Shown here: one piece after another, positions 1 through 64,000 of the stretch
Position numbering within the stretch: position 1 is the stretch's first letter
Layout of the letters: each line of letters begins with the position of its first letter
DNA from: Obrimoposthia wandeli
Lineage: Eukaryota
Reading direction: 5' to 3'
Assembly (NCBI GenBank): GCA_977020255.1
Contig: CDROCS010004142.1
Span: 1-64,000 of the forward strand
Length of the DNA: 64,000 nt
Notes under the pieces: model-generated
Database searches by the model: none
What the model saw: only the letters and a program-made list of their open reading frames with translations
Told to the model about the DNA's origin: nothing
Program-made: the position numbers and the translations under genes

Positions 1-110
1 GATAAGACATAAGACATAAGACATAAGACATAAGACGCAAGACATAAGACGCGCGGGAGCATAAGACATAAGACATAAGACATAAGACATAAGACATAAG
101 ACATAAGACC
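1..110 (+). repeat. Heptamer tandem repeat (AAGACAT)n, interrupted
   Basis: About 12 copies of AAGACAT with two short interruptions, directly upstream of repeat element copy 1. Confidence 0.95.
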
Positions 111-117
111 GCCGGGA

Positions 118-388
118 AAAGGTCAAAGGCTTTCACCTGCGGCGACAGACTTTCTTTTGACGACCAAAATGAAAGTAAGCAAAGCAAAAGGTCGCCCACT
201 ATTGCCGAAAGACTCCTCCGCTTTGAGCGATATTATTGGCCGCTCATCAGCGCCATCCATGGCGCATTCGCTCTACGCAACATCCTGTTGCTACGCTTCA
301 ATAATCTAACTCAAAGCTACGGCGGCAATACAAGGTGTTATATCGCTTCGTAGGGAGAATTTGGTGAAGCCAGTGTTATTGTGCTGTT
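118..388 (+). repeat. Dispersed non-coding repeat element, short form (copy 1)
   Basis: Blocks aaaggtcaaaggctttcacctgcggcgacagactttcttttgacgaccaaa, aaaaggtcgcccactat, tcctccgctttga.cgatattattggccgctcatcagcgccatc and ggcggcaatacaaggtgttat recur in the same order at 1567-2281. Confidence 0.9.
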
Positions 389-550
389 TTTTTTGTGGTA
401 TGCAAGAGAATAAGACTAAAAACAATCATTTTTATAGTGATAAAAAGTGGTTGTCCTTTTTGATGCTTTTATTTTGAAGCCACAGAAACATTGACAATGG
501 TATGTTCCAAATGGCCACCTATCTATAAATACCTACCTTTGGAGGTCATC

Positions 551-808
551 ATGCATGTGTCCCTGACTAACGAGCTAGAGCCTCGTGTTAAAGCCAAAGT
601 CGAAAGCGGCTTATACAACAATGCCAGCGAAGTGATTCGCGAAGCACTACGCTTTATGGATACACATGAAGATTGGATCCACGAAGTGAAATTGGCTCGT
701 TTACGCGAGCAACTTAAAGTAGGCACTGACCAGATAGATCGTGGTAAAGGTATTACCATCGAATCAAAATCTGCTTTAGATTCACTGTTCGATGATATTA
801 AAGCGTAA
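551..808 (+). CDS. parD: ParD-family antitoxin (ribbon-helix-helix, CC2985-like)
   Basis: MHVSLT..LE..V..KVESG.YNNASEVIREALR signature; GGAGG RBS at 541-545 before ATG 551. Confidence 0.9.
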   Translation: MHVSLTNELEPRVKAKVESGLYNNASEVIREALRFMDTHEDWIHEVKLARLREQLKVGTDQIDRGKGITIESKSALDSLFDDIKA

Positions 809-813
809 GCCGC

Positions 814-1113
814 GTGCCAGCATACAAGCTCGTTATTGCCCCCGCCGTCAAAATAGACTTAAAAGACATCTATCAATATGGGCTGCGCCAATGGGTGAAA
901 GCTCAATCTGAAAGCTACCTTGATAATATAAAAAAACAGCTATTGGCTCTCACCGTTCAGCCCTTGATAGGCGTTGATCGCTCTGAGCTCCTATTAGGCA
1001 CCAGAAGCTTACCTATTGAAAACCATACCCTGTTTTACCGAGTTACGGTTAATAGAGTAGAAATTATCCGCGTACTACATAGCCGCCAAGATCCTCAGCG
1101 GCACTTAATATAG
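814..1113 (+). CDS. parE: ParE-family toxin
   Basis: A..DLKDIYQYGLRQW...Q...Y and H.LFYRV....VEIIRVLH.RQD motifs; directly follows parD. Confidence 0.9.
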   Translation: MPAYKLVIAPAVKIDLKDIYQYGLRQWVKAQSESYLDNIKKQLLALTVQPLIGVDRSELLLGTRSLPIENHTLFYRVTVNRVEIIRVLHSRQDPQRHLI

Positions 1114-1420
1114 CTCAACACAACCGATCTCTAAAAAACACATGATTATCCCGAATGTTGCATTGTATGCCTATCTGGTCTGCTAATTATTGCACTAGGT
1201 TTTGCATATAAAAGGCTCTATGAATTTCAAAAGAGCAGTAAGATTAAATTTTCAATCCCTTTTGCTGCGACACGCTCTTTATTGCCGATATTCGTTGGTA
1301 CTTATCTGTTAGTTGAATTAGCGCCACAATATCTTCACTATCTTCAATAACGGTGATTTATGCATCTCGATGCTTCTAATGGGTGGCTAGGGATGATCCA
1401 TTAATTTGAATGATATAACA

Positions 1421-1478
1421 ACGATAGAAAGCAGTAATGATTCGTATATAAATCAATTTACACTGAACCTGTTGATTC
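1421..1478 (+). repeat. Degenerate copy of the RAYT 3' end plus REP-like motif
   Basis: acgatagaaagcagtaatgat is also found at 3818-3838; it is followed by aaatcaatttacactgaacctgttgatt, a variant of the motif at 3850. Confidence 0.8.
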
Positions 1479-1560
1479 GAACATAGAACATAGAACATAG
1501 AACATAGAGCATAGAGCATAGAGCATAGAGCATAGAGCATAGAGCATAGAGCATAGAACA
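1479..1560 (+). repeat. Heptamer tandem repeat (GAACATA)4(GAGCATA)7
   Basis: Counted directly; abuts repeat element copy 2. Confidence 0.97.
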
Positions 1561-1566
1561 AAGGTC

Positions 1567-2281
1567 AAAGGTCAAAGGCTTTCACCTGCGGCGACAGACT
1601 TTCTTTTGACGACCAAAGCTTCCGCGTTGCTTACAGGGATGTAAGTACTTAGAAACTGTCTGGAACAAGTTTCAGCTAAGCTCACGCCCCTTACCGACAT
1701 CCATGTAGGCAAAATGAAAGTATGCAAAGCCGCTCTTTGTTATTGCTTACAAGGATGTAAGTACTTAGAAATTGTCGGGAACAAATTTCTGCCATGGCAC
1801 CGCTAATACCGTACATCCTTTACATACACACTCATTGGCATTCTTGCCATCGTGCTATACCGTACATCCTGTACATAAAAAGGTCGCCCACTATAGCCTT
1901 CGCAGTTCATTCACATCCATGTGACCACTGCATTTGTAAATCCGTTTACATCAGTTCCTCCGCTTTGAACGATATTATTGGCCGCTCATCAGCGCCATCT
2001 CGATAAGTGCTCCATGCTTTATTCTACCTCCTGCATCCATGCAGGCGCATTCGCTCTTCGCTACATTGCCTACATGGATGTAAGTGTAGGTATAAGATAC
2101 TTAGATTTTTCCGGGAGCATACGCTCTTTGCCATCCATGGCACCGCTAATACCGCACATCCTGTACATAAAATCTGCCTGTTGCTCCGCTTCAATAATCT
2201 CAGCCAAAGCTCTGGCGGCAATACAAGGTGTTATGTCGCTTCGTAGCGAGAGCTTGGTGGCGTTAGTGTTATTACGCTGTT
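1567..2281 (+). repeat. Dispersed repeat element, expanded form (copy 2) with internal CATCC/GGATG inserts
   Basis: Same blocks as 118-388 separated by five inserted segments of about 40-150 bp containing ggatgtaagtacttaga, catccatg or gtacatcctgtacat. Confidence 0.88.
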
Positions 2282-2549
2282 GTCCTTTTTAGTGTTTTGA
2301 TGATTATATCGGCCGGTTTTTTAGCAGCTCATGAATCGTGGCTGTAGGGGAGGTCAAACTATGTCGCAAATTTATACACTAGACGTAAATAACCAACTAG
2401 GATTAAATATTTAGTAGTTAGTAAACTGTTTTAAATCATACGGCTAAGAAGCGTTTATGTTGTTGGTTTTACTTTTTAGGCTGATAAAAAGAGAGCGCTT
2501 ATTTGTCTATGTTGCTTAATGTGGCCTGTTACAAAGTAAAGGGATATTC

Positions 2550-3373
2550 GTGTTTGAGATAGGCAAAGAATATAAACGAAGTTCAGATATCCATGATCAG
2601 TTTGGTGGTCAGAGGCAAAGTGGAATATCGACTCCAAAAAGATCACCTGTAATATTTATATTTACTTCTGATGCGGGTGAACAGCACGGCTACAAAGATG
2701 AATATAGGGATAATGGTGTTTTTTGGTACACCGGTGCGGGGCAGATTGGCGATATGACAATGTCAGCTGGCAATAAAGCCATACTCAATCATTCTGATAA
2801 CAATAAAGTTGTTTATGTTTTTGAGTACACCAGAAAAGCTTATGTTCGCTATGTAGGTTTGGCCGAATGTTTGGGGTATCACGAAGAAACTCGACCAGAT
2901 AGGAACGGTGATCAAAGAAAGGCATTTGTATTCCATCTCTATATCAATTCTATGCTAAAAGTAATCAGATCTGAGCCGACACCAACATATGGGGTGTCAG
3001 ATACTAAGAGTTTAAAGAAGAAGAGTCTTACAGAATTACGTGAAGCCACTTTGAATTTCGCCTCAGTAAACTCCAGTGCTAAAGTAAAACAAGCAATTGT
3101 ATATTATCGGTCCCAGGCATTAAAACAGTACGTAACTGTTCGCGCCAAAGGTGTCTGCGAAGCTTGCGGAAATCATGCTCCCTTTCAAACGAAAAGTAGG
3201 ACCATACCTTGAGTGTACCACTTACACGAGCTTGCTGACGGCGGACCTGACCATCCCTCAAAATATATGGTTGCATTTGTGCTTAAAATTGTCACCGACA
3301 TGCACATTATGCGATCGACGCTACTGGATTTAACAATCGCCTGAAAGAGTTGGTTACAAATCTAGAGCTGTAA
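2550..3373 (+). pseudogene. SRA-like/HNH restriction endonuclease (modification-dependent type), frameshifted
   Basis: N-terminal GGQRQSGIS...IFIFT...GY.D....G.FWYTGAGQIGDM (SRA/PUA-like); C-terminal C..C...APF...PYLEC..H..LADGG.D HNH pieces spread over several frames after about 3190. Confidence 0.75.
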
Positions 3374-3398
3374 TACGCATAGATACATGTGATTTGAT

Positions 3399-3422
3399 AT
3401 CAATGAGTCAGAGTAAATTGAT
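3399..3422 (-). repeat. REP-like motif copy (reverse orientation)
   Basis: Reverse complement reads atcaatttactctgactcattgat. Confidence 0.85.
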
Positions 3423-3557
3423 ATGACCTTGTTGATCTCTCTCTATATAAACAATGCAGCAATAGTAAAGAATAAATGGGGTCAAATGAAGTGATATTGC
3501 ATTCTGGTGTTTTTTTGATCAATATGACATATCCTTGGTCAAGTTTTCAACATAATG

Positions 3558-3835
3558 GCCTTGGTAAGAAGATTGCACTAATCACAAACCACCCTGTGTA
3601 TAAAGCATTAGCGTCAAAAAGAAAAGAACGGCTACAAGCTTATATTTAATTGTTCGATCAGCAGTTAGCGGTACATACTATCCGAGAAATTAGAGATATG
3701 ACTAACAAGTCTTGGGTGTTAGGCGATGCAGGTTTTAAGCAGCAAATAGAAGAACAAACTACGAGGCGTTGCAGTCCATATCAGCGTGGCGGCGATCATA
3801 AATCGAATAAATATAAAGACGATAGAAAGCAGTAA
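3558..3835 (+). pseudogene. C-terminal remnant of a REP-associated tyrosine transposase (RAYT, IS200/Y1 superfamily)
   Basis: ALGK...LIT.HP.Y.AL...ER..AY then IR..TNKSWVLG...FKQQIE..T.RR..P..RGGD.KS, the typical C-terminus of gammaproteobacterial RAYT-like proteins; N-terminal HUH domain not found. Confidence 0.7.
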
Positions 3836-3849
3836 TGATCAGTATAGAT

Positions 3850-3874
3850 ATCAATTTACTCTGACCCTATTGAT
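3850..3874 (+). repeat. REP-like motif ATCAATTTACTCTGACCCTATTGAT
   Basis: Imperfect palindrome (ATCAAT/ATTGAT arms) just after the RAYT remnant stop codon. Confidence 0.9.
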
Positions 3875-3887
3875 TCCAAGAAAAGTG

Positions 3888-3993
3888 AGTGAGCCGACAC
3901 TTTTTTTACTTGAAAGCCCCGTAATATATAGGTTTAGCTACGGCTCACTTTTGTTTACAGTAAATAAAAGTGAGCCGTGCAAAAGTGAGCCGT
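3888..3993. promoter_or_regulatory. Cluster of AAAAGTGAGCCGT direct and inverted repeats (putative recombinase or protein binding sites)
   Basis: Copies at 3888-3896 (partial), 3940-3952 (inverted), 3966-3978 and 3981-3993. Confidence 0.6.
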
Positions 3994-4286
3994 TATTTTT
4001 ATACTTACTATAATAGACTGTTGGCACATAAGGCAGTTAACGGCCAAAAGCGGCAATATTGTAAGTGTTAATAATTTTTAAAAATCTAACATAAACGCGC
4101 ATTAATTTTATCATTATCATACATTGATTATAAAAATAGTGTTAATTAGGCATGAGACTAATATCGTGCGCGTTTACACTTGTAAAATTATAGAAACTAC
4201 CTCAATATCAATAATATAAGTATGAACAAAAATAAATAACGAGAAACTCGTTATTTTTACAAACGCGCATGCGTTCTGGAGAGTTA

Positions 4287-4715
4287 ATGGAAGATTCATA
4301 TAATTGGGAAATGATCTTGGGTATTTCAAGTTTTGTTATTGCTTTATGTGCCCTTTTCTTTTCTTTTTGGCAAGGACTGTTAATCAGAAAGCATAATAAG
4401 ATTTCATTTAGGCCGCTTCTAACCACTTGGCTCCACGAAGGAAAGAGTAATGGAAACTTTCAACTAGACTTAATAAATAATGGTCTTGGTCCTGCCATGA
4501 TAGAAAGTTATGAGGTTTTCCTAGATAATCAAATAATATCCGGAAAAGGTCTCGAACCGATGGATAAGCTAGTTAAAATATTGTTTGAAGGTTACAGGTA
4601 TCAACCTAATGTTGCCTATTTATCGTCCGGATATTCAATGTCTTCAAAAGAAAAGTGTGCTCTCATTTCTATTCAATTTAATGAAAGGCATGGCCTTCAG
4701 AGAACAATGGAGTGA
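4287..4715 (+). CDS. Hypothetical protein with N-terminal membrane anchor, cassette-like; C-terminus possibly truncated
   Basis: ILGISSFVIALCALFFSFWQG transmembrane segment followed by basic residues; ATG directly after GTTA. Confidence 0.65.
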   Translation: MEDSYNWEMILGISSFVIALCALFFSFWQGLLIRKHNKISFRPLLTTWLHEGKSNGNFQLDLINNGLGPAMIESYEVFLDNQIISGKGLEPMDKLVKILFEGYRYQPNVAYLSSGYSMSSKEKCALISIQFNERHGLQRTME

Positions 4716-4851
4716 TTAACGCGTAGACGCCGAATAAAGATATAAAGTCATTTTTACGAGAAATTCTCTATGGATTCTGCGATTAATTGTGTACAAGAAA
4801 ATTCAGTTAGCACAGAAGCTTGTAGCGTTAGGCAGCTGGAGTAGTCAGAAA

Positions 4852-5686
4852 ATGAAATCTCAAATACTTAGAAAGTTTGAGTCAAAGCTTGAAGATATGA
4901 ACGACCAACTATGTTATTTTTTGTTTTCAGATGTTGAAGTTAAAAATATATTTTCTGCACTAGAACAAGATGTTTCAGGCTCGTTTACAACAGAAGCATT
5001 CTCTGAAAACAAGTTTTCAGAGCGTCTTCATATCAAAATTGAAGCGTTGCCTAAATTCCGTGATAAAAGCATTCACTCTGAGCATGAGTGTTGTAAATCG
5101 ATCGAATTTGTGCAGCTATTTAAAGGGTATTGAAGAATTTCGAGCAAATATAATACCTTCGACCCATGACCAAATAAATGATAAAAAACCGGAAGAACAG
5201 TTAAAACTTAAATTGACTAACTGGCTGGGTAAAGAGCCTGAAGTTGAAATTATTAAAACAATTAAATACTTAAGGTTACGACGAAACCACATAGCGCATG
5301 TTCGAGAAGAGTTGAGTGATGGGTACCGTTCAATGATTAAGCATGATTCACATCATTTAAATAATTATTGGGAAAAACAAGCAGCAAAATTAAATGGATT
5401 CGACTTTACCAAAAATAGTTACGCAGAATTTGAAGTTAATGAAGTATTTGCATTAATTAATTTAGCGAGAATTTGCATGCGAGAGGTTGATTCATCAGTT
5501 TTATCAAGTATACCCGAAGAAATAATCGCTAGTTATGAACTTCCATTTTTTCTTAGAAGTAAAAAGCTTAATGGCTTAAAAATAAATGTAAAATCACGCA
5601 AGTTTAATGCTTTTTTACAAGGTAAATACGGAAGCAAAATATCATGCGCTGACACTTTAATCAGAGCTCATTTTGAAAAGACCTAA
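4852..5686 (+). pseudogene. Integron-type cassette gene with HEPN-like RNxxxH motif, one frameshift
   Basis: GTTAGGC at 4827, GGAG RBS, ATG 4852; the frames join if one A is removed near 5065-5068; LRLRRNHIAH motif; stop codon lies inside the attC inverse core CCTAAC. Confidence 0.7.
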
Positions 5687-5766
5687 CAGGTTACTCAAAT
5701 GGTCTCTAAGCGCTTGACTAAGATTCACTTTATCCAACTATATCGCGCTGCTTAGTAGCGTTAGGC
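5681..5766 (+). mobile_element. attC recombination site (86 bp)
   Basis: ACCTAAC inverse core containing the gene stop, inner gcgctgcttag arm, and core site GTTAGGC followed by RBS and start of the next ORF. Confidence 0.8.
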
Positions 5767-5780
5767 AATAAGGAGCTACA

Positions 5781-6457
5781 TTGTTTTTACCTCTATCGGC
5801 ATGGATCAAAGCAACACACCCGTTACCTAAAAGGTTCTTGCTACAAAACTATACTGACCAGTTTAACGAGAGCTGGCTATGCTGGGTCGTACTGGAAGAA
5901 GTGTCTGAATTGTATGAAGTAAATAAACTGACGTGGGTTTCTCTAAGCGCATCAAGAAAAAAACTAAAGAATATATTTCGAAAGCCGGAGCTGTAGTTGG
6001 TGAAATTGATGATGATGGATGGCTAGATAAAGAGGAGGGATTCTGGATTAAAGAGGAATTGGGGAACCCTCCTCACCCATGTTTACCGATCTATATCATT
6101 ACAGTAGGTAGTGGTGATAATGAACGCGTTGTTTATATTGGAAAAACAAAAAGCGCATCTAGGTTTACTGGAGGTCATTCGGCTGCTTTAAAACTACATG
6201 CTCCGGAATATAAAGGTCTAGAAAAATCAATTTATAGGTGTTCAGTCTGGTTGGATATTGAAGATGAATATGTTGCTATTGATTGGATAGAACCAGAAAC
6301 TCTAGCCCTAGATATTTTCGACTGTGTAGAGTCTCAATTAATTTATGACTTGCAACCAGAGCTTAACGTTGAAAAGCGGGCAAAGGTGAGTGGCAAACAT
6401 CTTCTTGATAGGATACATATTTCAAAGGCGCTCGCCATCTGCAAACTAAAATCCTAA
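5781..6457 (+). pseudogene. Cassette gene encoding a GIY-YIG-like nuclease, frameshifted
   Basis: AAGGAG RBS, TTG 5781, frameshift near 5935; PIYIIT...VVYIGKT....RF..GH and downstream ESQLI fit GIY-YIG motifs. Confidence 0.6.
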
Positions 6458-6524
6458 ATGATCACTTTATTTTTGCAGAACAAGAACTTTAATCGATAAA
6501 AAACAGTAGCTATTTCGCTCCGCC

Positions 6525-6566
6525 ACATAATCATAGTCGCCAGTTTTGCCGCTTAAATGAGCTTTA
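6525..6566 (+). mobile_element. Degenerate, internally deleted attC
   Basis: acataa...gccgcttaaatgagcttta resembles attC arms; the core GTT is mutated. Confidence 0.35.
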
Positions 6567-7071
6567 TTCTTCCCTATAAATGTCTACTTTTCACCAAAGA
6601 GAGGTTTCTATTGCATGACCATCCCCTAAAGCTCATGAATGATGAACCACGGGTGTCGTAAACTCGCGATTTCCGTGAATTTTCGGGTTTATGGCTAGCC
6701 ACCGCCACCGGTAAAGATCCAACCCTTTGTATTTACAAGTAATATAGTACTGGTTACAGTGGCTATTCATATAACCGGATAATGCAAAACAGTAGCCAGT
6801 GGCAATCATGGCCATTATCAGCTCCAGTCAGAAAATAATACCATATTGAATGGGATAAATATTTGAGTATAGAGTTCTAAACAATACTTATTAGGCTTTA
6901 TCTAGTAGGTGTAATCATAAAAAGTCTTATGGTTAGCACTCCAGACCATTCAAAGGCCCTCTAATATGAGACGCTTGGGCTCTTTGTGTAACTACTAGAC
7001 ATTTATTTTTAGTTAATTTTTGAGCGCTGGATTCTAGTTTTTTGGCAAATAGTTTTACAGTATTTCTTTAA

Positions 7072-7095
7072 ATCAATTTACTCTGACCCTATTGA
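7072..7095 (+). repeat. REP-like motif copy
   Basis: atcaatttactctgaccctattga, identical to 3850-3873. Confidence 0.92.
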
Positions 7096-7125
7096 ATTCA
7101 AAATCAATCTGCCTTCGTCTTATCT

Positions 7126-7184
7126 GCCTAATAAAAGTTATTTAGCTAAGCACCGCGCTTTAGGTGTTTTTAAATAGGTTATAC
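7126..7184 (-). mobile_element. Degenerate attC (59 bp) on the minus strand
   Basis: Minus strand GTATAAC...taaagcgcggtgcttagct...ATTAGGC just after the stop codon; a GTTAGGT core lies 6 nt upstream of this gene's ATG (7999-8005). Confidence 0.5.
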
Positions 7185-7191
7185 ATTCTCA

Positions 7192-7992
7192 CTATAGCTG
7201 CTTTATAATATCAGGGTTAGCAATCCTCTTAATCACAGCGCCCGAAGGTATCTCTAAGATAACTGACTCTTTACCATTGTAAAAAGCTACTCGTTTATCG
7301 TTTAGTGCAACTAAGACGCCCTTATGCAGTAGGTTGCCTTTAGAATCGTTTAGTTGCGAGCAGTTGCTCCACAAAGCATCTTCCTTGTATAAACATTCTC
7401 CATTTTCTCTATAACTAGCTATTGCATTATTTGCTTGAATTAAACCTTGAGACGCGCCTAGTATATAAACAGAAAACCAGATAATCATGAATATAAAAGG
7501 CACTGTAACTAGAAGGTACATTGTAGAAAAGGTCATTACCAAAAGGCCTATTAATCTTTTAATGTTTTTATGAAGCGAGGAGAAATAGCTCTGTATCCGA
7601 CTAGAAGTAGGTAGTTCACTCTTAAGCTTTGCTAAAAATTCTTTATCGTTAAGCAGTATAGAAATACAGATAGCCAAAGAAATCATAAATAATGTTACTA
7701 AAGCAGTAGCCGTAGTATTTGTGAATATAGTTTTGCTCTCATTCCAGATAGCAAGGAAGTTATAAGTAATAGCATTTGAAGCGCTTATGTAAGTGTCTTG
7801 TATGCTTAATGGGAAAGCGCTTGACTCAACACCAAATGCGCTGAGATATGCGCCATGGAAGCTGTTGCCTATTAAGTAGCTGACGAATGGGAATGATGCT
7901 AATAATATAATGATGGCAGCTTTAAAATTGATTCTACTGCCGGTTGGCTTTTCTTCTACTTCAGTTTCAATTTGTTGAACTTGCTCGCTCAT
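7192..7992 (-). CDS. Hypothetical multi-pass membrane protein (probable integron cassette gene)
   Basis: 266-aa intact ORF with 3-4 hydrophobic segments; bounded by GTTAGGT and a degenerate attC. Confidence 0.75.
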   Translation of the reverse strand: MSEQVQQIETEVEEKPTGSRINFKAAIIILLASFPFVSYLIGNSFHGAYLSAFGVESSAFPLSIQDTYISASNAITYNFLAIWNESKTIFTNTTATALVTLFMISLAICISILLNDKEFLAKLKSELPTSSRIQSYFSSLHKNIKRLIGLLVMTFSTMYLLVTVPFIFMIIWFSVYILGASQGLIQANNAIASYRENGECLYKEDALWSNCSQLNDSKGNLLHKGVLVALNDKRVAFYNGKESVILEIPSGAVIKRIANPDIIKQL

Positions 7993-8123
7993 GTCTTTAC
8001 CTAACTAATGGAAATAAAATGCTCTTTTAAATCATATTGCCAAATAAAGCAATGGATCTTGTGAGAGGCAGAAGCGTCTATATAGTCAATCTCGTATCGA
8101 AATGGAATATCGTCTGGAATCAA

Positions 8124-8163
8124 AAATCAATTTACTCTGACCCCCGAATGGCCCTATTGATTT
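8124..8163 (+). repeat. REP-like motif copy with short internal insertion
   Basis: aaatcaatttactctgacccccgaatggccctattgatt. Confidence 0.88.
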
Positions 8164-8252
8164 TCATTAATGGACAGTGATCATTAGTTTTCAAATGCCG
8201 CTGGCTACTGACTCCATTGATTCTATTAGCCACTACATTTAGTGGCTTACTC

Positions 8253-8687
8253 TTATGTTGATCTTCGATGGCTTAAGCTGGCGGCGAGGTATGCGGCTTC
8301 TTGGTATTTTTTGAGCTTAGCAGGGCGTGAAAAAGGCTGCTTTTTATCAGCAGCTGCAATGGCTTGCCCAGTGATTAACTCAACCTCAACTATAGCGTTT
8401 AATTGAATGATTGCCTCCATTTTAAAAGAGATAGCACCACCTGCCATCGTGCCTTTTTTTGCACGCTTTTTAACCACTAGTTTTTCGATATTATGGCTTT
8501 GAATAAAGGTGGTGATAGCCTTGTGAAAATCGTTTATGCAAGCGACAGACTCATCATCTTCAAGCTCGATTTTGCGCTGCGCCAGTTCAATAAACTCTGC
8601 ATTATTACCCTCACCGTTATTATGGCAATCCAATAACACGAGAACTGCATGGGATGATTTGAGTTCAATGCCGCAAATACGTTTCAT
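8253..8687 (-). CDS. DUF3010 family protein
   Basis: M.RICGIELKS...KKRAKKG.MAGGA.SFKMEA.IQL motifs. Confidence 0.8.
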   Translation of the reverse strand: MKRICGIELKSSHAVLVLLDCHNNGEGNNAEFIELAQRKIELEDDESVACINDFHKAITTFIQSHNIEKLVVKKRAKKGTMAGGAISFKMEAIIQLNAIVEVELITGQAIAAADKKQPFSRPAKLKKYQEAAYLAASLSHRRST

Positions 8688-8716
8688 ATTTTTATCCTAA
8701 GCCTGTGAGGCAGTAG

Positions 8717-8938
8717 TTAGTTTTGATCAGTGTTTTTATGGAGCACCATGGCTTGATCGAAATTCTCGGTAATATCAGCCATTGTTTTGCGGTGCACAGG
8801 GCAATCCTTTTCTGTGTTGTGTATCCCGCGCCAGTTACCGCCAACTGGCTTTAAAGCTATTAAATATCCACTGTCTTCCTTTTCGGCGGCACTCATTCTG
8901 CGCTCTGCTATTTTAGTCACACAGCTTTCATAATGCAC
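8717..8938 (-). CDS. Small hypothetical protein
   Basis: 73-aa ORF upstream of and co-oriented with DUF3010; no family recognised. Confidence 0.35.
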   Translation of the reverse strand: MHYESCVTKIAERRMSAAEKEDSGYLIALKPVGGNWRGIHNTEKDCPVHRKTMADITENFDQAMVLHKNTDQN

Positions 8939-9189
8939 TAATATTTACAATCACTTAGCGTTAGAGTCTCAGCCCTCAGGTCTCATCTCTCAACTTACTA
9001 CAAAGCAACTTTGAAAATTCGAAACTTATAGCTCAAATATTATTCATCGAATACTAGGATTCTGATAGATAGATCCAAAAAACATTTTATATTAGTAATT
9101 GTTAATATAACTTGGCTTATAGAGTAATTAGGCTACAGTAATTAAGAGTAAAATATAAATTAACTCTGATATAACACAAAGAGGCAAGT

Positions 9190-9747
9190 ATGAAACACAA
9201 ATTTATAAAAATGGCTGCCTGTGCAGCTCTATTGACAAATGCGATGATAGGTAGTGCTTTTGCGGATGATAAACGTAATTTTGTTTACTTTCAGTGTGAT
9301 ACAAAAAATGAGAATGGTGCCATTATTTATTCACGTATTAGTAATATTTACACTTATCAAGGAGATGGCTATAGAGGTGATCAGTTGATAAGTAATGGCA
9401 AAATAAAAGCTATATTTGATGGCTTGCCTTATGAGTCGGATACTGGGTTACATTTAACAACTCAAGGAAAAATTAAATGTAGTTCAAATAAAGAAAACGA
9501 TAGATCGATAGGTAGCGTACTGTCCTATTTTATCAAATCATATTCGCATGAGTTTGGTGGTTATAAAACCCCATATGATGTGTTTGAAGGATTTCATAAG
9601 AAATCTGAGTACATCGCAGGGCTAAAAGAGCTTCGAGAGTTACGGGTGGAACCTTTAATAAAATATTCGTATATCAAATTTGAAAGGATGGGCGTTACTG
9701 GTGCTGCCGGAGATAAGGTAATTAAGCTTACTAGCGTTGTTGATTAA
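9190..9747 (+). CDS. Exported hypothetical protein
   Basis: GAGG RBS; signal peptide MKHKFIKMAACAALLTNAMIGSAFA. Confidence 0.75.
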   Translation: MKHKFIKMAACAALLTNAMIGSAFADDKRNFVYFQCDTKNENGAIIYSRISNIYTYQGDGYRGDQLISNGKIKAIFDGLPYESDTGLHLTTQGKIKCSSNKENDRSIGSVLSYFIKSYSHEFGGYKTPYDVFEGFHKKSEYIAGLKELRELRVEPLIKYSYIKFERMGVTGAAGDKVIKLTSVVD

Positions 9748-9917
9748 TATAATTACATGGTTTATTTGGTTATGTTGGGTAATTAAAAAAAACAATTTTC
9801 TTAGCTAACGCTCTTGGTTTGCTAATTTACTCGTACCTAACAGTAGTTGTAGTGATTAATTGTCAAATAGCGACAGCATAAACATCTGTATAAATTACCA
9901 AAAAAATACGACATACA

Positions 9918-9959
9918 GATCAATAGGGTTAGATCAATAAGCTCAGAGCAAATTGATTT
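9918..9959 (-). repeat. REP-like motif copy (reverse, partly duplicated)
   Basis: Reverse complement aaatcaatttgctctgagcttattgatctaaccctattgatct. Confidence 0.7.
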
Positions 9960-10137
9960 ATAACCCTTTGCTTAAACCTACTTCTAACTGCTGGCAATAC
10001 CTAGCTGTTTGGCTATCTGAGCTATTATTCTTTAAAATCATGAGTCCCATTGTCAATATTTAAATGAATGGCAATGGGGGCTCGTATAATCAGCTCAGTT
10101 AATAAACCTACTTCTATTCCAATTAGCTCTCTATTAG

Positions 10138-10290
10138 CCTCTATATCAGCGCTATCCATCAGTAAGCTTGCATAACACCCGCTATTACCAATAGGTCATG
10201 ATGGCTGCCTCGCTCTAAAATATTACCTTGGTTTAGCATTAAGATTTAGTTTGAATGTTGAATAGTACTTAGGCGTTGCGCAATCGCGAT
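10138..10290 (-). pseudogene. Decayed copy of the 3' end of the ABC transporter gene at 14709-16506
   Basis: Hand alignment to 14747-14900 gives about 129/154 identities; translates IAIAQRLSTIQHSN*ILMLNQGNILERGSHHDLL with a stop and a 1-nt gap. Confidence 0.9.
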
Positions 10291-10522
10291 CTTCCCTATA
10301 TCTACCTTTCTTTCTTTCTACCTCAAGTTCTGCCTATCTCCAATTCTCTTTACCTCCAATTCTACCTATTACCTCACTATTAATTATATTCATGTAGATC
10401 TGAAAATAATGAGTTTTACTAATTAACTGACCTTGCATATGATTAGCTCACGTTGTAATTGATAAACACATTGATTGGAGCGCTAACAGAACACTCATTA
10501 ATCGAGTACTGAGGAGATTTCC

Positions 10523-11230
10523 ATGCAAACTGATCATCTAGTAAAAAATGCAAATACTAACCGCGACCTTGAAACACGTTTAGCCGCTCAAGGTGTGTTA
10601 ACGTCAACTCGCGTTACTTGCAATGATTTACAGGCTGTATCAATAATGACAATGGATGCTCAGGTCGATCAGTTAGTGGTTCAGTTTGAACAGCAGCTAA
10701 AGCAAGGTAGCGACATTATTGAAGTTAACTTAACGTCTTCAGATACTGCAGATAAAGTCTGTGAGAAGGTTGCATTTTCTTGCTTAAAGGCAGCGAGAGT
10801 TGTGGCTAATTCTGCCTCTATTGCTTCAATTAATTCACCGACTACAACACAAGCGAAGCAACAGCCGTTATTGGTAAGCCTTGAGTTAGAAGCTAGTGCA
10901 TTGAATATTCCTCAACACAAATTGCATCATCTATTGCTGACGGCTCAGGCCCAAGGTGCTGACTTTGTAACCGTGAGCGATATTGTTGATGTAGGTGTGG
11001 CTAAAAGATTGATTTTTGCCGGTGATATGGTTGATGTGCCTGTGGTATTAAGTTTGCACCAGCAAGCTTTACAAGCTCAAGGGCATTGCGCAATAGAGCT
11101 TAGTCAGCAGTTATACCAAGCAGGTGCTGCCGCTGTCGGTGTTGAGGGTTATATTGGCCCACAAAATACTGATTCAGTTGATACTCACTGCTGGTTAACA
11201 GATAAGCGTGGATCACTGTATATCCACTAA
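10523..11230 (+). CDS. Divergent homocysteine S-methyltransferase-like protein lacking the Zn ligands
   Basis: GSDIIEVN, GADFVTVSDIVD, PVVLS and GAAAVGVEGYIGP echo the HMT barrel, but GxNC and terminal GGCC are absent; GAGGAG RBS. Confidence 0.5.
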   Translation: MQTDHLVKNANTNRDLETRLAAQGVLTSTRVTCNDLQAVSIMTMDAQVDQLVVQFEQQLKQGSDIIEVNLTSSDTADKVCEKVAFSCLKAARVVANSASIASINSPTTTQAKQQPLLVSLELEASALNIPQHKLHHLLLTAQAQGADFVTVSDIVDVGVAKRLIFAGDMVDVPVVLSLHQQALQAQGHCAIELSQQLYQAGAAAVGVEGYIGPQNTDSVDTHCWLTDKRGSLYIH

Positions 11231-11297
11231 GAGACCCAGGCTTTGAGTGTGCTTTGTTGCTGATCGAGATTAATCAGCACAAGCAGCTTGATGCGCT

Positions 11298-11810
11298 CTA
11301 TTTGTAATAGCCGAATGATTTTTTAAATTCAAGCAGGTTGCTGTTATCTATTTGGCTATCTGCTATGAATGTTTGCGAGACATGGAAATCTATACATTTT
11401 CCTGCTCTGTAGCCGTAATAATTAGCGTTATGTTGTATGAGCTTTTGACCTTTATATGTACCTTTGACTGAATAGGTAACGATTGAAAATGGCTCAGAAG
11501 GGCTGATTTTAATAGTATCTTTTTGTATGTTTGGATTTTTTGCAGAAAGTGCCCAGTAGTACTTCATGCACTGCGAACTTGTAGAGCCTTTGCCTTGAGC
11601 TGGTTCAACAAAACCTGAAAGATTGAAGCCCACCTTAGTTGATGCTTTAAGTTGGTAATCAGTAGGTGAAGCGCTACCTCGTTGCTTGACAAGCTTTGGC
11701 GAGTTAAATTCAAATCCCCAAGTTTCACCTGGCACCATGAAAATACTACTGGCATGCAGTGCTGGCGAAAGCGTTGCTAATGCGAAGACTAAAAATTTTT
11801 TCATCATCAA
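11298..11810 (-). CDS. Exported hypothetical protein
   Basis: Signal peptide MKKFLVFALATLSPALHA; two Cys; intact ORF. Confidence 0.75.
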   Translation of the reverse strand: MMMKKFLVFALATLSPALHASSIFMVPGETWGFEFNSPKLVKQRGSASPTDYQLKASTKVGFNLSGFVEPAQGKGSTSSQCMKYYWALSAKNPNIQKDTIKISPSEPFSIVTYSVKGTYKGQKLIQHNANYYGYRAGKCIDFHVSQTFIADSQIDNSNLLEFKKSFGYYK

Positions 11811-12117
11811 TCCTTGATAGTTTTAAGGCAAATTTACCTGCAGGTTCCTTAGGTCAATTCAATAAAAAGTGAATAAGCCATTAACATTTGCCTGCTTAGA
11901 GCGTCAATACTGCAATATTTTTAACGGGTTTACTAGCAGGCTATTGAATCTAAGGCCAGACCCTAAGATAAAAGTCTAAGATAAAAGTCTAAGACAAGAA
12001 TTTAAAAGAAGAGCTTAAGGTGCACTCATAAAGTGATGGCCGTGTATCAATCTGTATCTAGCGCTAGTGCATAAAGGAGTGCTTACTGTATGTGTAGAGC
12101 TGTTTTACACTATGAAA

Positions 12118-12162
12118 ATGTCGTATGTTTGCATTGAATATATGTCGTATGTTTGCTATATT
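12118..12162 (+). promoter_or_regulatory. Sigma70-like promoter overlapped by 15-bp direct repeats (putative autoregulatory operator)
   Basis: ATGTCGTATGTTTGC at 12118-12132 and 12142-12156; TTGAAT(12134)-17 nt-TATATT(12157). Confidence 0.65.
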
Positions 12163-12187
12163 TAAATGTAATAGTTGAGGGGGTATC

Positions 12188-12586
12188 ATGACGATTGCAA
12201 ATAGAGTGAGGACAAGGATTAATCGTTCAAAACGCTATGTTTTCGCACGTGCCGATTTTTCGGATATTGCAGGGTATGACCAAGTCGGTCGAGAATTAAG
12301 AAAACTCGTTAAAATCGGCTTGTTGCTGCGCATTGCTTATGGTCTTTACACCAAAGCTAGAATCAATAGTATTACTGGGGAGATTATGCCTGCATCACCT
12401 AGTGGTGCTGATGGTGTGATTTTAGAAGCTATTAAAAAACTTGGTGTTGATTATAGGTTTGATGATTTCTCCCAGCAAAGTATTAATGGAAGTAGTTTAC
12501 AAATACCTGCGTCATTTGAAATTATTACCAGTAATCGATTTAAGCGTAAAATTGTAGTTAGCAATCGAGCTGTTAATGCGGGTTGA
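12188..12586 (+). CDS. AbiEi-type antitoxin / DUF6088-like transcriptional regulator
   Basis: VF.R.DF.D...YDQVGR.LR.LV..G.L.RI.YG.Y winged-helix signature; overlaps the start of the AbiEii gene. Confidence 0.8.
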   Translation: MTIANRVRTRINRSKRYVFARADFSDIAGYDQVGRELRKLVKIGLLLRIAYGLYTKARINSITGEIMPASPSGADGVILEAIKKLGVDYRFDDFSQQSINGSSLQIPASFEIITSNRFKRKIVVSNRAVNAG

Positions 12587-13472
12587 TAAAAATACTTTCA
12601 TTGAAGTTTCTGATGCCTTAGAAATGGGCAACCGCTTATTGCTTATTGTTTGTCACAGTTTACTGCTTTGTCATAAATCGTTTTTCATTGATCTTCACCG
12701 AATGTCAGAAGATGTTGATATTAAGATGATCCCACAACATGCATTTGAAGAATCAAGCTCAAGAGGTGCCCGTAAAAAAGCTAGAAAACAAAATTATCTA
12801 GCGGTTGTTAAGCGAATAAAAGAAAGTAGCTTTTTCTCTATTGAAGGTGAGCCGACTTGTCGAGATGAATATAGATACCAGGTTATTGATGTTTGTTATC
12901 CGCAGTCACATACAATAGCACCATGTTTGAGACCTTTTATAAAACTAGAGTTAATTGAAACCCTGCTTTACGATGAAATTCAATACCGACCTATAACATC
13001 ATTAACAGCAAAAGCTTATAAAGAAAATGCTGAAATAGATGCGATGGCATTTACGAGTATATTGAGTACTCAAACGGAAAAAATAATCTCAATGCTTAGA
13101 CGCACTGCTAGCTTTTATAGAGATAATAATAGAAGTGAAGATCCAGCGTTAATTCGTCATATTTATGATACGTTTCATATTCAAAACGCAGGTGAAGCAG
13201 ATGTTGCCGAGATCATACCGCTGATTAAAGAAGTCATCATTGATGATGTGAAACGATTCGGAAATCAACACACTCAATTTGTTAATGATCCAATTTCTGA
13301 ATTGAAATTTGCGTTGAAACTGCTTGAAGAAAACAGTGAATTTGAAGATAGATTCAACCAATATGTTGTGCCAATGGTGTATGGCAGGGGAGTAATTACT
13401 TGGGCTGAAGCATTCGATACTTTTAAAAAAACTGTCAACGCTGTGTTTGAAGAATTAGATAAAAGCAGATGA
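12576..13472 (+). pseudogene. AbiEii-family nucleotidyltransferase toxin, N-terminal catalytic segment disrupted
   Basis: RMSEDVDIK, PFIKLEL, EKIISMLRR and RHIYD motifs are present, but the EKDY and GGT motifs expected before RMSED are replaced by out-of-family sequence. Confidence 0.7.
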
Positions 13473-13541
13473 ACCACAGTTGCTACTACTCACATGGTAA
13501 ATGTCTCCTCATCACTCCGGCGGTAAGCTGGCACTATTGAT

Positions 13542-13597
13542 CTGCCTCGCTCTATAATCTTACCTTGGTTAGCACTAATATTTAGTCAATCAGAATG
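13542..13597 (-). pseudogene. Second, shorter decayed copy of the ABC gene 3' end
   Basis: ctgcctcgctctataatcttaccttggttagcactaatattt...cagaatg aligns to 14815-14867. Confidence 0.8.
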
Positions 13598-13826
13598 CCC
13601 TTATCTAGCGATAAGGTATGAAGTGACAGTGCATAAAGCAGCTCTTACGTATAAAAGGTCATAGAAAACTGATGTTTTGTTTTTTGCCACGAGTTCTAGG
13701 TTTATAAGCTCTACTTAAAATTTAATACTTAGAAGGTATAATAAAGGTTAAATGTTTGGCTAGATTAACTGATAAACAAGGTCAGATTAGCGGTCGTTAT
13801 GGCTTGTGTGATCAAATAATAATTAT

Positions 13827-14219
13827 TTAATCTTCTGATTTCTTAGAGGGATTGGTAGGCACGACTTTATTTTCTACCAATGAGTACGATGTAATAGCCG
13901 CACGGTTTTCAATCAAAACAGCGGCGTTGTCATGCTGACTGTAGCGTTGAGCATTGTGAATGAATAAGGCTAAATTATCTTGGTATTGCATTTTGCGTTC
14001 AGCATCATTTTGATTGTTCAGATCAATAAAGCTTTGATTATCAAGCTCAGAAGAAGATAGCTGTTGAGCCTGTTTACTAATTTTGACTGTATCTTCAATG
14101 GCTATAGGCGCCGCTGCATCTGGAGTATTGTTTAATTGGGGCTGCTGGGTTTTGTGTATTGTGCTGATTGTTACATTACTGGAGATTAACATAATGATGC
14201 TACCTATTTTATATCTCAA
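13827..14219 (-). CDS. Hypothetical protein
   Basis: 130-aa ORF with DTVKISKQAQQL-type low-complexity motif; start uncertain. Confidence 0.5.
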   Translation of the reverse strand: MRYKIGSIIMLISSNVTISTIHKTQQPQLNNTPDAAAPIAIEDTVKISKQAQQLSSSELDNQSFIDLNNQNDAERKMQYQDNLALFIHNAQRYSQHDNAAVLIENRAAITSYSLVENKVVPTNPSKKSED

Positions 14220-14331
14220 GCAGAGTGTTAATAGAGCTTAGAGTCATGTGAATTTTCGTGCTTTACATGGTAATTTATACGCAGCTAGCATTTTATAGAT
14301 TCAATTAGTTGAAAAATCTAGCTTCAATCGT

Positions 14332-14580
14332 TTGGTTTTAGATGAAGCAGAGGATTTAAAAGCGATATCTATTCGCATGCAGAACTCGCTAATTGATGAT
14401 TTAAAATTAATAGCAAAAATAAACGGGCTAGATTATCAGCCACTCATTAAGCAAGTGCTGTTGCGCTTTGTTGACGCTGAGAAAAAGCAGTGGTTAAAAG
14501 CAGCAGCCAGTGCAGTGGAAGACCAGCAAAAAGAGAGCCGAAATGAAGGGGAGTTAAGCGACAAATGCGTAGTTGCTTGA
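14332..14580 (+). CDS. CopG/RHH-type antitoxin-like protein, probably 5'-truncated, no toxin partner
   Basis: ISIRMQ.SLIDDLK.IA..NG..YQPLIKQVL.RF motif. Confidence 0.6.
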   Translation: MVLDEAEDLKAISIRMQNSLIDDLKLIAKINGLDYQPLIKQVLLRFVDAEKKQWLKAAASAVEDQQKESRNEGELSDKCVVA

Positions 14581-14598
14581 CCTTTGATTTAAGTAATT

Positions 14599-14623
14599 AG
14601 CCTCGCCTATAGCGAGGCTTTTT
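14599..14623 (+). terminator. Rho-independent terminator
   Basis: agcctcgc-ctata-gcgaggct followed by a T run. Confidence 0.8.
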
Positions 14624-14708
14624 ATAGATATGGAAGATGCATTACCTACGATTCGTGATGGGCATCAATAAGCTCAAAGCTAATCAATCCTACCCTCAAG
14701 CATCAACC

Positions 14709-16506
14709 TCAAGCATCAACCCCAGGTATCAGCAACGTCTCATCATCCTCTATATCAGCTCCATCCGTCAGTAAACGTGCATAAACACCCGCCATTGCCA
14801 GTAAATCATGATGGCTGCCTCGCTCTACAATCTTGCCTTGGTTGAGTACTAAGATTTGATCAGAATGTCGAATGGTACTTAGGCGGTGAGCAATCGCGAT
14901 AACGGTCTTTTCTTCAAACAAACGTCCAATGGCTTTCTGAATTAAATTCTCGGTAATGGAGTCTACTGAGCTGGTGGCTTCATCTAGCATCATCACTTGT
15001 CCGCCTTGCGCTACTGACCGTGCAAAGGAGATTAGCTGAGCTTGGCCTGCCGATAAGTTACTGCCATTGTTTTTTAGCTCAAAGCGGTACTGATCTGCTA
15101 GGTCTAAAATAAAGTCGTGGGCATAAACGTATTCAGCGGCGTCGATCACGGCGTTGTCTGTAATTTCTTGAGCGCCTAGAGAGATATTAAAATGGATATC
15201 CTTTTCAAACAGAAATACATCTTGTTGCATCAAGGAGAACAAGTGCAGCATTGAGTCTTTGGGAATGCTTGATAGTTCAATACCGTTGAGTTCAATGCTG
15301 CCTTGGTAGTGCATGTAGGTTTTATTCATGATGCGAATGATGGTTGATTTACCTGAACCTGTGGTGCCGACTAAAGCTAATTGTTCGCCTTTTTTTAGCA
15401 TAAAGGACACATCATCTAAAACGTAGGGGCCTGTACCGTTATATTGAAAACGCACATTTTTGAATTCAAGAGTCTCAAAATTAGCCAGCTTATCTTTTAA
15501 TGACTCTGCTGATAAAAGGGCTAGCCCTTGTTCTTCTAAATCTTCTACAAAAAGCTCTTCAATGTGTTCAAAGGCTGCAAAAGAGCGCTGTATGGAGCGT
15601 TGAGGGTGAGAAGTCGCACCTTGTGCAATTTACTTTTCTAAGGTATTGATGAAGGCGATCAATACACCAAGGCGGCTCTAAACCCCGCCAGCACGCGCCT
15701 TTGCTGACCCGCGCAAATGTGGGTCCGATGGTGATGGAGGTTATGCCCGTTATTACCGAGAATAAGCTGGCATCGTACTTATTAGTTTTTAATTGCGCGC
15801 GTAAAAAATCTTCGGTGTAACGATGATACTTAGCTTCTACTTCTGCCTCGGCACCATACAATTGCACTGTTTTTACACCTAACAAACACTCTTGTAAAAA
15901 GCCTGTGCTTTTGGCTAAAGATGAGCGGGTAATAATATACATTTTACGTAGGCGATTGCGCACATACTGGGTCAGCATCAACACCGGAGGAAACACCAGC
16001 AAGACTAACAGGGCTAATTGCCAGTTAATGAAAAACATAAATATGAGTACGGCTAACGTATTGATTGAGTCTTTCACCAAGCTCAGCACACCCAACACAA
16101 ACGAGTCACCTATGACTTCTAAATCGCCGGTTAAGCGTGACAACGTAACACCGGTGGGTGTTTTGTCATAGTAGGTTCTGGGCAGTTTTAAAACGCGCTC
16201 AAACAAGGCCATACGAATATCAAAAATAGCCTTTTGACCGGTTATACGCAAACAATAAGTGTAGATGGCATCGGCAATGTAGTTGACGATTAATACCACC
16301 AACATGATGGTAATTAGCATCATCAACCCATCGTATTTTCCCGGTGTAAGGTGCTCATCAATCACTTGAATCACTAGCCAGGGGAACATCAAATTAGCCA
16401 GCACTGATATTGGCATCATTAACAAACCAATGATGGCCGTTTTTTTGTAGCGTGATGCATAGTGAAAGAAATGTTTGAGGTATTTTACATCAAGAGATTT
16501 AATCAT
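14709..16506 (-). pseudogene. ABC exporter permease/ATPase subunit (MdlB-like), reading frame broken at about 15590-15730
   Basis: N-terminal TMD ORF 15568-16506 plus NBD ORF with GTTGSGKST, LSAGQAQ, LDEATS and AHRLST; LGVLIAFINTLEK is recoverable in another frame at the junction. Confidence 0.85.
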
Positions 16507-18371
16507 GAGGCGCTCTCCGACTCATTGTGCTCGCTTGGCTTCTTATGTTGCTCGCTTTGCACTTCATGGCGCTGTAATTCCCAAGTTTGGCGGTAATAGC
16601 TAGATGACTTAAGTAGTTGAGCGTGAGTGCCACGTGCGATGATTTCACCGTGCTCTAATACCAAAATATTGTCCATGTATTCCAATGCGCTAACGCGATG
16701 AGAGACCACCAATAAACTCTGGCCTTGCATGCGCTTGAATACTCCTTTTAGAATTGAGCGCTCAGTGTCGTAATCAACAGCTGATAGCACATTATCCATA
16801 ATGATAAGATCGCAAGGAGTGAGTAGGGCACGGGCGATGCTCAGGCGTTGCTTTTGACCACCTGATAGCATGATGCCTTTTTCACCGACTAAGGTTTGAT
16901 CTCCCGCGCTAAAGCGTTGCACATCATCACTTAACTGACTGAGGTTGAGTACCTGTGCTACGTCGAGATCAGTTTTGTCTTGAGCTTGGCTTTGGTCTTG
17001 CTGCTTGGCTCCGAATGTTACGTTTTCAGCAAGGGTGTCGGAAAACAAAAAAGGCTCTTGGGTAATGGTACGCACATAGCTGCGCCAATCTTTACGTGAC
17101 ATCAGTGTGATGTCTTGATCACCCCAAAAAATTTGCCCCGTTTCAAGAGATAAGTGATGATTCAAACAATTTACTAAGGTGCTTTTTCCTGAACCAATAC
17201 TGCCCAAAACGCCGACCTTTTCGCCCGCTTTGATAGAGAAACTTAGGTTCTTTAGCACCCTGTCACTAAGGCTGCTTTTAGAATCAGAACTAGAATCAGA
17301 ACTAGAATCAGAACTAGAATCAGAATAGCTATAACTGAGGTTTTTTACTTCAAGGGTAGATCCTCGCAAGGCGGCTTTTTCAGTATCGCTCATGGTTAGC
17401 ATATCAGTGCTGGGTATTTCGTTATTGAGAATACTCTGCACGCTATCAATACTGATCATACCCATTTGATAAACGGTGACAATACGGCCTAAGTGCATCA
17501 GCGGTAGCGCTAATAAGACGGAGTAAGATAAAAACGCAGTAATCTCGCCGATCGACAGTTGTGCCTGTAAAAGATAGTAACCACCGAGTCCTAAAATGAG
17601 CACTTTCATGAAGTGGTTGGCGTAATCCAAAATAGGCATAAAGAAGGTTTGGATTTTGGCAATTTTCATCGTGCACTCAAACAGGCGCTGGTTTACCTTA
17701 GCGACTTCGCTGGTGGCCCAATCACCCATTTGCTGATTCTTAATCAAATCAATGCCTGATAAATAGTTCATCAGTTGCTCAGATAAGTTCTGCAGGCATT
17801 TCAATCGCTGCGCTTGTAAGGCGCGTAATTTTCGATAACCGAGCCAAAAAATAACAGAAGCAGTAATGATTGGGATGACAGAGTACATCGTTAGTTGTGG
17901 AGAAATTCTCCACATCCAAATCGGGGTAAGAGAAAGGGCAAATAAAATATTAAAAAACTGTAAAAAACCAATGCCATAAAACAAGCGAATACCGGTGAGG
18001 TCATTATTGATAATAGAGATAAGTTTGCCAGAGGCATATCGCTGATGAAAAGTTGAAGGTAGACGATTTAAACGATGAAATACATCATTTTTTAAAGTTG
18101 CTTCTGTCATGCGTCCAGGATTTAACGCGTACATACGCGACAAAATGCGGATCACTACCATGACCACTGATAGCCCAATCACCCACTGTACGTTTTCAAG
18201 TAAACCGGCTTTTGATTCAATCGTTGATTGATTGAGTAAATCTACCGCAAGCTGGATGTAGCGCGGAATTTCTACTTGCAGATAATTCACCACAAAAATA
18301 CACACAACCGCAAACAAATATGAATATTTGTTCAACATTAAGTAGTGAATTATAAATTTTGATTTAGTCAT
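16503..18371 (-). CDS. ABC exporter permease/ATPase subunit (MdlA-like)
   Basis: TMD plus GSIGSGKST, LSGGQKQR and SHR motifs; coupled to the downstream subunit. Confidence 0.92.
   Translation of the reverse strand: MTKSKFIIHYLMLNKYSYLFAVVCIFVVNYLQVEIPRYIQLAVDLLNQSTIESKAGLLENVQWVIGLSVVMVVIRILSRMYALNPGRMTEATLKNDVFHRLNRLPSTFHQRYASGKLISIINNDLTGIRLFYGIGFLQFFNILFALSLTPIWMWRISPQLTMYSVIPIITASVIFWLGYRKLRALQAQRLKCLQNLSEQLMNYLSGIDLIKNQQMGDWATSEVAKVNQRLFECTMKIAKIQTFFMPILDYANHFMKVLILGLGGYYLLQAQLSIGEITAFLSYSVLLALPLMHLGRIVTVYQMGMISIDSVQSILNNEIPSTDMLTMSDTEKAALRGSTLEVKNLSYSYSDSSSDSSSDSSSDSKSSLSDRVLKNLSFSIKAGEKVGVLGSIGSGKSTLVNCLNHHLSLETGQIFWGDQDITLMSRKDWRSYVRTITQEPFLFSDTLAENVTFGAKQQDQSQAQDKTDLDVAQVLNLSQLSDDVQRFSAGDQTLVGEKGIMLSGGQKQRLSIARALLTPCDLIIMDNVLSAVDYDTERSILKGVFKRMQGQSLLVVSHRVSALEYMDNILVLEHGEIIARGTHAQLLKSSSYYRQTWELQRHEVQSEQHKKPSEHNESESAS
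17281..17325. repeat. In-frame 12-bp tandem repeat GAATCAGAACTA encoding an SDSS linker
   Basis: Three full copies and one partial copy. Confidence 0.95.
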
Positions 18372-18636
18372 TACTATCTAAACCTTCCTTGTTTGTAGGT
18401 AGATCGGTTATAGGTGGATTGTTCATAGATGGATGATTGATAGATGGATGATTGATAGATGGATGTTGTGCAAGGCAGGCATCGATAATCAACTCTCTAG
18501 GGTCTCCTTGTTCACTCAATTGCTCGAGTAACCATTCAGGCAACCGAATGGGTTGAGTTTTTACACCGGGCTTGCGACCGCAACCGCTTCGCTTGCCGCC
18601 ATGATCACAGCAACCGTCATTAAATTTATTGGGCAT
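18364..18636 (-). CDS. Small putative DNA-binding protein (GGxRxGxGRK motif)
   Basis: HGGKRSGCGRKPG...IRLP; GGAGG-type RBS upstream; overlaps the ABC start codon. Confidence 0.6.
   Translation of the reverse strand: MPNKFNDGCCDHGGKRSGCGRKPGVKTQPIRLPEWLLEQLSEQGDPRELIIDACLAQHPSINHPSINHPSMNNPPITDLPTNKEGLDSND
18425..18465. repeat. 15-bp tandem repeat ATAGATGGATGATTG encoding PSINH repeats
   Basis: Two full copies and one partial copy. Confidence 0.92.
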
Positions 18637-18671
18637 TTTTATTCACTTGAAAGGAGGGGGACGTAATAACT

Positions 18672-18693
18672 TTGATAAGTGTACATTTATCAA
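18672..18693. promoter_or_regulatory. Near-perfect 22-bp palindrome, putative operator
   Basis: TTGATAAgTGTACAtTTATCAA upstream of the small gene/ABC operon. Confidence 0.55.
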
Positions 18694-18932
18694 GTGTTAT
18701 ATGCTACTTCTATTGATTACAAGTGCCTTAAGAATTTTACTCTGTGTATTATTTTCATAATAGTTGAATCAACATGGCCTTGAGTCGTTATGATTTGATT
18801 AACGAAAAGCAATAGCTATACTAAATCTAGCCAACGGCATTGGTTTCTATAAAAGCAAATAAAACAACAGCTTAATAATGTATCTTAGTTTATGAATCAC
18901 TCTAGTATTAATATTTATCGAAAGGAAATTAT

Positions 18933-19781
18933 ATGGATAGCCCCCGTCAGCTGAGTGAGTTATTTAAGCAATTTGTAGAAAGTGCGCCTATTCTATTTTT
19001 CTCAGTAGATTGTCATCTCAACTATACTTATATAAGCCCTTTTTTTGCCCAGACTCATCACGTCTCTCAGGATGAGGCTGTCGGGAAGAATATTATAGAT
19101 GTGATTGGCAAAATAGGATATGAAGCTAACTTACACCGCTACCAGGAAGCTCTCGCGGGAGAGGTAATCACTTTTAACTCGTATTTCACCAAACTTGGCT
19201 GTGAAATCCAATACTACACTGGAATATACACTCCATTACAAGGGGATGGCGCAATAAAGGGTTTTACAGGAGTCATCATTGATAAAACCGCAGAATTTAA
19301 ACTTGAGCAGGTTTCAAACACTGATTCGCTCACTCGTATATGTAACCGTAGAAAGTTTGAATCACAGCTAATTAAAAAGCTAAATTCTGATTGTGTGACC
19401 TGTTTGTTAATTGTTGATATAGATTATTTTAAAAAAATCAACGATGAACTGGGTCACGATGTGGGTGATCAAACATTGGTGACGCTTGCCTGTTTATTGA
19501 AGAAACTCACTTTCTCCAATGATGCTGTTTTTAGAGTTGGCGGTGAAGAATTTGCATTTTTACTAGAAGGAATTTCAGATAAACAATCTTTACGTGAGCG
19601 TGCTGATGAAATCTGTAGCGGCATTGCGAGTAGTCAAATATTAACCGATAGAGTGATTACTATCAGTATTGGCGCCATTATCATTAGAGAAGATGATACC
19701 CGTGAAACAGCCCTCAAACGTGCTGATATTGCTTTGTATCACGCAAAAACGATAGGCAGAAACCAAGCCTGTATTGCCTAG
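18933..19781 (+). CDS. PAS-GGDEF diguanylate cyclase
   Basis: PAS-like N-terminus; DSLT.I.NRR, DID.FK.IND..GH..GD and RVGGEEF. Confidence 0.92.
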   Translation: MDSPRQLSELFKQFVESAPILFFSVDCHLNYTYISPFFAQTHHVSQDEAVGKNIIDVIGKIGYEANLHRYQEALAGEVITFNSYFTKLGCEIQYYTGIYTPLQGDGAIKGFTGVIIDKTAEFKLEQVSNTDSLTRICNRRKFESQLIKKLNSDCVTCLLIVDIDYFKKINDELGHDVGDQTLVTLACLLKKLTFSNDAVFRVGGEEFAFLLEGISDKQSLRERADEICSGIASSQILTDRVITISIGAIIIREDDTRETALKRADIALYHAKTIGRNQACIA

Positions 19782-20025
19782 CAATAACTCCACCACTGTT
19801 ACTTTAATTAACGGTCACGTTTTGTAACCACTCAAAACCCTTTTTTGGTGTATCTCGCTGAGTTTTCCTATTACTGCATAGATCATTAGAAACTGGCGAA
19901 AAGATATTTTACCGGTTTTCTCAAACGTGGGCGAAAATCATTGTATTTCAATTACTTGTTTGCAGCCTAGATTATTTGCGCTGTTTTGTTAAACTCCCAG
20001 TATCATTTTTGTATAGGTCTAAGGC

Positions 20026-21018
20026 ATGCAATATATTCAACTAGGTAAATCAGGTCTTAAAGTTTCGCCATTGTGCTTAGGCACGATGATGTTTGGTGGG
20101 CGCACCGATAAAAATGTAAGTCAGCAAATTGTTGATAGCGCTATGGTTGCAGGTATTAACTTTATCGATACTGCTGATGTATACAATGACGGTGTATCAG
20201 AGGAGATCACCGGAGGCTTGATTAAATCGGCTCGTCACGATTGGGTGCTCGCGACAAAAGTGGGCAATGCTATGGGAGAGGGGGCAAATAATAAAGGCTT
20301 AAGCCGCAAGTGGTTGATGCAAGCAGCTGATGATAGTTTGCGTCGCTTAGACACCGATTATATAGACATATATTACTTACACCGTGAAGATTTGGATACG
20401 CCATTGCGAGAAACGATAGGCGCAATCGGTGATTTAATTAGGCAAGGTAAAATTCGTTATTTTGGTTTGAGTAACTTTCGAGCTTGGCGTGTGGCCGAGG
20501 TCATTCGATTATAATGATGAATGTACTGCCAACGTGGGTATTACAATGCACTTAATCGCATGCCAGAAATAGAGCATTTGCCCGCATGTGAGCATTATGG
20601 AATTGGAGTTTTTTCTTATAGCCCGTTAGCCAGAGGTGTACTAACAGGTAAATACTTACCTAAACAAATAGCACCTGAAAATACGAGAGCAGGCCAAAAA
20701 GATACCCGTATTTTACAAACCGAATGGCGTGAGGAATCACTGGAAATAGCTCAACAAATTAAGCTGCATGCCATAGAGAAGGGGATAACGGCTGGGCAGT
20801 TCGCGCTATCTTGGGTATTAAATAATCGTTTGATTAGCGGTGCTATTGCTGGGCCGAGAACGATGGAGCAATGGGATGAATACTTAGCAGCACTTCATTA
20901 TCAGTTTAGTAAAGCAGATGAAGCGTTAATTGATAAGTTGGTCATTACGGGGCACTCTTCTACAGCGGGTTATAATGACCCTGCTTATCCTTTAGTGGGG
21001 CGGATCTCAAAAGTGTAG
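20026..21018 (+). pseudogene. Aldo/keto reductase, split near 20510-20535
   Basis: LG.SGLKVS.LCLGTM, FIDTAD.Y and DYIDIYYLH in the first ORF; YYNALNR.PE and YSPLARG in the second. Confidence 0.88.
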
Positions 21019-21237
21019 GCGCACAATAAATGACGGCTCTTAGCGTTATTATATAAGAGCCGCCTAAAAAGTATGATCAATTACAATGAATAGGCGTATG
21101 GCAAATAAATTGTAATGGGGCACTTGTTAAAAATGATAAGAAAATAGTTTTTATTTACAGGTAACCTTCGCTTTGTTATTGATATTAGTTCTCATTAAAC
21201 GTACTCTGTTACTAAGCTAATCATTGATAGTAACTCC

Positions 21238-22506
21238 ATGAAAGATAACTCAATTACTCGTGTTAAACAGGCATTTTTTCAAAACTCAGCAGCTACTATC
21301 GCTAGCATTATTATTGGATTTTCATTCAAGATTTGGCTAGCGCATGAAGTCGCTAAAAGTGATTTGGCACTTTTTAACACCGTTATAGATGTCATTTTAT
21401 TAGCGTTGATTTTGATGACGGGCTTTAGATCTTCAATGGTCGTGACTTACTCGCAAATCAAAAACGATAGAGACATCATTAACGTTTTTCGCTTCAGTTT
21501 ATTAGCCATGGTGTTGTTTACTTGGGGTATTGTTTTACCTTATATAAAATACAAGATGCATTTAGATATAAGCTACTTTCAGTTTGTTGCTATTATTTTG
21601 GCCATTGGTCTTAAAGTGTATTTTACCAATTTAATTGCCATGTACCGGCTGTATACCATTCTCAATAAGGTCACCTGGCTAGAACCTGTTAGCAATGTAA
21701 TATGTTTCACCGTTTGTTACTTCTTACTGGGCTTTCCTCCCTTAGAATCGTTATTCTTAGGCTTAACGCTCTCCTCTTTGTTTGTAGCTGGGTTCATGTA
21801 CAGACACCGCAATAAAACGATCTCAACTAGATCGTTGAATAAAGTGACGCTCAACCCCGAAATAGTCGGTTTTATTAAAAAGAGTTTTATTGCAGCGTTG
21901 GAAGCAGCGAGCAGTATTTTAATGATTTATATAACGATTCTATTAACCGTTAATCATTTTAGTATTGATGAATTAGGTGATTTTCAAGTCGTTGTGCGAC
22001 CTATCTTCACTTATTTGACCTTGTTACTGGTGTTCCCCATTTATAAGTTTGTATTACCCGAGCTGGCTGTTTGTGTACGCAATAACGATATTGACCAAAT
22101 AAATAAAATGAAATACTGGGTTTATAAATTGGCCATCAGTTTTAGTGTTGGCTTTTTTATTATTATGCTGTTTTTTGCAGATACGATTGTCGATGTACTT
22201 TTTTCAGATAACTATATTGGTGCCGTGCCGGTATTGATTCATTTCTCAGTCTTTTTTGTTTTTATGATGCTAAATGCTTTTCAACTGGCATACATAAAAG
22301 CCAATGGTTTTTTCTTACAGAGCTTAATAATCCGTATAGCGGGCATCGTGACGTTAGTCAGCTCTTTCTATTTCTATATGCAATTCACTCAAAACGTGGT
22401 GTCTATCATTAGTGCGTTAGGCACTGGGTATTTAACAATGTTTCTATTTTCATCTATCGTTGAAAGAAGAATACTTAAAAATAGCGGTGAAAAAATTATT
22501 ATTTAA
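21238..22506 (+). CDS. MOP-superfamily flippase/MATE-like membrane protein
   Basis: 422 aa with about 12 hydrophobic segments; family inferred from topology. Confidence 0.6.
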   Translation: MKDNSITRVKQAFFQNSAATIASIIIGFSFKIWLAHEVAKSDLALFNTVIDVILLALILMTGFRSSMVVTYSQIKNDRDIINVFRFSLLAMVLFTWGIVLPYIKYKMHLDISYFQFVAIILAIGLKVYFTNLIAMYRLYTILNKVTWLEPVSNVICFTVCYFLLGFPPLESLFLGLTLSSLFVAGFMYRHRNKTISTRSLNKVTLNPEIVGFIKKSFIAALEAASSILMIYITILLTVNHFSIDELGDFQVVVRPIFTYLTLLLVFPIYKFVLPELAVCVRNNDIDQINKMKYWVYKLAISFSVGFFIIMLFFADTIVDVLFSDNYIGAVPVLIHFSVFFVFMMLNAFQLAYIKANGFFLQSLIIRIAGIVTLVSSFYFYMQFTQNVVSIISALGTGYLTMFLFSSIVERRILKNSGEKIII

Positions 22507-22773
22507 GCGCTTAAAAGCTAACTAATAAACTATAAGAGAGGCTCTTTTAAACAAATAAAGCATAAGATACTCAATGCTTGACCCAAGGGTGTTGATTAGT
22601 TAGTAAACAAGTTAAAGAACCTACTAAAGCGCTCGTCTGCGAGCTTGTTTGTGCATGAGTACTAACTATCGCTCAATATGTATTACACACACTTCAATGT
22701 AGTGCTAATTAATGTAATAGTGTGCTCATTAAAGTGGCATGAAAAATCGGTTACATTCTTTTAGGTATCATTT

Positions 22774-23058
22774 ATGAATTTGGATAAATCAACAAAACGT
22801 ATAGCAAAGAGAGTTAAAAAGGGGTTTCAAGGTTACCCTCAAATTTCAATTGCCTATTTTGGTGAAACGACTGAATGCGCGACCCAAGTGGTGGTAGGTT
22901 TTGTATCACAAGAGGGTGCGGTGGCTGATGAGCAGAAATTAGCGAGTAAGGTTGATGCGAGAAAAGATGAAGCGATTCAAACTATTCTATTAAAAATTAT
23001 TGAGCGTGCAGATGCCAAAACTGTTTTACAAATTGAAGGCGTTTCTATTCTTAAATGA
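22774..23058 (+). CDS. Conserved hypothetical protein
   Basis: 94-aa intact ORF MNLDKSTKRIAKRVKKGFQGYP... Confidence 0.7.
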   Translation: MNLDKSTKRIAKRVKKGFQGYPQISIAYFGETTECATQVVVGFVSQEGAVADEQKLASKVDARKDEAIQTILLKIIERADAKTVLQIEGVSILK

Positions 23059-23201
23059 TTCTGAGTTAGAGTAAAAACAGGCTTTATTCAGGCATTCTAT
23101 AAATGCTTTAACAGCGGTGCCTTATATCTTGAGCGTACCTTGTTTTGAGCTAGTTATTAATCAAGGCTGTGGCTGTATTAGGTTAGTGATTAGTATTGTG
23201 T

Positions 23202-25118
23202 TTAGTCATCCATATTAGAGGCTAACTTTCTAAAGTGCTGTTTAGCAAATTCTTCAGGCCTAACCGGTTTTCCATAGTAGTAACCTTGGAAAATATCTGC
23301 ACAGACACTTCTTACAAAATCTGCTTGTTCAATGTTTTCTATACCCTCAGCCACAACGGCTAACCCTAAACTGTTTGCCATTGACACGATGGCGCTGACT
23401 AAATGTTGAGATTTTTCTGATTTTTCAACATCTAAGATAAAACTGCGGTCAATTTTTACGGTACTAAAAGGAAACTTATTTAAATAACTTAATGAAGAGT
23501 AGCCGGTACCAAAGTCATCTAATGAGATGTTGATGCCCATTTCTTTCATTTTTTCTAAGGCTAATAAAGTATCTTGTTCATCGTCGAAAAAAACATTTTC
23601 AGTTAGCTCAACTTCTAAGCATGAAGCGGGTACTTGATAGCGAGTGAGCAGTTGTTCAATGCGCGTTGATAATTGGCTATCTTTAAACTGTATGGGTGAT
23701 AAGTTAACGGCGATATAAAACTTATCGTCATAGCTTTTTCCCCAGCGCGATAGTTGCTCTATCGCTGCGCGCAAAACATAATAACCTAGCTCGTGAATTA
23801 ACCCTGAGTGCTCAGCTACACCAATAAATTTGTCAGGCGGTACTCGTCCTAAAACGGGGCTTTCCCAACGCAATAAAGCTTCAGCACCGACAATTTTTCC
23901 ACTTTTTATTGCAGTAAAAGGTTGGTATTCCAAATGAAACTCATTGTTTTCTAAAGCATTAAACATTAATGCTTCCATTTGCATTTTGTCTGTTAACTGA
24001 GATTGCAAATGACTAGCGTAAAATTCAAAACAGCTTTTTTTATCAAAGCAAGTACTCGTTGCTACACTGGCATGTCTTAATAGATCCATAAAATTTTCAT
24101 TGTTATCGTTAAAAGATATGCCAATATTGATATTCACATTAAATTGTTTACCATCAATATTGACTTTTCCTTGTAACTTTTTAGACAATAAATTAGCAAT
24201 CTTTATTGCCTCATCTACGAAATCATCTTTTTGCGAAAGCAGTAGAATGCCGAATTCACCTTCGCTTAAACAGGCAATATATATATCTTTGATTTTTAAA
24301 CGCGTTAGTCTGCGGGCTATTAATACTTTAAGTCGGTTGCATAACAATATGCCTAAACGGTCACGTATTGATATAAAGTTGTGGATACGAATGTGTAGCA
24401 GGCCAAGGTTCTTTAAGCCTCTGCTGTGTTCTCGTGTGTAAATAGCTTCAATTTGATTAGTATTGGGTAAGCCTGTCTCTTTATCTCTATTTTTTTGTCG
24501 CTCAATCGTTAATTCTGCTGTGGTTTGTTTATCGACAAGTGAGGTGAGGGTGTTGTTTATTTCTTGTAGCTGATCGGTACGAATGGAAATCTGTTTTTCT
24601 AAAAAATTTTGCTCCATTATCAAAGCAAGGTTAGTTTCAATCGACTTTTGAAATAATTTTAGTAAATTCTTTTGGGTAGGATCGTAGCCATTGGTTTTAT
24701 TATCTAGCATGCAAATAGTGCCAAACGCGTCTCCTGAAGGCCAATTGAGCGGAATGCCATAATATGAAATCATGCCCAGTGCTATGTCGGGATTTTTATC
24801 CCAATCAGGGTCTTCTAATGCGTTGCTGACTAATAGCTCAGATTGAGTATCAATGACAGTTTCACAGTAAAGCTCGCCTTTACAATGTTCACTGTCACCG
24901 ACAGAATAAGGGTTTTCTTCGTACGTGTTATTGCGGGTAAATACTTCTATTCTTTCTGCGTTCAAACGCATAATTAATGCAACGGGAATTTCTGCAACAG
25001 TACATAAATGATCTAATATCTCCTGCCATTGCTGTACATTGTCTGTCGGTACTTCTATCGATAAAGGTGCTTTTTTATTCATATTTTTCTCTATTATAGC
25101 TGTGTTGCTGAGCTTCAT
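23202..25118 (-). CDS. GAF-GGDEF(degenerate)-EAL c-di-GMP phosphodiesterase
   Basis: GAF (YCETVI...YYGIPL.WP.G..FGTICMLD); degenerate SEGEF; intact EALLRW and DDFGTGYSSL. Confidence 0.92.
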   Translation of the reverse strand: MKLSNTAIIEKNMNKKAPLSIEVPTDNVQQWQEILDHLCTVAEIPVALIMRLNAERIEVFTRNNTYEENPYSVGDSEHCKGELYCETVIDTQSELLVSNALEDPDWDKNPDIALGMISYYGIPLNWPSGDAFGTICMLDNKTNGYDPTQKNLLKLFQKSIETNLALIMEQNFLEKQISIRTDQLQEINNTLTSLVDKQTTAELTIERQKNRDKETGLPNTNQIEAIYTREHSRGLKNLGLLHIRIHNFISIRDRLGILLCNRLKVLIARRLTRLKIKDIYIACLSEGEFGILLLSQKDDFVDEAIKIANLLSKKLQGKVNIDGKQFNVNINIGISFNDNNENFMDLLRHASVATSTCFDKKSCFEFYASHLQSQLTDKMQMEALMFNALENNEFHLEYQPFTAIKSGKIVGAEALLRWESPVLGRVPPDKFIGVAEHSGLIHELGYYVLRAAIEQLSRWGKSYDDKFYIAVNLSPIQFKDSQLSTRIEQLLTRYQVPASCLEVELTENVFFDDEQDTLLALEKMKEMGINISLDDFGTGYSSLSYLNKFPFSTVKIDRSFILDVEKSEKSQHLVSAIVSMANSLGLAVVAEGIENIEQADFVRSVCADIFQGYYYGKPVRPEEFAKQHFRKLASNMDD

Positions 25119-25712
25119 TATGATGCTCTACATTGTTTTATTTATCGCAAACAACTATTTGATAATGTGATAAGAAAGAATAAGTTGATAAATTAACTCT
25201 AGCACAAAATTTGAACAAACAAGAATTTGGGTAATATATTTTCTCTGACTAATCAAAAGGAGAAGGTATAGAGCGCTTGTAAAAATTTAAATATAATTTT
25301 AGGCATAAGTTATTATTTAAGTCATATTTGATTCATCTATCTATCTATAAATTACGAACACTGTTGTTTTATCGCGCTTAATTGACTGAAATCCAGACAC
25401 CTCGTTCTAAAGTTATCATTGCCAAATAGCAACAGCAGTTCCTAGAGGATTGAGATTATTCTTGTCATAAATACAAATATGCATATGCAGCTATGTCGCG
25501 CTTGAAAATATTGGTAATTGATGTTTATTTGCGACAATAACTGCACATTAATCGCCTAAAAAATAGACAGGCAGGCATTGTTTCTTTAATTGAGATATAA
25601 GTGTTAATAACCAGTTCATGTAGAGAAATATCTATCATGTGTAAGGTTTAAATATTCGCATAACCTCAGGTAAATCCAAGGGTTTATCCTATCTTGATAA
25701 ATAGGAATAAAA

Positions 25713-27320
25713 ATGAATAATAAAAACGAAAATATATTAAGGCCAGACAATTTAGTTTCACCGTCAGGTCTGTTCAAGGGAATGAATAAGCCGATGGGAC
25801 TCATGTCTGTCCTGATGATTATTGGCTTTGTTCTTTTCACCATTCGAGATGTTGAAGTATCTAATGCCTTATTTACATCAGGTAAAAGTTTCATCCTTGG
25901 TACTATGGGTTGGTTCTATATTGTTACTGTCAATATCTCTCTATTTTTTGTCTTTTGGTTGATGTTTAGTCGCTTTGGAAATGTGAAGTTAGGTAAAGAT
26001 GACGATGAGCCTGATTTTTCGACCTTCTCTTGGATTGCCATGTTATTCAGTGCAGGCCTTGGAAGCGGTTTGATTTATTGGGGCGTAGCAGAACCAATGA
26101 CGCATATTCAAGGCAGCCCGTTTTTGGAGCAAGGGAGTATTGAAGCAGGTAGTCTTGCTGCCGCGGTTTCTGCTGTTTCGATAACGAGTTTTCATTGGGG
26201 GTTTCATGGTTGGGCTCTTTATGTTTTGGTTGGGCTATGTCTTGCCTATTTCTCTTATCGCAATGACTTACCGCTGACATTACGAACTGCTTTATACCCT
26301 GTTTTAAAAGAAAAAATTTACGGGCCTTGGGGTCATGCAATTGATTTGATAGGTGTGTTTGGTACAATTTTTGGTATAGCAACCTCTTTAGGCCTCGGCA
26401 TTAAACCCATTGCTGCAGGTCTAGATAACCTAGGCTGGCTTGACAATACACAATCCAATCAACTCATATTAATTGCAGTTATCACCTGCCTTGGTACTGC
26501 GTCAGCGGCATCTGGTGTAGGTAAAGGTGTACGCATATTAAGTGAGATGAACGTGATGGCAAGTCTCTTCTTGCTAATCTCATTCTTAGTTTTAGGTCCT
26601 ACTGCCTTCATTCTGGGAATAACCATTTCAGGGGCAGGAGACTATCTTTGGAATTTCATACCGATGGGTTTTTGGGTAGATGTTGAACCTGAAAGTAAAT
26701 GGCAAGGTTGGTGGACATTGTTTTACTGGGGCTGGTGGATAGCATGGTGCCCGTTTGTAGGTCTGTTTATTGCACGCGTCTCTAAAGGACGAACTATTCG
26801 CCAATTTTGTACCTGTGTACTGTTAATACCCACATCCGTCGTTATTTTATGGATGGGTATATTTGGAGGAGCAGCCACAGGTGTGGACTTGTTCAATCAA
26901 GCAGGAGTTGTTGAAGCCGTTAATGCTGACTACGCCACAGGTGTATTCAAAACACTGGCGGGTTTTGGCTATGATTGGCTAATTACGCCCATGACGATAC
27001 TCATCACATTATTGCTTATCTCTTGGTTTGTTACCTCTTCAGATTCAGGCACTTTGGTTATGTGCACCATGCTTTCAATGGGTGATGAACATCCGCCTAT
27101 TAAATTTAGAATATTTTGGGGACTTATTTCTGGCGTAGTCGCTATTATTTTGATGCTATCAGGTGGCCTGAGTGCACTGCAAACAGCATCAATTGTGGCG
27201 GGGTTACCGATCGCTTTTATCCTGCTTTTCATGGTGTACGGTATTATCAAAGCATTGCATGATGATTTTCCGCTAAAGAGCACCGAAGATAAGCAAAGTT
27301 TAAAGTTTCTAAACCGTTAA
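25713..27320 (+). CDS. BCCT family (betaine/carnitine/choline) transporter
   Basis: SWIAMLFSAG.G.GL..WG..EP, HWG.HGW..Y and WT.FYW.WW..W.PFVG.FIARVSKGRTIR. Confidence 0.95.
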   Translation: MNNKNENILRPDNLVSPSGLFKGMNKPMGLMSVLMIIGFVLFTIRDVEVSNALFTSGKSFILGTMGWFYIVTVNISLFFVFWLMFSRFGNVKLGKDDDEPDFSTFSWIAMLFSAGLGSGLIYWGVAEPMTHIQGSPFLEQGSIEAGSLAAAVSAVSITSFHWGFHGWALYVLVGLCLAYFSYRNDLPLTLRTALYPVLKEKIYGPWGHAIDLIGVFGTIFGIATSLGLGIKPIAAGLDNLGWLDNTQSNQLILIAVITCLGTASAASGVGKGVRILSEMNVMASLFLLISFLVLGPTAFILGITISGAGDYLWNFIPMGFWVDVEPESKWQGWWTLFYWGWWIAWCPFVGLFIARVSKGRTIRQFCTCVLLIPTSVVILWMGIFGGAATGVDLFNQAGVVEAVNADYATGVFKTLAGFGYDWLITPMTILITLLLISWFVTSSDSGTLVMCTMLSMGDEHPPIKFRIFWGLISGVVAIILMLSGGLSALQTASIVAGLPIAFILLFMVYGIIKALHDDFPLKSTEDKQSLKFLNR

Positions 27321-27340
27321 AATACATAAGCTGTTGAATA

Positions 27341-27369
27341 AAAGCCCTGAAGTATCAGGGCTTTTTTTT
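27341..27369 (+). terminator. Rho-independent terminator
   Basis: aaagccctga-agta-tcagggcttt followed by a T run. Confidence 0.88.
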
Positions 27370-27662
27370 GCAGATAAATAACTCAACTGTAGAGTGGTTT
27401 CAAGGCAAGCTATATAGAGAAAAGTGAATCGAGGGGTGATGTTTTAGAAGAAATTAAATCAAGATGTTAATGAATAAGTGTCAACAGCGCATTTATAAAA
27501 GCATCTTAGGTAGTTTTTTCAACCCATTAATTACACAAGTCATTTAGCTTAAGCATATTGCAGGTGTTGATTTTTACTTATATTTACATAGTGTTAGGTC
27601 GTAATTGTCTCATTGAGTCTAGCTTAAACGAAGCGCCCATCGTAAAGTTTGAGGCAAAGCTT

Positions 27663-29497
27663 TTATGTTTTTTTGAATGAATAAGGAAAATTAATAGTCA
27701 CTTCACTTCCTTTACCTAACCCACTGCGCCAATGAATGTTGCCATCAAGTAATACGACACGCTCTTTTAGGCTGACGAAGCCATACCCGTGCTCTTGGCT
27801 ATAGATATGTTCATCTTGTTGGTCGAAACCACTGCCATTATCCGCTACACAGAGTGTTACTCTACGTTTGTCTGTTAGCAGATTAACTGAAATTTCCTGC
27901 GCTTGACCGTGTTTAATGGCATTGAGCACACATTCTTGAAACATACGAAATACATGCACCTCACATTCTTTGCTTATTTTTATGCTATTGCTTTTAAATG
28001 TGATTTTAACATCATGGTTTTTTTCTATGTTTGAGCACTGTAAGGAAATAGCATTAACGATATCAGTTTTATCAATAATGACCGGATGTAAACCATTGAT
28101 TAAACGCCTTAAGCCTTGCACTCCATTATTGAGCTCTAAAAAGACTAAGTCTAAATGCTTTTCTTTATTAATAGTGCTCTTGGCTAGGTTGGCTTGTAGT
28201 TTTGCTGAGGCTAAAAATTGGCCAAGGCCATCGTGTAATTCACGCGCGATGGAATGTCTTACTTCTTCAATAATACCTACGATTCGAATAGACAGCTTTT
28301 TAAAATCAGTTCTTAGGTGAAGCATCTGTTGAAAGTAAGCAAAAAGTAATGCGTACCGGTAGAAAATACTGCCTAATTGAATGTTTCTGTGACCAAAAAA
28401 ATCCTCAGGTAACCACTGGCTGCGAATAGAAAAAGTGTAAATAACAATACCAAAAAATTGAGCGTAAGCCCCAATCCGCTTATAAACTATGCCTTTTATA
28501 GAGGCAAAAATTGAATAGAGAAAAAATGCTACGGTTTGAATATTCCATACATACCAACTCGCATTTTTAAGGGAAAATGGCATGGCAGGTAATAGCATCA
28601 CAGTGACATTAAAAGCCCAAATAATAGACATCAAAGTCACTAACTTTTTAGACAAATCGCGATACTGACTCCAAAAATACATGGCTGTGGTGTAAGGCAA
28701 GACCAGCATGGCTGTAAACATGGAAAAGTTGGTATTGATAAACTCAATTGAATAAACATAGTTAATATCGTGTGCTGAAGCACCCAAGAGCAAGAAAAAA
28801 CTAGTTGCGAGTAGCCATTTGAATTCAGGTATTGGATTAAAGGCTGTTTTGATTAGAATTGAAATGATCAATAAGTCAATGATGCCTAAAACGGCAAATA
28901 TCGTATCGATGGCGATTATAAGCTAGAATCTTATAATGCTTGCTGCAACAAAGGGAATTAAGTCACCGATCGAAAGCGGCTTTTGGTTATGCCTGCGCCT
29001 CCTGGAAACATAGCGCCCCAAGCTTCGCCGAAACCTACATTGGTTTTAATGGCTAAAACATTGTCACTGGCACGTAATAAATCCTCAGGAATTTTGTATA
29101 ACCGAGGCAAACTTTGCGGGTTAGTATGATAGAAATCCCATGCATCATAGGTTTGACCTAGGCCACCAATACGAACACCATTTAACCATGTGTCATCAGC
29201 GTGGCGAATAGTTTCTATTAACAAAGCAAGGTCTGCTGATGTTGGATTAACAAAATCAAAATGAAACCGATACCAACCTTTAACGGGTACACCATGATCT
29301 TGAAATAACAGCTTGGGAACAACCACCTTTTGCCATGCACTATCATCAAAAGTAGCAGTATGCCATTGAGGGGAATCGCCATTTTTAAAAGACCAGTCAC
29401 CGCTTAACTCGACTTGTTCAAAGGCCAGCGTACTGCTGCTTAACAAACAAAGAGTGCAAAATAGAAAACGAAATAAAAGCGGGTTAAGTTTCTTCAC
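27663..29497 (-). pseudogene. Membrane sensor histidine kinase (HisKA_3) with N-terminal sugar-binding jelly-roll domain, split
   Basis: 5' ORF has a signal peptide and LSGDW.F..GD...W...FDDSAW, WYR..F, D.TWLNG..IG; 3' ORF has TM helices, IARELHDGLGQ and DNGSGF; stop and frameshift at about 28900-28970. Confidence 0.8.
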
Positions 29498-30092
29498 TCA
29501 AACTCCTTATCATAAATACTGGGTCTTTAAGTTAAGTATTTACTGCAAATAATGGTTTAGAGATTCTGCTATTGGCTTAAAAATCAGGTGGCTGCGAAAG
29601 CTTTTATAATGTGATGAAAATACACAGAGTGTCGCTTTTGCTTACCGATCTTTTTAATACTACAGCATTTAGCAATAATTATATTGGCGCACATATCGCA
29701 GGCTAATCTATCAATATAATGAAAAATATTTTCTGAGGTAACTGTCTTTAACGACAGGTATAACAGGATAATACATCTATTTTTTCATTTAGATATTGTT
29801 AGTAGCGTTCCTTTTATTTGAAGCTTACCTGATTGACATTATTAAGACCATGCGCCGCATATCGCATTGAAGCAGCCTTTAGTATTTGCTGAAGCAGATG
29901 AAATTACCAGTATAACCTGGTTGTTTAATAAACAGCGTAGCTTCTGGCAAGCTTACTTTACATACTGAAAATTGAGACTATTCTTTATCTTAGAGAAATA
30001 TTATTTGTTGAATTCTTGTTAGCATCGGACATCCGTTTTCTGCTAGCAATTACCTGAATATAGGTGGATTCAACGTGAGATTAAGGATTCCT

Positions 30093-32345
30093 ATGACCGA
30101 TACGCAAAGCTCTAAAGCATCAAAAGCAGATAACTCTAATAGCCTTTTAGAAGCGCTACACCGTGTTCAAGGAATCATCGAATTTAATCTTGATGGCAGC
30201 ATTATTACTGCTAACGATAAATTTCTTTCAACATTAGGCTATACCCTTGATGAAATTGAGGGCAAGCATCACCGAATTTTTTGCGACCCGCAATATACCA
30301 AAACGGATGATTACAAAGCATTTTGGGAGAAACTAGGGCATGGCGAATATGATACAGGTGAGTACAAACGCTTAGCAAAAGCGGGTAACGAGATCTGGAT
30401 CAATGCCTCTTATAACCCTGTTTTTGATGCGGATGGCAAACCTTATAAAGTGGTAAAGTTTGCGACCGATGTGACAGCAGAAAAGTTACAAACCTTTGAC
30501 TATGAAAGTAAAATTAACGCCATCAGCCGCGCTCAAGGCGTTATTGAGTTTAATCTAGATGGCAGTGTTATTACGGCTAATGATAACTTTCTTGCAGCAT
30601 TAGGTTATTCTCTGGATGAAATTGAGGGTAAGCATCATCGCATTTTTTGTGATCCACAATACACCCAGAGCGAAGACTATAAAGCGTTTTGGGAGAAACT
30701 CGCTCGTGGCGAATATGAAAAAGGCGAATACAAACGCCTAGGTAAAATGGGTAATGATGTTTGGATCAATGCCTCTTATAACCCGGTATTAGATGCTGAA
30801 GGCATTGCTTATAAAGTCGTCAAATTCGCCACAGATGTTAGCGCAATAAAATTACAAACTTCTGACTTTGAAAGTAAAATTAATGCGATAAGTCGAGCTC
30901 AAGCGGTCGTTGAATTTAACCTCGATGGCAGCATCATCACAGCAAACGATAACTTTCTATCCATTTCAGGTTATGATCTTGATGATATTCAAGGTAAGCA
31001 TCATCGTATTTTCTGCGACCCGCAATATACCAAAACAGATGATTACAAAGAGTTTTGGCAAAAACTAGGTCGGGGTGAATATGATGCAGGTGAGTACAAA
31101 CGCCTAGGTAAAACGGGTAGCGAAATTTGGATTAATGCCTCTTATAACCCAGTACTTGATGCTGAGGGCAAGCCTTATAAAGTGGTTAAATTCGCCACGG
31201 ATGTGACGGCTACTAAATTACAGACCTCTGAATTTGAAGGGAAAATTAACGCCATTAATCGTGCTCAAGCAGTGATTGAATTCAATCTTGATGGCAGTGT
31301 TATCACCGCTAACGATAATTTTTTGGCCACTTTGGGTTACACCCTTGAAGAAATTAAGGGTAAGCATCACCGTATTTTCTGCGACCCGCAATATACAAAG
31401 ACTGATGATTACAGAGAATTTTGGGAAAAGTTGGCACGTGGTGAATTTGAGTCTGCACGCTATAAAAGATTGGGCAGTGCAGGTAATACGATCTGGATTC
31501 AAGCGACCTATAATCCTATTTTTGATTTAAACGGTAACGTTTACAAAGTTGTTAAGTTTTCCTCAGACATTTCAGCACAAGTAAACTTAGAAGAGCAAGT
31601 CACTAAAATTGCGATCGATTTTGCTAACAAATCTAAAGACATTTCAGAGCAATCTTTTACTGTTTCAGAAGGCGCTCAGACACTAGGGGCAACTACTGAA
31701 GAGATGAATGCATCAATTGAAGAGCTTAGCGCTTCTATTGATTCTATTGCGCAAAATACCAAAGAAGCCAATGAAATAGCTAAAAGCACTCAGACAGAAG
31801 CAGATCATGGTTCTAAAGCGATCGCTAATTCAATTGAATCGATGGAGCTTATTAATAAGTCATCAGAAGAAATTAGCGAAATAGTTAAGGTCATTAGTGA
31901 GATAGCGAGTCAAACCAATTTACTGGCCTTTAACGCCGCCATTGAAGCTGCACGCGCAGGCGAGCATGGTCTTGGCTTCTCAGTGGTTGCTGATGAGGTT
32001 AGAAAACTCGCAGAGCGGTCATCGCAAGCGACCAAAGAAATTTCAACACTCATTAACCAATCCGTTAAAAGAGTGGTGCAAGGTGGGGAGGTTTCTAAAG
32101 AAGCTTCACAGGCTTTCAAAAAAATTGTTGCAGGAGTGGAAAAAACGACTCAATCAATCGCTGAAATTACCGTTGCTGCACAAGAGCAACAGTCAGTAGC
32201 GGGAGATGTGAGTGATGCTATTCAACAAATAGTCGACTCAACTGAGAAATCAGCCATCGCCTCAGAAACAATCGCAAAATCTACCGCTGTTTTGTCACAA
32301 GGTGCTGAGAACCTTGAGCTTGAAATGAAGAAATTCGCATCTTAG
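30093..32345 (+). CDS. Cytoplasmic chemoreceptor with four tandem PAS-PAC domains (BdlA-like)
   Basis: PAS repeats at 30165, 30531, 30897 and 31263 (366-nt period); [38 protein letters not shown]; no TM helix; AAGGA RBS. Confidence 0.95.
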
Positions 32346-32356
32346 ACAAGCATAAT

Positions 32357-33187
32357 ATGAACATAAAGAATCGTGAAAGAATGACGCTATCGTGTTTTAA
32401 CCACTATATAGCGTTCATTCATAGTATGACGGGCATTACGATTGGTAAAGCGCGTAAATCAATGGTTATTGGCAGGGTTCGCAAGCGGGTAGCCGCGTTA
32501 GAGATTGAAAGTTACGAGGAATATCTTCAACTTGTAAAAAACGACAAGCAAGAAGAGAAATACTTTATAGATCTTATTACTACCAATGAAACGTATTTTT
32601 ATAGAACACCGCGGGTTTGGGATTATATCGTTAATGAGTATTTAACTGCTTATTACGGCCAAAACGGTGGAAAAAAACTAAACATTTGGTCAGCGGCGGC
32701 TTCAACAGGAGAAGAAGCCCACACCTTAGGTATTGTGTGCCATGCATTCAAAAAGAGTCATCCAGGATTTAGGTATAATATTACGGGTACAGATATTTCA
32801 CCTGCAGTGATAAAAAAAGCAGTAGAAGGCCTATATAAGGGCAGAGCAATAGACAACTTTCGAAAAATTAAGCCTGACCTCTTTACAACCTATATGAGGG
32901 GAGGTGATGAAAGCGGTTATCAGGTGTTGGCTGAGGTTAAGTCAAATATGCAATTTAAGACACACAACCTTTTTTCTAAATTTAAGAGCCGTGATAAATT
33001 TGATCTTATATTATTAAGAAATGTGCTTATCTATTTCAATAAAGAAGATCAGGAAAAAGTGCTGGCCAATATTCAACACAGTTTAGGGGCTGATGGGTGT
33101 CTTATTATTGGTGAATCAGAATCGCTCATTCATCTAAATACCGGTTTCGAGTCAATCATGCCACTTGTATATAGGCTTAAGTCATGA
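32357..33187 (+). CDS. cheR: Chemotaxis methyltransferase CheR
   Basis: TTNETYFYR, IWSAAASTGEEA and FDLILLRNVLIYF. Confidence 0.93.
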   Translation: MNIKNRERMTLSCFNHYIAFIHSMTGITIGKARKSMVIGRVRKRVAALEIESYEEYLQLVKNDKQEEKYFIDLITTNETYFYRTPRVWDYIVNEYLTAYYGQNGGKKLNIWSAAASTGEEAHTLGIVCHAFKKSHPGFRYNITGTDISPAVIKKAVEGLYKGRAIDNFRKIKPDLFTTYMRGGDESGYQVLAEVKSNMQFKTHNLFSKFKSRDKFDLILLRNVLIYFNKEDQEKVLANIQHSLGADGCLIIGESESLIHLNTGFESIMPLVYRLKS

Positions 33188-33681
33188 CTAAACAGGATAT
33201 TTATGTGCTTATTGGTGAGGTTAAAGTTGGCAGCAGTAATGACGTGCTACACGCGATATTAGGCTCATGTGTTGGTATTGCCTTTTTATGCCCCTCCAAA
33301 GATATTTATGGCCTTGCGCATTGCTTACTTCCTGAATCGCCTGATAATTCTAGTGATAAAGGCGCATCTTTCAAACTGGGTGCACGTTATGTGGATCAAG
33401 CCATCGCGTCTTTGTTAAAGCTTATGGAAATAGAAAAAAAAGATTACAGTGATATTCAAGCAGTCGTTGCAGGAGGTGGGAATATGACGAAACCTAAAAC
33501 GACAAAAGCTGAGAAGCTGATAGGCTCCATCAACGTTAATACCGCGATTGAATGTTTAAAAAAAGAGGGCATAGCGATAGTCCACAAAGATGTCGGCGGG
33601 TTAGAGGGCAGAAAAATATCTTTGTGCTGCGCTTCTGATGAATATGAAATTAAAAGTATTTCACGAAACAAGTTTTCGTAA
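33184..33681 (+). CDS. cheD: Chemoreceptor glutamine deamidase CheD
   Basis: LGSCVGI, H.LLP, GARY.D, AGGGNM and DVGG..GRKI. Confidence 0.92.
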   Translation: MTKQDIYVLIGEVKVGSSNDVLHAILGSCVGIAFLCPSKDIYGLAHCLLPESPDNSSDKGASFKLGARYVDQAIASLLKLMEIEKKDYSDIQAVVAGGGNMTKPKTTKAEKLIGSINVNTAIECLKKEGIAIVHKDVGGLEGRKISLCCASDEYEIKSISRNKFS

Positions 33682-33693
33682 GCGGAGAATTTT

Positions 33694-35259
33694 ATGCAAA
33701 CACAGCCACCTCAGAGCGAGCAATTAACAGATCCCATATCGGTAACTGCACCAACGCTTGGCAAAAATGTGCGCCGTAATGTGTTTGGCTCGTTCTTGCT
33801 TTGTGGTACAGAGTTTGCGATTAGTGCCAGTGCTATTCAAGAGGTGGTTAATGAGCAAGGCAATTATACTAACGTACCGCTATCTCCAGATTACTTAGTT
33901 GGGTTATTCAATCTTCGAGGGGTAATTATCCCTCTGGTCGATTTAAGAAAAGTATTTAACCTTGTTGAAACGCCAGAGAACGCTACAACTGAGAGAATAA
34001 TTGCGATTATACAATATGGCCAATTTAGCGTGGGGCTGCTGTTTGACCACACAGGTGATGTGTTTGATGAATCTGACGTGGATAGAATTCAGTTTAGTCA
34101 CGGTGAGCAAGAGAGCCAAAAATCAGTAGTGCAAGGGGCCTTTAAGCTAGATAACGGCGATAGAATCATTCAAATTATTGACCCTCATGAAATCATCAAT
34201 CTTAAGAAAATACCTCAATCCAATGATTCAGTCGCTTCAAACGCCAGAAAAAAGCGTGGCAAGCGCAATCAATGCATTTCATTTGAAGTGGGTGGATCTA
34301 TTTGTGCGCTGTCTATCAATGCGATACGTGAAGTACGTATCATCGAGAAAATAGATAATCAGGTCTTAGTGGGTGGGAACTGTTTAGGTGCTATTAACAT
34401 CAGAGGTAATACGGTGCCCATTATTGATTTTGGCGCGCTGTTAGGCGCTCCTCCTACGCTAATTGATAATGAAGTATCGTGTGAACACACAGTTATTGTG
34501 ATGAAAATCGAGCAAGGTTTTTTTGGATTATTGATAAGCTCTGTCAAAAATATTATCTCGTATTACGATGAAGATATGATTCCATTTCCGGTGATAGGCG
34601 ACAATAAGGTAAAAATGTTTGATGGCTGTATTTCACAAGATGATGCAATAGAAACCATCTTATTGAATCATAATGAAATATTTTCTGATGATGAAGTCAA
34701 TGAAATTGCGCAAGGCCACGGTAATTTATATAAAGAGCACAATGCTGATACGAATAACCAAGCGAGCAAGAAAGGCGAGAAAAAGACCTACATATTATTT
34801 TCAATTGATAATAGCTATGCACTAGAGATTCACCAAGTAAATGAAGTTATCGACTACCCCGATGAAATAATCGTCCCTTTAAGCCTTCCTAAACATGTGA
34901 AAGGAATGATTAACTTAAGAGGCACGATGGTTGCCGTGATTGATACCAGAGCATTATATAATCTTGATGAAGCCGCGCCTGCAACTGAGCCTAAGATACT
35001 GATTTTCATTGAAGGAAACTCAAAGTATGGGCTGATTATAGATTCAATTGATTCTATCGTCGCACTGTCCAGTGACTATTCAATCCCAATACCTAAGTGC
35101 TCTAAAGAAGACAGAGATAATGCCTTATCTTTGGGTGCGAAAGACATTATTCAAATGGATGTAGGGGAGGAGACTAAACAAACAATACTAGTGATGGATA
35201 TCCCTTTAATCATTTTGAAATTAAATGCAGCAGAGGCTGAGCAAAATATTCTTCATTAA
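33694..35259 (+). CDS. cheW: Triple-domain CheW coupling protein
   Basis: Three CheW repeats (GLFNLRGVIIPLVDL, GAINIRGNTVPIIDF, GMINLRGTMVAVID). Confidence 0.9.
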   Translation: MQTQPPQSEQLTDPISVTAPTLGKNVRRNVFGSFLLCGTEFAISASAIQEVVNEQGNYTNVPLSPDYLVGLFNLRGVIIPLVDLRKVFNLVETPENATTERIIAIIQYGQFSVGLLFDHTGDVFDESDVDRIQFSHGEQESQKSVVQGAFKLDNGDRIIQIIDPHEIINLKKIPQSNDSVASNARKKRGKRNQCISFEVGGSICALSINAIREVRIIEKIDNQVLVGGNCLGAINIRGNTVPIIDFGALLGAPPTLIDNEVSCEHTVIVMKIEQGFFGLLISSVKNIISYYDEDMIPFPVIGDNKVKMFDGCISQDDAIETILLNHNEIFSDDEVNEIAQGHGNLYKEHNADTNNQASKKGEKKTYILFSIDNSYALEIHQVNEVIDYPDEIIVPLSLPKHVKGMINLRGTMVAVIDTRALYNLDEAAPATEPKILIFIEGNSKYGLIIDSIDSIVALSSDYSIPIPKCSKEDRDNALSLGAKDIIQMDVGEETKQTILVMDIPLIILKLNAAEAEQNILH

Positions 35260-35520
35260 AGGAGAGTTTGTCGCAGCAAGTTTTTTTAGAGATGGTGTAT
35301 ACGCAATAAGACTCATTTAATTGATAATAATTTAGCAGAAAATAGCATCTGCTTGTTTGTGAGTAGCCATAAAGAACAGGCTGCTCAGTAAGCATCAAAC
35401 AGGTGAGAAATGTAGTACTAATCTATATCGCATGGTACTTATTGCGAGCGCTGTCTGCCAGCATAGGATTTACTTATAACAGCTACTAAGCGTGTCTGAA
35501 ATATAATATAATCATCAGTT

Positions 35521-36480
35521 ATGGACAAAAAAACACGTTTAATAGATATACTTCTCTTTGATGGCTTGGATTTGCTTGAATTTGCAGGGCCAGTTCAAGC
35601 TTTTATTAGCGCAAACGACTTTGAAAGTGAAAGCTATATCCACCGGTATGTTTCGATAGATGGTGCTGATGTGATTACATCTTGCGGCTTGCGCCTTGGC
35701 GTGACAACAGCTGCAACTACGGGAGTTGGCACTCAAGACCTGCTGATCCCTGGCGGAAGCGGTGTTGATAAAGCGGTTGGCAATCAATGCATACAATCAC
35801 TTATTTCTAAATGGCAAATTGACGGTAGCGACCGACGAATTATTTCTATTTGTTCTGGGGCTCTTCTACTTGCCAATGCTGGCGTTCTTGATGGCCTATC
35901 AGCGACAACACATTGGCGCCGTCTTCAGCAAGCACGAAATCAGTTTCCCAATGTGAATTGGACAATTGATCAGCTTTATTCTATCCAAGGACAATTAATG
36001 ACGTCAGCAGGGGTTACCTCTGGTATAGACCTTGCTCTTGAAGTGATCCGCAGGGATCGTGGACCCATGGTCGCTCTTTCTACAGCACGGCAATTGGTCG
36101 TTTATTTGAAACGTAACGGTGGCCAGAATCAGTTTTCTGACTTACTCGAAGCACAGTTTTCAGATTGTAAAGAATTGGGTAAATTGACGACAGATATTCT
36201 TGCCTCTCCGCGTACTAACTGGACTTTGGAGCTGATGGCTGATGTAGTCAATCTAACACCAAGAACACTTACTCGACGCTTCTCAAAGTCTTTTGGTGTA
36301 TCGCCGGCTAAATTTCTGGAACGTGTGCGTGTGAAAATAGCAGCAGATGCTATTAGCAGCGGTGCCCCAATTGAAAAAGCAGTCAATATAGCTGGGTTCT
36401 CAGGATTTCAACAAATGCAGAGGGCCTTTAAACGGCAAATTGGCTCGACTGCTAGTCTCTACAAAGATAGGTTCTGTTGA
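35521..36480 (+). CDS. GlxA-family AraC regulator (DJ-1/PfpI plus HTH)
   Basis: SICSGA.LLA.AG.LDG..ATTHW, TSAGVTSGIDLAL and C-terminal AraC HTH. Confidence 0.92.
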   Translation: MDKKTRLIDILLFDGLDLLEFAGPVQAFISANDFESESYIHRYVSIDGADVITSCGLRLGVTTAATTGVGTQDLLIPGGSGVDKAVGNQCIQSLISKWQIDGSDRRIISICSGALLLANAGVLDGLSATTHWRRLQQARNQFPNVNWTIDQLYSIQGQLMTSAGVTSGIDLALEVIRRDRGPMVALSTARQLVVYLKRNGGQNQFSDLLEAQFSDCKELGKLTTDILASPRTNWTLELMADVVNLTPRTLTRRFSKSFGVSPAKFLERVRVKIAADAISSGAPIEKAVNIAGFSGFQQMQRAFKRQIGSTASLYKDRFC

Positions 36481-36619
36481 TTTCAAAAGGTGATGTGATT
36501 CACTGCTTCAAACCCCAATTGTAAAGTGCCGATCCTATGAGCCAGCTTTAGTGAAGCAGTTTGAATGGAGTAAAAGTACCCATCTAAATAACATGAAATA
36601 GATGGGCTATGCTTTTACT

Positions 36620-37354
36620 TTAAGCGGTAGCAAGGTAGGTGTCTAATGCTTCTGACCCACCGATAAGATTGCCATTGATAAAGATCTGTGGTGCTGTTGA
36701 TTTACCTGAGACTGAGCGTAACGTGGATTCTTTGAAATCCCTATTTAGAATCAATTCGTCGAACTCGATACCCGCATTAGCTAAGGCTTGCTTGGCATGT
36801 ACACAAAATGAGCAGCCATCTCTACTAAAGATAGTTGCATCGACGGGTTTTGATGCCTCAGGTGCGATGTAATTCAGCATAGTGTCAGCATCTGACACTT
36901 CAAACGCCTTGCCTGGCTCATCTGATTCAAGGAATATCTTTTCAATAACCCCATCTCTTACCAGCATAGAATAGCGCTTTGAACGGCTGCCCATTCTCTG
37001 TTGGAGTTTTTCATTCAACATCCCCATGACATTGCTAAAATCGCCATTGCCATCAGGAATAAAAGTAAGGTTGTATGCCTTTTGTTCTTTTTGCCATTGG
37101 GCCATAACAAATGGATCGTTGACAGATAAGCAGAGAACCTCGTCAATCCCGTGCTGTTTAAAAATAGGCGTTAATTGGTTGAACCTTGGAACATGAGTTG
37201 ATGAGCAAGTGGGAGTGAAAGCGCCAGGTAAAGCGAACAGAATGACGTTCTTCGCGCTAAAAATATTATCAGTGGTTCTATCAATCGCTTCATGTTCACG
37301 AAGTGTATGAAAAACCATTTCAGGTATATGTTGTCCTTCTTTATTTGTGGGCAT
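36620..37354 (-). CDS. Hybrid peroxiredoxin-glutaredoxin (Prx5-Grx, glutathione peroxidase)
   Basis: LPGAFTPTCSSTHVP, CLSVND.FVM, RS.RYSMLV and C-terminal Grx CSFC...PQIFI.G. Confidence 0.93.
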   Translation of the reverse strand: MPTNKEGQHIPEMVFHTLREHEAIDRTTDNIFSAKNVILFALPGAFTPTCSSTHVPRFNQLTPIFKQHGIDEVLCLSVNDPFVMAQWQKEQKAYNLTFIPDGNGDFSNVMGMLNEKLQQRMGSRSKRYSMLVRDGVIEKIFLESDEPGKAFEVSDADTMLNYIAPEASKPVDATIFSRDGCSFCVHAKQALANAGIEFDELILNRDFKESTLRSVSGKSTAPQIFINGNLIGGSEALDTYLATA

Positions 37355-37716
37355 AGTCTTTACCTTACAGCTGTTATTTTAAATTATTAATGTTTTATAA
37401 TTACGTTTGGTTTTGTGTCTATTTTATTACTTAAAAACGGCTCATTTGTGGTGTTAAAAGCATCTTTGTAAGCACTGCGTATCATAGCATTTGAGCGTTT
37501 AGGCATAATTGACATAAAATTATCAATTATGGACAAAATAGAGTGTATGTAGATATTTTGTGATGTGGTGTGGTACGTGGCTCTTGAATTTTCAGAGTCA
37601 GCATAAATATTGAGAACTGTTTTTTGACAAACAGAGCGTTAATCTCAATGATGATTTTAGATGGCGCTATATAGAGCGCTGAGAATAGATTTTTATAACG
37701 CTATGAGAGGAGATTT

Positions 37717-38256
37717 TTAACTATCAAATTGATGTTCGCGACAAATCTGGCTGATATCAGTCTCAGTTAAAACTTCTTCCGTTAGGCCACATAGATAAGT
37801 ATTGCCACTAAGCTTGTTGTTATGTCGACAGGATTTGCATTGACCAAACCCTTTGTTGCTATTTTGAGCCTGCCATTTAAGTAGTAATGATTTAGTAAAC
37901 TCAATACCTTCAGCAGTTTCCTCAGTATTGGGTAAATAGCTTAACATTCTTTGTAAACAATCTTTACCTTTGTTCGTTAGGTAAAGTCGAGTAACCCGTT
38001 TGTCGCTGTCACAGGGTTTTCGCTCGATAAAATATTCCTTTTCAAGAACTTTTAAGCTCTGCGAAATACTTCCTTTAGTTTGACCTAGATATTCAGTCAG
38101 TGCCTGAGCCGTGTTTGAATATCGGTTGCTTATAGATAGAAACTGAAGAATCTCTAGATGTACTACCTGTATGTTTTCTGAATTGGCAGCGTTACGCATT
38201 TGGCTTCTATAAAGAGAAAAGAGTCTTTCAAGCCATATTTCAATATCGTTTATCAT
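37717..38256 (-). CDS. MarR-family regulator with C-terminal four-Cys extension
   Basis: wHTH with D.R...L.LT..G; C-terminal CxxC-x12-C-x15-C; start placed at 38256 because the longer ORF start overlaps the operator. Confidence 0.85.
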   Translation of the reverse strand: MINDIEIWLERLFSLYRSQMRNAANSENIQVVHLEILQFLSISNRYSNTAQALTEYLGQTKGSISQSLKVLEKEYFIERKPCDSDKRVTRLYLTNKGKDCLQRMLSYLPNTEETAEGIEFTKSLLLKWQAQNSNKGFGQCKSCRHNNKLSGNTYLCGLTEEVLTETDISQICREHQFDS

Positions 38257-38263
38257 GTTTTTA

Positions 38264-38340
38264 ATAGTATAGATTCTAAACCTTGTTGACAACAGATTTT
38301 TTTCCGTTATCATGCAAATATAGTTTAGAGTCTAAACTAT
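38264..38340. promoter_or_regulatory. Operator pair in the divergent marR intergenic region
   Basis: Perfect 10-1-10 palindrome ATAGTTTAGA-G-TCTAAACTAT at 38320-38340 and variant ATAGTATAGATTCTAAAC at 38264-38281. Confidence 0.8.
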
Positions 38341-38374
38341 ATTGTGTTTCAAAAACCTTATTGGGAGAACCAAC

Positions 38375-39124
38375 ATGAAAAAGAAATTATTATCGGTATT
38401 ACTCACGCCAGTATTAGCGGCACTAGCGCCAATGCATGCTCATGCATCAGCAGATCATGATGGGCATATCATTTCAGCTAGTTCAAAAAAAATCAGCGCA
38501 CAATATGACATTATTCACGCTAAAGTCACCACACAAGGTAGCCATTTAGTTTTCCAACAAGAAGTGAGAGGGAAGGTGGCGCAGAGCAAACCTGCAGTAA
38601 CGGGGAAACTAGCGGGTGCCGGGGTTTATAGTTATGTGTGGCCTACCAGTTTAAACAGTAAGGCCGTCGGTTTTGAAGCGGATCAAGGGATCTTGGCATT
38701 AGCGCTGACAGTTCACCCCGATTTCGATGATACCCCTTTATATGATGAAAATGGTGACGGTAATAAAACCAATGATGGTGATAAATGGCACAGCCATTGG
38801 GTTGTGCTTGTTAAGGATCCAAGTTGTGGCCCTGTGGGAATGAAAGTTAAGGATATTGCTGAAGGGACATTTCCTAAGCTGCCCGCTACTTGGCCTAATC
38901 TACCCATTTTTATTGATAGCCCTGGATACACATTTTCATTAAAGAACAGTAAGGTTTTAGTGCGTGTCCCGCTTAAAGATATAGGCTTTCCTACAACATT
39001 TAATTTCGATGGTGTCACTTCTGCACTCAAAGTAAATCAACAAATACATGCGCCTTTGTTATGTATTACAGATGTTTGGGATATAGCGTCTACAGATTTA
39101 AGTTTGCCTGGAATTTCTAAGTAA
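38375..39124 (+). CDS. Exported His-containing hypothetical protein
   Basis: GGAG RBS, signal peptide, ADHDGH, HPDFDDTPL.DE and WHSHWVVL. Confidence 0.8.
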   Translation: MKKKLLSVLLTPVLAALAPMHAHASADHDGHIISASSKKISAQYDIIHAKVTTQGSHLVFQQEVRGKVAQSKPAVTGKLAGAGVYSYVWPTSLNSKAVGFEADQGILALALTVHPDFDDTPLYDENGDGNKTNDGDKWHSHWVVLVKDPSCGPVGMKVKDIAEGTFPKLPATWPNLPIFIDSPGYTFSLKNSKVLVRVPLKDIGFPTTFNFDGVTSALKVNQQIHAPLLCITDVWDIASTDLSLPGISK

Positions 39125-39178
39125 TAACTAACATGGCTACTACTAAACGTAGTTAACTTTTTATAATTGAGAAAAAAT

Positions 39179-39442
39179 ATGAAAATTGATGTTTACGATA
39201 CTTACGCGACGTTATCTAAAGGTACTAAAGTGCATTTTGATGTGTTTCTTGAGACAGGCCAGTCTAAAGATAAAGCGTTAGAAATAGCTAAATTGTATTT
39301 AGAAACGCTTGGTGAAACGGCAAGTACCATCACACTTGATCAATGTGATTTTTGCCATAAAGAGATAGCTAACCCCGATGTGAAAAAACAGATTGAAGCA
39401 CAGGGTTTTTATATTTTAAAAATGGAAGGTTGCCCGGACTAA
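39179..39442 (+). CDS. DUF2024-like protein
   Basis: MKIDVYDTY....HFDV...C.FCH.E motif. Confidence 0.7.
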   Translation: MKIDVYDTYATLSKGTKVHFDVFLETGQSKDKALEIAKLYLETLGETASTITLDQCDFCHKEIANPDVKKQIEAQGFYILKMEGCPD

Positions 39443-39499
39443 GTACTGATCACCCTTTAAATAAGACATTCAAACTAAGTCGTTTTGAGAGAAACTGTT

Positions 39500-39979
39500 A
39501 TGTTAAAGACTCTAAAAAAGCCACCAGCGCTGTGCATTGAAAACTGGTTAAATACTTCGAACGCTCCCTCATTAGATGCACTTCTGGGGAAGGTTGTGGT
39601 GGTGTTTGCATTTCAAATGCTGTGTCCTGGATGTGTACTACATTTAATTCCGCAAGCTAAAAGACTTCATGAGTTTTTTGATAGTGAAGAAGTTGCAGTG
39701 CTTGGCTTACACACTGTATTTGAACATCATCAAGCGATGTCTGAGGTTTCCCTTAAGGCGTTTTTGTATGAATACAAAGTGAGCTTCCCAGTAGGCATTG
39801 ATAAACCTTCTTTATCTAAAAGTGATCCTCTTCCTCAAACTATGCGTGCTTATAATATGCAGGGGACGCCTACACTGCTTATTTACGATAAACAGGGATG
39901 TTTACGTCAGCATAAAATGGGACACGAGCAAGATTTAGCGCTAGGGGCACAAATAATGTCATTGATTAAAGAGGCATAA
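39500..39979 (+). CDS. Thioredoxin-fold redoxin (TlpA/AhpC-like)
   Basis: FQMLCPGC, GLHTVFEHH and GTPTLLIYDKQG. Confidence 0.85.
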   Translation: MLKTLKKPPALCIENWLNTSNAPSLDALLGKVVVVFAFQMLCPGCVLHLIPQAKRLHEFFDSEEVAVLGLHTVFEHHQAMSEVSLKAFLYEYKVSFPVGIDKPSLSKSDPLPQTMRAYNMQGTPTLLIYDKQGCLRQHKMGHEQDLALGAQIMSLIKEA

Positions 39980-40226
39980 ATAACGTAACAATGTACGTCT
40001 TATAATTATAAATGAGCGCTGTGTTTATTAAAGTTAATGAGGGTAATACATAGCGCTTATTGTTACAGTATCAATTGTGCTGGGTTAGCAATAGCAAGGC
40101 AGTCACTGTATTAAGTTTGATTGAGCGAAAGGTCCTGCTTTATCTCTCTTGATTGAGTAACTTTTTTGCCTAAATAAGGGAGCGTTATAAGATGAATGTA
40201 GTTGTTTTGGACAAAGTGATCTTAGC

Positions 40227-41006
40227 ATGAATGATGATTACAGATTACGTGTGTTTTTAGCTGTAGCCAATGCAGGTTCATTAACAAGAGCTTCGCATAC
40301 TTTAGAGATGAGCCAGCCTGCGGTGAGTAAACATATTAAGCAGCTAGAGCTTCGTTTAGGTCGCAGTTTGTTTCGCCGCCACGGGCGTGGGGTCTCTATG
40401 TCTAGTTGTGGTAAAGAATTATATGAATCTATGTCCCCTGTTTTTAACCAGCTTGATAGTGTGATGAGCTTGATGAAAAATGATAACAGCCAGATTACTG
40501 GTCATTTTAAAATCGCTACAGTACACACTTTGAATAGCTATTTTGTTGCTCCTGTTATTAGAGATGTTTTTGAGCGATTCCCTGATTTGAAACTGCAAAT
40601 TTTCGAGCGTAGTTCGATGGATGTTTCTCAGTTGATTGAAAGAAAACAAGCTGATATTGGGTTGGCATTTGATGCACGAAATAGTAAGACACATCTGATA
40701 TCACTTACTATGCGCCAAATGCTCCTAAAGCGGTTAAAATTTGCAAAGCAACTCAATCATACGATACAAGTTGAGACTGTAGATTTGATGCTTGAAATAG
40801 TAAGAACAGGAATAGCAGCCTGTATATTACCTGCTAACCTACCTAAAAGAATAATAGAAGATAGCGGGTTATTAAGGCGTGATATAGCCAAGGCAAACTT
40901 GCATAGAAAAGTGGTGTTAATTACCCATAATGACAATACTCAATTAGCGGCTATTAAGTGTTTGGTGACTCAGTTTAGTCAGCAAGCAGATAACTACATA
41001 ACATAA
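40227..41006 (+). pseudogene. LysR-family regulator with an apparent in-frame deletion in the effector domain
   Basis: LysR HTH (F.AVA..GS.T.A...L..SQPAVS..I..LE); only 259 aa, and DIGLAFD runs into ..RQML with the usual intervening segment missing. Confidence 0.7.
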
Positions 41007-41158
41007 CTAATAGTTATATCTGCTATATTCTTAATTATCTATCACCACTTCAAACTTCGTTTCATAATCCTTGTGCATTAAATAAGAAATTACACGCAAC
41101 TGTTAATAGCGACGGTTAATAAAGAGTGTAATGAGCTAATTAATAAATAGGTAGTTAT

Positions 41159-41932
41159 ATGACTCGTGATAAAAGTTATTTTGATAAGCGCAGCACCCAA
41201 GAAATGGCCGTACATTTGGGCAAAAGAGAGCTAACGGTAACACAGCAGTTAGCAGTCACTGCACGTATGCTTTCTCTAGATGGACATGAAGCAGGATTAG
41301 CGGGGCAAATTACAGCAAGGGCAGAAGCAGAAGATACCTATTGGACTTTGCGCTTTGGAGTAGGTTTTGATGAAGCTAAAGCAAAAGACTTTATAAAAAT
41401 AGACAATGATTTAAATACGATCGAAGGAGAGGGAATGGCTAACCCCGCCACGCGTTTCCATACCTGGGTATATCGTAATCGCCAAGACATCTCATCAATT
41501 GTGCATACGCACCCTCCATTTATATCTGCTATGTCGATGCTGGAAGAGCCCTTAGTCATTGCACATATGGATCAAACTCCTTTTTATAATGATTGTGCTT
41601 TTCTAAAAGAGTGGCCAGGGGTACCAATAGCTGATGACGAAGGCCGCATTATTACCGAAGCACTTGCAGGTAAACACGCAATTATTTTGGCTCATCACGG
41701 TTACTTAGTTGCAGGTAAAACTGTGTCCGAATCTTGCTATTTAGCGGTATATTTGGAGCGAGCTGCGCGAATGCAATTGCGCGCAGCGGCAGTAGGTTCT
41801 ATAAAATCAGTGCCTGATCATTTAGCCGAAGAAGCGGGAAGATATTTACGTAAACAATCTATTATGGATGCTACTTTTGATTACTTTACACGCCAAACTG
41901 AAAGGGTTTACGGTGCGTACTTGTTGGTGTAA
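41159..41932 (+). CDS. Class II aldolase/adducin-family protein
   Basis: GH.AGLAGQIT, ANPATRFH.W.Y, IVHTHP and LAHHG. Confidence 0.9.
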   Translation: MTRDKSYFDKRSTQEMAVHLGKRELTVTQQLAVTARMLSLDGHEAGLAGQITARAEAEDTYWTLRFGVGFDEAKAKDFIKIDNDLNTIEGEGMANPATRFHTWVYRNRQDISSIVHTHPPFISAMSMLEEPLVIAHMDQTPFYNDCAFLKEWPGVPIADDEGRIITEALAGKHAIILAHHGYLVAGKTVSESCYLAVYLERAARMQLRAAAVGSIKSVPDHLAEEAGRYLRKQSIMDATFDYFTRQTERVYGAYLLV

Positions 41933-42537
41933 GGATGAACGTGTAGTTTTAACCAAAAATCAGACTTCAGTTTTACGTTAAAAAGGGGGGCAGAGATCGA
42001 ACAATAAATACATAACTCCAAGCTCATGTCAGCTGTTTATAATTCTATTCATCTTCACGGTGTAGCGTGCTATAAACAGCTGATGAATGCACGCCTAGAG
42101 CAAGCTTATCTGAATATCAACCACTTTATTTCATTTCATGAATGGTCACTTTATGAAGAGCCGTAAATCACCTAGGTTTTTCATAAACTATTTCTTGCCG
42201 CTAAAGTTATTGCGCTATTAACACAATGTAATATTGTTAGTTTAATGCTTAAAATGGCGCATGCTTTATATTCCCCCTTTTTTATCACTAATAAGTGATG
42301 TGTTTGGTTATCGTTTTCAGCTCTATTAATTATTTGTAAAATGCTATATACCTAGGGTAATTGCTATTGATAGATAACTCTGGTTATTTCATTCAGCAAA
42401 AAACAAGGGAGTAGGGGCTTATTATTCAAAGATGCAGAGAATAGTCTTACCTCCTAAAATATTTAGGATAAGCGTGTTGTTTGAGGAAAAATATAATATA
42501 TTAAACAGACTCTTGAAACAGTAGCATGTGAAAATGT

Positions 42538-43704
42538 ATGAAAGTGTTTTTTTTAACTCATGTAGCAGATAAGAAGCTGTTAATAAACAATGGTTTGGAG
42601 AAGGTTTTGCAGCTAAATTATGTTTTTGAAGGTGTTGCTCGGATACGCAAACATGAATGGTATATAGCTACTATACATCCTGTTTTTGAGTTTAAATTAT
42701 TCATAAAGTCACGCTCCTTTTTAAAAAGTAGTTTGTTTGTTTTTTTTATGATGAGCCACTTCTATAGCGGTGATATTAGTGCAAAACAAGTCGATATTCT
42801 TGTAATAGAAAGTTATCACAAAACCTTTGAATGGGATGTTAGCTATAAAAAAGGCCTCACAGAGGTTTTGAATGATGAATACCAGTTGTCATTTTTTCAA
42901 ATGAATACCAAGAGAATAAAAAAAGAAAAAATTGCTGAAATGGCAGACTTAGCGTGGCAAAAATACCTAGAATTAAAGCCTAAACTGGTTATATTAGGTG
43001 ATGATAACGCCCTGAAATATTTAGGTCCAATGTTCGCTAAAACGAAAACTCCGGTGGTATATTTAGGTATTAACAATAACCCTAGAGCCTACAATATAAG
43101 AGCACACGAGAATATAACCGGAATTTTAGAGAGGCCTATTCTAAGTCGTTCAATTATACTTATTAGTAAACTATTAAAGATGCGCGAGATACTGGTGCTT
43201 TTTGACAATAGTGCAACGTCAAATGCAATCTTAAAGGAAACGTTTCATGATAAATTAGTGATTAAAATTTTGAATGTCAATATTCATATTAAATTACAAG
43301 ATAGTTATGAGCAATGGAAAAAGGATGTGAAAAACGCAAAAAATGACCAGTATGATGCGATTTTCATTGGTTTGTATCACACATTGAAAAGCGAAGTAGG
43401 CAAACACATTGAAGCTGATAATGTCATTAATTGGACCGGAAAAAACACACCTATTCCATTATTTTCTTTTTGGGAATTTGCAGTGGGTGCTGAAAAGAGT
43501 ATAGGTGGTTATGTTGTTTTTGGTGAAGAACAAGGAAAAGAAGCAGCAAAGTTTGCACTAAAAATTCTCAATGGTGTTGAGCCTAGGGACATTTATCCTA
43601 AAACAGCGTTGAAAGGGCGACTGGTCTTTAGCAGAACTCAATTAGAGAAATGGTCTTTGGTTTTACCGCGATTATTATCCGATCAAGCAATATTCATAGA
43701 GTGA
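42538..43704 (+). CDS. ABC-type substrate-binding-like periplasmic protein (start probably further downstream)
   Basis: ILVIESYH...EW..SY..G, LGDDNAL, PVVYLGINNNPR and IGG.V..G.EQG..AA. Confidence 0.65.
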   Translation: MKVFFLTHVADKKLLINNGLEKVLQLNYVFEGVARIRKHEWYIATIHPVFEFKLFIKSRSFLKSSLFVFFMMSHFYSGDISAKQVDILVIESYHKTFEWDVSYKKGLTEVLNDEYQLSFFQMNTKRIKKEKIAEMADLAWQKYLELKPKLVILGDDNALKYLGPMFAKTKTPVVYLGINNNPRAYNIRAHENITGILERPILSRSIILISKLLKMREILVLFDNSATSNAILKETFHDKLVIKILNVNIHIKLQDSYEQWKKDVKNAKNDQYDAIFIGLYHTLKSEVGKHIEADNVINWTGKNTPIPLFSFWEFAVGAEKSIGGYVVFGEEQGKEAAKFALKILNGVEPRDIYPKTALKGRLVFSRTQLEKWSLVLPRLLSDQAIFIE

Positions 43705-43885
43705 TTGATTTTTATTCAAGAGAATCTAAATGAAATCAGGAAGTAATATTTCGCTGGCACTGAGGTGCAATCTGCATGATGTATTAAAACCCCGACGAGT
43801 GGTCATAACCGTATAAAAAATTATGCTAATCGGGGCTTTCTGCTTTAAATTATCTGTGATGCACAGATATTATAAGAGCGCTTTT

Positions 43886-44767
43886 TTAAGCTTCGAAATC
43901 ATCCATTAAGAGCTTAAGACTAAGCTCTTCTTGAGTGGTTGTACCACGTAGCGGTTTTCTAGGAAGACCCGCTGCAATGCCTTTTAATGCTAAGCCTGCT
44001 TTAATTGCTTTAGGTATACCACCTGCAACAATAAAACGTAGCATTGGCAATTGACGGTAAAATATTGTTTGCGCTGACTTTAAATCACCCTTAACGACAC
44101 TTTCATACAATGCTTTAGGTTGGCGACCAAGTAAATTGGGTGCTGCAGTACACCAGCCACTAGCCCCTGCACATAGTGCCTCTAAAGCCAGTGGATTACT
44201 ACCATTGAAGAATGGTAGCGTGCCAGAGCTTAGCTCAAATATTTTGTGCATACGTTGAATGTCGCCAGTGCTTTCTTTGACCATCGTCACGTTCTCAATT
44301 TCATTGTACATTTTGACTAACAACTCAGGAGACATGTCTATGCCACTAGTAGCGGGATTGTTATATACCATAATTGGTAAAGAGATGGCTTTGGCAATTT
44401 CTTCATAGTAGCTAAAGATTTCAGTGTCAGTGAGCTTCCAATATGAAACCGGAATGACCATGATGGCATCGGCGCCAATAGACTCTGCATATCTCGCTTT
44501 ACTAATCGCGCTTAAGGTTGTGAGTTCAGAAATACCAATAATCACCGGAATTCTTTTATTGACCGTTTTAATGGTGAAATCCGCGACTTGTCGCCATTCG
44601 TCTAAGCTTAAGTATGCGCTCTCTCCGGTGCTTCCCAGTGGGGCTATTGCATCACTTTCATTATCTATTAATAACTCTAAGGTCTTTCCTAGAGTTTCAA
44701 AATCGATACTTCTTTCATCAGCGCTAAAAGGAGTAATAGGGTAGGCGACAATACCTGATATTTTCAT
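43886..44767 (-). CDS. DapA/NanA-family class I aldolase
   Basis: LGSTGE, YNNP..SG.D and Schiff-base VKES motif. Confidence 0.9.
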   Translation of the reverse strand: MKISGIVAYPITPFSADERSIDFETLGKTLELLIDNESDAIAPLGSTGESAYLSLDEWRQVADFTIKTVNKRIPVIIGISELTTLSAISKARYAESIGADAIMVIPVSYWKLTDTEIFSYYEEIAKAISLPIMVYNNPATSGIDMSPELLVKMYNEIENVTMVKESTGDIQRMHKIFELSSGTLPFFNGSNPLALEALCAGASGWCTAAPNLLGRQPKALYESVVKGDLKSAQTIFYRQLPMLRFIVAGGIPKAIKAGLALKGIAAGLPRKPLRGTTTQEELSLKLLMDDFEA

Positions 44768-44781
44768 GTGTAATTCCTTAA

Positions 44782-45558
44782 TTAAAGGCAATCTGGGTTA
44801 GTTTTTAGCGCTTGTCTTGCATAATACGCAAAGTTAACTTTGTCTCTTTTTTCACTAGAAACCCAGTCATGTGCTTCTTTAGCAAGCTCAGGAGGTAGAG
44901 GTTGGATTTGCCCAGCGGACATTGCCAGTAATTGAAGTTTGGCTGCACGTTCTATTAAAATGGCTAAATTACACGCTTCTTCAATGGTTTTCCCCACAAC
45001 CAACTGTCCATGATGGGCCAGAAATACAGCACGTTTGTCGCCTAGTACTTTAGAAATGAGAATGCCTTCTTCGTTACCAACTGGCACGCCAGGCCAATCA
45101 GGCAAAAAGGCACAGTCATCATATAAGCTACAAGTATCCATCTGTGAAATAATCAGCGGAACCTTCAGCATAGATAAGGCAGCGATGTAAGTTGGATGGG
45201 TGTGGATGATGCAATTAACTTCAGGGTGCTCTTTATAAATCCAAGTATGGAAACGATTAGCTGGGTTAGCCATCCCTTTACCATCTAAAGGGTTTAAATC
45301 TAAATCAACTTCGAGCAAGTTATCAGCACTGGTTTCATCAAAACCTAATCCAAATTGTTGAGTAAGAAAGGTGTCTGGCTGTTCAGACCTGCAAGTTATT
45401 TGGCCTGCTAAACCAGCATCGTGGCCTTTACTAAAAAGTATTCTGCAAGTTACAGCAAGTTTTTGTCGATCAGTCAGTGCTATATCTTCTAATACTTCGC
45501 GCATTTTATCTTGTGATTGTTGCATTAAGTCTTGCTTGCTGTGGTTACCCGTTTTCAT
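44782..45558 (-). CDS. Class II aldolase/adducin-family protein (paralog of 41159-41932)
   Basis: GHDAGLAGQIT, ANPANRFH.WIY, IIHTHP and LAHHG. Confidence 0.9.
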   Translation of the reverse strand: MKTGNHSKQDLMQQSQDKMREVLEDIALTDRQKLAVTCRILFSKGHDAGLAGQITCRSEQPDTFLTQQFGLGFDETSADNLLEVDLDLNPLDGKGMANPANRFHTWIYKEHPEVNCIIHTHPTYIAALSMLKVPLIISQMDTCSLYDDCAFLPDWPGVPVGNEEGILISKVLGDKRAVFLAHHGQLVVGKTIEEACNLAILIERAAKLQLLAMSAGQIQPLPPELAKEAHDWVSSEKRDKVNFAYYARQALKTNPDCL

Positions 45559-45676
45559 TGTTTAATCCTCTTGTGACGTTGTATTTCTAATTCAATGAAG
45601 ACACAATAAACAATAATTGGACTACAATTAACATCCTGTTTTTTATTTAACGATGGTCCAGATAGCGGAGGTGAAT

Positions 45677-47143
45677 ATGCTAAGACCTTGGAATCTGCAG
45701 TTTAATCTTGAGGACAGCCCGGGGAAAACGTTTCACGCTAGGCTTTCCAATCAATTGATGAGAGATATTCAAAAAGGAAGGCTTAGCCCTGGCTTAATGA
45801 TGCCTGGTTCTCGATTATTAGCAGTACAATTAGCTGTTAACAGAAAAACAGTACAGCTAGTTTACGAAGAGCTCGTATCCCAAGGATGGTTGGTCTCTAA
45901 GCCTAGATGTGGCACTTTCGTGGCTGATATACTGCCTGAGAAAGCGCTTTCAACAGATGATCAGCAATTAATTAATTTTGCCAAAGAGACTCGATCTTCG
46001 TCAGCACTAGAAAGTAGCCTGTATTTGAGTGCTTTAGCGTCGAACGATAAAATATCAACTGCCAACGATGGTGTCCCAGATGTTAGGCTCATCCCTTATG
46101 AATTACTCTCCAGAGCATATCGTCGCGCGTTGATCCAATCTAGTCGACAGCGATACTTAGGTTACGGCGATCCGCGAGGTACCCATGAGTTAAGAAGTTC
46201 TATTCAAGAAATGCTGAATATGGATAGATTTATGACAGTTGAAGATGATCAGGTATGTATTGTGAGAGGAAGCCAGATGGCCATTTATTTGACCTCTAGA
46301 GTACTCTCTCCGAATAATGGCGTGATCATTGTTGAGAGGTTGTGTTACAAGCCAGCCAAAGCTGCATTTGAAGCGAATGGTTTTAAAGTGATCGCTTGTG
46401 ATTTAGATGATGAAGGTTTATGTACGGAGCACTTAGAGAAATTATTGCTAAGTAATAAAGTTGCTGCGGTATTTAGCACGCCACATCATCAATACCCTAC
46501 GACAGTTTCAATGACTATGGAGCGGCGACTTAAACTCTTATCTCTATCTAAAACGCATCAATTTATGGTGATTGAAGATGACTATGATCATGAGTTTCAC
46601 TATGAGGGGCGGCCTATACCACCTCTGGCCAGTTTGCCAAATTCAGAGTACGTCATTCATATAGGATCTATGTCAAAAGTATTTGCTCCTGGTTTAAGAT
46701 TGGGCTACATGGTGGCTCATGCCAGCTTTATTGAAAAGGTAGCCCAAGAAATAGTGTTGATCGATCGCCAAGGAAATACTGTAACTGAACTGGCAGTTTC
46801 TGATTTAATGCAATCAGGTGAGGTGAAGCGGCATATCCGTAAAGTCAGAAAACAATATCAATCTCGTCGAGATTTTACTGTTCAAGAATTTAGAAGAATA
46901 TTTAATAGTGAGGTATCTTTTAATATCCCTGCGGGTGGTTTAGCTTTATGGGTAAGGTTATCAACATTACACGATGCTGGAAATGACAAAAACAAGAAGA
47001 ACATTGACGAAAATTTGAGCGTCTATTATAGCGCTGAAAACAGCAGTGAAGTATTCATTCGATTTGGATTTGGAGCGTTAACAGAAAGTGAAATCACAGC
47101 GTCTATAAAAGCACTTACTAGGCATGGGGTACAGATGAATTAG
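45677..47143 (+). CDS. MocR/GabR-family PLP-dependent transcription factor
   Basis: GntR wHTH (PGSR.LA..L.VNRKTV), TP.HQYPT, IEDDYDHEF and SK.FAPGLRLGY; GGAGGT RBS. Confidence 0.92.
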   Translation: MLRPWNLQFNLEDSPGKTFHARLSNQLMRDIQKGRLSPGLMMPGSRLLAVQLAVNRKTVQLVYEELVSQGWLVSKPRCGTFVADILPEKALSTDDQQLINFAKETRSSSALESSLYLSALASNDKISTANDGVPDVRLIPYELLSRAYRRALIQSSRQRYLGYGDPRGTHELRSSIQEMLNMDRFMTVEDDQVCIVRGSQMAIYLTSRVLSPNNGVIIVERLCYKPAKAAFEANGFKVIACDLDDEGLCTEHLEKLLLSNKVAAVFSTPHHQYPTTVSMTMERRLKLLSLSKTHQFMVIEDDYDHEFHYEGRPIPPLASLPNSEYVIHIGSMSKVFAPGLRLGYMVAHASFIEKVAQEIVLIDRQGNTVTELAVSDLMQSGEVKRHIRKVRKQYQSRRDFTVQEFRRIFNSEVSFNIPAGGLALWVRLSTLHDAGNDKNKKNIDENLSVYYSAENSSEVFIRFGFGALTESEITASIKALTRHGVQMN

Positions 47144-47185
47144 TGAAGATAATTATTTAAGTTTATGCTCTAGGCTGTTGTTAAA

Positions 47186-47626
47186 TAATGAGGTTTGTCA
47201 GTTTTTTTTGTTGTGTTCTCTTAAGTGGCGTGCATTCAACTGCTTAATAGATAAGCAATTGAATGCTGTGAAAGGCTACTACTTTTTAATCACAACCGCT
47301 TTGTTTGTAATCATTCACCCAACAAGCGGTAACTCTCTAATCGAGCACCAAAATCATGGGTTACAGTCACTACTGCAATTTCATTGGTGCCAAAATCTTT
47401 CGCCAGTGCTTCAATCTCTGTTTTACAGCGATCAGGTGTACCGACGGTATAACCTTTTAGAAGGTGAACATACTCAGCTTCGTTTGAGGCCGAAAAATGT
47501 TTACGCTGATCTTGTACTGCTTCTGGCGAAATTAATGCATCTTGATGGCCGCTACTTCTCATCATCTTTCTATAGATAGCGAGGTGCCTGCTAATGAGGT
47601 TTGTCAGTTTTTTTGGTTGTGTTCTC
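47186..47626. repeat. 35-bp direct repeat pair; one copy interrupts the LLM gene
   Basis: taatgaggtttgtcagtttttttg.ttgtgttctc at 47186-47220 and 47592-47626. Confidence 0.92.
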
Positions 47627-48319
47627 CACCATTAACATGCGATTTGGTTTGCCGCTGTGTCCTGCGCTATGCCAAGCTTTGTCGTAGGCATCAAAGATAT
47701 CAGGGGTGCAATGGTCGGGAGAAATGAAACGTGCTAGGGCTAAATGCATGCCGACTTGGCCTGCTAGTTCTGCACTATTGGCGCTTGAGCCTAACATCCA
47801 CATTTGAGGGCTAGATGTTAGTGAAGGGGTAATATGTAAACCTTTCCATGGATGGTCGTTAGGGATATCTTGTTCTAATAAAGCCTTTAATGTAGAAGCT
47901 TGTGCAGGGTAATTACTGGCATTAAGTGGCTGACTTGGCCAGGCCAGTGCCGATGATGCGATGGCATCGCCACCCGGTGCGCGGCCTATACCTAAATCAA
48001 TACGCCCGGGAAACAGTGCATTCAACATATTGAAAACTTCAGCTACTTTATAAGGGCTGTAGTGACTGAGCATTACGCCACCGCTGCCAACACGCATATT
48101 TTTGGTAATACTTGCGATACTGGCAATGAGAATCTCAGGACTTGGGCCTGCAAACTGTGGGCTGTTGTGATGCTCAGCAACCCAATAGCGGCTATAGCCA
48201 AATGTGTCACAAGCTTTGGCCAGCTCGATTGACATCATTGCAGCATTAGCTAATTGTGGCGCGCTTTCTTGCGGGTGAACAGGGCTTTGGTCTAATACAG
48301 TTAAATTAATAGTGGCCAT
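47311..48319 (-). pseudogene. Luciferase-like (LLM class) flavin monooxygenase, interrupted
   Basis: GY.RYWVAEHH, GSGGVML.HYSP.KVAE.F and GRIDLG.GRAPG in the 5' part; GTP..C...E.LA..FG.NE...VT in the 3' part. Confidence 0.88.
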
Positions 48320-48811
48320 AATATTCTTTTCTTAGAGAGTTATGAATAGGGTGAGAATGATGGCAAGTTCAAATGCTTGCTAAATTCTGCCCGCTGGATA
48401 GTTATTAAAATATTAATAAAGATGAATATGTTAATTGATAAAAATAATAAGAACCCAAGTTTGCTATTTTGCCCTTTCGCTTTTTGCACCGCAACCATTT
48501 AATATTAAAGGATAAATAAGTTAAAATAATATTCTCATTTAAAATCAGAGTGTTATCGAGATAAGTCCGGTTTATTTATTAGATCGTTGGCTGTTACTAA
48601 ATGTTCCGATGCAAGCTTTGATCTTCTCCTCTAGTAACCTTTCTTTATTCAAATGGCTTTATAGTTCTTTATCGCTATTTTGTATTCAAATTTCTCTTCT
48701 AAGCGCTATTTATGAATTAAATAATTTATTACTTAGATAGCCTGAGAGAAACCGTCTTTGTAAAGCAGATGTATTTTGTAGGATCATTAAATTCTTGATA
48801 AGGACTGTTAG

Positions 48812-49396
48812 ATGATTGATGAGGCTTTGGTTTTTATAAAAAATAATTTGAATCAATATATACATTTACAGTTGTTTAGTGGGGCTGATGAGGTCGTAGA
48901 GAATCATGTCGTGTTTCTTGAGGGCAATAGCTTAGAGTCTATTTCCTTTAGTAGTGGATTTGTTTCATTATTATTGGTCAACATTGAAGAGGAAAAAACA
49001 TTAAGGTCAGCTAATTTGTACAGCAGAGCCACACCTAACGGTTCAAGCGTAACGACTCGGCCAGAAATTAAGCTTAATCTTTATATCTTGTTTGTTGCAC
49101 GATTTGAGCAATACGAAACATCACTTAAATACATATCCTTAATTTTAAAATACTTCCAATCTAATCGATCATTTAGCGCCAATCAGGATGCAAATTTAAG
49201 TGCAGATATCGGTAAATTAAACATCGAATTAATAACTCAACAAGGCAATGAGTTAAATGAAATGTGGGGAACCTTAAAAATAGGTTATCAACCATCATTA
49301 TTATACAAACTCAGTTTGCTAGTGTTTATGGATGGAAGTATTGAACCCAAATCAGAGGTACAAAATATGGCACTTGATTTGAAGGATTCGGTTTGA
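48812..49396 (+). CDS. eCIS Afp16/Pvc16-like cap (tail terminator), DUF4255
   Basis: LVNIEEEK, LNLYILF.A.F..Y..SL..IS....FQ and WG.L...YQPS.LYK. Confidence 0.85.
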   Translation: MIDEALVFIKNNLNQYIHLQLFSGADEVVENHVVFLEGNSLESISFSSGFVSLLLVNIEEEKTLRSANLYSRATPNGSSVTTRPEIKLNLYILFVARFEQYETSLKYISLILKYFQSNRSFSANQDANLSADIGKLNIELITQQGNELNEMWGTLKIGYQPSLLYKLSLLVFMDGSIEPKSEVQNMALDLKDSV

Positions 49397-50268
49397 AATA
49401 TTTACCTCTCTTAGAGTTAACGATCAAGCATAACTATTACACAGCAGGTGTTTCAACTGACTTTAGTGTAATACCTGATGTGAATACTCAGCAGATGTTG
49501 CGAAATTATAAGTGTATTTGCAAAAAAAGCACGACGGGTTTTATTGTTTATCAAAGTGTTGAAACGCACCCAGTTAATGAAACGGGTGAGGCAGAAGCCG
49601 CTTTACAAGAAACCCCTTTTATTACGCTAGATCCCTCGCATCGCTTTATTTTTGATATGAAGCTAATTAACACTGATCATCATTTATTTACAGATTTCAG
49701 CGCACATTCAGCACAAAAACATAGTGACATTATTTATCTAACGGATGGATCAGGTTTAAATCAACAAACATTAACAATGACATCAATAGATTCAACAGTG
49801 CAAGGCAAGCACTTTGCTCAAATACATATTGGGTTAGAGGGCATTAAGCCTAGAGATATTGGGCATCAGCAGTATTTTCTTGAGTTTTCAGCCAAATCAC
49901 TACCTTGGCAATATTTTCTTATTGAAAATGAAAGCAATGATAACAACTCAGTTTTCTCTATTACTCATGAGACTAGCAATGAAGCTAATGGCATTCATTT
50001 TGAATCGGTTACTCCTTTAGAAAGTAAACTCTTCCACCACTTACAAAGTAGTTATCCAAATTCAACCATTCATTGCTTTCAATCAACAAGAGCAGTGGCA
50101 TGCCAGCAAAGTAGTCATAAAGGGATTCAATTAATGAGAGAGGGAGAAAATTTTATAGAAAATTTAGCTAACCCTACTCTTAGCAACATAAATCGTATTA
50201 ATGAAAAAGAGGAAGGTGGAGTCGCTACTCGAGATTACTTTTATCACGTAGTTACTCATATAACGTAA
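49393..50268 (+). CDS. eCIS-associated protein, candidate cap adaptor
   Basis: Coupled between cap and sheath genes; L..L.I.H.YY N-terminus; position matches the second cap gene of AlgoCIS-type loci (inference). Confidence 0.55.
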   Translation: MKYLPLLELTIKHNYYTAGVSTDFSVIPDVNTQQMLRNYKCICKKSTTGFIVYQSVETHPVNETGEAEAALQETPFITLDPSHRFIFDMKLINTDHHLFTDFSAHSAQKHSDIIYLTDGSGLNQQTLTMTSIDSTVQGKHFAQIHIGLEGIKPRDIGHQQYFLEFSAKSLPWQYFLIENESNDNNSVFSITHETSNEANGIHFESVTPLESKLFHHLQSSYPNSTIHCFQSTRAVACQQSSHKGIQLMREGENFIENLANPTLSNINRINEKEEGGVATRDYFYHVVTHIT

Positions 50269-50295
50269 AATCTATCAATCATAGGAAGTTAGAAA

Positions 50296-51987
50296 ATGGC
50301 CACTCAATATATGACTCCCGGTGTTGTTGTTGAAGAAGTTTCAACATTACCACCTTCAGTCGCCTCAGTATCAACGGCGATACCTGCTTTTTTAGGTTAC
50401 ACACAAAAATCAATGGCAACAGAAAGTCGCTCTCAAGTTTTAAGAATCAATAACATGCTTGAGTATGAAACGTATTTTGGTGGGCCATTATTGAAAGCCT
50501 ATACGGTGAATGTTAGTCAGGCTAGCCCTCAAGTTTGGGGGATTAATAGCATTATTAACAGTGATGAGGGACAACCTCAATTTAGCCTATATTATGCAAT
50601 GAGTATGTATTTTAAAAACGGTGGAGGAAGTTGCTACGTGGCCTCTTTAGGGGATTATGCTACGACACCTAAAGCTAAAGATTTTAGTACGGCTTTAGCG
50701 GCGATTGAAAGAGAAGATGAGCCAACTATCATCGTACTTTGTGATGGGTTATTACTAGATTCTGCTAAATATTATGCGCTTTGTCAGGAGGTTTTAAGCC
50801 AGTGTAATAAACTAGGTGATCGATTTGCAGTGTTTGATTTATTTGAAAGCGATGAAGACGGCGCTAACTTTAGAGGTGGCATAGGCACTAACTATTTAAA
50901 ATACGGCGCTGCTTATAGCTCCCATTTGATGACAACACTGACGTATCAATATCAAGAAGATAGCATTAATATTTCTGGCCTCCCCATTACTGCTGATCAA
51001 GCTAGTTGGGAGATTAGGCTGGGTGCTCATGGTATGCAAATTGGTTTTATCGGGCCTGTTGCAAGTGATCCTAAGTATAAAATTACTGCAGGTAGCGATG
51101 GAAGTGCTCTAAGTATCAACGTTAACGACGATGATATTTCGGTGTTGAATGCGCGAGGAAAGAGTGCGGTTGAAATACTAGTCGTTTGGGATGCATTGAA
51201 TGCTCAGGAGCAAGGTGGTTTTAGTCTTGAAACAATAGGCACCGGTTTAGATGAAGCAGGGAGCTTATTAAGTGGAGAAGGGATTACGACAACCGGTACA
51301 AGTAGTGAAAAATTAGCGCTAGTCGGCCCATTTCCGAGCTTAGGCAGTATAAAAGAAGATAAAACCGCGCTTTATAATTTGATTAAAAACCAGCTGTCTA
51401 AGCAATATGTACAACTAGCTTCCTCTTCGGCTGTTGCGGGTGTTTACGCCAGAGTTGATCGTGATAGAGGCGTTTGGAAAGCCCCTGCTAATGAGAGTCT
51501 TGCGGCTGTTATTGGACCCACTAAAAAAATAAACCACGATGAACAAGCGTTATTAAACGTGACACAAAGTGGTAAATCAATCAATGCAATACGTGCTTTT
51601 ACAGGCAAAGGAACCCTCGTTTGGGGAGCAAGAACCTTGGCAGGTAATGACAATGAATGGCGTTATGTCTCTGTGCGAAGACTGTTCAATATGATTGAAG
51701 AATCAAGTTTAAAAGCAACCGCCTTTGCGGTGTTTGAGCCTAATGATGCAACCACCTGGTTAAAAGTCAAAGCCATGATTGAAAGTTTCTTGTTCGGTTT
51801 ATGGGAACGTGGTGCTCTGGCAGGACCTACACCAGAATCTGCCTATTTTGTTCACGTAGGTTTAGGTAAAACCATGACAGCACAAAATATTTTAGAAGGC
51901 GTTATGAATGTTGAAATAGGCGTTGCAGCGGTAAGACCTGCTGAATTTATTGTTTTAAAGTTCAGTCATAAATTGCAAGAAGCTTAG
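50296..51987 (+). CDS. eCIS contractile sheath protein (Afp2/3/4-like)
   Basis: TPGV..EE, AIPAF.GYT, RGVWKAPAN, GART..GN..EWRYV.VRR and RPAEFI...FS. Confidence 0.96.
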   Translation: MATQYMTPGVVVEEVSTLPPSVASVSTAIPAFLGYTQKSMATESRSQVLRINNMLEYETYFGGPLLKAYTVNVSQASPQVWGINSIINSDEGQPQFSLYYAMSMYFKNGGGSCYVASLGDYATTPKAKDFSTALAAIEREDEPTIIVLCDGLLLDSAKYYALCQEVLSQCNKLGDRFAVFDLFESDEDGANFRGGIGTNYLKYGAAYSSHLMTTLTYQYQEDSINISGLPITADQASWEIRLGAHGMQIGFIGPVASDPKYKITAGSDGSALSINVNDDDISVLNARGKSAVEILVVWDALNAQEQGGFSLETIGTGLDEAGSLLSGEGITTTGTSSEKLALVGPFPSLGSIKEDKTALYNLIKNQLSKQYVQLASSSAVAGVYARVDRDRGVWKAPANESLAAVIGPTKKINHDEQALLNVTQSGKSINAIRAFTGKGTLVWGARTLAGNDNEWRYVSVRRLFNMIEESSLKATAFAVFEPNDATTWLKVKAMIESFLFGLWERGALAGPTPESAYFVHVGLGKTMTAQNILEGVMNVEIGVAAVRPAEFIVLKFSHKLQEA

Positions 51988-52024
51988 ATAAAGACATTTT
52001 GTTTATTATTGAGGAGATACCAGC

Positions 52025-52498
52025 ATGGCATTAACTAAGCAAGACATTCAGGCGAGTTACCCTTTACCTGTATATAACTACAGAGTTGAAATAGGGGGTG
52101 TTGCAATAGGCTTTTCTGAGGTATCAGGATTAACCATCGCCTATGAAACTTTTACTTATAAAGAAAGCCCGACAGGTAGCGGCGTTGCAGGGCCTAGAGT
52201 GTTTAATATGCCCTCACAATCTCAGGCAATCACAGTGACTTTGAAAAAAGGTATCGTGCCAATTGAAAGCTTAAGTTATTTATATAACTGGATCAAAGAA
52301 ATACAAACAAATCAGGTTGAGAAAAAGGATTTGCTGGTGAGCTTGTGCAATGAAAGTGGAGACCCTGTTATTACTTGGAGCGTTAATAATGCATTTCCAA
52401 CGAAGCTGGAGGGGCCAACTTTTGATGCAAATTCTAACGATGCAGCAGTCGAAAGTATTGAGCTAATAGCAGATAGTATCAGTATGAGCGAAGGCTAA
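52025..52498 (+). CDS. eCIS tube protein (Afp1-like, gp19 family)
   Basis: YPLP.YNY.V, FSEVSGL, L.L..E.G.P...W....AFP.K..GP.FDA.SN..A.E. Confidence 0.93.
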   Translation: MALTKQDIQASYPLPVYNYRVEIGGVAIGFSEVSGLTIAYETFTYKESPTGSGVAGPRVFNMPSQSQAITVTLKKGIVPIESLSYLYNWIKEIQTNQVEKKDLLVSLCNESGDPVITWSVNNAFPTKLEGPTFDANSNDAAVESIELIADSISMSEG

Positions 52499-52503
52499 TC
52501 ACA

Positions 52504-52980
52504 GTGGCTGTCAGCAAAAGTGAGATAAAAAACACTTACCCTTTAGCCATATACAATTACCAGGTCTCAATTAGTGATGACAGTAACATTCCTAGTATTA
52601 GTTTTGCAGAAGTATCAGGGTTAGCCATGGAGTATGAGCCTATCGTTTACAAACATGGGATGAGTTTTTTGATGGGAGATTCGCTCATCGCAGGGATGCA
52701 ACAACCGGTAAGAATATCTTTACTCAAAGGCGTGGTAAAGGGTGGGAATTATTTATATGACTGGATTTATCAAAGCCATAATCAGCCTTACTATGCGAAT
52801 GATCAGCGCGATATCTTTATTGATTTATGTGATGAGAAAGGTGAGCCAATTATTAGATGGGTAGTGAGTAAAGCACTGCCTATAAAGCTTGAAGCGCCTA
52901 CCTTTGATGCGAATAGCTCACAAGTTGCAATTGAAAGTATGGAGTTACAAGCAGCGACAATAAAGGTGGAATATCTTTAA
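52504..52980 (+). CDS. Second eCIS tube-family protein
   Basis: Paralogous motifs YPL..YNY.V, F.EVSGL and P.KLEAPTFDA. Confidence 0.9.
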   Translation: MAVSKSEIKNTYPLAIYNYQVSISDDSNIPSISFAEVSGLAMEYEPIVYKHGMSFLMGDSLIAGMQQPVRISLLKGVVKGGNYLYDWIYQSHNQPYYANDQRDIFIDLCDEKGEPIIRWVVSKALPIKLEAPTFDANSSQVAIESMELQAATIKVEYL

Positions 52981-53000
52981 ATACATGACAGGAGGTAAGT

Positions 53001-53474
53001 ATGGCTCATGCAGCGGCTAAAACTTTAGGCCAAGTCCCATTATTAGGTTATCGATTTTCAGTTGTTATTTTCAGTGGTGGGATACTGCCAAACCCGATTG
53101 ATTTTAGGTTTAAGAAAGTCTCCGGTATCAGTGCCAGTGTATCCACCATGAATGTTGAAGAAGGAGGGCAAAATTTATATAGCCATCGTTTACCTGAAAA
53201 AGTGCAATATGAAAATTTAGTGCTAGAAAGGGGAATGCCACTGGTTTCTTCTTTGGGCGTTGAATTTAGTAATTCGCTTTCTCTGTTTCAATTTTACCCC
53301 TCTAATATACTGGTTTCACTCTTAGATGAGGCCGCCTTGCCTGTCTCTAGCTGGCTGTTTATAAAGGCTTACCCTGTTAGTTGGAGCTTGTCGGATTTAG
53401 ATGCTGAAGCTAATAGCATAGCGATTGAAACAATGGAATTAGCTTACGAGCGATTTCAGACAATAAGGTTGTAA
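53001..53474 (+). CDS. Afp5-like tube initiator protein
   Basis: D.RF.KVSG, EGGQN...H.LP....Y.NLVLERG and AYPV.W..SD.DA. Confidence 0.9.
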   Translation: MAHAAAKTLGQVPLLGYRFSVVIFSGGILPNPIDFRFKKVSGISASVSTMNVEEGGQNLYSHRLPEKVQYENLVLERGMPLVSSLGVEFSNSLSLFQFYPSNILVSLLDEAALPVSSWLFIKAYPVSWSLSDLDAEANSIAIETMELAYERFQTIRL

Positions 53475-53479
53475 ACAAA

Positions 53480-53641
53480 ATGCCTGTTGAAATAAGAGAG
53501 TTAGTGATAAGAGCCGTGGTCAACGATAGCTCATCAAGCAGTGAGACGCGTCAACAAATAGATGAAACTGAGCGGCAGCTGGTTATTCAAGAATGCGTGC
53601 GGGAAATAATGAAATTACTGGAAAAAAATAAAGGGCGGTAA
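53480..53641 (+). CDS. Afp6-like small protein (DUF5908), absent from the ORF track
   Basis: 53-aa MPVEIRELVIRAVV...ECVREIMKLL read by hand. Confidence 0.88.
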   Translation: MPVEIRELVIRAVVNDSSSSSETRQQIDETERQLVIQECVREIMKLLEKNKGR

Positions 53642-53646
53642 CTGAA

Positions 53647-54357
53647 ATGGATTTTAGTGACACTTTCAAACTTGAAAAACTAACGATTCAAGCGGTTGAG
53701 ATTAAAGAAGGTAAAAAAAACAGTCTAACGGGGGATGCATTTCAAGTAATGTTTAATCCGCAAAGTGTCGCTCAACGCATCGCTAATAAACTAATAAAAA
53801 CGCCATCAATTAATGAAAATTCTGCTGATGAAACCCAATTCGCGGGTGCCGAACCTGAAATCTTAGATTTATTGCTCACTCTAGATGGAACAGGAGTTAA
53901 AGATTATGCTGCTGCTTTAGGGTTAGGTGGGGCGAGTAAAACGGTAACAGAACAGATAAGTGAGTTTAAAAAGTTATGTTATGACGTGGATGGTGAAAAA
54001 CACGAACCCAATGTCGTGAATGTAAGATGGAATAAAGTGATTGACGCTAATTATCGATTGGGATCCGTCGATATAGTATATAAATCCTTTGCCAGAAATG
54101 GAGAACCCCTTCGAGCAGAGTTGAAAATATCATTTCTCAAATACTCTTCTGTTGTGAATGCCAGCAGCGCAATGTCGTCCCCTGATGTATCACATATTCA
54201 TAGGGTAAAAACAGGCGATACACTGCCTTTGTTAGCTAACAAAATTTATGGCTCACCCAAATACTACTTATTGATAGCAGCGGCTAATAACTTAGATAAT
54301 TTCAGATCTCTAGAACCCGGAACACAGCTTTCTTTTCCTCCATTACGCTCAAAATAG
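53647..54357 (+). CDS. Afp7-like tube initiator with LysM domain
   Basis: F.VMFNP, G.PLRA...ISF and H.VK.GDTLP.....IYG. Confidence 0.92.
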   Translation: MDFSDTFKLEKLTIQAVEIKEGKKNSLTGDAFQVMFNPQSVAQRIANKLIKTPSINENSADETQFAGAEPEILDLLLTLDGTGVKDYAAALGLGGASKTVTEQISEFKKLCYDVDGEKHEPNVVNVRWNKVIDANYRLGSVDIVYKSFARNGEPLRAELKISFLKYSSVVNASSAMSSPDVSHIHRVKTGDTLPLLANKIYGSPKYYLLIAAANNLDNFRSLEPGTQLSFPPLRSK

Positions 54358-54370
54358 AGAGATGAAATAG

Positions 54371-56020
54371 ATGGCACCTACAACAATAACAATCCAGAGC
54401 GAAGGTCAAGCACTCGCTACACACTATAAAATTATTAGCGTGGATGTGATTAAACAAGTAAATCGTATCCCTTGTGCAGAGATCGCTTTAGTTGATGGCA
54501 ATATCGCACAGCAGACGTTTGCGTTGAGTGAAGATGATTTTTTTGACTTAGGTAAAGAGATAGAGATCAAATTACGCCGGGAAGGCAGCGATGAATTTAC
54601 TGTCTTTAAGGGTTTAGTGAGCAAACAAAACATTGAAGCCAGCGAGCATGGTTCTCAATTGATCGTTAGTTTAGATGATATTGCTATTAAAGCGGCGCAA
54701 TTGCGCAACACTTGCCTGTATGAAGAGCAAACCGATGCGGACATTATCACTAGCCTGATCGAAAAACATAACTTGACGCTCGCCAGTATTGAGGCGACAG
54801 AGCCTGAACACCTGCAGTTAACACAGTACAACTGTACCGATTGGGATTTCATGCTTTTAAGAGCGCAGAGCCAAGGGTTAATCGTCAATGTTGATGATGG
54901 CGTAATGTCTGTTGTCGCCGTCGATTTAAGCCAGGACCCCCACTATAAGTTTGAATACGGGTTAAGTGGTGTACATGGAATTAAACGCTTTGAAATGCAA
55001 AATGATGCATTAGCTAATTATGAAGCACTTAAAACTCAACACTGGGATATGAGTTTGCAAGAGAGTAGTGGAATTGAAGCTAATGCAGATCTTGCATTAC
55101 AACAAGGCGCATTTTCGATTTCAAAAAATGCAGAGACATTTACCACCCAAGAACACTACTTACACGCACCAATCAGTTTAGATTCTCAAGAGGTGCAAGC
55201 TTGGTTAAATGGAAAAATCATTCGAAGTCGTCTTGCGCGCTTTAAAGGCAGTATTAGCGTGTCGGGTATCGGCGAGATAAAGCCATTAATAATGGTAGAG
55301 ATAAAAGGGTTAGGTTCAAGATTTAATGGCAAAGCCTTGGTGACTGGGGTTCGCCATCGAGTGAGTGTCTCACAAGGCTGGGTCAGCGATTTACAATTGG
55401 GGCTAAATGACAGCGATTTTGCTGCAAATACCGCCATTAATGATCATCCAGCAGCGGGGTTATTAACAGGAGTCAATAGTCTTTGTATTGGAAAAATCGC
55501 GCCTTTTGAAGAAGACCCCAAACAAGAGTTTCGTTTAAAAGTGCAACTGGTCGCCGTGGGTGAAAAACCTATTTCAATATGGGCAAGAATAGCCAATATG
55601 GATGCAGGTAAAACTCATGGTAGCTTTTTTTATCCAGATGAAGGAGATGAAGTAGTCGTAGGGTTTTTTAATCAAGACCCACGTCATGGCGTTATATTAG
55701 GCAGCATGTACAGCTCTGCCAGCCCACCTATTGAAGATTGGGGAACGCTTGATGAAGACAATTTTAAAAGAGGGTTTGTCACTAAATCAGGTAGTAGGAT
55801 TGAGTTCAGTGATGAAGCAGAAGCCAAAATATTGATCAAAACAGCGACAGAGAATCAAATATTACTCGATGATGAAGCCAAAGAAATTAGCGTAACAGAT
55901 CCACACGGCAATAGCATTGTCATGAGCGAAGCGGGAATCACCATCACCAGTTGTAAAGACTTGATTGTAAAAGCTGAAGGTAAGGTCAGTATTACCGGTG
56001 AAGAGGTTGACATTAAATAG
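54371..56020 (+). CDS. Afp8-like VgrG spike
   Basis: VNRIP.A.I...DG, QY.CTDWDF...RA and WAR.A..DAG...G.FF.P..GDEV.VGF...DPR...ILG. Confidence 0.94.
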   Translation: MAPTTITIQSEGQALATHYKIISVDVIKQVNRIPCAEIALVDGNIAQQTFALSEDDFFDLGKEIEIKLRREGSDEFTVFKGLVSKQNIEASEHGSQLIVSLDDIAIKAAQLRNTCLYEEQTDADIITSLIEKHNLTLASIEATEPEHLQLTQYNCTDWDFMLLRAQSQGLIVNVDDGVMSVVAVDLSQDPHYKFEYGLSGVHGIKRFEMQNDALANYEALKTQHWDMSLQESSGIEANADLALQQGAFSISKNAETFTTQEHYLHAPISLDSQEVQAWLNGKIIRSRLARFKGSISVSGIGEIKPLIMVEIKGLGSRFNGKALVTGVRHRVSVSQGWVSDLQLGLNDSDFAANTAINDHPAAGLLTGVNSLCIGKIAPFEEDPKQEFRLKVQLVAVGEKPISIWARIANMDAGKTHGSFFYPDEGDEVVVGFFNQDPRHGVILGSMYSSASPPIEDWGTLDEDNFKRGFVTKSGSRIEFSDEAEAKILIKTATENQILLDDEAKEISVTDPHGNSIVMSEAGITITSCKDLIVKAEGKVSITGEEVDIK

Positions 56021-56040
56021 CACTTTAAAGGGGACTTGTC

Positions 56041-56232
56041 ATGAAACGCATCACTTTAGATTTAAAGGTAGATGAAGCCAATTTAGTTTTAGAGGGGTTA
56101 GCGAACTTGCCTTTTATTAAAGTACATGAGCTGATCGCCAAAATCCATCAACAAGCCAGCACCCAAGTTGTTGATATTAAGACAGGTACTGAAAGTTTTA
56201 ATGAACAACCAGATAGCGTAATAGCGGGGTAA
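56041..56232 (+). CDS. Small eCIS-associated hypothetical protein
   Basis: 63 aa, AAGGGG RBS, in operon context. Confidence 0.7.
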   Translation: MKRITLDLKVDEANLVLEGLANLPFIKVHELIAKIHQQASTQVVDIKTGTESFNEQPDSVIAG

Positions 56233-56236
56233 ATGC

Positions 56237-56665
56237 ATGGCTGACTCATCTACATTTTTAGGAAAAGGCTGGGCTTTTCCTCCCTCTTTTGGTGCACAAG
56301 GTAAGCAAGTGGCAATGGTTGCAGAGGCTCAAAATATACATCAATCATTACAGGTTTTATTTGCAACAAGTATAGGAGAGCGGGTGATGTTGGAAAGTTA
56401 TGGATGTCGCTTGACTGACTTTATATTTGAAGAGATTGATCAGGGACTCGCCAATAACATCACCAGCATGCTGCAAAATGCGATCAACCACCATGAGCAA
56501 CGCGTTATCTTAGATAGCATTGAAGTGAGCCAACATGATGATGTGCAGGGGTTACTCAATATTAGTATGAGCTACACCATTCGCACAACGAACTCTAGAT
56601 ACAATATGGTATATCCCTTTTTCGTAAGTGAATCAAGAATGAGTAAGGTCACTTTAAATGTCTGA
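56237..56665 (+). CDS. Afp9-like gp25 baseplate wedge protein
   Basis: FLG.GW.FPP.F, T..GERVM...YG, E.RV and TNSRYNMVYPF. Confidence 0.94.
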   Translation: MADSSTFLGKGWAFPPSFGAQGKQVAMVAEAQNIHQSLQVLFATSIGERVMLESYGCRLTDFIFEEIDQGLANNITSMLQNAINHHEQRVILDSIEVSQHDDVQGLLNISMSYTIRTTNSRYNMVYPFFVSESRMSKVTLNV

Positions 56666-57083
56666 TTTTATTGTAGTAGATGGAGACAAAGCACTTTTTA
56701 TACCCAGTTTTGGAGCAGCCATTGTGGTGGTGCAACCTGGTTCTATAACCGGTAGTGGTGATGCTACATTTGCCAATAAAAAAATATGCATTGAAGGTGA
56801 TGAAGCGTCAGTGAGTGTCACAGGTTGCATGTATATGACGCCTCAATACTCAATACCCGGCTCAGGTACCATTACTATCGATTCTCTTAGCAATGATCAA
56901 GTGAGCCTTAAAACATCCACTAAAGCGACACTCATGATAATGGTAGGGGCTAATTTTGATGCGAAATTTAGTGTGCAAGTGCCAGCGCAACAACCGGGCA
57001 GTCCTCCTGTGCCAGACTCCACAGCGGATTATGCCGGTAAGGGCAGTTTCATTACCACCAACACTAAGTTTAAAGGGAGTTAG
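56658..57083 (+). CDS. Candidate non-canonical spike-tip (PAAR-like) protein
   Basis: 141 aa, Gly/Pro-rich beta-type sequence between gp25 and Afp11; no canonical PAAR gene after the spike. Confidence 0.5.
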   Translation: MSDFIVVDGDKALFIPSFGAAIVVVQPGSITGSGDATFANKKICIEGDEASVSVTGCMYMTPQYSIPGSGTITIDSLSNDQVSLKTSTKATLMIMVGANFDAKFSVQVPAQQPGSPPVPDSTADYAGKGSFITTNTKFKGS

Positions 57084-57085
57084 CG

Positions 57086-60000
57086 ATGCCGATTAGTTCG
57101 AATCAGCGGCCTATTTATAGGGATGGAACGAGTCAACCAAATCGTATAAAAGCAGCACTTTCTCCCGAGTCTGTTGCCATTGATGGGCGCACAACTAAAG
57201 AGTTATTACATTTCATAAGGCAGTTTTGTAGTCAAATAAATTATTTTAATGATGAGGGAATAATCAATGGCGATTGGCAAGAGTTTTTTCCAAAGAGTAT
57301 TGATTTAGATGATTTAATGGCCTTTATGGACGACCCAAGCACGGCCACGACTGTTCAACTGGCGCTGTATCAGCGCCCGCATTTCGTTTTATTATTAAGC
57401 TTTTTAGCGTTATTAAAACAAACACAATCAAAATTAAATACCATAAGTAAACGGCACATCGATTTTTATTATCAGCGTTTTTTAGGTTTAAGTAAACAGC
57501 CTGCACAAGCTGACCAGGTAAACGTATTAATTGAATTAGCAAAATACACTGAGCAGCATTATTTAAAGGCGGGAACTTTACTAAATGCAGGAAAAAGCGA
57601 AGCAGGTACTGCACTTATTTATGAGACACAAAAAGGCGCTTTTTTGAGCCAAGCACGGGTCGCTCGCTTAAGCAGTCTTTTTACTGATGTCGACTATGTA
57701 AATATCAGTAAGGCAAGAGATGATTATATTAAAAATAAACCCAGGGCAACGTCATTAGAAATACTGTTAATGATGCTGCAATTTGCTTTAGGTTATCCAG
57801 AACCTAACAATGCGTTACCTGATTACGAAGGTATATCTAGCGGCGAGCCTAGTGCACCGAGTATTGAGTTATTACGCGTTCTCAAAATACAGCTGGCATT
57901 TGTAGATAGAACAAGTGCTGGACTACATATGACCTTCACTGATTTCAATGAATTAATGCGATTAAAGAATCAACGCTTACCTGATCAGCAAGTTGAAGTC
58001 GATAGGCAGTTGCAAAGTGGTTTTACGCAAGACTGGAAGCAAATAAACAATGTTTTAGTGGAGATAGCGCGCGTAAAAGGCGTGGTGCTAAGTATTGCTG
58101 ATAATCAAATAACCGATTTTGATAAAAACTTACTTAAAGCTTTGAATAACAACGAGCTAGACTTTTCTGGATTGGTAGGCGTTAACAATATAACGGACTT
58201 GTATCACGAACGAACGCGTAATGATGCGAAAAATTTTGTTATTACAATGTTAGGAATTGAAGTGGAAAATAGTAGTGCTTCGCTGACATTTGTCAAAATG
58301 ATGCAGGTAAAAGTACGTATAGATTTACAGTGGGCGCGGATTAATTATTTATTAGAACAGGCGGCTTTAAATAAAAATAAAATCATTAATATTGATCCTC
58401 AACATTCTGATGCATTTCAAATTAATTTAGAAAAGCTACTGCTTAATGAAAATACAACATCTATTGATTGGCCGAATAACATCAATAGTATTGATGAATT
58501 ATATAGCGCATTACGTCAGTTAGAAAAATATTTCCACCTTGCGGCTTATGAGTTTAGTTATCTATTAAATATAATAGTCAGTGATAGTTTAAACCTAGAT
58601 GGCGTATCTGTTAGTTCAATACAGTGGGCGTCGATTGATAAAATTTTATTAAAAGCGGCAAAAGATAAACGCCATGAGCAGCGTGTTGAAATACTTAATA
58701 ACTTGTCTCAGTCAGCAAGCGCTTCTAACAAAGGCAGTGTGCAACAAATAATCGCGACCATGCTCAGCCATGTATTGTCCAAACCAGTAAAGGTGGAGCA
58801 ATTAGAGTCAGCATTCGCTGAAATTAAAACGTGGCTAAATGAGGATGATTTAAGTTATTTACGTCATTACATCAAGATAAACTCAACTGATATCCCTGAT
58901 TGGGGCAAGGTAGAGGCGATGTTGTTAGGTGCCTGGCAGCAGATTTTGGGCCCAGACATTCCTCAACTTATTCATTGGAAAAACCTATATGCTTTTGATG
59001 ATGCAAAAAAAGCTAACAAGTCTATTGCGCTAGATCAGGTGCAGGCAGAGCGCTGGGCTACCTTTGCGAGAAAAATTAAAGCCAGTGATGATATTGATCC
59101 TCAAAGTAGTGAATTTGGTTGGGCTATTAGCTCACCCATTTTGGTATTAAGTCAGGGGCAACGTGAAGTAAGGCTTACCTTAAACATAGAGCCATTAGTC
59201 ATCGATATTAAAAAAATCACTGAGGTTATTGCTCAACAGCCGTTTAAGTTGTTAGCCAGTACCACTGATGGTTGGATAGAGCCTGAGCAGCTGACATTAG
59301 AAGTAGTGATGGATGACAAAAATGAATCGCTAATAGCATTACATATTAAGCTAATTTTTTCTGCTCAAGCAGCGCCGATTATTTGTGTACCTAATGAAGA
59401 GGCACAAAACAACCCTAAGGTGCAGTGGCCTACGCTTAAAATTCTATTGCGCCATATCTTAATAACAAGCGATGCTCAAGAGGAGGGTGCTTCAAATAAT
59501 ACTGAGTCATCCCAAGTGCAATATCGAACTTATTATCAAGAATTTAAGCCACTGGTTTTAAATAGTATAAATGTTGAAGTAGCGGTGACAGGGTTAAAGG
59601 ATATTTACATTAGCAATGATGAAAAAACATTAGACATCAATAAGCCTTTTTATCCGTTTACGCAGCTCCCTGTTGTGGGAAGCCGATTTTATATAGTGCA
59701 TCAAGAATTGGTTTACAAAAAGCTAGATCAGATAGTCTTTAATGCACAGTGGATGGCGTTGCCAAAGGCTTTGGATGTCCATTACCATGGGTATCCTAGC
59801 TTAAATAGTTTAAAAGATGGAGAAGAAAACTTCACCGTAGAAGTCGCTATTAAAGATGAATATATAAAAGAGTCTATTATCTCTCCTATCTCTGTCATGT
59901 TATTAGAAAACGAGCTAAAAGTGGATCGCATTACCAGTACACAAGAGGCTTCTTACGATAGGGATTTATCTCTAAAACCTGCGGGTAGCGTTAAAAAGTG

Positions 60001-61534
60001 GGGCAGATATTTACAATGGGAACTCAATTCACCTGATTTTCAACATACAGATTATCCAGCACTGGCAGGGGCAAGTGCAACTCAGCTTGCCATAGATTTA
60101 GTCAATAAAAATGGCAAATTGGATAAAAAAGATTACTTAATAAATCCGCCTTATACACCTAAACTAAAAACGTTGAGCATAGATTATAAAGCCTCTGTCA
60201 TGATTGATGTCAATAGCTTTAGGGATGAGCAACATGCAGAGAGGATGTTTCACATACAGCCCTTTGGCTATGCTGAATATGCGCTAGAGAGCAATATAGA
60301 GCGCTATTTACTGCCACAATTTAACAACCAAGGTGAGCTCTATATTGGTTTAGAAAATGTCCTTTTACCGCAAAACTTAAGTGTGTTGTTACAAATGGCA
60401 GAAGGTAGCAGTGATGCCGACGTTAAGCCTCAAAGTGTTTCTTGGAGCTACCTTAGTGATAACCAATGGGTGGCGTTAGCAGGTGATAGCGTGATGAGTG
60501 ATGGCACTCGTGGCTTAATTAATTCAGGGATTATTGAGTTTGCATTAGTGGCGGTTAAAGCGAATACATTGCTACCTAATGACCTGTTTTGGTTACGTGC
60601 CAGCATTGAAAATAACACCCGAAGTGTTTGCGATATGGTAGCGGTGCATACACAAGCGGTACAAGCATCTTTTGTAATACCTGCGAGTATAGATCAAAAA
60701 AAACATGTATTGGCAGCTGATAGTATTAAAAAGCTATTGAAGGCAGAGCCACAAATAAAAAAAATAAAGCAACCCTATAGCTCTTTTGGGGGGCGCGAGA
60801 GCGAGCCAGATGAGGGGTTTTATCGGCGTATTAGTGAGCGTTTACGCCACAAAAATAGAGCGTTAAACCAATGGGATTATGAACATATAATTTTACAACA
60901 GTTTCCACAAATTTATAAAGTGAAATGCATTCCCGCTTCATTACTAAGCACTGATGAGCCAGTGGGAACGATTAAGTTAATCGTGATACCTGATATTCGC
61001 CAACGTTTTCCGTTTGATCCATTTGAGCCCAAAGTACCGGCAAATTTGATTTACAGCATCAATCAATTTTTAGCGGATAAAAAAGCTGCATCAGCAAAAA
61101 CCTTGGTGGCTAACGCTCAATACATCCCAGTAAAAGTCCAATTAGGGGTGAAGTTCCACTCAGGCTTTAATCCCGAATATTATCAACAACAACTTAATAA
61201 TCAGTTAAATCAGTTTTTATCACCTTGGGCTTATGAACAAGGGCGCGATATTGTCATTGGTGGAAAAATATACGCAAATAGCATTATTCATTTCATTGAA
61301 CAGCGTGAATACATTGATTACGTCACAGATATTAAATTGTTTAAAGGAATTGAGCAGCAGTCTGTAGAACCCGGGGATGCTGAAGGATATTTCGTTGAAG
61401 CAGATCAGGTGGACGCCGTTTTAGTAGGCGCTCAGCAGCATCAATTTGATGTGTTAGTCGATAAGGTTTTTCAAACAGAATCTTCAATTGGCATTAATTA
61501 CATGGAAATCGAATTAGATTTTCAGCTAGTTTAG
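57086..61534 (+). CDS. Afp11-like baseplate protein (1482 aa) with a large repeat insertion
   Basis: RDGTSQ..R, PH..L.L.FL, FYY...L, QP..SFGG..E, RISERLRHKNRA...DYE and NPWAY-like SPWAY. Confidence 0.93.
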   Translation: MPISSNQRPIYRDGTSQPNRIKAALSPESVAIDGRTTKELLHFIRQFCSQINYFNDEGIINGDWQEFFPKSIDLDDLMAFMDDPSTATTVQLALYQRPHFVLLLSFLALLKQTQSKLNTISKRHIDFYYQRFLGLSKQPAQADQVNVLIELAKYTEQHYLKAGTLLNAGKSEAGTALIYETQKGAFLSQARVARLSSLFTDVDYVNISKARDDYIKNKPRATSLEILLMMLQFALGYPEPNNALPDYEGISSGEPSAPSIELLRVLKIQLAFVDRTSAGLHMTFTDFNELMRLKNQRLPDQQVEVDRQLQSGFTQDWKQINNVLVEIARVKGVVLSIADNQITDFDKNLLKALNNNELDFSGLVGVNNITDLYHERTRNDAKNFVITMLGIEVENSSASLTFVKMMQVKVRIDLQWARINYLLEQAALNKNKIINIDPQHSDAFQINLEKLLLNENTTSIDWPNNINSIDELYSALRQLEKYFHLAAYEFSYLLNIIVSDSLNLDGVSVSSIQWASIDKILLKAAKDKRHEQRVEILNNLSQSASASNKGSVQQIIATMLSHVLSKPVKVEQLESAFAEIKTWLNEDDLSYLRHYIKINSTDIPDWGKVEAMLLGAWQQILGPDIPQLIHWKNLYAFDDAKKANKSIALDQVQAERWATFARKIKASDDIDPQSSEFGWAISSPILVLSQGQREVRLTLNIEPLVIDIKKITEVIAQQPFKLLASTTDGWIEPEQLTLEVVMDDKNESLIALHIKLIFSAQAAPIICVPNEEAQNNPKVQWPTLKILLRHILITSDAQEEGASNNTESSQVQYRTYYQEFKPLVLNSINVEVAVTGLKDIYISNDEKTLDINKPFYPFTQLPVVGSRFYIVHQELVYKKLDQIVFNAQWMALPKALDVHYHGYPSLNSLKDGEENFTVEVAIKDEYIKESIISPISVMLLENELKVDRITSTQEASYDRDLSLKPAGSVKKWGRYLQWELNSPDFQHTDYPALAGASATQLAIDLVNKNGKLDKKDYLINPPYTPKLKTLSIDYKASVMIDVNSFRDEQHAERMFHIQPFGYAEYALESNIERYLLPQFNNQGELYIGLENVLLPQNLSVLLQMAEGSSDADVKPQSVSWSYLSDNQWVALAGDSVMSDGTRGLINSGIIEFALVAVKANTLLPNDLFWLRASIENNTRSVCDMVAVHTQAVQASFVIPASIDQKKHVLAADSIKKLLKAEPQIKKIKQPYSSFGGRESEPDEGFYRRISERLRHKNRALNQWDYEHIILQQFPQIYKVKCIPASLLSTDEPVGTIKLIVIPDIRQRFPFDPFEPKVPANLIYSINQFLADKKAASAKTLVANAQYIPVKVQLGVKFHSGFNPEYYQQQLNNQLNQFLSPWAYEQGRDIVIGGKIYANSIIHFIEQREYIDYVTDIKLFKGIEQQSVEPGDAEGYFVEADQVDAVLVGAQQHQFDVLVDKVFQTESSIGINYMEIELDFQLV

Positions 61535-61546
61535 TGAGGAATAGTC

Positions 61547-62728
61547 ATGAATATAAACACTAAAAGCCGTAGTGAGTTAAAAACGTTTTTTCGTAAGAAC
61601 AGTATACCCACAGAAAGTAATTTTGCAGATTTTATTGATGGCATGTCAAATGCTAAAGATGATGGTTTAGTTAAGACTCCGGGTAATCCATTAAGCATTG
61701 AAGCGAGTGCGGGTAGCACGCTAGAAATACTTAATCTGTATTTAAATATAGAAGACACTAATCCTATGTTCTCTTTTGCTCTCAACGATGGTTTTAGTAT
61801 TAACGACCACGCGAATAATAGCCGGCTATTCATTGATAAAAGTAGCGGCAATATAGGCATTGGCACAATTAACCCTAAGTTTCCCCTAGATATAGCGGGA
61901 GACATGAGTGCACAAGGCAGCATTGTTCCCTCTTTAGGTGATGGCAGTAATAAAGGGATTGTTTTCCCTAAAATAGGCGTTGATGCCGCAGCTCTTCAAT
62001 ATTACTCCCAAGGTAGAGGCAAAACGGTGCTAGAAATAAGTAACAGCAATGGCATTAATGATCATGTTGCATTAATGGCCAGTGGCAATGTCGGTATAAA
62101 CACCAAAGATCCTAAAGCCAAACTACATATTAATTTTGAAAATAATGTGCAAAAAGCAAAAATTAGCGGCACCTTCATTATTGGTGCCACTAACGCAACA
62201 CATCTAGCGTTTGATCATAATGAAATTATGGCTAAAACCAGTGCCACGAAAGCGGGCACCCTCTTCTTACAAAATGAAGGGGGAGTCGTGCACATTGGCG
62301 GTAGTTTGAAAGTGGCTAGTGGGATAGTTCAGCAAGATTGGCAAAGCGTCAGTTTTGTGAATGGTTGGGTTAATTATCATGGTAGTACATATAACAGAGC
62401 AGGTTATTTTAAGGACAGTCAAGGAATTGTGCATTTAAAAGGTTTAGTTAAAAATGGCAGTAGCACTATCTTTACCTTACCGAATGGTTATAGGCCAAGT
62501 AGGCAAGAGTTATTCAGTGCTATTGCTAATAGTAAAATTGCTAGAGTGGATGTACACAAAAATGGAGCAGTAAAAATGGTTCTAGGCGAAGGTGCATGGC
62601 TAAGTTTAGATGGCCTTAGTTTTAGAGCGGCAGCTCCATCTATTATTGGTCCTATCGGTCCTATTGATCCTGTTGTTCATACCGATCCTGTTATCGGTAT
62701 TGGTGTTTTAAATTCTCGTTTTAGATGA
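61547..62728 (+). CDS. eCIS tail fibre / adhesin (Afp13-like)
   Basis: N-terminal R.ELK.FF....IPTE.NF.D.ID anchor, GNIGIGT..P and GNVGI.T..P repeats, C-terminal W....F.NGW...Y.KD..G.V.L.G domain. Confidence 0.8.
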   Translation: MNINTKSRSELKTFFRKNSIPTESNFADFIDGMSNAKDDGLVKTPGNPLSIEASAGSTLEILNLYLNIEDTNPMFSFALNDGFSINDHANNSRLFIDKSSGNIGIGTINPKFPLDIAGDMSAQGSIVPSLGDGSNKGIVFPKIGVDAAALQYYSQGRGKTVLEISNSNGINDHVALMASGNVGINTKDPKAKLHINFENNVQKAKISGTFIIGATNATHLAFDHNEIMAKTSATKAGTLFLQNEGGVVHIGGSLKVASGIVQQDWQSVSFVNGWVNYHGSTYNRAGYFKDSQGIVHLKGLVKNGSSTIFTLPNGYRPSRQELFSAIANSKIARVDVHKNGAVKMVLGEGAWLSLDGLSFRAAAPSIIGPIGPIDPVVHTDPVIGIGVLNSRFR

Positions 62729-62776
62729 GGATAGTATTGAAAATAATTATATAAAGCGAATCAAAGTTGAGTGCCT

Positions 62777-64000
62777 ATGGAAAATTATCAACATAAAATT
62801 GCCGAATCCAAGTTAGATATCAGTGAAGACTACGCAGCGCTTCGCCAGTTGGGTATTGATTATATCTCTCGCTTGGGCAGTGAACAATGGACAGATTACA
62901 ACAGCCATGATCCGGGCATCACTATTTTAGAGCAAGTGTGTTACGCAATGACTGATTTGGGTTATCGGATGAATCACAGTATGAGCGATCTGCTTGCTCA
63001 AGGAGGCAAAGATCCATATGACAGCTTAATTGATGCGCCGCAAATATTGAGCTCGAACCCTGTCACATTAATGGATTTGCGCAAGTTGATTATCGATATA
63101 AAAGGTGTCAAAAACGCCTGGATAGAACCGGTACTTAGCCCACAGCCCGCACTGTATTTTAATAGAGAAAAGAAACAACTGAAACTCCAACCAGGTGAAG
63201 AGTTAGTGGAGCCTGTCGTGTTACAAGGCCTTTATCAAGTATTAGTTGAGCCTGATAGAGATTTTCAAAATGATTTGTATGCCAGAGTTGCACAAAGGTT
63301 ACATGCGCATCGTAACCTCTGTGAAGATTATAGTGAATTGAGCATACTCACGCCGCAAAAAATACAGTTGCATGCACGCATTGAAATTTCAGCGCAGCAA
63401 GATGCTGAACAATTATTGCAAAATATATTCAGCGCGATTGAAACGTATTTTTCAGCCCCCGTTAATTTTTATAGTTTGAATGAATGTTTACAAAAAGGCC
63501 TGCTGATAGATGATATTTTTAATGGTGTGCAACTTGAACATGGCTTTATTGACACTTTACAATTGCAGCAATTAGAGCGGCGTACGCAGATACGCATCTC
63601 TGATTTGATTCAGATTATTATGGCGGTTGCTGGTGTCAGGACTGTACAACGTATTCGCTTTGAAATAAAAGGTGAAGAAGAATCAGCTATCCCTAATGAT
63701 TGGTTGCTGACCCTTGATCAAGGGGCTTTTTCTCAATTAGATTTACATAATAGTGATTTTATTTTGGTGAAAGAGCAATTACAAATAAGCCTTCCTAAAG
63801 CGGATGTTATCAGTCGTTATCGCCAATTAAAGCGTGAGCAAAAAATAACACAGTCAACACGTAGTAATGTTCCAGAGTTACCCAGTGCGAGAACAAGAAA
63901 TATAGAACAATACACTTCAATAATGCATCAATTCCCCGATGCTTATGGTGTTAACGCCAACGGACTCGCTCAAAGTGAAGGGCGCAAACGCTTAGCTCAA
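62777..64000 (+). CDS. Afp12-like baseplate protein, partial (runs off the window)
   Basis: Open for all 408 codons when read by hand; WTDYN.HDPGITILE..CYA.TDLGYR, RNLCED and HQFP..YG. Confidence 0.93.
   Translation, partial: MENYQHKIAESKLDISEDYAALRQLGIDYISRLGSEQWTDYNSHDPGITILEQVCYAMTDLGYRMNHSMSDLLAQGGKDPYDSLIDAPQILSSNPVTLMDLRKLIIDIKGVKNAWIEPVLSPQPALYFNREKKQLKLQPGEELVEPVVLQGLYQVLVEPDRDFQNDLYARVAQRLHAHRNLCEDYSELSILTPQKIQLHARIEISAQQDAEQLLQNIFSAIETYFSAPVNFYSLNECLQKGLLIDDIFNGVQLEHGFIDTLQLQQLERRTQIRISDLIQIIMAVAGVRTVQRIRFEIKGEEESAIPNDWLLTLDQGAFSQLDLHNSDFILVKEQLQISLPKADVISRYRQLKREQKITQSTRSNVPELPSARTRNIEQYTSIMHQFPDAYGVNANGLAQSEGRKRLAQ

What the first reader, a model, noticed from the sequence alone, without database searches (positions are those of the whole stretch)
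1421..9959. RAYT remnant plus six copies of a REP-like motif that punctuate a cargo-gene array
ATCAATTTACTCTGACCCTATTGAT or close variants occur at about 1451, 3399 (rev), 3850, 7072, 8124 and 9918 (rev). One follows the stop codon of a RAYT C-terminal remnant, and another carries a duplicate of that remnant's last bases (1421-1441 matches 3818-3838). The copies fall at boundaries between unrelated cargo genes: SRA-HNH, the attC cassette block, the inverted cassette 7192-7992 (enclosed by the 7072 and 8124 copies), and DUF3010 plus an exported protein. RAYTs are known to act on REP hairpins. That these motifs delimit or recruit cargo, as a REP-bounded gene-capture array, is my inference and to my knowledge not an established system.
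Basis: partly seen in the sequence, partly recalled or inferred. Interest (0 to 1): 0.72.

Follow-up and report, generated by a model that had tools for sequence, protein, structure and literature searches.

The report
Decayed RAYT transposase with clustered REP ends
The six repeats are the hairpin ends of a small REP-associated tyrosine transposase (RAYT) element, left here as one broken copy plus stray ends inside a decaying accessory island; they mark rearrangement breakpoints, but nothing shows that they capture genes.

Summary
Six copies of the ~25-nt motif lie at window 1452, 3399(-), 3850, 7072, 8126 and 9919(-). There are none in the other 54 kb, and chance predicts 0. The RAYT link also holds. 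On another contig of the same metagenome-like assembly (C2735), an intact 237-aa Y1/HUH transposase is flanked by inverted copies of the motif. Window 3515-3835 is the catalytically dead 3' third of such a gene (89% nt identity), and 1421-1451 is a second 30-nt stub.

The motif is base-for-base conserved in many Gamma- and Alphaproteobacteria, next to RAYTs only 46-84% identical. Copy number is low (7-25 per genome) and the copies cluster. It has ~180-bp MITE-like derivatives and stuttered ends. So this is an IS-like RAYT/REP family, a known kind.

The claim that the copies punctuate cargo is partly supported. Between two close relatives, indel breakpoints in an array beside ssrA fall exactly on motif termini. 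One window segment (7098-8060) starts within 2 nt of a motif end. In another relative, however, the same MITEs sit among ordinary metabolic genes. The window's cargo segments are not framed by left-end/right-end pairs, and one relative with an array has no cognate RAYT. Gene capture is unproven. Local transposition plus recombination at repeats is enough to explain the pattern. The attC calls could not be verified.

The parts
1421..1451 (+). Stub of a RAYT gene: its last ~30 nt, including the stop region
   Evidence: Aligns to the 3' end of the intact RAYT and to window 3818-3849 (D5)
1452..1476 (+). REP, right-end type (AAATCAATTT...), degenerate with 3 mismatches
3399..3422 (-). REP in left-end position and orientation; left end of the internally deleted RAYT element
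   Evidence: forms an 18-nt perfect inverted repeat with 3848-3865 (I8)
3515..3835 (+). RAYT pseudogene. Only aa ~135-237 remain. The HUH motif and catalytic Tyr are missing, and there is an in-frame TAA at 3647-3649
   Evidence: 89% nt identity to L001; tblastn 86% over aa 137-237
3850..3874 (+). REP, right end of the deleted element, 14 nt after the RAYT stop; exact consensus
7072..7096 (+). Solo REP, right-end type. Homology of the 7098-8060 segment to relative G191 starts within 2 nt of its terminus
8126..8161 (+). Solo REP, right-end type, with an 11-nt insertion in the loop and the stem preserved
9919..9957 (-). Solo REP, right-end type, inverted, with a 'stutter' copy of its 3' half (CCCTATTGAT)
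   Evidence: the same stutter occurs in 41 of 112 copies elsewhere
2550..3333 (+). Context: SRA-like/HNH gene, pseudogenised. The HNH motif is split over three frames
   Evidence: Pfam SAD_SRA E=6.6e-5, below cut-off; frame translations
7192..7992 (-). Context: 266-aa membrane protein gene with no family hit. Present at 82% nt identity in relative G191, in a different neighbourhood and without REPs
8253..8687 (-). Context: DUF3010 gene. In G191 it lies on a different contig from the 266-aa gene
10133..10290 (+). Context: displaced copy of the 3' end of the ABC ATPase gene (native copy 14742-14900). It marks serial island insertion, and the REP cluster ends 175 bp to its left
   Evidence: D3, D9, D14; homology to four relatives stops at ~14740

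Best explanation
The motif is the terminal hairpin (REP) of an IS-like RAYT element, a member of the HUH/Y1 transposase family. The autonomous form is left REP (inverted), then a 237-aa rayT gene, then right REP. The window holds only wreckage of this family:
- one internally deleted copy (3399-3874) that lacks the catalytic two-thirds of the gene
- a second right end with a 30-nt gene stub (1421-1476)
- three solo right-end REPs (7072, 8126, 9919)

All of them sit in a decaying accessory island that also carries parDE, AbiE, an SRA-HNH pseudogene and other frameshifted ORFs. The island was built by serial insertion at the 3' end of an ABC ATPase gene.

Inferred mechanism: the RAYT binds the folded REP in single-stranded DNA, then cuts and rejoins at its outer terminus (...ATTGAT|). 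This spreads the element, its ~180-bp MITE-like deletion derivatives and solo ends. Spread is mostly over short distances and with a strand bias, so copies pile up in DNA that tolerates insertion. The repeated ends then act as breakpoints for deletion, replacement and rearrangement, which is why they sit at seams between unrelated genes. Any activity here would need a transposase supplied in trans, for example the intact copy on C2735 if that contig belongs to the same cell.
For: Shown:
- An intact ORF on C2735 is flanked by inverted motif copies, 14 nt past the stop and ~62 nt before the start.
- It carries Pfam Y1_Tnp (E=5e-13), and its best NCBIfam hit is REP-associated tyrosine transposase. 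Its only PDB match is E. coli TnpA-REP 4ER8, aligning the HxH and YIxxNPV motifs.
- The window fragment is 89% nt identical to that gene's 3' end.
- The exact 23-mer occurs in 97 stretches from dozens of Gamma- and Alphaproteobacteria. RAYT homologs of 46-84% identity lie beside it in about 20 of them.
- Copy number is 7-25 per genome and clustered.
- Left-end/right-end doublets 30-150 nt apart are the commonest pairing.
- ~180-bp MITEs that keep the last ~105 nt of the gene are about 90% identical between G004 and G005.
- All MITEs within an array share one orientation: 7/7 in G004, 3/3 in G005 and 5/5 in G187.
- 41 of 112 copies carry tandem partial repeats of the terminal (GACCCY)ATTGAT.
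- Other genomes also have gene-stub-plus-right-end relics (L075, L078, L093).
- Breakpoints fall at REP termini in G004 versus G005 and at window 7097.
Against: - The hairpin is weak: a 6-7 bp A/T stem with a 13-nt loop, no more stable than shuffles. It lacks the GTAG/CGTC tag of classical REPs.
- The NCBIfam RAYT score (66.7) is below the curated cut-off (80).
- No biochemical or read-level evidence of cleavage or excision exists. The only public run holding this DNA is thin and kept as contigs, and it showed no joints at REPs.
- It is unproven that C2735 and this contig come from one cell.
- Clustering this strong (6 of 7 copies in 6.5 kb in G005) is more than simple tolerance of insertion predicts, and I did not model it.
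Confidence: 0.72

Rival explanations
1. REP/MITE-bounded modules are real units of exchange. Arrays of same-orientation ends act as landing pads. Gene modules flanked by the ends are swapped in and out, either by homologous recombination between the ~180-bp repeats or by the RAYT using a left end and a distant right end as a composite transposon. This is.
For: - In the orthologous arrays beside ssrA in G004 and G005 (about 92-93% nt identity in core DNA), all three content differences are bounded by motif termini. These are a replaced module, a 2.3-kb module between two MITEs that are adjacent in G004, and a ~9-kb block.
- Five of about eight breakpoints fall to the base on ...ATTGATT|.
- The window segment 7098-8060 starts at a REP terminus.
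- Orientation is uniform within arrays.
Against: - Homology ending at a shared repeat is expected whatever the mechanism.
- G005 has the array but no cognate RAYT.
- In G187 the MITEs separate ordinary metabolic genes.
- The window's segments are not framed by left-end...right-end pairs.
- Other boundaries do not coincide with a REP: 8054 is 70 nt short of the next REP, and the DUF3010 homology covers the gene only.
- Only one pair of genomes could be compared.
Confidence: 0.2
2. The region is an integron cassette array (or a CALIN, a cluster of attC sites without an integrase). attC sites and an integron integrase do the gene capture, and the REPs are incidental passengers.
For: - Two sites end in GTAGCGTTAGGC, with a plausible inverse core (ACCTAAC at 5683) and bulged pairing.
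- The ORFs are small, promoterless-looking and same-strand.
- A parDE pair is typical of chromosomal integrons.
- Integron integrases exist on four other contigs of the assembly.
Against: - There are only two such sites. Their folding energies and my R''/R' pairing score are no better than shuffles.
- No integrase lies in the window, and no shared attC-like sequence occurs next to the four integrases.
- Three of four relatives lack an integron integrase.
Confidence: 0.06
3. The copies are chance matches or an assembly artefact.
For: The contig starts at window position 1, inside repeat-rich DNA.
Against: Shuffles give 0 matches. The same motif occurs with the same gene in dozens of independent genomes. 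A public run holds pieces of the region.
Confidence: 0.01

Closest known systems
RAYT/REP systems: E. coli TnpA-REP (YafM, PDB 4ER8) with REP/BIME, and Pseudomonas REPIN-RAYT (Nunvar 2010; Bertels & Rainey 2011, PMC3116915; Messing 2012, PMC3479197)
   Same: - HUH/Y1 transposase with HxH and YxxxNPV...WSS motifs.
- The gene is flanked by inverted copies of a short palindromic repeat that also occurs elsewhere in the genome.
- Inverted doublets (REPIN-like) are the commonest arrangement.
   Different: - Copy number is 7-25 rather than hundreds.
- The hairpin is A/T-rich and weak, with a conserved 13-nt loop and no GTAG/CGTC tag.
- The repeat is base-identical across two proteobacterial classes instead of lineage-specific.
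- Some genomes carry several RAYT copies (G192), others none (G005).
- The protein has a ~90-aa C-terminal extension whose coding 3' end belongs to the mobile right end.
Group 1 RAYTs of Bertels, Gallie & Rainey 2017 (PMC5581495)
   Same: That paper describes Group 1 as widely distributed, associated with flanking 16-mers of only ~12 occurrences per replicon, the most IS-like of the true RAYT groups, occasionally on plasmids, and possibly horizontally transferred. This matches the low copy number and wide distribution seen here.
IS200/IS605 family (IS608, ISDra2) and their MITE/PATE derivatives
   Same: - Y1 transposase acting on hairpins in single-stranded DNA.
- Non-autonomous internal-deletion derivatives.
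- Strand (orientation) bias.
- No clear target-site duplication.
   Different: IS200/IS605 ends are dissimilar subterminal hairpins, whereas these two ends are inverted copies of one 25-mer. The protein scores as RAYT (NF047646, 66.7 bits) rather than IS200 transposase (NF033573, 19.9 bits).
Integron cassette arrays (IntI/attC) and XerCD pdif modules of Acinetobacter plasmids
   Same: Analogy only: short palindromic sites punctuating small accessory-gene modules in a variable array.
   Different: No integrase or attC could be verified here. No site-specific recombinase is linked to the motif. Exchange of modules is inferred from a single genome pair.

Membership tests
RAYT (REP-associated tyrosine transposase) | Y1/HUH transposase fold with HUH motif and catalytic Tyr in YxxxNP(V/L) | tested here: met
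   Intact copy L001:3890-4603(-): Pfam PF01797 E=5.2e-13. HVH and RYIELNPV align to 4ER8 TnpA-REP. The window copy lacks this part.
RAYT (REP-associated tyrosine transposase) | Passes the curated NCBIfam equivalog model NF047646 | tested here: not met
   66.7 bits against a cut-off of 80. It is still the best-scoring family, and IS200 transposase scores only 19.9 against 55.
RAYT (REP-associated tyrosine transposase) | Gene flanked by inverted copies of a palindromic repeat that recurs in the genome | tested here: met
   L001 3852(-) and 4665(+). The same arrangement occurs in L006, L063, L126 and others.
Classical REP / REPIN population | Tens to hundreds of copies per genome, dispersed in extragenic space | tested here: not met
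   7-25 copies per genome, strongly clustered in G004, G005 and G192.
Classical REP / REPIN population | GTAG or CGTC tetranucleotide tag at the foot of a stable G+C-rich hairpin (Di Nocera 2013, PMC3733652, title and abstract only) | tested here: not met
   The motif has no such tag. The stem is ATCAAT/ATTGAT, and folding energies of -1 to -5 kcal/mol are mostly within the shuffle range.
Domesticated, vertically inherited single-copy RAYT (Groups 2/3) | One copy per genome and lineage-specific REP | tested here: not met
   An identical REP occurs in Alpha- and Gammaproteobacteria. There are three RAYT copies or remnants within 25 kb in G192, two in G001 and none in G005.
IS200/IS605 insertion sequence | Dissimilar left and right subterminal hairpins, and a transposase matching the IS200 model | tested here: not met
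   The ends are inverted copies of one 25-mer, differing mainly at CCCC versus CCCT and in the 3 nt before the stem. NF033573 scores 19.9 bits against a cut-off of 55.
Integron cassette array | Several attC sites (R''-L''...L'-R' with GTTRRRY) in one orientation, with or without intI | tested here: inconclusive
   Two sites share GTAGCGTTAGGC. A heuristic pairing score and folding are at shuffle level. No intI lies in the window. IntegronFinder was not available.

The most novel reading that the evidence does not exclude
Arrays of same-orientation RAYT ends (MITEs and solo REPs) in island hotspots would form a cassette-exchange platform, built on HUH-transposase ends rather than on an integrase and attC. 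Modules bounded by ...ATTGAT| termini would be excised and inserted next to existing ends, either by the RAYT in trans or by recombination guided by the ends. This would make the locus an integron-like gene-shuffling site.
Probability: 0.12. Interest if true: 0.8.

Novelty: new member of a known kind. Interest (0 to 1): 0.38.

Why it matters
For this window the result is mostly housekeeping. An apparently exotic 'REP-bounded capture array' resolves into relics of a RAYT element in a decaying island.

Three points go slightly beyond the textbook picture of RAYTs as single-copy, vertically inherited genes with lineage-specific REPs:
- The family's 23-nt end is conserved to the base across two proteobacterial classes, while its transposase has diverged to about 50% identity.
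- It stays at low copy number and piles up locally in island hotspots: beside ssrA in two relatives, and beside an ABC-gene insertion site here.
- Differences between orthologous arrays break exactly at its termini.

If the last point holds up in a population sample, these ends would be a new kind of seam for modular exchange of accessory genes.

Tried and rejected
1. Integron reading. I searched the whole assembly and four relatives for integron integrase and fetched about 90 kb around the four integrases. None share attC-like or REP sequences with the window. My R''/R' duplex heuristic gave scores at shuffle level. The reading remains unverified.

2. The long 'modular repeat' (118-395, 1565-2290) as an attC. 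Rejected: only one copy lies near an integrase, and it scores as a TwoAYGGAY-like RNA motif instead.

3. Counting the motif in the 'own genome'. G000 is a 1.35-Gb metagenome-like assembly, so a 14-mer count is dominated by chance. Only the 25-mer and gapped patterns were informative.

4. Orthologous locus. In four relatives, homology stops at the ABC gene's 3' end (~14740), and the DNA beyond it differs in every genome and has no REP. So no direct gain/loss test of the window's own segments was possible.

5. AAAAGTGAG as an insertion target. It abuts REP ends at window 3885 and in G004, where a 10-bp direct repeat flanks a 577-bp insertion. It is present beside only 7 of 112 copies, so I rejected it.

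6. An empty site for the intact element. The helicase next to it has orthologs in G004 and G005, but the flank beyond is rearranged.

7. Read evidence for excision. The only run is held as thin contigs and shows no joints at REPs. This is uninformative rather than negative.

8. A literature search for the motif string returned only unrelated primer sequences.

9. Rfam at gathering thresholds found nothing in the window.
Full report
**What is in the sequence.** The 25-nt motif ATCAATTTACTCTGACCCTATTGAT, or close variants, occurs six times in window 1452-9957 and nowhere else in the 64 kb. Shuffles give 0.00 matches. The copies are:
- 1452-1476 (+)
- 3399-3422 (-)
- 3850-3874 (+)
- 7072-7096 (+)
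- 8126-8161 (+), with 11 extra nt in the loop and the stem kept
- 9919-9957 (-), with its 3' half partly repeated

As single-stranded DNA each folds into a 6-7 bp A/T stem (ATCAAT/ATTGAT) with a ~13-nt loop. This is weak and mostly within the range of shuffled controls. What is conserved is mainly sequence, together with the stem.

**The transposase link.** The window belongs to G000, a 1.35-Gb assembly of 6912 contigs. It behaves like a metagenome: Xer-type recombinases appear on more than 50 contigs, and some bacterial contigs exceed 4 Mb. Outside this contig the full motif occurs only on C2735 and C3917.

On C2735, two inverted copies 790 nt apart frame an intact ORF (L001 3890-4603, 237 aa from MARLP). 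The ORF has the Pfam Y1_Tnp domain (E=5e-13). Its best NCBIfam match is REP-associated tyrosine transposase (66.7 bits, cut-off 80). Its only PDB match is E. coli TnpA-REP 4ER8, which aligns the HxH and YIxxNPV...WSS motifs.

Window 3515-3874 is 89% identical in DNA to the last 320 nt of that gene plus its downstream motif. It encodes only residues ~135-237, so it has neither the HUH motif nor the catalytic tyrosine, and it carries an in-frame TAA. With the inverted motif at 3399, this is an internally deleted, dead copy of the element. Window 1421-1476 is a second right end that keeps only ~30 nt of the gene.

**The family at large.** An exact-pattern scan of one genome per species found the motif in 97 stretches. 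Nearly all read TCAATTTACTCTGACCC(C/T)ATTGA. They come from many Gammaproteobacteria (Nitrincolaceae-type Oceanospirillales, Litoribrevibacter, Alcanivoracaceae, Halieaceae, Kangiellaceae, Methylobacter, a Pseudomonadaceae MAG and a bivalve symbiont) and Alphaproteobacteria (Magnetovibrio, Rhodospirillaceae, Emcibacter, Kordiimonadaceae).

RAYT homologs of 46-84% identity lie beside the motif in about 20 of these stretches. The end is thus conserved to the base while the protein has diverged to about half identity. That fits an enzyme-recognised end carried by a horizontally moving element better than a lineage-specific REP.

Other properties of the family:
- Copy number is low, at 7-25 per genome.
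- Left-end copies (TTATCAATTT...CCCC) and right-end copies (AAATCAATTT...CCCT) can be told apart.
- Left/right doublets 30-150 nt apart are the commonest pairing.
- A ~180-bp MITE-like derivative (left end, ~35 nt, then the last ~105 nt of the gene with the right end) is about 90% identical between genomes G004 and G005.
- In 41 of 112 copies the terminus is followed by partial tandem repeats of (GACCCY)ATTGAT, as at window 9919. I read this as a footprint of repeated cutting and joining at that end, which is an inference.
- Gene stub plus right end relics like those in the window also occur in L075, L078 and L093.

Bertels et al. 2017 (PMC5581495) describe Group 1 RAYTs as widely distributed, the most IS-like of the true RAYT groups, and linked to flanking 16-mers of only ~12 copies. 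This element fits that description, but I could not test group membership.

**Where the window copies sit.** An ABC-transporter protein in the window (16503-18371) is 85-89% identical to four Nitrincolaceae-type genomes, G001, G002, G004 and G005. In all four, DNA homology stops at window ~14740, the 3' end of the ABC ATPase gene. The DNA beyond differs in every genome and carries no REP.

Displaced copies of that gene's 3' end at 10133-10290 and 13542-13570 show serial insertions. So window 1-14.7 kb is an accessory island, cut off by the contig end. It holds:
- parDE
- AbiEi/AbiEii
- an SRA-like/HNH gene with its HNH motif spread over three frames
- two further frameshifted ORFs
- DUF3010
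- several proteins that match no family

Core genes in the rest of the window are intact, so the decay is probably real rather than an assembly artefact.

Distribution:
- In the complete genome G005, 6 of 7 copies lie in 6.5 kb.
- In G004, at least 7 of about 11 copies lie in 12 kb.
- These two clusters are orthologous and start just downstream of the tmRNA gene ssrA, a classic island hotspot.
- They contain IS66 and IS3 fragments, a group II intron, DUF2726, a DUF4123-type module and an EVE-domain protein.

Breakpoints: G004 and G005 are about 92-93% identical in core DNA, but the arrays differ by three events.
- A replaced module lies between a solo left end and the next MITE.
- A 2.3-kb two-gene module lies between two MITEs that are adjacent in G004.
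- A ~9-kb block is present only in G004.

Five of about eight breakpoints fall to the base on ...ATTGATT|.

In the window, the segment carrying the 266-aa membrane protein (7098-8060) recurs at 82% in G191, in a different neighbourhood and without REPs. The homology begins within 2 nt of the terminus of the 7072 copy. It ends about 70 nt short of the 8126 copy.

So the motif is not evenly spread and breakpoints do coincide with it. The idea is not refuted, and the 'punctuation' is real.

**Why I do not accept gene capture.**
- Homology that ends at a shared repeat is expected from any process that keeps the repeat and changes what lies between. That includes recombination between repeats, or with incoming DNA that carries them.
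- The transposase gene is framed by left end...right end. The window's cargo segments are framed by right/left (1452 to 3399), right/right (3850 to 7072, and 7072 to 8126) and right/inverted-right (8126 to 9919).
- G005 maintains its array with no cognate RAYT. Its best hit is 35% identical over 70 residues.
- In G187, where the family has 25 copies on at least 10 contigs, five same-orientation MITEs are spaced 3-7 kb apart. The genes between them are an aminotransferase/GntR regulator, DHDPS, a LysR regulator, a sulfatase, an S41 peptidase, an AraC regulator and binding proteins. That is ordinary intergenic behaviour.
- Uniform orientation within arrays (7/7, 3/3 and 5/5) is what strand-biased single-strand transposition of Y1 elements is known to give. 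This rests on established knowledge of IS608/ISDra2 and was not tested here.
- The other ssrA islands in the genus have ordinary 25-27 nt tmRNA-end repeats and no REP.
- The only public run holding this DNA is thin and kept as contigs, and it showed no alternative joints.

**The attC block.** Two sites (about 4713-4833 and 5683-5770) end in GTAGCGTTAGGC and can be drawn as bulged hairpins. However, their folding energies and a simple R''/R' pairing score are at shuffle level. No integron integrase is in the window. The four integrases elsewhere in the assembly have no related sequence beside them. Only one of four relatives has such an integrase. I leave this as unverified.

**Verdict.** This is a known kind of thing: a RAYT/REP element of the IS-like, low-copy sort, present here as dead relics. 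The 'capture' mechanism is unsupported. The residual novelty lies in the cross-class conservation of the end, the local pile-ups in island hotspots, and the exact coincidence of array differences with the termini. A small chance remains that these arrays are true exchange platforms.

Noticed in passing
window 118-395 and 1565-2290 (also L010 2547-4138; L047 4078-4525; L052 1230-1705): The long 'modular repeat' that brackets parDE scores as Rfam TwoAYGGAY RNA on the minus strand (207-333, 37.5 bits, gathering 43, E=0.004). Homologs at 71-77% nt occur as four tandem copies ~420 bp apart in G002, each with its own short tandem repeat. Others bracket the REP/MITE arrays beside ssrA in G004 and G005. 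In G005 a group II intron is inserted in one copy.
   Followed up: partly
window 4056-4273: A conserved non-coding element (84-94% nt over ~110 nt in G002, G005 and G186-G189, where core DNA is only ~80% identical). It has repeated AAACGCGCA/TGCGCGTTT boxes and a hairpin AATAACGAG-AAA-CTCGTTATT, just upstream of ORF 4269-4715. It also shows 5-10 times higher depth than its surroundings in the public run, so it is repeated in the community.
   Followed up: partly
window 3880-3990: Four copies of AAAGTGAGCCG (one inverted), directly after the right end of the dead RAYT element. They look iteron- or operator-like. AAAAGTGAGT also forms a 10-bp direct repeat around a 577-bp insertion ending in a MITE in G004 (L047 ~4508-5095).
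   Followed up: partly
window 10133-14900: Three staggered copies of the ABC ATPase gene's 3' end (10133-10290, 13542-13570 and the native 14742-14900) delimit two small integrase-less islets. One of them carries AbiEi/AbiEii (12188-13472).
   Followed up: partly
window 1-110 and 1480-1560: Heptamer tandem repeats (GACATAA and CATAGAR). They directly precede the conserved 51-nt head of each modular repeat (118-168 = 1567-1617, 100% identical).
   Followed up: no
L047 3507-4048 and L077 7727-8000 (G004 and G005): The tmRNA gene is followed within 60 nt by an Rfam RtT-like element (49-50 bits, above gathering), then the modular repeat, then the REP/MITE array.
   Followed up: no
G000 as a whole: The 'genome' of this window is a mixed assembly: 1.35 Gb, with tyrosine recombinase hits on more than 50 contigs and four separate integron integrases (C253, C5466, C2866, C666). 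Whole-genome counts from it are not counts for one organism.
   Followed up: partly

What the first reader, a model, noticed from the sequence alone, without database searches (positions are those of the whole stretch)
10138..14900. Three staggered copies of an ABC-gene 3' end: likely scars of serial integration into a coding sequence
The last ~150 bp of the MdlB-like gene (14747-14900) recur downstream of the gene at 10138-10290 (about 84% by hand count, with a stop and a frameshift) and again at 13542-13597. The two decayed copies share variants (tacc, agca, atttagt). They bracket two cargo blocks: HMT-like gene, exported protein and AbiE pair; then hypothetical gene and antitoxin. Elements that integrate into a gene's 3' end are known to displace the old end in this way. 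An ABC exporter gene as a repeatedly used target would be unusual, and no integrase remains in the window. A weak shared motif (tatctagcg...agtgcataaag) near 12056 and 13602 may mark further module ends.
Basis: partly seen in the sequence, partly recalled or inferred. Interest (0 to 1): 0.7.

Follow-up and report, generated by a model that had tools for sequence, protein, structure and literature searches.

The report
Duplicated ABC-gene ends bracketing accessory genes
A bacterial ABC-exporter gene has had about 4.4 kb of defence and toxin-antitoxin genes inserted into its last 190 bases, leaving the old gene end and a second decayed copy behind as direct repeats. This is the usual scar of a genomic island, here without a recombinase and seen in no relative.

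Summary
Window 10128-10290 (copy A) is 83% identical to the live 3' end of the MdlB-like gene (G, 14738-14900). Copy B (13490-13597) is a third copy with its own stop codon. All three derive from this gene, not from a paralog.

Copy A runs on into about 130 nt homologous to the native flank downstream of mdlB in relatives, so it is the old end in its original place. Most A-G differences arose on A and are spread evenly over codon positions, which indicates pseudogene decay.

The serial-integration reading is only partly supported.
- For: the three-copy architecture matches PAISt at bacA, and an 8-bp palindrome ATCGCGAT lies at the upstream edge of G and A.
- Against: contig C4142 has no tyrosine-recombinase match. 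None of about 100 related mdlB loci has a duplicated end.
- Against: G is not foreign. There is no identity break at 14900, and A and G share derived sites.
- Against: A and B share a derived stop-creating change.

The contig starts at window position 1, so the far side of the accessory region is unseen.

Best reading (about 0.45): an integrase-less island relic. Main rival (about 0.33): recombination-driven duplicative insertion. This would be an ordinary kind of feature at a new target gene. One tool, the look-up of encoding contigs, was closed.

The parts
16503..18371 (-). MdlA-like ABC exporter half (622 aa, intact), upstream partner of the target gene
   Evidence: Pfam ABC_membrane plus ABC_tran. 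It is 79-87% identical to orthologs in Osedax symbiont Rs2 and in Nitrincolaceae/Oceanospirillaceae MAGs.
14709..16506 (-). MdlB-like ABC exporter gene, the target. In this assembly it is broken by at least four frame switches clustered at about 15600-15755. The NBD part (14709-15455) is an open 248-aa frame with a native-like C-terminus.
   Evidence: Three-frame translation compared with the L006 ortholog; Pfam; tblastn against relatives.
14709..14900 (-). Copy G: the live 3' end (H-loop to stop codon), the reference copy of the repeat. The palindrome ATCGCGAT lies at 14893-14900.
   Evidence: Identity to relatives is 82-85%, the same as the gene body.
14598..14720 (-). Flank of copy G. It holds a 13-nt tandem duplication across the stop codon (14708-14720 and 14695-14707), a degenerate REP-like motif (14663-14690) and a G+C-rich terminator hairpin (14598-14619). 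It lacks the native hairpin flank.
   Evidence: Sequence; folds; 21-nt match 14664-14684 to 9933-9953. The REP-like piece also lies after mdlB on C2735.
13598..14580 (.). Module 1. It holds a 5'-truncated CopG/BrnA-like antitoxin remnant (ORF 14332-14580, +) and a 130-aa hypothetical gene (13827-14219, -).
   Evidence: Pfam CopG_antitoxin, E 2e-4 and below the curated cut-off. 14305-14404 is 86% identical to the BrnA remnant that follows mdlB on C2735, where BrnT is intact. The hypothetical gene has a 57% homolog elsewhere in genome G190.
13490..13597 (-). [quoted passage not shown] The core is 13542-13597. A scrambled 26 nt lies at 13516-13541. The tail and its own TGA lie at 13490-13515.
   Evidence: Run X1 has 67 nt of mdlB-like sequence in place of the 26 nt. 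It shares the derived ACTAAAT with copy A.
12118..13472 (+). Module 2: AbiEi (12188-12586) and AbiEii (12576-13472), with two 24-nt direct repeats upstream (12118-12165). AbiEii lacks about 21 N-terminal residues compared with homologs.
   Evidence: Pfam and PADLOC. Homologs are 317-319 aa. Run X1 has 115 letters where the window has 52 at 12633-12686. Repeat family D8.
12010..12091 (-). Possible fourth, very decayed junction copy (C). 12066-12091 resembles the arm upstream of B (13628-13652), and 12010-12062 weakly resembles B.
   Evidence: Shuffle tests give p about 0.01 and about 0.03; blastn E 0.095. Marginal.
10291..11810 (.). Module 3. It holds a 235-aa protein of unknown function (10523-11230, +) with a conserved leader from about 10372, a 170-aa exported protein (11298-11810, -), and a CT-rich spacer (10291-10371) abutting copy A.
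   Evidence: No Pfam or PADLOC hits. Homologs of the 235-aa gene (38-66% aa) lie elsewhere in five family genomes, not near mdlB. Atlas leads are weak and TIM-barrel-like.
10105..10290 (-). Copy A: the displaced ancestral 3' end, with an in-frame TAA, a 1-nt deletion and a lost stop codon. The palindrome ATCGCGAT lies at 10283-10290.
   Evidence: 25 A-derived changes are spread evenly over codon positions (phase corrected by hand, see the report).
9933..10104 (-). Native flank retained after copy A. It holds a hairpin (10047-10079) and adjoining sequence homologous to the mdlB 3' flank of L006/L007/L008/L011, a 14-nt exact repeat (10103-10116 and 9973-9986), and a REP-like hairpin (9933-9959).
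   Evidence: Alignments; folds with z -2.6 and -4.8; motif family at 1450, 3848, 7070 and 9933; 14-mer.

Best explanation
This is the relic of one or more small genomic islands that recombined into the last ~190 bp of the MdlB-like gene.

How it works. The incoming DNA carried its own copy of the gene's 3' end, running from the H-loop codons at 14900 to the stop. The gene therefore stayed full length (copy G). The resident end with its native flank was pushed 4.6 kb downstream (copy A), where it has decayed as a pseudogene.

The internal copy B, and perhaps a fourth scar C, divide the insert into modules of 1.3-1.8 kb. These carry a BrnA remnant with a hypothetical gene, the AbiE pair, and an exported protein with an unknown protein. 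This is what tandem accretion of att-flanked elements produces. The recombinase has been lost, or it lies beyond the contig end. What remains is an integrase-less, CIME-like array that is now decaying along with its target gene.

Shown: the repeats; their common origin from this gene; the ancestral context of A; the neutral decay of A; the accessory nature of the cargo; the lack of a tyrosine-recombinase match on the contig.

Inferred: that the recombination was site-specific, that it happened more than once, and that the ATCGCGAT palindrome marks the crossover.
For: - Direct repeats of the gene's 3' end flank accessory cargo.
- Copy A continues into about 130 nt homologous to the native mdlB flank of four relatives. 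Copy G's flank lacks that sequence.
- G keeps an open NBD frame with a native-like tail.
- 25 of the 32 polarised A-G differences arose on A and are evenly spread over codon positions, as expected for a displaced dead end.
- B is a near-complete end followed directly by other cargo. It runs from 14867-equivalent to its own stop codon and is longer in a sister strain.
- The homology of G and A starts exactly at an 8-bp palindrome. There are 3 in 64 kb against 0.59 expected, and two of them are these.
- The cargo is TA and Abi genes of lower G+C, 35-40% against 43-44% in mdlAB.
- Cargo homologs sit in unrelated contexts in relatives.
- A second bacterium of the same assembly also has a BrnTA remnant right after mdlB.
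- Precedent: PAISt has three copies of the bacA 3' end (138-141 bp) delimiting modules, with an 8-bp palindromic crossover. Its sedentary relatives keep only integrase remnants (PMC4057263).
Against: - Contig C4142 has no Phage_integrase match, and the intergenic gaps are too short for a sizeable remnant.
- No duplicated 3' end in about 100 related mdlB loci, and no window cargo in any of them. A recombinase family that targets this site therefore has no other witness.
- G is not foreign. There is no identity step at 14900, and A and G share derived sites (14751, 14756) absent from 17 relatives.
- A and B share the derived, stop-creating ACTAAAT. This fits copying of an already dead end better than a once-working B.
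- B does not clearly reach the palindrome. 'ACC-TTATCGC' gives p about 0.085.
- G's flank (REP-like piece plus BrnA) is shared with C2735 at the same identity as the gene. It may therefore be old and vertically inherited rather than newly brought in.
- No empty-site or excision joint was seen in the one public run.
Confidence: 0.45

Rival explanations
1. Recombination-driven duplicative insertion without a dedicated integrase. DNA from a sister lineage carried the mdlB 3' part plus a different downstream neighbourhood (REP-like piece, BrnTA and so on, as on C2735). It entered either as a circle by a single homologous crossover (Campbell type), or as a linear piece by homology-facilitated illegitimate recombination. 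This duplicated the shared segment. B and C then arose by further recombination or copying among the repeats.
For: - A and G were nearly identical at the start. Only 7 G-derived changes stand against 25 evenly spread A-derived ones, and the two share unique derived sites.
- There is no identity step at 14900.
- The duplicated segment may run past the stop codon into the REP-like motif: 14664-14684 matches 9933-9953 at 19/21, score 32 against a shuffle maximum of 28.
- B shares a derived change with the dead copy A.
- B and C share the non-mdlB arm as well.
- The event is private to this lineage.
- G's flank matches the arrangement on C2735, a bacterium of the same sample.
- The genome is rich in REP-like repeats and broken genes.
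Against: - Campbell-type insertion of chromosomal circles is rarely documented in nature (my own knowledge).
- It needs a prior event that made the circle, or an illegitimate join placed exactly at a palindrome.
- It does not by itself explain modules of similar size that each begin with a copy of the end.
Confidence: 0.33
2. In-situ segmental duplication. The cargo was already the resident neighbourhood of mdlB. The segment from 14900 to past the stop codon was copied downstream once or several times by replication slippage or unequal exchange, and later decayed.
For: - All copies are this lineage's own sequence.
- The BrnA adjacency to mdlB is shared with C2735, so it may predate the duplication.
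- A and B share a derived change.
Against: - Copy A, not G, carries the flank found after mdlB in four relatives. That is the opposite of what a downstream copy should carry, unless the flank was copied too and then deleted next to G.
- No similarity exists between the cargo and the DNA beyond A, so a tandem duplication needs an extra exact deletion.
- The cargo genes lie elsewhere in relatives.
Confidence: 0.12
3. Assembly artefact or chance similarity. The repeats would come from a collapse or chimera of two co-resident strains' mdlB ends, or from conserved ABC motifs.
For: - The assembly holds at least two related bacteria with this gene.
- mdlB has a suspicious cluster of frame switches.
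Against: - Independent short-read contigs of run X1 cover B plus module 1 plus G with 0-1 differences, and also cover the A junction bins.
- E-values are 1e-10 to 7e-43.
- The copies are decayed with indels and are not strain-like variants.
- The mdlA NBD and other ABC genes give no DNA match.
Confidence: 0.03

Closest known systems
PAISt and PAISs1/PAISa1 of plant-pathogenic Streptomyces, integrated at the 3' end of bacA (PMC4057263)
   Same: Three direct copies of a protein-coding gene's 3' end (138-141 bp there, about 110-190 bp here) delimit modules of accessory genes. The gene-proximal copy completes the gene. An 8-bp palindrome sits in each copy there, and at the edge of two copies here. 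Sedentary versions there have lost a working integrase.
   Different: PAISt has a proven tyrosine recombinase, or recognisable remnants of one, next to the distal copy. It also has proven excision and transfer. Here no recombinase or remnant is found, the modules are 1.3-1.8 kb rather than 105-569 kb, the copies are strongly decayed, and no second genome shows the site in use.
CIMEs and tandem accretion of ICEs/IMEs, for example ICESt1/ICESt3-related elements (reviewed in PMC5704250; the fda 3' end as their target is from my own knowledge)
   Same: Elements that have lost their integration and transfer genes but keep attL and attR. [quoted passage not shown]
   Different: Those arrays are recognised because related functional elements with integrases use the same site in other strains. 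That evidence is missing here. In addition, the internal copy B looks derived from the dead copy A.
Prophage e14 at icd in E. coli, and SGI1 at trmE
   Same: The integrating element brings a surrogate 3' end for a protein-coding gene and leaves the old end as a pseudogene fragment at the far junction.
   Different: In those cases the surrogate end differs from the host end mainly at synonymous sites, and the integrase is present. Here nearly all differences are neutral decay of the old end, and no integrase is seen.

Membership tests
Genomic island / integrative element at a gene's 3' end (attL/attR direct repeats) | Direct repeats made of the target gene's 3' end flank the inserted DNA, and the proximal copy keeps the gene complete | tested here: met
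   G 14709-14900 and A 10105-10290, 83%, E 7e-43. The NBD frame is open to a native-like stop codon.
Genomic island / integrative element at a gene's 3' end (attL/attR direct repeats) | The distal copy is followed by the native downstream flank of the target gene | tested here: met
   About 130 nt after copy A is homologous to the flank after mdlB in L006, L007, L008 and L011.
Genomic island / integrative element at a gene's 3' end (attL/attR direct repeats) | A site-specific recombinase (tyrosine or serine) is encoded at one end of the element, or a remnant of one | tested here: not met
   No PF00589 match on contig C4142 among 104 matches in the assembly. No Pfam recombinase in the cargo ORFs. 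Serine recombinases were not searched separately. The contig ends 10 kb beyond copy A, so a gene further out cannot be excluded.
Genomic island / integrative element at a gene's 3' end (attL/attR direct repeats) | The same site is occupied or empty in other genomes (recurrent use, variable cargo) | tested here: not met
   No second copy of the 3' end in about 40 genome loci, 59 metagenome loci and 9 family genomes. The only hint is that a BrnTA remnant also follows mdlB on C2735, without a duplication.
Genomic island / integrative element at a gene's 3' end (attL/attR direct repeats) | An identical crossover core is shared by all att copies at the same position | tested here: inconclusive
   ATCGCGAT lies at the upstream edge of G and A. 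B has only 'TTATCGC' followed by other sequence, p about 0.085.
Genomic island / integrative element at a gene's 3' end (attL/attR direct repeats) | Excision to a circle and an empty site | tested here: inconclusive
   One public run, contigs only, shows no 14900-to-10290 joint. The single 'goes back' joint is a longer form of copy B in a sister strain, not a circle junction.
Type IV toxin-antitoxin / abortive infection system AbiE | An adjacent AbiEi (DUF6088/AbiEi_4) gene and an AbiEii nucleotidyltransferase gene with overlapping ends | tested here: met
   PADLOC AbiEi 1e-47 and AbiEii 1e-84; Pfam PF08843 7e-15. The genes overlap at 12576-12586. AbiEii lacks about 21 N-terminal residues compared with 317-319-aa homologs.
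Integron cassette array (attC sites) | Cassettes are separated by attC sites with R'' RYYYAAC ... R' GTTRRRY in that order, and an IntI integrase is present | tested here: not met
   By my own reading of the sequence, the REP-like hairpins have the two arms in the opposite order to attC. There is no tyrosine recombinase match on the contig. The module separators are copies of a coding 3' end.

The most novel reading that the evidence does not exclude
The H-loop-to-stop segment of this MdlB-like gene could be a true attachment site for a family of very small, integrase-less defence and TA modules. These would be mobilised in trans and stacked in tandem in a population of marine, host-associated Nitrincolaceae-like bacteria. 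The copies would keep recombining with each other, which would explain why B looks like a mosaic of A-like and G-like parts and why it differs in length between sister strains.
Probability: 0.12. Interest if true: 0.5.

Novelty: new member of a known kind. Interest (0 to 1): 0.3.

Why it matters
If the site-specific reading is right, it adds an ABC-exporter gene to the short list of protein-coding genes whose 3' ends serve as island attachment sites. It would also show how TA and Abi cargo is stacked and then decays in a bacterium related to Osedax symbionts. If the rival is right, it is a clear natural example of a duplicative insertion made by general recombination that mimics att sites. That would be a useful caution for island-prediction tools that take 'direct repeat of a gene end' as proof of an integrase event. 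Either way this is a local, decaying scar, not a new kind of system.

Tried and rejected
**A different ABC paralog as the source of the copies: rejected.** A, B and G are each other's best matches in the window and in the whole assembly. They share lineage-specific states.

**A foreign origin of the live end: looked for, not found.** Identity to relatives is 84-85% in the body, 84-86% in the last 300 nt before 14900, and 82-85% after it.

**An integron cassette array or attC sites: rejected.** See the membership test.

**Xer/dif-like sites at the module ends: rejected.** I compared them by eye with the dif consensus recalled from memory and saw no convincing match.

**A restriction-type blunt cut at TCG/CGA inside the palindrome: rejected.** The homology starts at least 3 nt upstream of that centre.

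**A RAYT gene in the window.** An earlier scan note suggested one. No PF01797 match on C4142 at E up to 0.01. The REP-like hairpins themselves are real.

**Cargo on known plasmids or phages.** Only the AbiE pair matches, at 70%, on a Pseudoalteromonas replicon in an unrelated context. Nothing matches in phages.

**The far boundary of the island.** I searched for the Zn-peptidase that follows mdlB in L040, L009 and C2735. This bacterium has no ortholog in the assembly.

**Searches under 'relatives' of the window's assembly.** These were impossible because the assembly has no relatives in the collection. I used the family of locus L040's genome instead.

Full report
**Setting**

The window is the first 64 kb of contig C4142 in a 1.35-Gb, 6912-contig assembly that holds many bacterial genomes. 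The ABC genes here are 79-87% identical at protein level to those of Osedax symbiont Rs2 and of Nitrincolaceae/Oceanospirillaceae MAGs.

On the minus strand lie three genes:
- a small conserved ORF (18364-18636);
- an intact MdlA-like gene (16503-18371);
- an MdlB-like gene (14709-16506).

The MdlB-like gene is broken in this assembly. Against the L006 ortholog the frame switches at least four times between about 15755 and 15600. After that, a clean 248-aa NBD frame runs to a native-like C-terminus.

**The observation**

The repeats are real.
- Copy A (10128-10290) matches the live end G (14738-14900) at 82.9% over 164 columns with one 1-nt indel (E 7e-43).
- Copy B's core (13542-13597) matches G at 82% and A at 89%.
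- No further copy exists in the window.
- In the whole assembly the only other match is the ortholog of a second, related bacterium on contig C2735.

A has an in-frame TAA and a frameshift.

After 26 scrambled bases it continues into GATGAGGAGACATT, which matches G's tail (p 0.027), and ends at its own TGA at 13490-13492, 17 nt from the stop of the convergent AbiEii gene. Contigs of the one public run that holds this locus (X1, a sister strain) have 67 nt of mdlB-like sequence where the window has those 26 nt. Those contigs differ from the window by 0 to 5% from piece to piece. B was therefore once a near-complete end and is being eroded by deletions.

**Which copy is the old one**

Copy A continues past its lost stop codon into about 130 nt that align with the sequence following the mdlB stop in L006, L007, L008 and L011. 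This includes a hairpin, CCCATTG(T/C)CA...TGACAATGGG (fold z -2.6).

G's flank has none of this. It carries three other features:
- a 13-nt tandem duplication across the stop codon;
- a degenerate REP-like motif;
- a terminator hairpin.

So A is the ancestral end in its original place, and everything between 14708 and 10291 lies between the gene and its old end.

**Are the ends foreign?**

No.
- The window gene is as similar to relatives downstream of 14900 (82-85%) as upstream (84-85% in the body, 84-86% in the last 300 nt).
- A is closer to G (83.5%) than to any of 21 orthologs (79% or less).
- A and G share states at 14751 and 14756 that none of 17 relatives has, and several more that only one to three relatives have.

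I polarised the A-G differences with the relatives. 25 arose on A, 7 on G and 12 are ambiguous.

The script counted codon phase from the ATG at 16506, but the frame switches at 15600-15755 shift the phase. I therefore re-phased by hand from the 14709-15455 frame, using codon position = (15455 - x) mod 3 + 1. With that correction the A-derived changes fall 9, 7 and 9 on codon positions 1, 2 and 3. That is neutral decay.

The two ends were thus nearly identical when they separated. TTACC and AGCA are states that relatives also carry. ATTTAGT (ACTAAAT on the gene strand, which turns CAA into TAA) is a derived state shared by A and B alone.

**The cargo**

The insert has three modules.
- Module 1 (13598-14580). 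It holds a 5'-truncated CopG/BrnA-like antitoxin and a 130-aa hypothetical gene. On C2735 a complementary remnant follows mdlB in the same orientation: an intact BrnT plus a 3'-truncated BrnA. It shares 100 nt at 86% identity and a piece of the REP-like motif. There, however, nothing is duplicated. The next genes (Zn-peptidase, LysR, OYE) are syntenic with L040, which has a different 381-nt spacer.
- Module 2 (12118-13472). This is an AbiEi/AbiEii pair with two 24-nt direct repeats upstream. The AbiEii is N-terminally shortened.
- Module 3 (10291-11810). It holds a 170-aa exported protein and a 235-aa protein without family matches. Homologs of the latter lie elsewhere in five family genomes.

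The cargo's G+C is 35-40%, against 43-44% in mdlAB.

A possible fourth junction scar lies at 12010-12091. It resembles the arm upstream of B and, weakly, B itself (p about 0.01 and 0.03). I treat it as marginal.

**Is the site used elsewhere?**

I looked for a second copy of the mdlB 3' end downstream of the gene in three sets:
- about 40 species-genome loci with 5-8 kb of flank;
- 59 metagenome loci, 34 of them with 3 kb or more;
- 190 genomes of the family, 9 of which hold a clear ortholog.

There was none. No piece of the window's cargo lies in any of these loci.

What does recur is that homology among all relatives breaks about 30 nt before the stop codon, and each lineage has different DNA after the gene. 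The region after mdlB is thus variable, but a duplicated end is private to this lineage.

**Recombinases**

A Phage_integrase profile search of the whole assembly gave 104 matches, none on C4142. A Y1 transposase search also gave none on C4142.

The contig begins at window position 1, inside tandem 7-mers. DNA from 1 to 9930 is itself accessory: ParDE, a SAD/SRA-like ORF, DUF3010, REP-like hairpins and dispersed repeats. The far side of the accessory region is therefore unseen.

**Edges**

The homology of G and A begins exactly at the 8-bp palindrome ATCGCGAT (14893-14900 and 10283-10290). The window has three such sites against 0.59 expected. The palindrome encodes the IAIA just before the H-loop histidine. 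It is present in L006-L008 but altered in L040, C2735 and L009.

B shows only ACC-TTATCGC, followed by TAGATAAGGG, which resembles the DNA just upstream of A. Each is weak on its own (p 0.085 and 0.058).

**Reading**

The architecture is that of an island integrated into a gene's 3' end, with an internal third copy. The best precedent is PAISt. It has three copies of the bacA end (138-141 bp), an 8-bp palindromic crossover, modular excision, and sedentary relatives that keep only integrase remnants (PMC4057263). Decayed, integrase-less, att-flanked elements (CIMEs) and their tandem accretion are well described (PMC5704250). I take this as the best single explanation, at about 0.45.

Four findings hold it down:
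- there is no recombinase;
- no second genome uses the site;
- the live end was nearly identical to the old one at the start;
- B shares a stop-creating change with the dead copy.

These fit the main rival at about 0.33. In that reading, DNA from a sister lineage carried the mdlB end plus a C2735-like neighbourhood and entered by general recombination (a single crossover of a circle, or homology-facilitated illegitimate recombination). The segment from 14900 to past the stop codon was duplicated. The 19/21 match of the REP-like motif after both ends hints that the duplicated segment ran beyond the gene. Later exchanges among the repeats made B and C.

Pure in-situ duplication (about 0.12) fits poorly, because the native flank sits after A and not after G. 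An artefact is very unlikely (about 0.03), since independent short-read contigs carry the same junctions.

**Limits**

- Gene conversion between the repeats could blur the dating and the shared-site arguments.
- The 160-190-nt repeats give little phylogenetic power.
- Run X1 is contigs only.
- Serine recombinases were not searched for separately.

**Verdict**

This is a known kind of scar at a new target gene, and of low to moderate interest.

Noticed in passing
window 15600-15755 (-): The MdlB-like gene switches reading frame at least four times within about 150 nt and is otherwise clean. This is either a local pseudogenising decay or a low-quality or collapsed stretch of the assembly.
   Followed up: partly
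window 131-353 (also 1567-2281): A 205-220-nt element is present in dozens of copies, some in arrays with about 340-nt spacing, in related genomes G001-G004 and G184. Rfam gives a sub-threshold TwoAYGGAY RNA match (37.5 bits against a gathering score of 43) at 207-333 (-). Tandem 7-mers (ATAAGAC / GAACATA) flank it at 1-117 and 1479-1560.
   Followed up: partly
window 1450, 3848, 7070 (+), 9933 (-), degenerate at 14663-14690 (-): A REP-like hairpin motif, AAATCAATTTRCTCTGASCYTATTGAT, occurs four times in the window and also at scattered sites in G002 and G003. The copy at 9925-9970 folds with z -4.8. One copy lies after each of the two main mdlB ends.
   Followed up: partly
window 10103-10116 and 9973-9986; 14695-14720: A 14-nt exact direct repeat (TAGAAGTAGGTTTA on the gene strand) brackets the native hairpin flank after copy A. 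At the corresponding point after copy G there is a 13-nt tandem duplication across the stop codon and no hairpin. This looks like an insertion with a target duplication in one copy and a footprint in the other.
   Followed up: no
window 12118-12165: Two 24-nt direct repeats (ATGTCGTATGTTTGC...) lie just upstream of abiEi. They are likely operator sites for AbiEi autoregulation.
   Followed up: no
window 10372-10431: The leader of the 235-aa gene is conserved at 81-88% DNA identity in family genomes where the protein itself is only 38-55% identical. It is possibly a cis-regulatory element. No Rfam match.
   Followed up: no
G000:C2735:129950-130550 (loci L004/L055): A second, related bacterium in the same assembly has an intact BrnT and a 3'-truncated BrnA directly after mdlB, whose last codons are replaced. 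The window keeps the complementary 5'-truncated BrnA and no BrnT.
   Followed up: yes
window about 17240-17310 (mdlA, residues about 352-375): A serine/aspartate-rich simple repeat (SSDSSSDSSSDSSSDSKSS) sits in the linker of the MdlA-like protein. I did not check whether orthologs carry it.
   Followed up: no
window 12633-12686: Run X1's strain has 115 letters where the window has 52. This matches the roughly 21 residues missing from the window's AbiEii compared with 317-319-aa homologs. The toxin gene is probably damaged in the window's strain.
   Followed up: partly

Follow-up and report, generated by a model that had tools for sequence, protein, structure and literature searches.

We analysed a 64,000-nt stretch of DNA (hereafter the window), which contains no N letters. 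Positions 48812-64000 of the forward strand are occupied, without interruption, by 15 tightly packed genes of a phage-tail-like contractile injection system (CIS), with intergenic gaps of -8 to +48 nt. None of the 15 genes contains an internal stop, all are full length against their homologues as far as the window reaches, and their lengths agree with those in the closest relative almost to the residue. Pfam assigns 12 of the 15, with E-values of 1e-08 to 1e-50, and the families include the eCIS-specific Pvc16_N, CIS_tube, CIS_spike_tip and DUF5908; chance similarity is therefore excluded. Moreover, Pfam or PDB matches for sheath, tube, gp25, VgrG spike, PAAR-like tip, Afp11 and Afp12 all fall within this single operon. 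A preliminary description of this DNA had proposed an apparently intact structural operon running from cap to Afp12. Within the window this holds, and every gene it named lies where it had been placed. Two small genes had been overlooked, one for a DUF5908 plug and one for a conserved 63-aa protein, and the order is complete only as far as a partial Afp12, since the window ends at 64000 inside that gene, and tape measure, ATPase and cargo genes would lie beyond.

The first gene (48812..49396) encodes a short cap protein of the Afp16/Alg16A type, 194 aa in length and composed of a Pvc16_N domain only (Pfam 3.7e-26). Its PDB matches are tCIS All3327 (7e-16), which is the best, the AlgoCIS cap (4e-14) and SalCIS (9e-14). 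The adjoining gene (49393..50268) encodes a 291-aa protein that gave no Pfam match and, searched as a single sequence, no PDB match. We found 372 homologues, and the family profile matches SalCis16b (3.9e-16), tCIS All3326 (2e-12) and the AlgoCIS cap adaptor (4.5e-12). Furthermore, an AF2 model of the protein (pLDDT 92) returned only two significant Foldseek matches, 7b5i_AB of tCIS (5.5e-11) and 7adz_1A of AlgoCIS (7.4e-10). Profile and fold both show that this second cap-region gene, already noted as such in the preliminary description, is a true cap adaptor of the Alg16B/SalCis16b type adjoining a short cap.

A single contractile sheath protein of 563 aa follows (50296..51987; Pfam Phage_sheath_1C 2e-11). 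It matches the sheaths of AlgoCIS (3e-124), tCIS (1e-114), SalCIS (4e-101), Pvc2 (2e-61) and Afp3 (3e-56) in the PDB. By bit score AlgoCIS (clade Ib, 418), tCIS (clade IIa, 387) and SalCIS (clade Ib, 342) lead, values that do not separate clade Ib from II. Downstream of the sheath lie three Phage_T4_gp19 genes, so that the count of one sheath and three tube-family genes given earlier was correct. The first two encode Afp1-like tube paralogues of 157 aa (52025..52498; Pfam 1e-33) and 158 aa (52504..52980; Pfam 2e-24); paralogue 1 is 58-61% identical to its counterparts in relatives and 38% identical to paralogue 2. The third, also of 157 aa (53001..53474; Pfam 2e-29), is an Afp5/Pvc5/Alg5-like tube protein of the layer adjoining the baseplate, with best PDB matches to Pvc5 (3.5e-28), AlgoCIS 7aeb_Y (4e-27) and Afp5 (1.5e-26), and just 6e-09 to Afp1.

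The next six genes encode plug, spike and small baseplate components. A 53-aa DUF5908 protein (53480..53641; Pfam 1.3e-15) corresponds to the Afp6/Alg6 'plug', the role described for Alg6 in PMC8894135, and a gene is also found at this position in relatives. It is followed by an Afp7-type tube initiator of 236 aa (53647..54357; Pfam CIS_tube 2.6e-35, LysM 6.5e-05) and an Afp8-type, VgrG-like central spike of 549 aa (54371..56020; Pfam Phage_base_V 2.7e-17, Phage_GPD 2e-06). Adjoining the spike gene is the 63-aa ORF (56041..56232), which has no assigned role and found no match in Pfam, PHROG or PDB searches. Homologues are present in 8 relatives, 39-70% identical across the first ~43 residues; in 6 of these 8 the gene sits between VgrG and gp25, a place that in the closest relative is taken by a gene for 64 aa. 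The gp25-like baseplate wedge/sheath initiator of Afp9 type (142 aa; 56237..56665; Pfam GPW_gp25 1.9e-19) and the PAAR-like spike tip of Afp10 type (141 aa; 56658..57083; Pfam CIS_spike_tip 2.4e-50 over its full length) complete this group.

The largest gene (57086..61534) encodes a giant baseplate protein of the Afp11/Alg11 type (1482 aa; Pfam Baseplate_J 1e-08). Residues 655-1472 align to residues 257-1044 of Alg11 in the PDB (2.8e-119), with tCIS All3317 scoring 7.6e-113, and the N-terminus (residues 10-203) aligns to residues 12-218 of Alg11. Judged from these alignments, the protein carries the Alg11 extension that makes the spike cage in AlgoCIS, and it may form a cage here too. Between the two aligned parts lies a further insertion of ~450 aa (residues ~204-654), which is conserved in 10 relatives, gave no Pfam match and is not an internal repeat. 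At the window end, an Afp12/Alg12-type baseplate protein is represented by its first 408 codons (62777..64000). This part is 39% identical to a 717-aa homologue in one relative (L001), and its PDB matches are Alg12 (4.8e-66), tCIS All3315 (8e-61), Pvc12 (3e-21) and Afp12 (3e-19).

A fibre gene had been proposed between the two baseplate genes, and homologues, PHROG and fold all bear this out for the 393-aa product of 61547..62728. The protein is laid out as a conserved two-helix N-terminal anchor, a shaft of GNVGIGT-type repeats and a C-terminal head (residues ~260-360); the N-terminus is conserved in the alignment and its two helices are predicted by the AF2 model, in which the head reaches pLDDT >90. 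Some of its 123 homologues are named tail fibre and some bear Peptidase_S74 or C1q domains, and the PHROG matches (1e-9 to 1e-12) are to tail fibre or receptor-binding families. Foldseek matched the head to Bdellovibrio fibres, Listeria phage PSA gp15 (rmsd 2.7-3.5 A over 118 columns) and lactococcal phage RBP heads. Sequence and model therefore both identify the gene as a fibre, whose head is predicted to adopt a phage receptor-binding protein fold. The fibre matched no AlgoCIS chain by sequence or by fold; it is of another family than the downward Alg19 fibre and at another position. Its N-terminus is eBAP2-like, as judged from the description of eBAP2-type eCIS fibres in PMC12923769. The likeness consists of a conserved helical N-terminus of ~50 residues and a gene directly after the Baseplate_J gene. 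Moreover, C1q or Peptidase_S74 modules are found on homologues of the operon fibre that share this N-terminus, one of which is a C1q protein from Aquimarina, and these modules and the Aquimarina C1q fibre are among the eBAP2 examples of PMC12923769. The heads differ, in that the operon fibre resembles PSA gp15 and lactococcal RBPs whereas PMC12923769 cites an Acinetobacter phage RBD for mini-fibres.

At least eleven relatives, drawn from several phyla, share this gene order, including the placement of the fibre gene between Afp11 and Afp12; Thiothrix, Calditrichaeota, Acidobacteriota and myxobacteria are among their sources. In the syntenic loci Afp12 is followed by one or two unknown proteins, a CIS_TMP tape measure and an AAA ATPase; two loci then have a 1292-aa gene (Endonuclea_NS_2) or a 1653-aa gene, a large putative effector. 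By this synteny such genes would lie just past the point at which the window stops, in agreement with the earlier expectation that tape measure, ATPase and effector would be found beyond it.

Sheath, gp19 tube, gp25, Baseplate_J and VgrG families are common to myophage tails, and the window stops short of the region where head genes might be, so we considered whether the operon is a prophage tail module or an R-type tailocin. We regard this as extremely improbable. Four of the Pfam families found, namely Pvc16_N, CIS_tube, CIS_spike_tip and DUF5908, belong to CISs, no cap adaptor is known outside such systems, and phage and pyocin sheaths match the operon sheath at 2e-07 or worse, against 3e-124 for AlgoCIS. 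In every syntenic relative CIS_TMP and the AAA ATPase follow, with no head or lysis genes, and the ±10-kb flanks of the two relatives with gene tables hold no capsid, portal or terminase gene. Furthermore, no integrase, tRNA, capsid, portal or terminase gene was found upstream of the operon in the window, where the genes are metabolic and regulatory rather than phage.

The operon is preceded by an AT-rich intergenic region of 492 bp (48320..48811), presumed to hold the promoter or other regulatory sequence, and the gene on the far side of that region is read in the other direction. A consensus promoter scan of this region found sites no more numerous than in shuffled sequence, and no promoter was assigned. 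Several other genes of the 64-kb window are damaged or short: an aldo/keto reductase is interrupted by an in-frame stop, an ABC exporter is split into two pieces, and a luciferase-like gene adjoining the operon spans only two thirds of its profile. The preliminary description had also placed the DNA in a gammaproteobacterium, which we could not uphold; the Prx-Grx protein is nearest to Vibrio/Photobacterium at only 55% identity, and the BCCT transporter has marine relatives.

These interrupted and shortened genes, together with the position of the rest of the operon beyond 64000, would fit a locus in decay, of which the visible part is intact, the downstream part is broken or truncated and no particle is made. 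All 15 visible CIS genes are full length against homologues, however, including the 1482-aa ORF that a single lesion would most likely strike, and we consider decay improbable.

The closest solved homologues throughout are AlgoCIS and tCIS (sheath, Afp11, Afp12 and cap in PDB searches). That the operon would be closer to AlgoCIS than to Serratia Afp is borne out by bit scores of 418 vs 194 for the sheath, 403 vs 125 for Afp11 and 226 vs 72 for the Afp12 N-terminus. AlgoCIS (Algoriphagus machipongonensis; PDB 7ADZ/7AEB; PMC8894135; dbeCIS clade Ib) is the top solved match for sheath, Afp11 and Afp12. It shares with the operon a short cap that has the Pvc16_N domain only, a cap adaptor encoded after it, a DUF5908 plug, one sheath gene, an Alg5-like layer and a much-extended Afp11, the alignment of the operon protein covering the part of Alg11 that makes the cage. 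The two differ in sheath length (563 aa in the operon vs 692 aa in AlgoCIS) and in that the operon has two Afp1-like tube paralogues, the additional conserved 63-aa gene and an Afp11 ~430 aa longer than Alg11, the ~450-aa insertion having no Alg11 counterpart. The cargo of AlgoCIS consists of DUF4157 proteins. Any link to MACs, which had also been suggested, has as its sole basis that MACs and AlgoCIS are both of clade Ib (PMC8894135).

Nearly as similar is the thylakoid-anchored tCIS of Anabaena PCC 7120 (PDB 7B5H/7B5I; PMC8894136; clade IIa), with E-values of 1e-114 for the sheath, 8e-113 for Afp11 and 8e-61 for Afp12; its Afp12 homologue All3315 has a chain of 1335 aa, compared with ~700 aa in the subclade of the operon. 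SalCIS of Salmonella enterica subsp. salamae (PDB 9R9H/9R9N/9RCE) is likewise cap-first, with a single sheath (4e-101), a large Cis11 and the cap adaptor that the profile of the operon adaptor matches best, whereas in Afp11 and Afp12 its similarity to the operon is much lower (1e-44 and 7e-19). Serratia Afp and Photorhabdus PVC (clade Ia) have the core parts list and the general contraction mechanism in common with the operon, at far lower protein similarity than AlgoCIS and tCIS. In contrast to the operon they have three sheath paralogues, a long cap encoded last in the order, no cap adaptor, a short Afp11 (607-728 aa) and adenovirus-like fibres encoded after Afp12.

Gene content, alignments and predicted folds taken together, this region is very probably the 5′ part (~15 kb) of a chromosomal CIS operon of the cap-first, cap-adaptor type, a judgement on what kind of operon this is, namely a CIS operon of the AlgoCIS/tCIS type, and not on the extracellular mode. 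The operon belongs to a widespread, already described type, of which it is an ordinary further example.

As to the mode of action, we take release as a free particle (eCIS mode) to be the most likely one, at somewhat better than even chances, because the fibre has a phage-type receptor-binding head and none of the 15 genes codes for a membrane-anchor protein. The same machine may instead be cell-associated, either anchored in the inner membrane as in T6SSiv or SalCIS, or cytoplasmic and acting on lysis or stress as in tCIS or the Streptomyces CIS. The scores of sheath, Afp11, Afp12 and cap against the thylakoid-anchored Anabaena CIS come close to those against AlgoCIS, the cap-adaptor profile is best against the membrane-associated SalCIS, and anchored and free systems occur within the same clades in the literature, clade Ib including both the membrane-anchored SalCIS and T6SSiv. 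In SalCIS the transmembrane amidase SalCis19 is present, inner-membrane anchoring has been proposed and the 'fibre' has been proposed as the anchor. No SalCis19-like transmembrane protein occurs among the 15 genes of the operon, and none of their products has a hydrophobic, transmembrane-like segment, although the sequence past 64000 could still encode an anchor. The fold of the fibre head, that of phage and Bdellovibrio receptor-binding domains, and the fit of its N-terminus to the description of the eBAP2 anchor of eCIS fibres also argue against cell association, which we hold to be unlikely yet worth serious consideration.

By analogy with solved relatives, assembly of the particle would begin with nucleation of the baseplate by spike, plug and tube initiator, the VgrG spike being sharpened by the PAAR-like tip. 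Tube and sheath would then polymerise to a length set by the tape measure and be terminated by cap and adaptor, the hexameric cap with its adaptor closing the distal end, and the AAA ATPase may aid assembly or cargo loading. Once the fibre heads attach to a ligand on a surface, probably a glycan, the baseplate would open and gp25 would trigger sheath contraction, driving tube, spike and lumenal cargo into the target.

Lastly, we suggest, tentatively and as the less probable view, that a separate CIS subtype, without a structurally or functionally characterised member, is made up of the operon together with its syntenic relatives. Its markers may be two Afp1-like tubes with one Afp5-like tube, the conserved 63-aa protein adjoining the spike gene, an Afp11 of ~1450-1500 aa with the conserved ~450-aa insertion that is absent from AlgoCIS, a short Afp12 of ~700 aa and an eBAP2-type fibre between both baseplate genes. 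Since the head fold is that of phage and Bdellovibrio binders of bacterial surfaces, the natural targets could on this view be other bacteria and not eukaryotes. A similar fibre head is also found in other, cyanobacterial CIS loci, in which the gene order is different.

The operon consists of 15 genes on the plus strand in one unbroken run from position 48812 to the end of the window, with an intergenic spacing of -8 to +48 nt. None of the 15 genes contains an internal stop and the window holds no N characters. Pfam matches identified a Pvc16_N cap (48812-49396), a sheath (50296-51987), three gp19-type tube proteins (52025-52498, 52504-52980 and 53001-53474), a DUF5908 protein (53480-53641), a CIS_tube+LysM protein (53647-54357), a VgrG-type spike (54371-56020), gp25 (56237-56665), a CIS_spike_tip protein (56658-57083) and a Baseplate_J protein of 1482 aa, Afp11 (57086-61534). 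The first and second tube genes are Afp1-like paralogues, and the third is Afp5/Pvc5/Alg5-like. Three further plus-strand ORFs have no Pfam match: a cap adaptor of 291 aa (49393-50268), assigned by profile and fold, a 63-aa ORF (56041-56232), and a fibre of 393 aa lying between Afp11 and Afp12 (61547-62728), assigned from its homologues, PHROG and fold. The last gene, which begins at 62777 (+) and continues past the window end, is a partial Afp12/Alg12 homologue, matching Alg12 at 4.8e-66 and Afp12 at 3e-19 in a PDB sequence search. Pfam and ORF calls thus agree with the gene list of the preliminary description, which had overlooked only the DUF5908 gene and the 63-aa ORF. The CIS operon is real and intact-looking, and is cut off by the window end. 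Its GC content (0.37-0.41) is not distinct from the rest of the window, it contains no tandem repeats, and Rfam and tRNA scans of the window returned no match. Consensus promoter and terminator sites were no commoner than in shuffled sequence, and therefore no regulatory site is claimed.

Window proteins were compared with all PDB chains, and the order of likeness was consistent between proteins. The sheath was closest to that of AlgoCIS (3e-124), followed by the thylakoid-anchored tCIS of Anabaena (1e-114), SalCIS (4e-101), PVC (~1e-61) and Afp (~1e-56); phage and pyocin sheaths matched at 1e-07 or worse. The same order held for Afp11 (AlgoCIS 3e-119, Anabaena tCIS 8e-113, SalCIS 1e-44, PVC 6e-41, Afp 1e-35), and the cap and Afp12 follow the same pattern. 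Therefore, the earlier reading of the locus as AlgoCIS-like rather than Afp-like is borne out. By the same measure the locus is nearly as tCIS-like as AlgoCIS-like, and since the literature places AlgoCIS in clade Ib and tCIS in clade IIa, similarity alone does not fix its clade. Several differences set the locus apart from AlgoCIS. AlgoCIS has a longer sheath, and its Alg11 is without the ~450-aa insertion seen in the window Afp11, whereas the window locus has a second Afp1-like tube, an extra 63-aa gene, and a fibre that differs in both kind and position.

The 291-aa ORF 3′ of the cap has 372 homologues in the representative library. A profile built from 71 of these matched SalCis16b (3.9e-16), Anabaena All3326 (2e-12) and the AlgoCIS cap adaptor (4.5e-12), and no other PDB sequence. 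Its AlphaFold model is confident (pLDDT 92), and Foldseek returned two significant matches only, both cap-adaptor chains, from tCIS (5.5e-11) and AlgoCIS (7.4e-10). The ORF is a cap adaptor, a component absent from clade Ia systems such as Afp.

For the 393-aa fibre gene we found 123 homologues, several of which bear the name tail fibre or contain a Peptidase_S74, C1q or collagen module, and the PHROG matches were to proteins of the tail fibre, minor tail and receptor-binding kinds. The alignment resolves into a conserved N-terminus of ~100 residues, a variable shaft with repeats of the GNVGIGT type, and a conserved C-terminal domain of ~110 residues predicted at pLDDT >90. In superposition, the model of this domain fits the gp15 head of Listeria phage PSA (rmsd 2.7-3.5 A, 118 alignment columns), and also lactococcal phage RBP heads and Bdellovibrio fibres. 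Therefore, the protein is a fibre bearing a phage-type receptor-binding head. The family appears to have been catalogued already, as the eBAP2 class of eCIS tail fibres (PMC12923769), described as having a helical N-terminus, a gene after Baseplate_J and C1q or S74 modules, with a C1q example from Aquimarina. The window fibre agrees by description on each of these points, its C1q- or S74-bearing relatives including an Aquimarina C1q protein. The head itself (residues ~260-360, window 62324-62630) is 45-58% identical to fibre heads in far more distant CIS loci (L014, L016, L015, L022, L010, L020, L027 and L032), which include Nostoc, Okeania, Microcystis, Anaerolineales, Melioribacteraceae and Alphaproteobacteria. 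The other genes of those loci match the window weakly or not at all, and from these comparisons the head looks like a module exchanged among CIS types.

Two further features are shared with relatives. The 63-aa ORF has no match in Pfam, PHROG or PDB. A homologue occurs in 8 relatives of different phyla, with 39-70% identity over the first ~43 residues, and sits between the VgrG and gp25 genes in 6 of the 8; the protein may be an undescribed conserved CIS component. In one Thiothrix locus (L002) this homologue is found after gp25, not before. In Afp11, residues 10-203 align to Alg11 12-218 and residues 655-1472 to Alg11 257-1044, leaving an insertion of ~450 aa (residues ~204-654, window 57695-59047, +) with no match in Pfam or PDB. 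An internal duplication was ruled out as its source. The insertion is kept in 10 syntenic relatives, at 24-31% identity.

Exact look-ups of two window proteins returned no database record, and single-protein scans of genome and metagenome contigs with the Afp12 N-terminus gave no close relative. The closest database relative is a 28-kb JGI metagenome contig (sample 3300045300, proteins P0001 and P0121), with identities of 68% in the sheath, 59% in the fibre and 45% in the cap adaptor; a single-protein scan with its fibre gave no match. Judged from its gene table, the contig has the gene content and order of the window with nearly equal lengths. Its cap gene is preceded, at ~0.9 kb, by an AraC/GyrI-like regulator, and the window has no AraC gene in the equivalent position. 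3′ of the fibre it carries Afp12 (708 aa), a protein of 588 aa, CIS_TMP and an AAA ATPase, and then a 1292-aa protein bearing an Endonuclea_NS_2 domain.

The fibre alignment, run against species-representative genomes, yielded 37 loci, to which L001 was added from an exact-protein look-up. Once window proteins had been mapped onto these, the window gene order was recovered in 10 loci, namely L001, three Thiothrix genomes and six MAGs (Geminicoccaceae, Acidobacteriota, one labelled Enterobacteriaceae, Calditrichaeota, Polyangiaceae and the unclassified L017), giving at least 11 syntenic relatives with the JGI contig. The fibre lies between Afp11 and Afp12 in all 10, and wherever the contig reaches far enough, Afp12 is succeeded by two proteins of ~200 aa each and then by tape measure and ATPase. 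The preliminary description had predicted such downstream genes beyond the window, and for this genome they stay a prediction that synteny in relatives supports well. In high-GC relatives, ORF-calling noise 3′ of the ATPase precluded the naming of cargo genes. A Kofleriaceae locus (L003) shares the layout and has an additional fibre-like gene between tape measure and ATPase. Two fibre genes, or a partial duplicate, are seen in L003 (2946-3359 and 10001-10981) and L013 (8459-9367 and 10001-11167). The Thiothrix loci (L002, L004 and L008) gave no tblastn match to the window CIS_spike_tip protein. Plasmid-borne sheath relatives were rejected as cultured comparators; Iodobacter, the one inspected, differs in gene order, with Pvc16 last.

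Beyond the top match, sheath identity levels off at ~55% over many phyla, and at least 8000 proteins pass 1e-30 with the window sheath. The family is thus very large, and its spread over many phyla suggests horizontal transfer. The architecture of the operon is a widespread one, akin to that of AlgoCIS and tCIS. A prophage or tailocin was rejected on account of the CIS-specific families, the cap adaptor, the CIS-type continuation in relatives and the absence of phage genes upstream.

The window locus itself gives a parts list and folds, and we infer assembly order, cage, trigger and release from solved homologues. Together with gp25, Afp11 and Afp12, the spike (VgrG and a PAAR-like tip), plug and LysM tube initiator would nucleate the baseplate. 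Rings of Afp5-like and Afp1-like tube and the sheath would then polymerise along the tape measure, the cap and cap adaptor would terminate the particle, and the tube lumen would house cargo. Ligand binding by the fibre heads would be signalled via Afp12, Afp11 and gp25 to cause sheath contraction. An extracellular mode is probable, though by no means certain, because the fibre bears a receptor-binding head and no transmembrane-like segment was found in the 15 proteins. Related systems that are anchored or intracellular exist alongside extracellular ones, and a machine of the former kind is conceivable here, if rather unlikely.

Research on CISs treats them both as mediators of interactions among microbes and between microbe and host, and as programmable particles for protein delivery; they are reported to be enriched in marine Proteobacteria. 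The locus adds an apparently intact CIS whose sheath shares no more than 68% identity with that of its nearest database relative. It leaves the current picture of CISs unchanged, related sheath genes being in public data by the thousands, and highlights a widespread uncharacterised architecture. A giant Afp11 with insertion, the 63-aa protein and, between Afp11 and Afp12, an eBAP2-like fibre carrying an RBP head would mark this architecture, which may be a subtype with bacterial targets.

Lastly, 5′ of the operon lie ordinary chromosomal genes, including a MocR-type regulator, aldolases, a DHDPS-family enzyme, a Che-like cluster, c-di-GMP enzymes, a BCCT transporter and ABC exporters. Marine relatives of the BCCT transporter reach 85% identity (78% in Pelagibius, Roseobacter and Roseovarius), and its named matches are mostly alphaproteobacterial. 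Against plasmids and chromids, a Prx-Grx protein is nearest to Vibrio and Photobacterium at 55% identity, a loose pointer to Vibrionaceae and other Proteobacteria. These relatives make a marine bacterium a plausible source of the locus, and a gammaproteobacterium, as the preliminary description has it, would be compatible with them. The Che-like cluster (30075-35259, +) encodes CheR and CheD, an MCP that looks soluble and carries four PAS domains, and a protein in which three CheW domains are present; the neighbouring ORFs that were examined included neither CheA nor CheY. The first ~14 kb of the window, with many ORFs without family match and partly low GC (0.34-0.37), may be a defence or genomic island. 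It holds a ParD-like antitoxin (491-808, +), a SAD/SRA-domain protein (2550-3212, +) weakly matching type IV methyl-directed restriction enzymes, and an AbiEi/AbiEii pair (type IV toxin-antitoxin/abortive infection; 12188-12586 and 12576-13472, +; PADLOC 1e-47 and 1e-84). An MsbA-like ABC exporter on the minus strand is apparently split into membrane-domain and ATPase ORFs in different frames (15568-16506 and 14709-15455), adjoining an intact fused partner (16503-18371). An in-frame stop divides an aldo/keto reductase into two ORFs (20026-20514 and 20521-21018, +; profile positions 1-149 and 163-290). Immediately 5′ of the operon, a luciferase-like monooxygenase (47591-48319, -) covers positions 12-227 of a 314-position Pfam profile and may be truncated.

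What the first reader, a model, noticed from the sequence alone, without database searches (positions are those of the whole stretch)
57690..58970. Afp11 baseplate carries an insert of about 425 aa built from four W-anchored repeats
Between the conserved ..ARLSSLF and HWKNLY..W..F segments lies a helical-looking region with DWKQINNVLVEIA, QWARINYLLEQAA, QWASIDKILLKAA and DWGKVEAMLLGAW. The Trp codons at 58034, 58331, 58625 and 58901 are 99, 98 and 92 codons apart. With six copies per baseplate, this could form an extended cage, anchor or cargo-binding module that I do not know from described eCIS structures.
Basis: partly seen in the sequence, partly recalled or inferred. Interest (0 to 1): 0.72.

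Follow-up and report, generated by a model that had tools for sequence, protein, structure and literature searches.

The report
Helical repeat insert in eCIS baseplate protein
The main baseplate protein of a phage-tail-like injection machine carries a real, roughly 420-residue all-helical domain made of four diverged repeats; it matches no known structure or family, yet it is common in uncultured bacteria and has not been described in the papers I checked.

Summary
The 1482-aa gene at 57086-61534 is an Alg11/Cis11-type (gp6-like) baseplate wedge protein in an intact contractile-injection-system operon. Residues 206-627 have no counterpart in any solved homologue: Alg11 has 38 residues at this site and Anabaena Cis11 about 50. 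The Alg11-type spike-cage region is present separately, at about 655-1050, so the insert is not the known cage.

Repeats R1 and R2 are strongly supported (hhalign 99.4%, E 5e-21). R3 and R4 are diverged copies, supported only at profile level (about 94%).

AlphaFold2 gives a confident all-alpha model (pLDDT 91.7, pTM 0.88) closed by two flanking beta strands, which indicates a domain inserted at a hairpin tip. Foldseek (PDB and viral), VIA-align, the ESM Atlas, Pfam and PDB profile searches gave no significant match.

The domain is not rare. It occurs in 264 clusters (50% identity), always in this protein, across many phyla. Unit number varies, and at least two close relatives lack it.

Function is inferred only. 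The most likely role is a peripheral structural or adaptor module near the junction of the baseplate ring ("iris") and the cage. I class it as a new variant of a known kind, of moderate interest.

The parts
57086..61534 (+). Alg11/Cis11-type (gp6-like, Baseplate_J) baseplate wedge protein, 1482 aa
   Evidence: ORF. Pfam Baseplate_J E 1e-8 at residues 1219-1391. PDB phmmer: Alg11 E 2.8e-119, Cis11 All3317 E 7.6e-113.
57086..57700 (+). Conserved N-terminal part (residues 1-205): core-bundle helices and the first strand of the hairpin (197-205)
   Evidence: Aligns with Alg11 12-218, Cis11 243-348, Pvc11 17-178 and Afp11 15-172. Model strand E2-10.
57701..58966 (+). All-alpha insert, residues 206-627 (17 helices), acidic (net charge -11, pI 5.25)
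   Evidence: AF2 model me66697d3e20b, pLDDT 91.7, pTM 0.88. No counterpart in solved homologues. Charge.
57701..57922 (+). Lead-in segment (206-279) carrying the most conserved loop motif, ALG-x-P-x-PGD-x-LP. Its ALG helix resembles the tail of unit R3.
   Evidence: G236 95%, P238 92%, G241 91% conserved in 93 sequences. hhalign of lead-in vs R3 tail: 93.5%.
57923..58249 (+). Repeat unit R1 (280-388); W317 sits in a long helix
   Evidence: R1-R2 hhalign 99.4%, E 4.6e-21. SW z = 6.3. R1+R2 model m784d661971c8, pLDDT 94.7.
58250..58543 (+). Repeat unit R2 (389-486); W416 (98% conserved)
58544..58819 (+). Repeat unit R3 (487-578); W514; diverged copy
   Evidence: R2-R3 hhalign 94.2%, E 1.2e-7. 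In-register weak HMM hits in 83 relatives. A 50-nt DNA match at 70% identity between the R2 and R3 W-helices, 294 nt apart.
58820..58966 (+). Repeat unit R4 (579-627); W606; truncated, diverged copy (two helices)
   Evidence: R3-R4 hhalign 94.6%, E 7.3e-8. In-register weak hits in 57 relatives.
58967..58996 (+). Returning beta strand (628-637, the HWKNLY segment) that pairs with 197-205 and closes the insertion
   Evidence: These are the only two strands in the model, E2-10 and E433-442. W631 is 92% conserved.
59048..60235 (+). Region equivalent to Alg11 257-643, which includes the spike-cage domain IV (Alg11 278-643)
   Evidence: One continuous phmmer alignment, query 655-1472 to Alg11 257-1044, E 3.4e-94. 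Domain IV limits are from PMC8894135.
60236..61531 (+). C-terminal gp6-like / Baseplate_J part (1051-1482), the most conserved region
48812..57083 (+). Upstream operon: cap (Pvc16_N), 291-aa unknown, sheath, three tube paralogues, 53-aa ORF at the plug (DUF5908) position, LysM tube initiator, VgrG spike, 63-aa ORF, gp25, spike tip
   Evidence: Pfam. ORFs. Same gene order in L008 and L009.
61547..62728 (+). 393-aa protein in the Alg19/Cis19 position. Its N-terminal ~120 aa are shared with fibre-like genes of related loci.
   Evidence: No Pfam or PDB match. blastp/tblastn to L008, L009, L010, L005 and L006.
62771..64000 (+). Start of the Alg12/Cis12-like wedge partner (705 aa; it runs past the window end to contig position 64888)
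   Evidence: phmmer: Alg12 E 5.8e-101, All3315 E 1.1e-96.

Best explanation
The gene encodes the gp6-like wedge protein (Alg11/Cis11 type) of an intact contractile injection system. By homology there are six copies per baseplate.

Shown:
- A self-contained, all-alpha domain of about 420 residues is inserted at the tip of a beta hairpin, between the core-bundle region and the cage region.
- The domain consists of a lead-in segment plus four diverged units of about 98 residues. Each unit has a long helix anchored by a conserved Trp.
- It arose by internal duplication and is now a rigid single body.
- It has no detectable catalytic or ligand-binding family signature.
- It is acidic.
- It occurs only in this protein.
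- Its unit number varies among relatives, from none to four.

Inferred: it is an accessory structural or adaptor module that projects from the wedge near the iris-cage junction. It would give this lineage an extra outer layer, which most plausibly buttresses the cage and iris and/or offers a docking surface for the locus-specific fibre-like proteins encoded just downstream (393 aa and 595 aa). An enzyme or cargo role is less likely.
For: Identity of the protein and the operon.

Insertion geometry:
- The flanks align with Alg11 up to residue 218 and from residue 257.
- The only two strands in the AF2 model lie at its two ends, so the chain enters and leaves at one point.

Confident all-alpha models: pLDDT 91.7, pTM 0.88; 94.7, pTM 0.89.

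Repeats.

No family or fold match:
- Pfam.
- PDB profiles.
- Foldseek PDB.
- VIA-align best Z 5.6 and 4.7.
- BFVD viral library.
- ESM Atlas.

The domain is exclusive to this protein. All 152 best hits are full-length baseplate proteins or look like fragments of them.

Modularity:
- Of 106 full-length relatives, 89 have two strong R1/R2-type units, 13 have one, 2 have three and 2 have none.
- P0229 and P0259 are about 50% identical in the C-terminal part but lack the insert.
- P0229 sits in an otherwise syntenic operon.

Position near the iris-cage junction:
- Alg11 C268, just after the insertion site, forms the disulfide that links cage and iris and is needed for firing.
- Alg11 domains III and IV form the cage (PMC13314943; PMC8894135).

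Partner lead: the 595-aa protein has full-length homologues in loci with the insert (L009, L010). In the insert-less locus L008 only its first ~110 residues occur, fused to the end of the Afp12 homologue.
Against: - No experiment or complex model places the domain in a baseplate. Its orientation (outward, downward or toward a neighbouring wedge) is unknown.
- I could not inspect model coordinates, so the similarity of the four units in 3D and the nature of the conserved surface are untested.
- The partner co-occurrence rests on three loci against one and may only reflect relatedness.
- High conservation of the ALG-P-PGD loop would fit an interaction site, but nothing identifies the partner.
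- Absence of a fold match does not exclude a binding or regulatory function.
Confidence: 0.6

Rival explanations
1. The six helical arrays are part of the spike cage itself. They form a second wall or an upward or downward extension, enlarging or sealing the compartment around the spike.
For: The insertion site lies just before the cage-forming region (Alg11 257-643 equivalent). The insert is acidic, like the outer cage surface described for Alg11 (PMC8894135). SalCis11 shows that helical additions to the cage do occur (PMC13266070).
Against: There is no sequence or fold similarity to any cage domain, nor to the SalCis11 helical extension. That extension lies inside domain IV, a different site. 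Close relatives without the insert keep the cage region. Geometry is untested.
Confidence: 0.2
2. The array is a membrane or envelope anchor, or a target-surface receptor-binding module. This would be analogous to the baseplate attachment sites that tie T6SSiv and the Anabaena system to membranes.
For: Cage-adjacent sites of Alg11 homologues are described as hotspots for attaching fibres or membranes (PMC8894135). The domain is lineage-specific and varies in length.
Against: The domain is acidic (net charge about -11). The model has no strands other than the two closing the insertion, and no lectin-like or other binding family is detected. Its core motifs are conserved across many phyla and habitats, which is unlike fast-evolving receptor binders. 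I ran no dedicated transmembrane or hydrophobicity analysis.
Confidence: 0.1
3. The array binds cargo or effector proteins, or a chaperone for them, at the baseplate.
For: The locus encodes a large downstream protein with a weak nuclease-domain hit that could be an effector. Helical repeat arrays are often protein-binding scaffolds (general knowledge).
Against: In the studied systems cargo sits in the tube lumen or on the spike and is loaded through the tape-measure, ATPase and plug components, not through the wedge (PMC8894135). The insert is conserved, while eCIS effectors are known to be diverse (title and abstract of PMC8213781; not compared here).
Confidence: 0.07
4. It is not a real feature: the repeats are chance similarity in a helical region, or the insert is an assembly or gene-fusion artefact.
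For: On the single sequence R4 is not significant and R3 is only marginal.
Against: The same insert, at the same site and with the same motifs, occurs in more than 100 full-length proteins from independent assemblies. R1-R2 gives E 4.6e-21. The reading frame is open and the window has no N.
Confidence: 0.02

Closest known systems
Alg11 of AlgoCIS, Algoriphagus machipongonensis (PDB 7aeb/7aef/9wsz; PMC8894135, PMC13314943)
   Same: It is the best-scoring solved homologue (E 2.8e-119). The N-terminal core-bundle part, the cage-forming region and the C-terminal gp6-like part are all colinear with the query. The neighbouring genes are the same: spike tip upstream, a fibre-position gene and an Alg12 homologue downstream.
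   Different: Alg11 has 38 residues (219-256) where the query has about 450. The helical four-unit array is entirely absent. The Alg11 C268-C1000 disulfide has no Cys counterpart at the aligned query position (read from the alignment).
Cis11 (All3317) of the Anabaena thylakoid-anchored CIS (PDB 7b5h; PMC8894136)
   Same: It is a long Cis11 with extra domains, including a cage (E 7.6e-113).
   Different: Its extra N-terminal domain lies at a different site, between query residues 75 and 97. At the query's insertion site Cis11 has about 50 residues. The only structural resemblance is a noise-level Z of 4.5 between Cis11 79-230 and the R3-R4 helices.
SalCis11 of the Salmonella enterica subsp. salamae CIS (PDB 9rce; PMC13266070)
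   Same: It is a cage-bearing Cis11 with an added helical element: seven helices, residues 419-549.
   Different: That extension is described as part of domain IV, downstream of the query's insertion site, and is about 130 aa long. Neither insert profile (4 or 93 sequences) hits 9rce even at E 10. 9rce may postdate the fold libraries, so a structural comparison was not possible.
Afp11 (6rao) and Pvc11 (6j0n), the classical short forms
   Same: They share the N-terminal core-bundle region and the C-terminal Baseplate_J part.
   Different: At 607 and 728 aa they lack both the helical insert and the cage region.

Membership tests
Afp11/Cis11 (gp6-like baseplate wedge protein of contractile injection systems) | C-terminal Baseplate_J / gp6-like domain | tested here: met
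   PF04865 E 1e-8, 35.3 bits against a cut-off of 21.1. The C-terminal part aligns with Alg11, Cis11, Pvc11 and Afp11.
Afp11/Cis11 (gp6-like baseplate wedge protein of contractile injection systems) | N-terminal helices that form the core bundle with the Afp12 partner | tested here: met
   Query 10-203 aligns with Alg11 12-218 (E 8.6e-23) and with Cis11, Pvc11 and Afp11. The bundle itself is inferred by homology.
Afp11/Cis11 (gp6-like baseplate wedge protein of contractile injection systems) | Operon position after gp25 and spike tip and before the Afp12 homologue, within a full CIS gene set | tested here: met
   Cap, sheath, tubes, tube initiator, VgrG, gp25, spike tip, Alg12-like, tape measure and AAA ATPase are all present.
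NCBIfam TIGR02243 (putative baseplate assembly protein, equivalog) | Score above the curated cut-off | tested here: not met
   33.2 bits against a cut-off of 155.8. Only the C-terminal 170 residues match.
Alg11-type spike cage (domain IV) | Sequence colinear with Alg11 residues 278-643 | tested here: met
   The continuous alignment of query 655-1472 to Alg11 257-1044 covers it. Fold, CBM character and sugar-binding residues were not tested.
Alg11-type spike cage (domain IV) | The helical insert 206-627 is part of, or homologous to, the cage domain | tested here: not met
   The insert lies upstream of the cage-equivalent region and matches no PDB sequence or fold.
SalCis11 helical extension | Detectable similarity to SalCis11 residues 419-549, at the same site | tested here: not met
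   Neither profile search hits 9rce at E <= 10. The site differs according to the alignment offsets and the text of PMC13266070.
Pfam PF21506 Knl-2-like domain | Score at or above the gathering cut-off (27 bits) | tested here: not met
   The query is not hit. 11 of 93 relatives give sub-threshold hits, the best at 26.6 bits, covering about 30 residues of the W-helix of R2 or R4. I take this as a short helix-motif resemblance only.

The most novel reading that the evidence does not exclude
The Trp-anchored four-unit array is a new protein fold. As a hexamer it forms an outer collar at the iris-cage junction of a large, structurally unstudied branch of cage-bearing injection systems. There it couples fibre or target signals to cage opening and firing, or docks the lineage's own fibre-like proteins.
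Probability: 0.25. Interest if true: 0.7.

Novelty: new variant of a known kind. Interest (0 to 1): 0.5.

Why it matters
Baseplate wedge proteins decide how contractile injection systems sense targets, anchor and fire, and they are the parts being re-engineered for protein delivery. Published structures cover short Afp11/Pvc11 and cage-bearing Alg11, Cis11 and SalCis11. The form found here, with the cage plus a helical array of about 420 residues, is the usual form among this protein's closest relatives. Of the 111 nearest relatives by C-terminal domain, 108 carry the insert. It occurs in Pseudomonadota, Myxococcota, Acidobacteriota, Nitrospirota, Chloroflexota, Calditrichota and others. It has no structure and no family model, and databases call it only 'baseplate J/gp47 family protein'. 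A confident model with no fold match marks a defined target for cryo-EM and for a new domain family. Natural variants with zero to four units offer a ready comparative series.

Tried and rejected
1. Known cage domain. Rejected: the cage-equivalent region is separate and downstream.

2. SalCis11 helical extension. Rejected: different site and no profile hit.

3. Known fold. The whole insert and R1+R2 alone were searched with Foldseek PDB, VIA-align wide, BFVD and the ESM Atlas. The best Z values were 5.6 and 4.7, below the tool's stated noise level for helical models. The HEPN-like and designed-bundle rows reflect generic helix packing.

4. Pfam. Only sub-threshold Knl-2-like hits in some relatives. 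A single Barstar hit (E 7e-4, below cut-off) in one relative I dismissed as noise.

5. Stand-alone or other-context copies of the repeat. None found: insert-only hits are short fragments that begin mid-motif.

6. The search for related loci with the 93-sequence alignment failed because it lacks a sufficiently conserved stretch. The 4-sequence alignment gave three MAG loci.

7. Co-occurrence test of the insert with the 595-aa protein across 201 genomes of one phylum. Not feasible: only the centre genome had the system. Four loci examined by hand give only a lead.

8. Recent DNA-level duplication. No tandem repeat. The only DNA similarity is a 50-nt, 70% match between the R2 and R3 W-helices.

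9. Model coordinates could not be read in scripts. The units were therefore not superposed on each other and no surface mapping was done.

Full report
**Context**

The window is the first 64 kb of a 95-kb bacterial-type contig (about 39% G+C). The contig sits inside a 1.35-Gb, 6,912-contig assembly, so it is most likely from a bacterium associated with a eukaryotic host.

From 48812 onward the + strand carries a complete contractile-injection-system operon. In order, it encodes:
- cap (Pvc16_N)
- a 291-aa unknown protein
- sheath
- three gp19-type tube paralogues
- a 53-aa ORF at the plug position
- a LysM tube initiator
- the VgrG spike
- a 63-aa ORF
- gp25
- the spike tip
- the 1482-aa protein under study (57086-61534)
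- a 393-aa protein
- an Alg12/Cis12 homologue of 705 aa (E 6e-101 to Alg12)
- a 595-aa unknown protein
- the tape measure
- an AAA ATPase
- a 1310-aa protein with a weak nuclease-domain hit

**Observation**

The four motifs are present. The Trp codons are at 58034, 58331, 58625 and 58901 (W317, W416, W514, W606), spaced 99, 98 and 92 codons apart.

phmmer against all PDB chains makes Alg11 of AlgoCIS the closest solved relative (E 2.8e-119).
- Query 10-203 aligns with Alg11 12-218, and query 655-1472 with Alg11 257-1044. About 450 query residues therefore face 38 residues in Alg11.
- Anabaena Cis11 has about 50 residues at the site.
- Afp11 and Pvc11 lack this region and the following cage region altogether.

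According to PMC8894135 the Alg11 cage is domain IV, residues 278-643. That corresponds to query residues of about 677-1050. This protein therefore has the known cage and, in addition, an unrelated insert upstream of it.

**Repeats**

On the single sequence:
- R1 (290-388 in this test) vs R2 (389-486): Smith-Waterman z = 6.3, with 0 of 500 shuffles reaching it.
- R3 is marginal, with z = 3.0 and 2.2.
- R4 is not significant.

With 93-sequence family profiles:
- R1-R2: 99.4% probability, E 4.6e-21 over 64 columns.
- R2-R3: 94.2%.
- R3-R4: 94.6%.
- The ALG helix of the lead-in segment matches the tail of R3 at 93.5%.

An HMM built only from R1 and R2 units was run on 106 full-length relatives. 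Its weak additional hits cluster in register at the R3 position (83) and the R4 position (57). Only 3 of 165 fall outside the insert.

The family consensus of a unit is a short helix (F..MM..K..ID), a long helix (W..IN..L..AG..R) and a third helix (F..NL..ALG). The four-unit reading is therefore supported, with two clear and two strongly diverged copies. At DNA level only a 50-nt, 70% match between the R2 and R3 W-helices remains, so the duplication is old.

**Structure**

AlphaFold2 on the 93-sequence alignment gives pLDDT 91.7 and pTM 0.88. The model has 17 helices and only two strands. One strand is at each end (protein residues 197-205 and 628-637), so they must pair with each other. This is the geometry of a domain inserted at a hairpin tip. 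R1+R2 modelled alone give pLDDT 94.7.

No search returned a significant match:
- Foldseek vs PDB: no hit at E <= 0.001 for either model.
- VIA-align vs 48,161 chains: best Z 5.6 and 4.7, under the tool's stated noise level for helical models.
- BFVD viral library: nothing.
- ESM Atlas: TM <= 0.26 by shape and 0.78 or lower by features.
- Pfam finds nothing in the query insert at a meaningful E-value.
- PDB sequence profiles of the insert find nothing, including SalCis11.

Eleven of 93 relatives give just-sub-threshold hits of about 30 residues to PF21506 (Knl-2-like) over a W-helix. I treat that as a short-motif resemblance.

SalCis11's published helical extension (residues 419-549, PMC13266070) lies inside domain IV. 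This follows from the alignment offsets, so it is at a different site.

**Distribution**

The word-based search found only three relatives of the insert. An exhaustive profile search of 1.84 billion cluster representatives found 264 at E <= 0.001 and 120 at E <= 1e-30.
- All 152 listed hits are either full-length baseplate proteins with the same four-part architecture (97) or what appear to be fragments of them.
- Of the 111 closest relatives by the C-terminal domain, 108 carry the insert.

Named sources include Rubrivivax, Accumulibacter, Kentrum, Thioploca, Methylococcales, Competibacteraceae, Halioglobus, Sorangium, Nannocystaceae, Polyangia, Acidobacteriota, Nitrospiria, Anaerolineae, Calditrichaeota and Aestuariivirga. 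All are annotated only as baseplate J/gp47 or hypothetical.

Per genome the system is sporadic: 1 of 201 sampled genomes in the phylum of one carrier.

Chen et al. 2019 noted that afp11 is 'notably longer' in subtype Ib (PMC6899500). I found no description of this helical array in the papers searched.

**Modularity**

- Among 106 full-length relatives, 89 have two strong R1/R2-type units, 13 have one, 2 have three and 2 have none.
- Proteins of about 1,325-1,370 aa lack roughly one to one and a half units.
- P0229 (1067 aa) and P0259 (1085 aa) have intact N termini and about 50% identity in the C-terminal part, yet lack the array. P0229 lies in a fully syntenic operon.

The array is therefore dispensable for the basic machine. 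That fits a peripheral accessory module.

**Likely placement and role (inferred)**

The insertion site corresponds to Alg11 219-256. Just after it lies Alg11 C268, which forms the disulfide with C1000 that links the upper cage to the iris. Loss of that disulfide blocks firing. Domain II holds the spike, and domains III and IV form the cage (PMC13314943).

Six helical arrays would therefore emerge near the iris-cage junction. The domain is acidic (net charge -11, pI 5.25; family median -12). It has no cysteines and no catalytic signature. Its most conserved non-core element is the ALG-x-P-x-PGD-x-LP loop, a candidate contact site.

One lead for a partner concerns the 595-aa protein between the Alg12 homologue and the tape measure.
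- It has full-length homologues in two other insert-bearing loci (L009, L010).
- In the insert-less locus L008 only its first ~110 residues occur, fused to the C terminus of the Afp12 homologue.
- With three loci against one, this is a lead, not a result.

My best reading (0.6) is a structural or adaptor layer that buttresses the cage and iris and/or docks locus-specific fibre-like proteins. The rivals are an extra cage wall (0.2), an anchor or receptor module (0.1) and a cargo dock (0.07). The artefact reading is refuted.

**Verdict**

The insert is not a feature peculiar to this genome. It is the standard form of a widespread but structurally unstudied lineage of cage-bearing injection systems. 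I class it as a new variant of a known kind: a known baseplate protein carrying an undescribed domain with no fold match. Interest is moderate, because extra domains on Cis11 proteins are an established theme while this one is large, confidently modelled, common and unnamed.

**Limits**

- Model coordinates could not be analysed.
- No multimer model could be run.
- 9rce may be missing from the fold libraries.

Noticed in passing
window 1-64000 (G000:C4142, contig 95,057 b): The contig is bacterial in gene content and about 39% G+C, but it belongs to a 1.35-Gb assembly of 6,912 contigs. It is presumably a symbiont, commensal or contaminant of a eukaryotic host. An earlier scan note reports a second, different (subtype IIb) injection-system cluster on another contig of the same assembly.
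   Followed up: no
contig 64928-66715 (L007:3928-5715), just beyond the window: A 595-aa protein with no Pfam or PDB match lies between the Alg12 homologue and the tape measure. It has full-length homologues in insert-bearing loci L009 and L010. In the insert-less locus L008 only its first ~110 residues occur, fused to the C terminus of the Afp12 homologue. It is a possible partner of the helical insert.
   Followed up: partly
window 61547-62728: The N-terminal ~120 residues of this 393-aa protein are shared with the gene at the same position in five related loci. Its body differs, and some relatives carry a Peptidase_S74 fibre domain. This fits a conserved baseplate-attachment module on interchangeable fibre-like bodies.
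   Followed up: partly
contig 69922-73854 (L002:5922-9854): A 1310-aa ORF lies after the AAA ATPase. It has a weak, sub-threshold Endonuclea_NS_2 hit (E 9e-5, 23.1 bits vs cut-off 27) at residues 1089-1169. It is a candidate effector of the system.
   Followed up: no
window 53480-53641 and 56041-56232: Two small ORFs (53 aa and 63 aa) occupy the positions of the DUF5908 plug gene and of a conserved small gene between VgrG and gp25 in related loci L008 and L009.
   Followed up: no
window 58326-58375 and 58620-58669: A 50-nt direct DNA match (70% identity, 294 nt = 98 codons apart) covers the Trp helices of units R2 and R3. It is the only DNA-level trace of the duplication.
   Followed up: yes
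relatives P0214, P0197, P0002 (W-helix of R2 or R4): Sub-threshold hits to Pfam PF21506 (Knl-2-like domain; best 26.6 bits vs cut-off 27) occur in 11 of 93 relatives, over about 30 residues of a Trp-anchored helix. The window's own protein is not hit.
   Followed up: partly
L010 17123-20627: In this Competibacteraceae MAG locus the Afp12 homologue matches in two pieces across two called genes, and the 595-aa-type protein is merged into the second one. This suggests a frameshift or a gene-calling problem.
   Followed up: no
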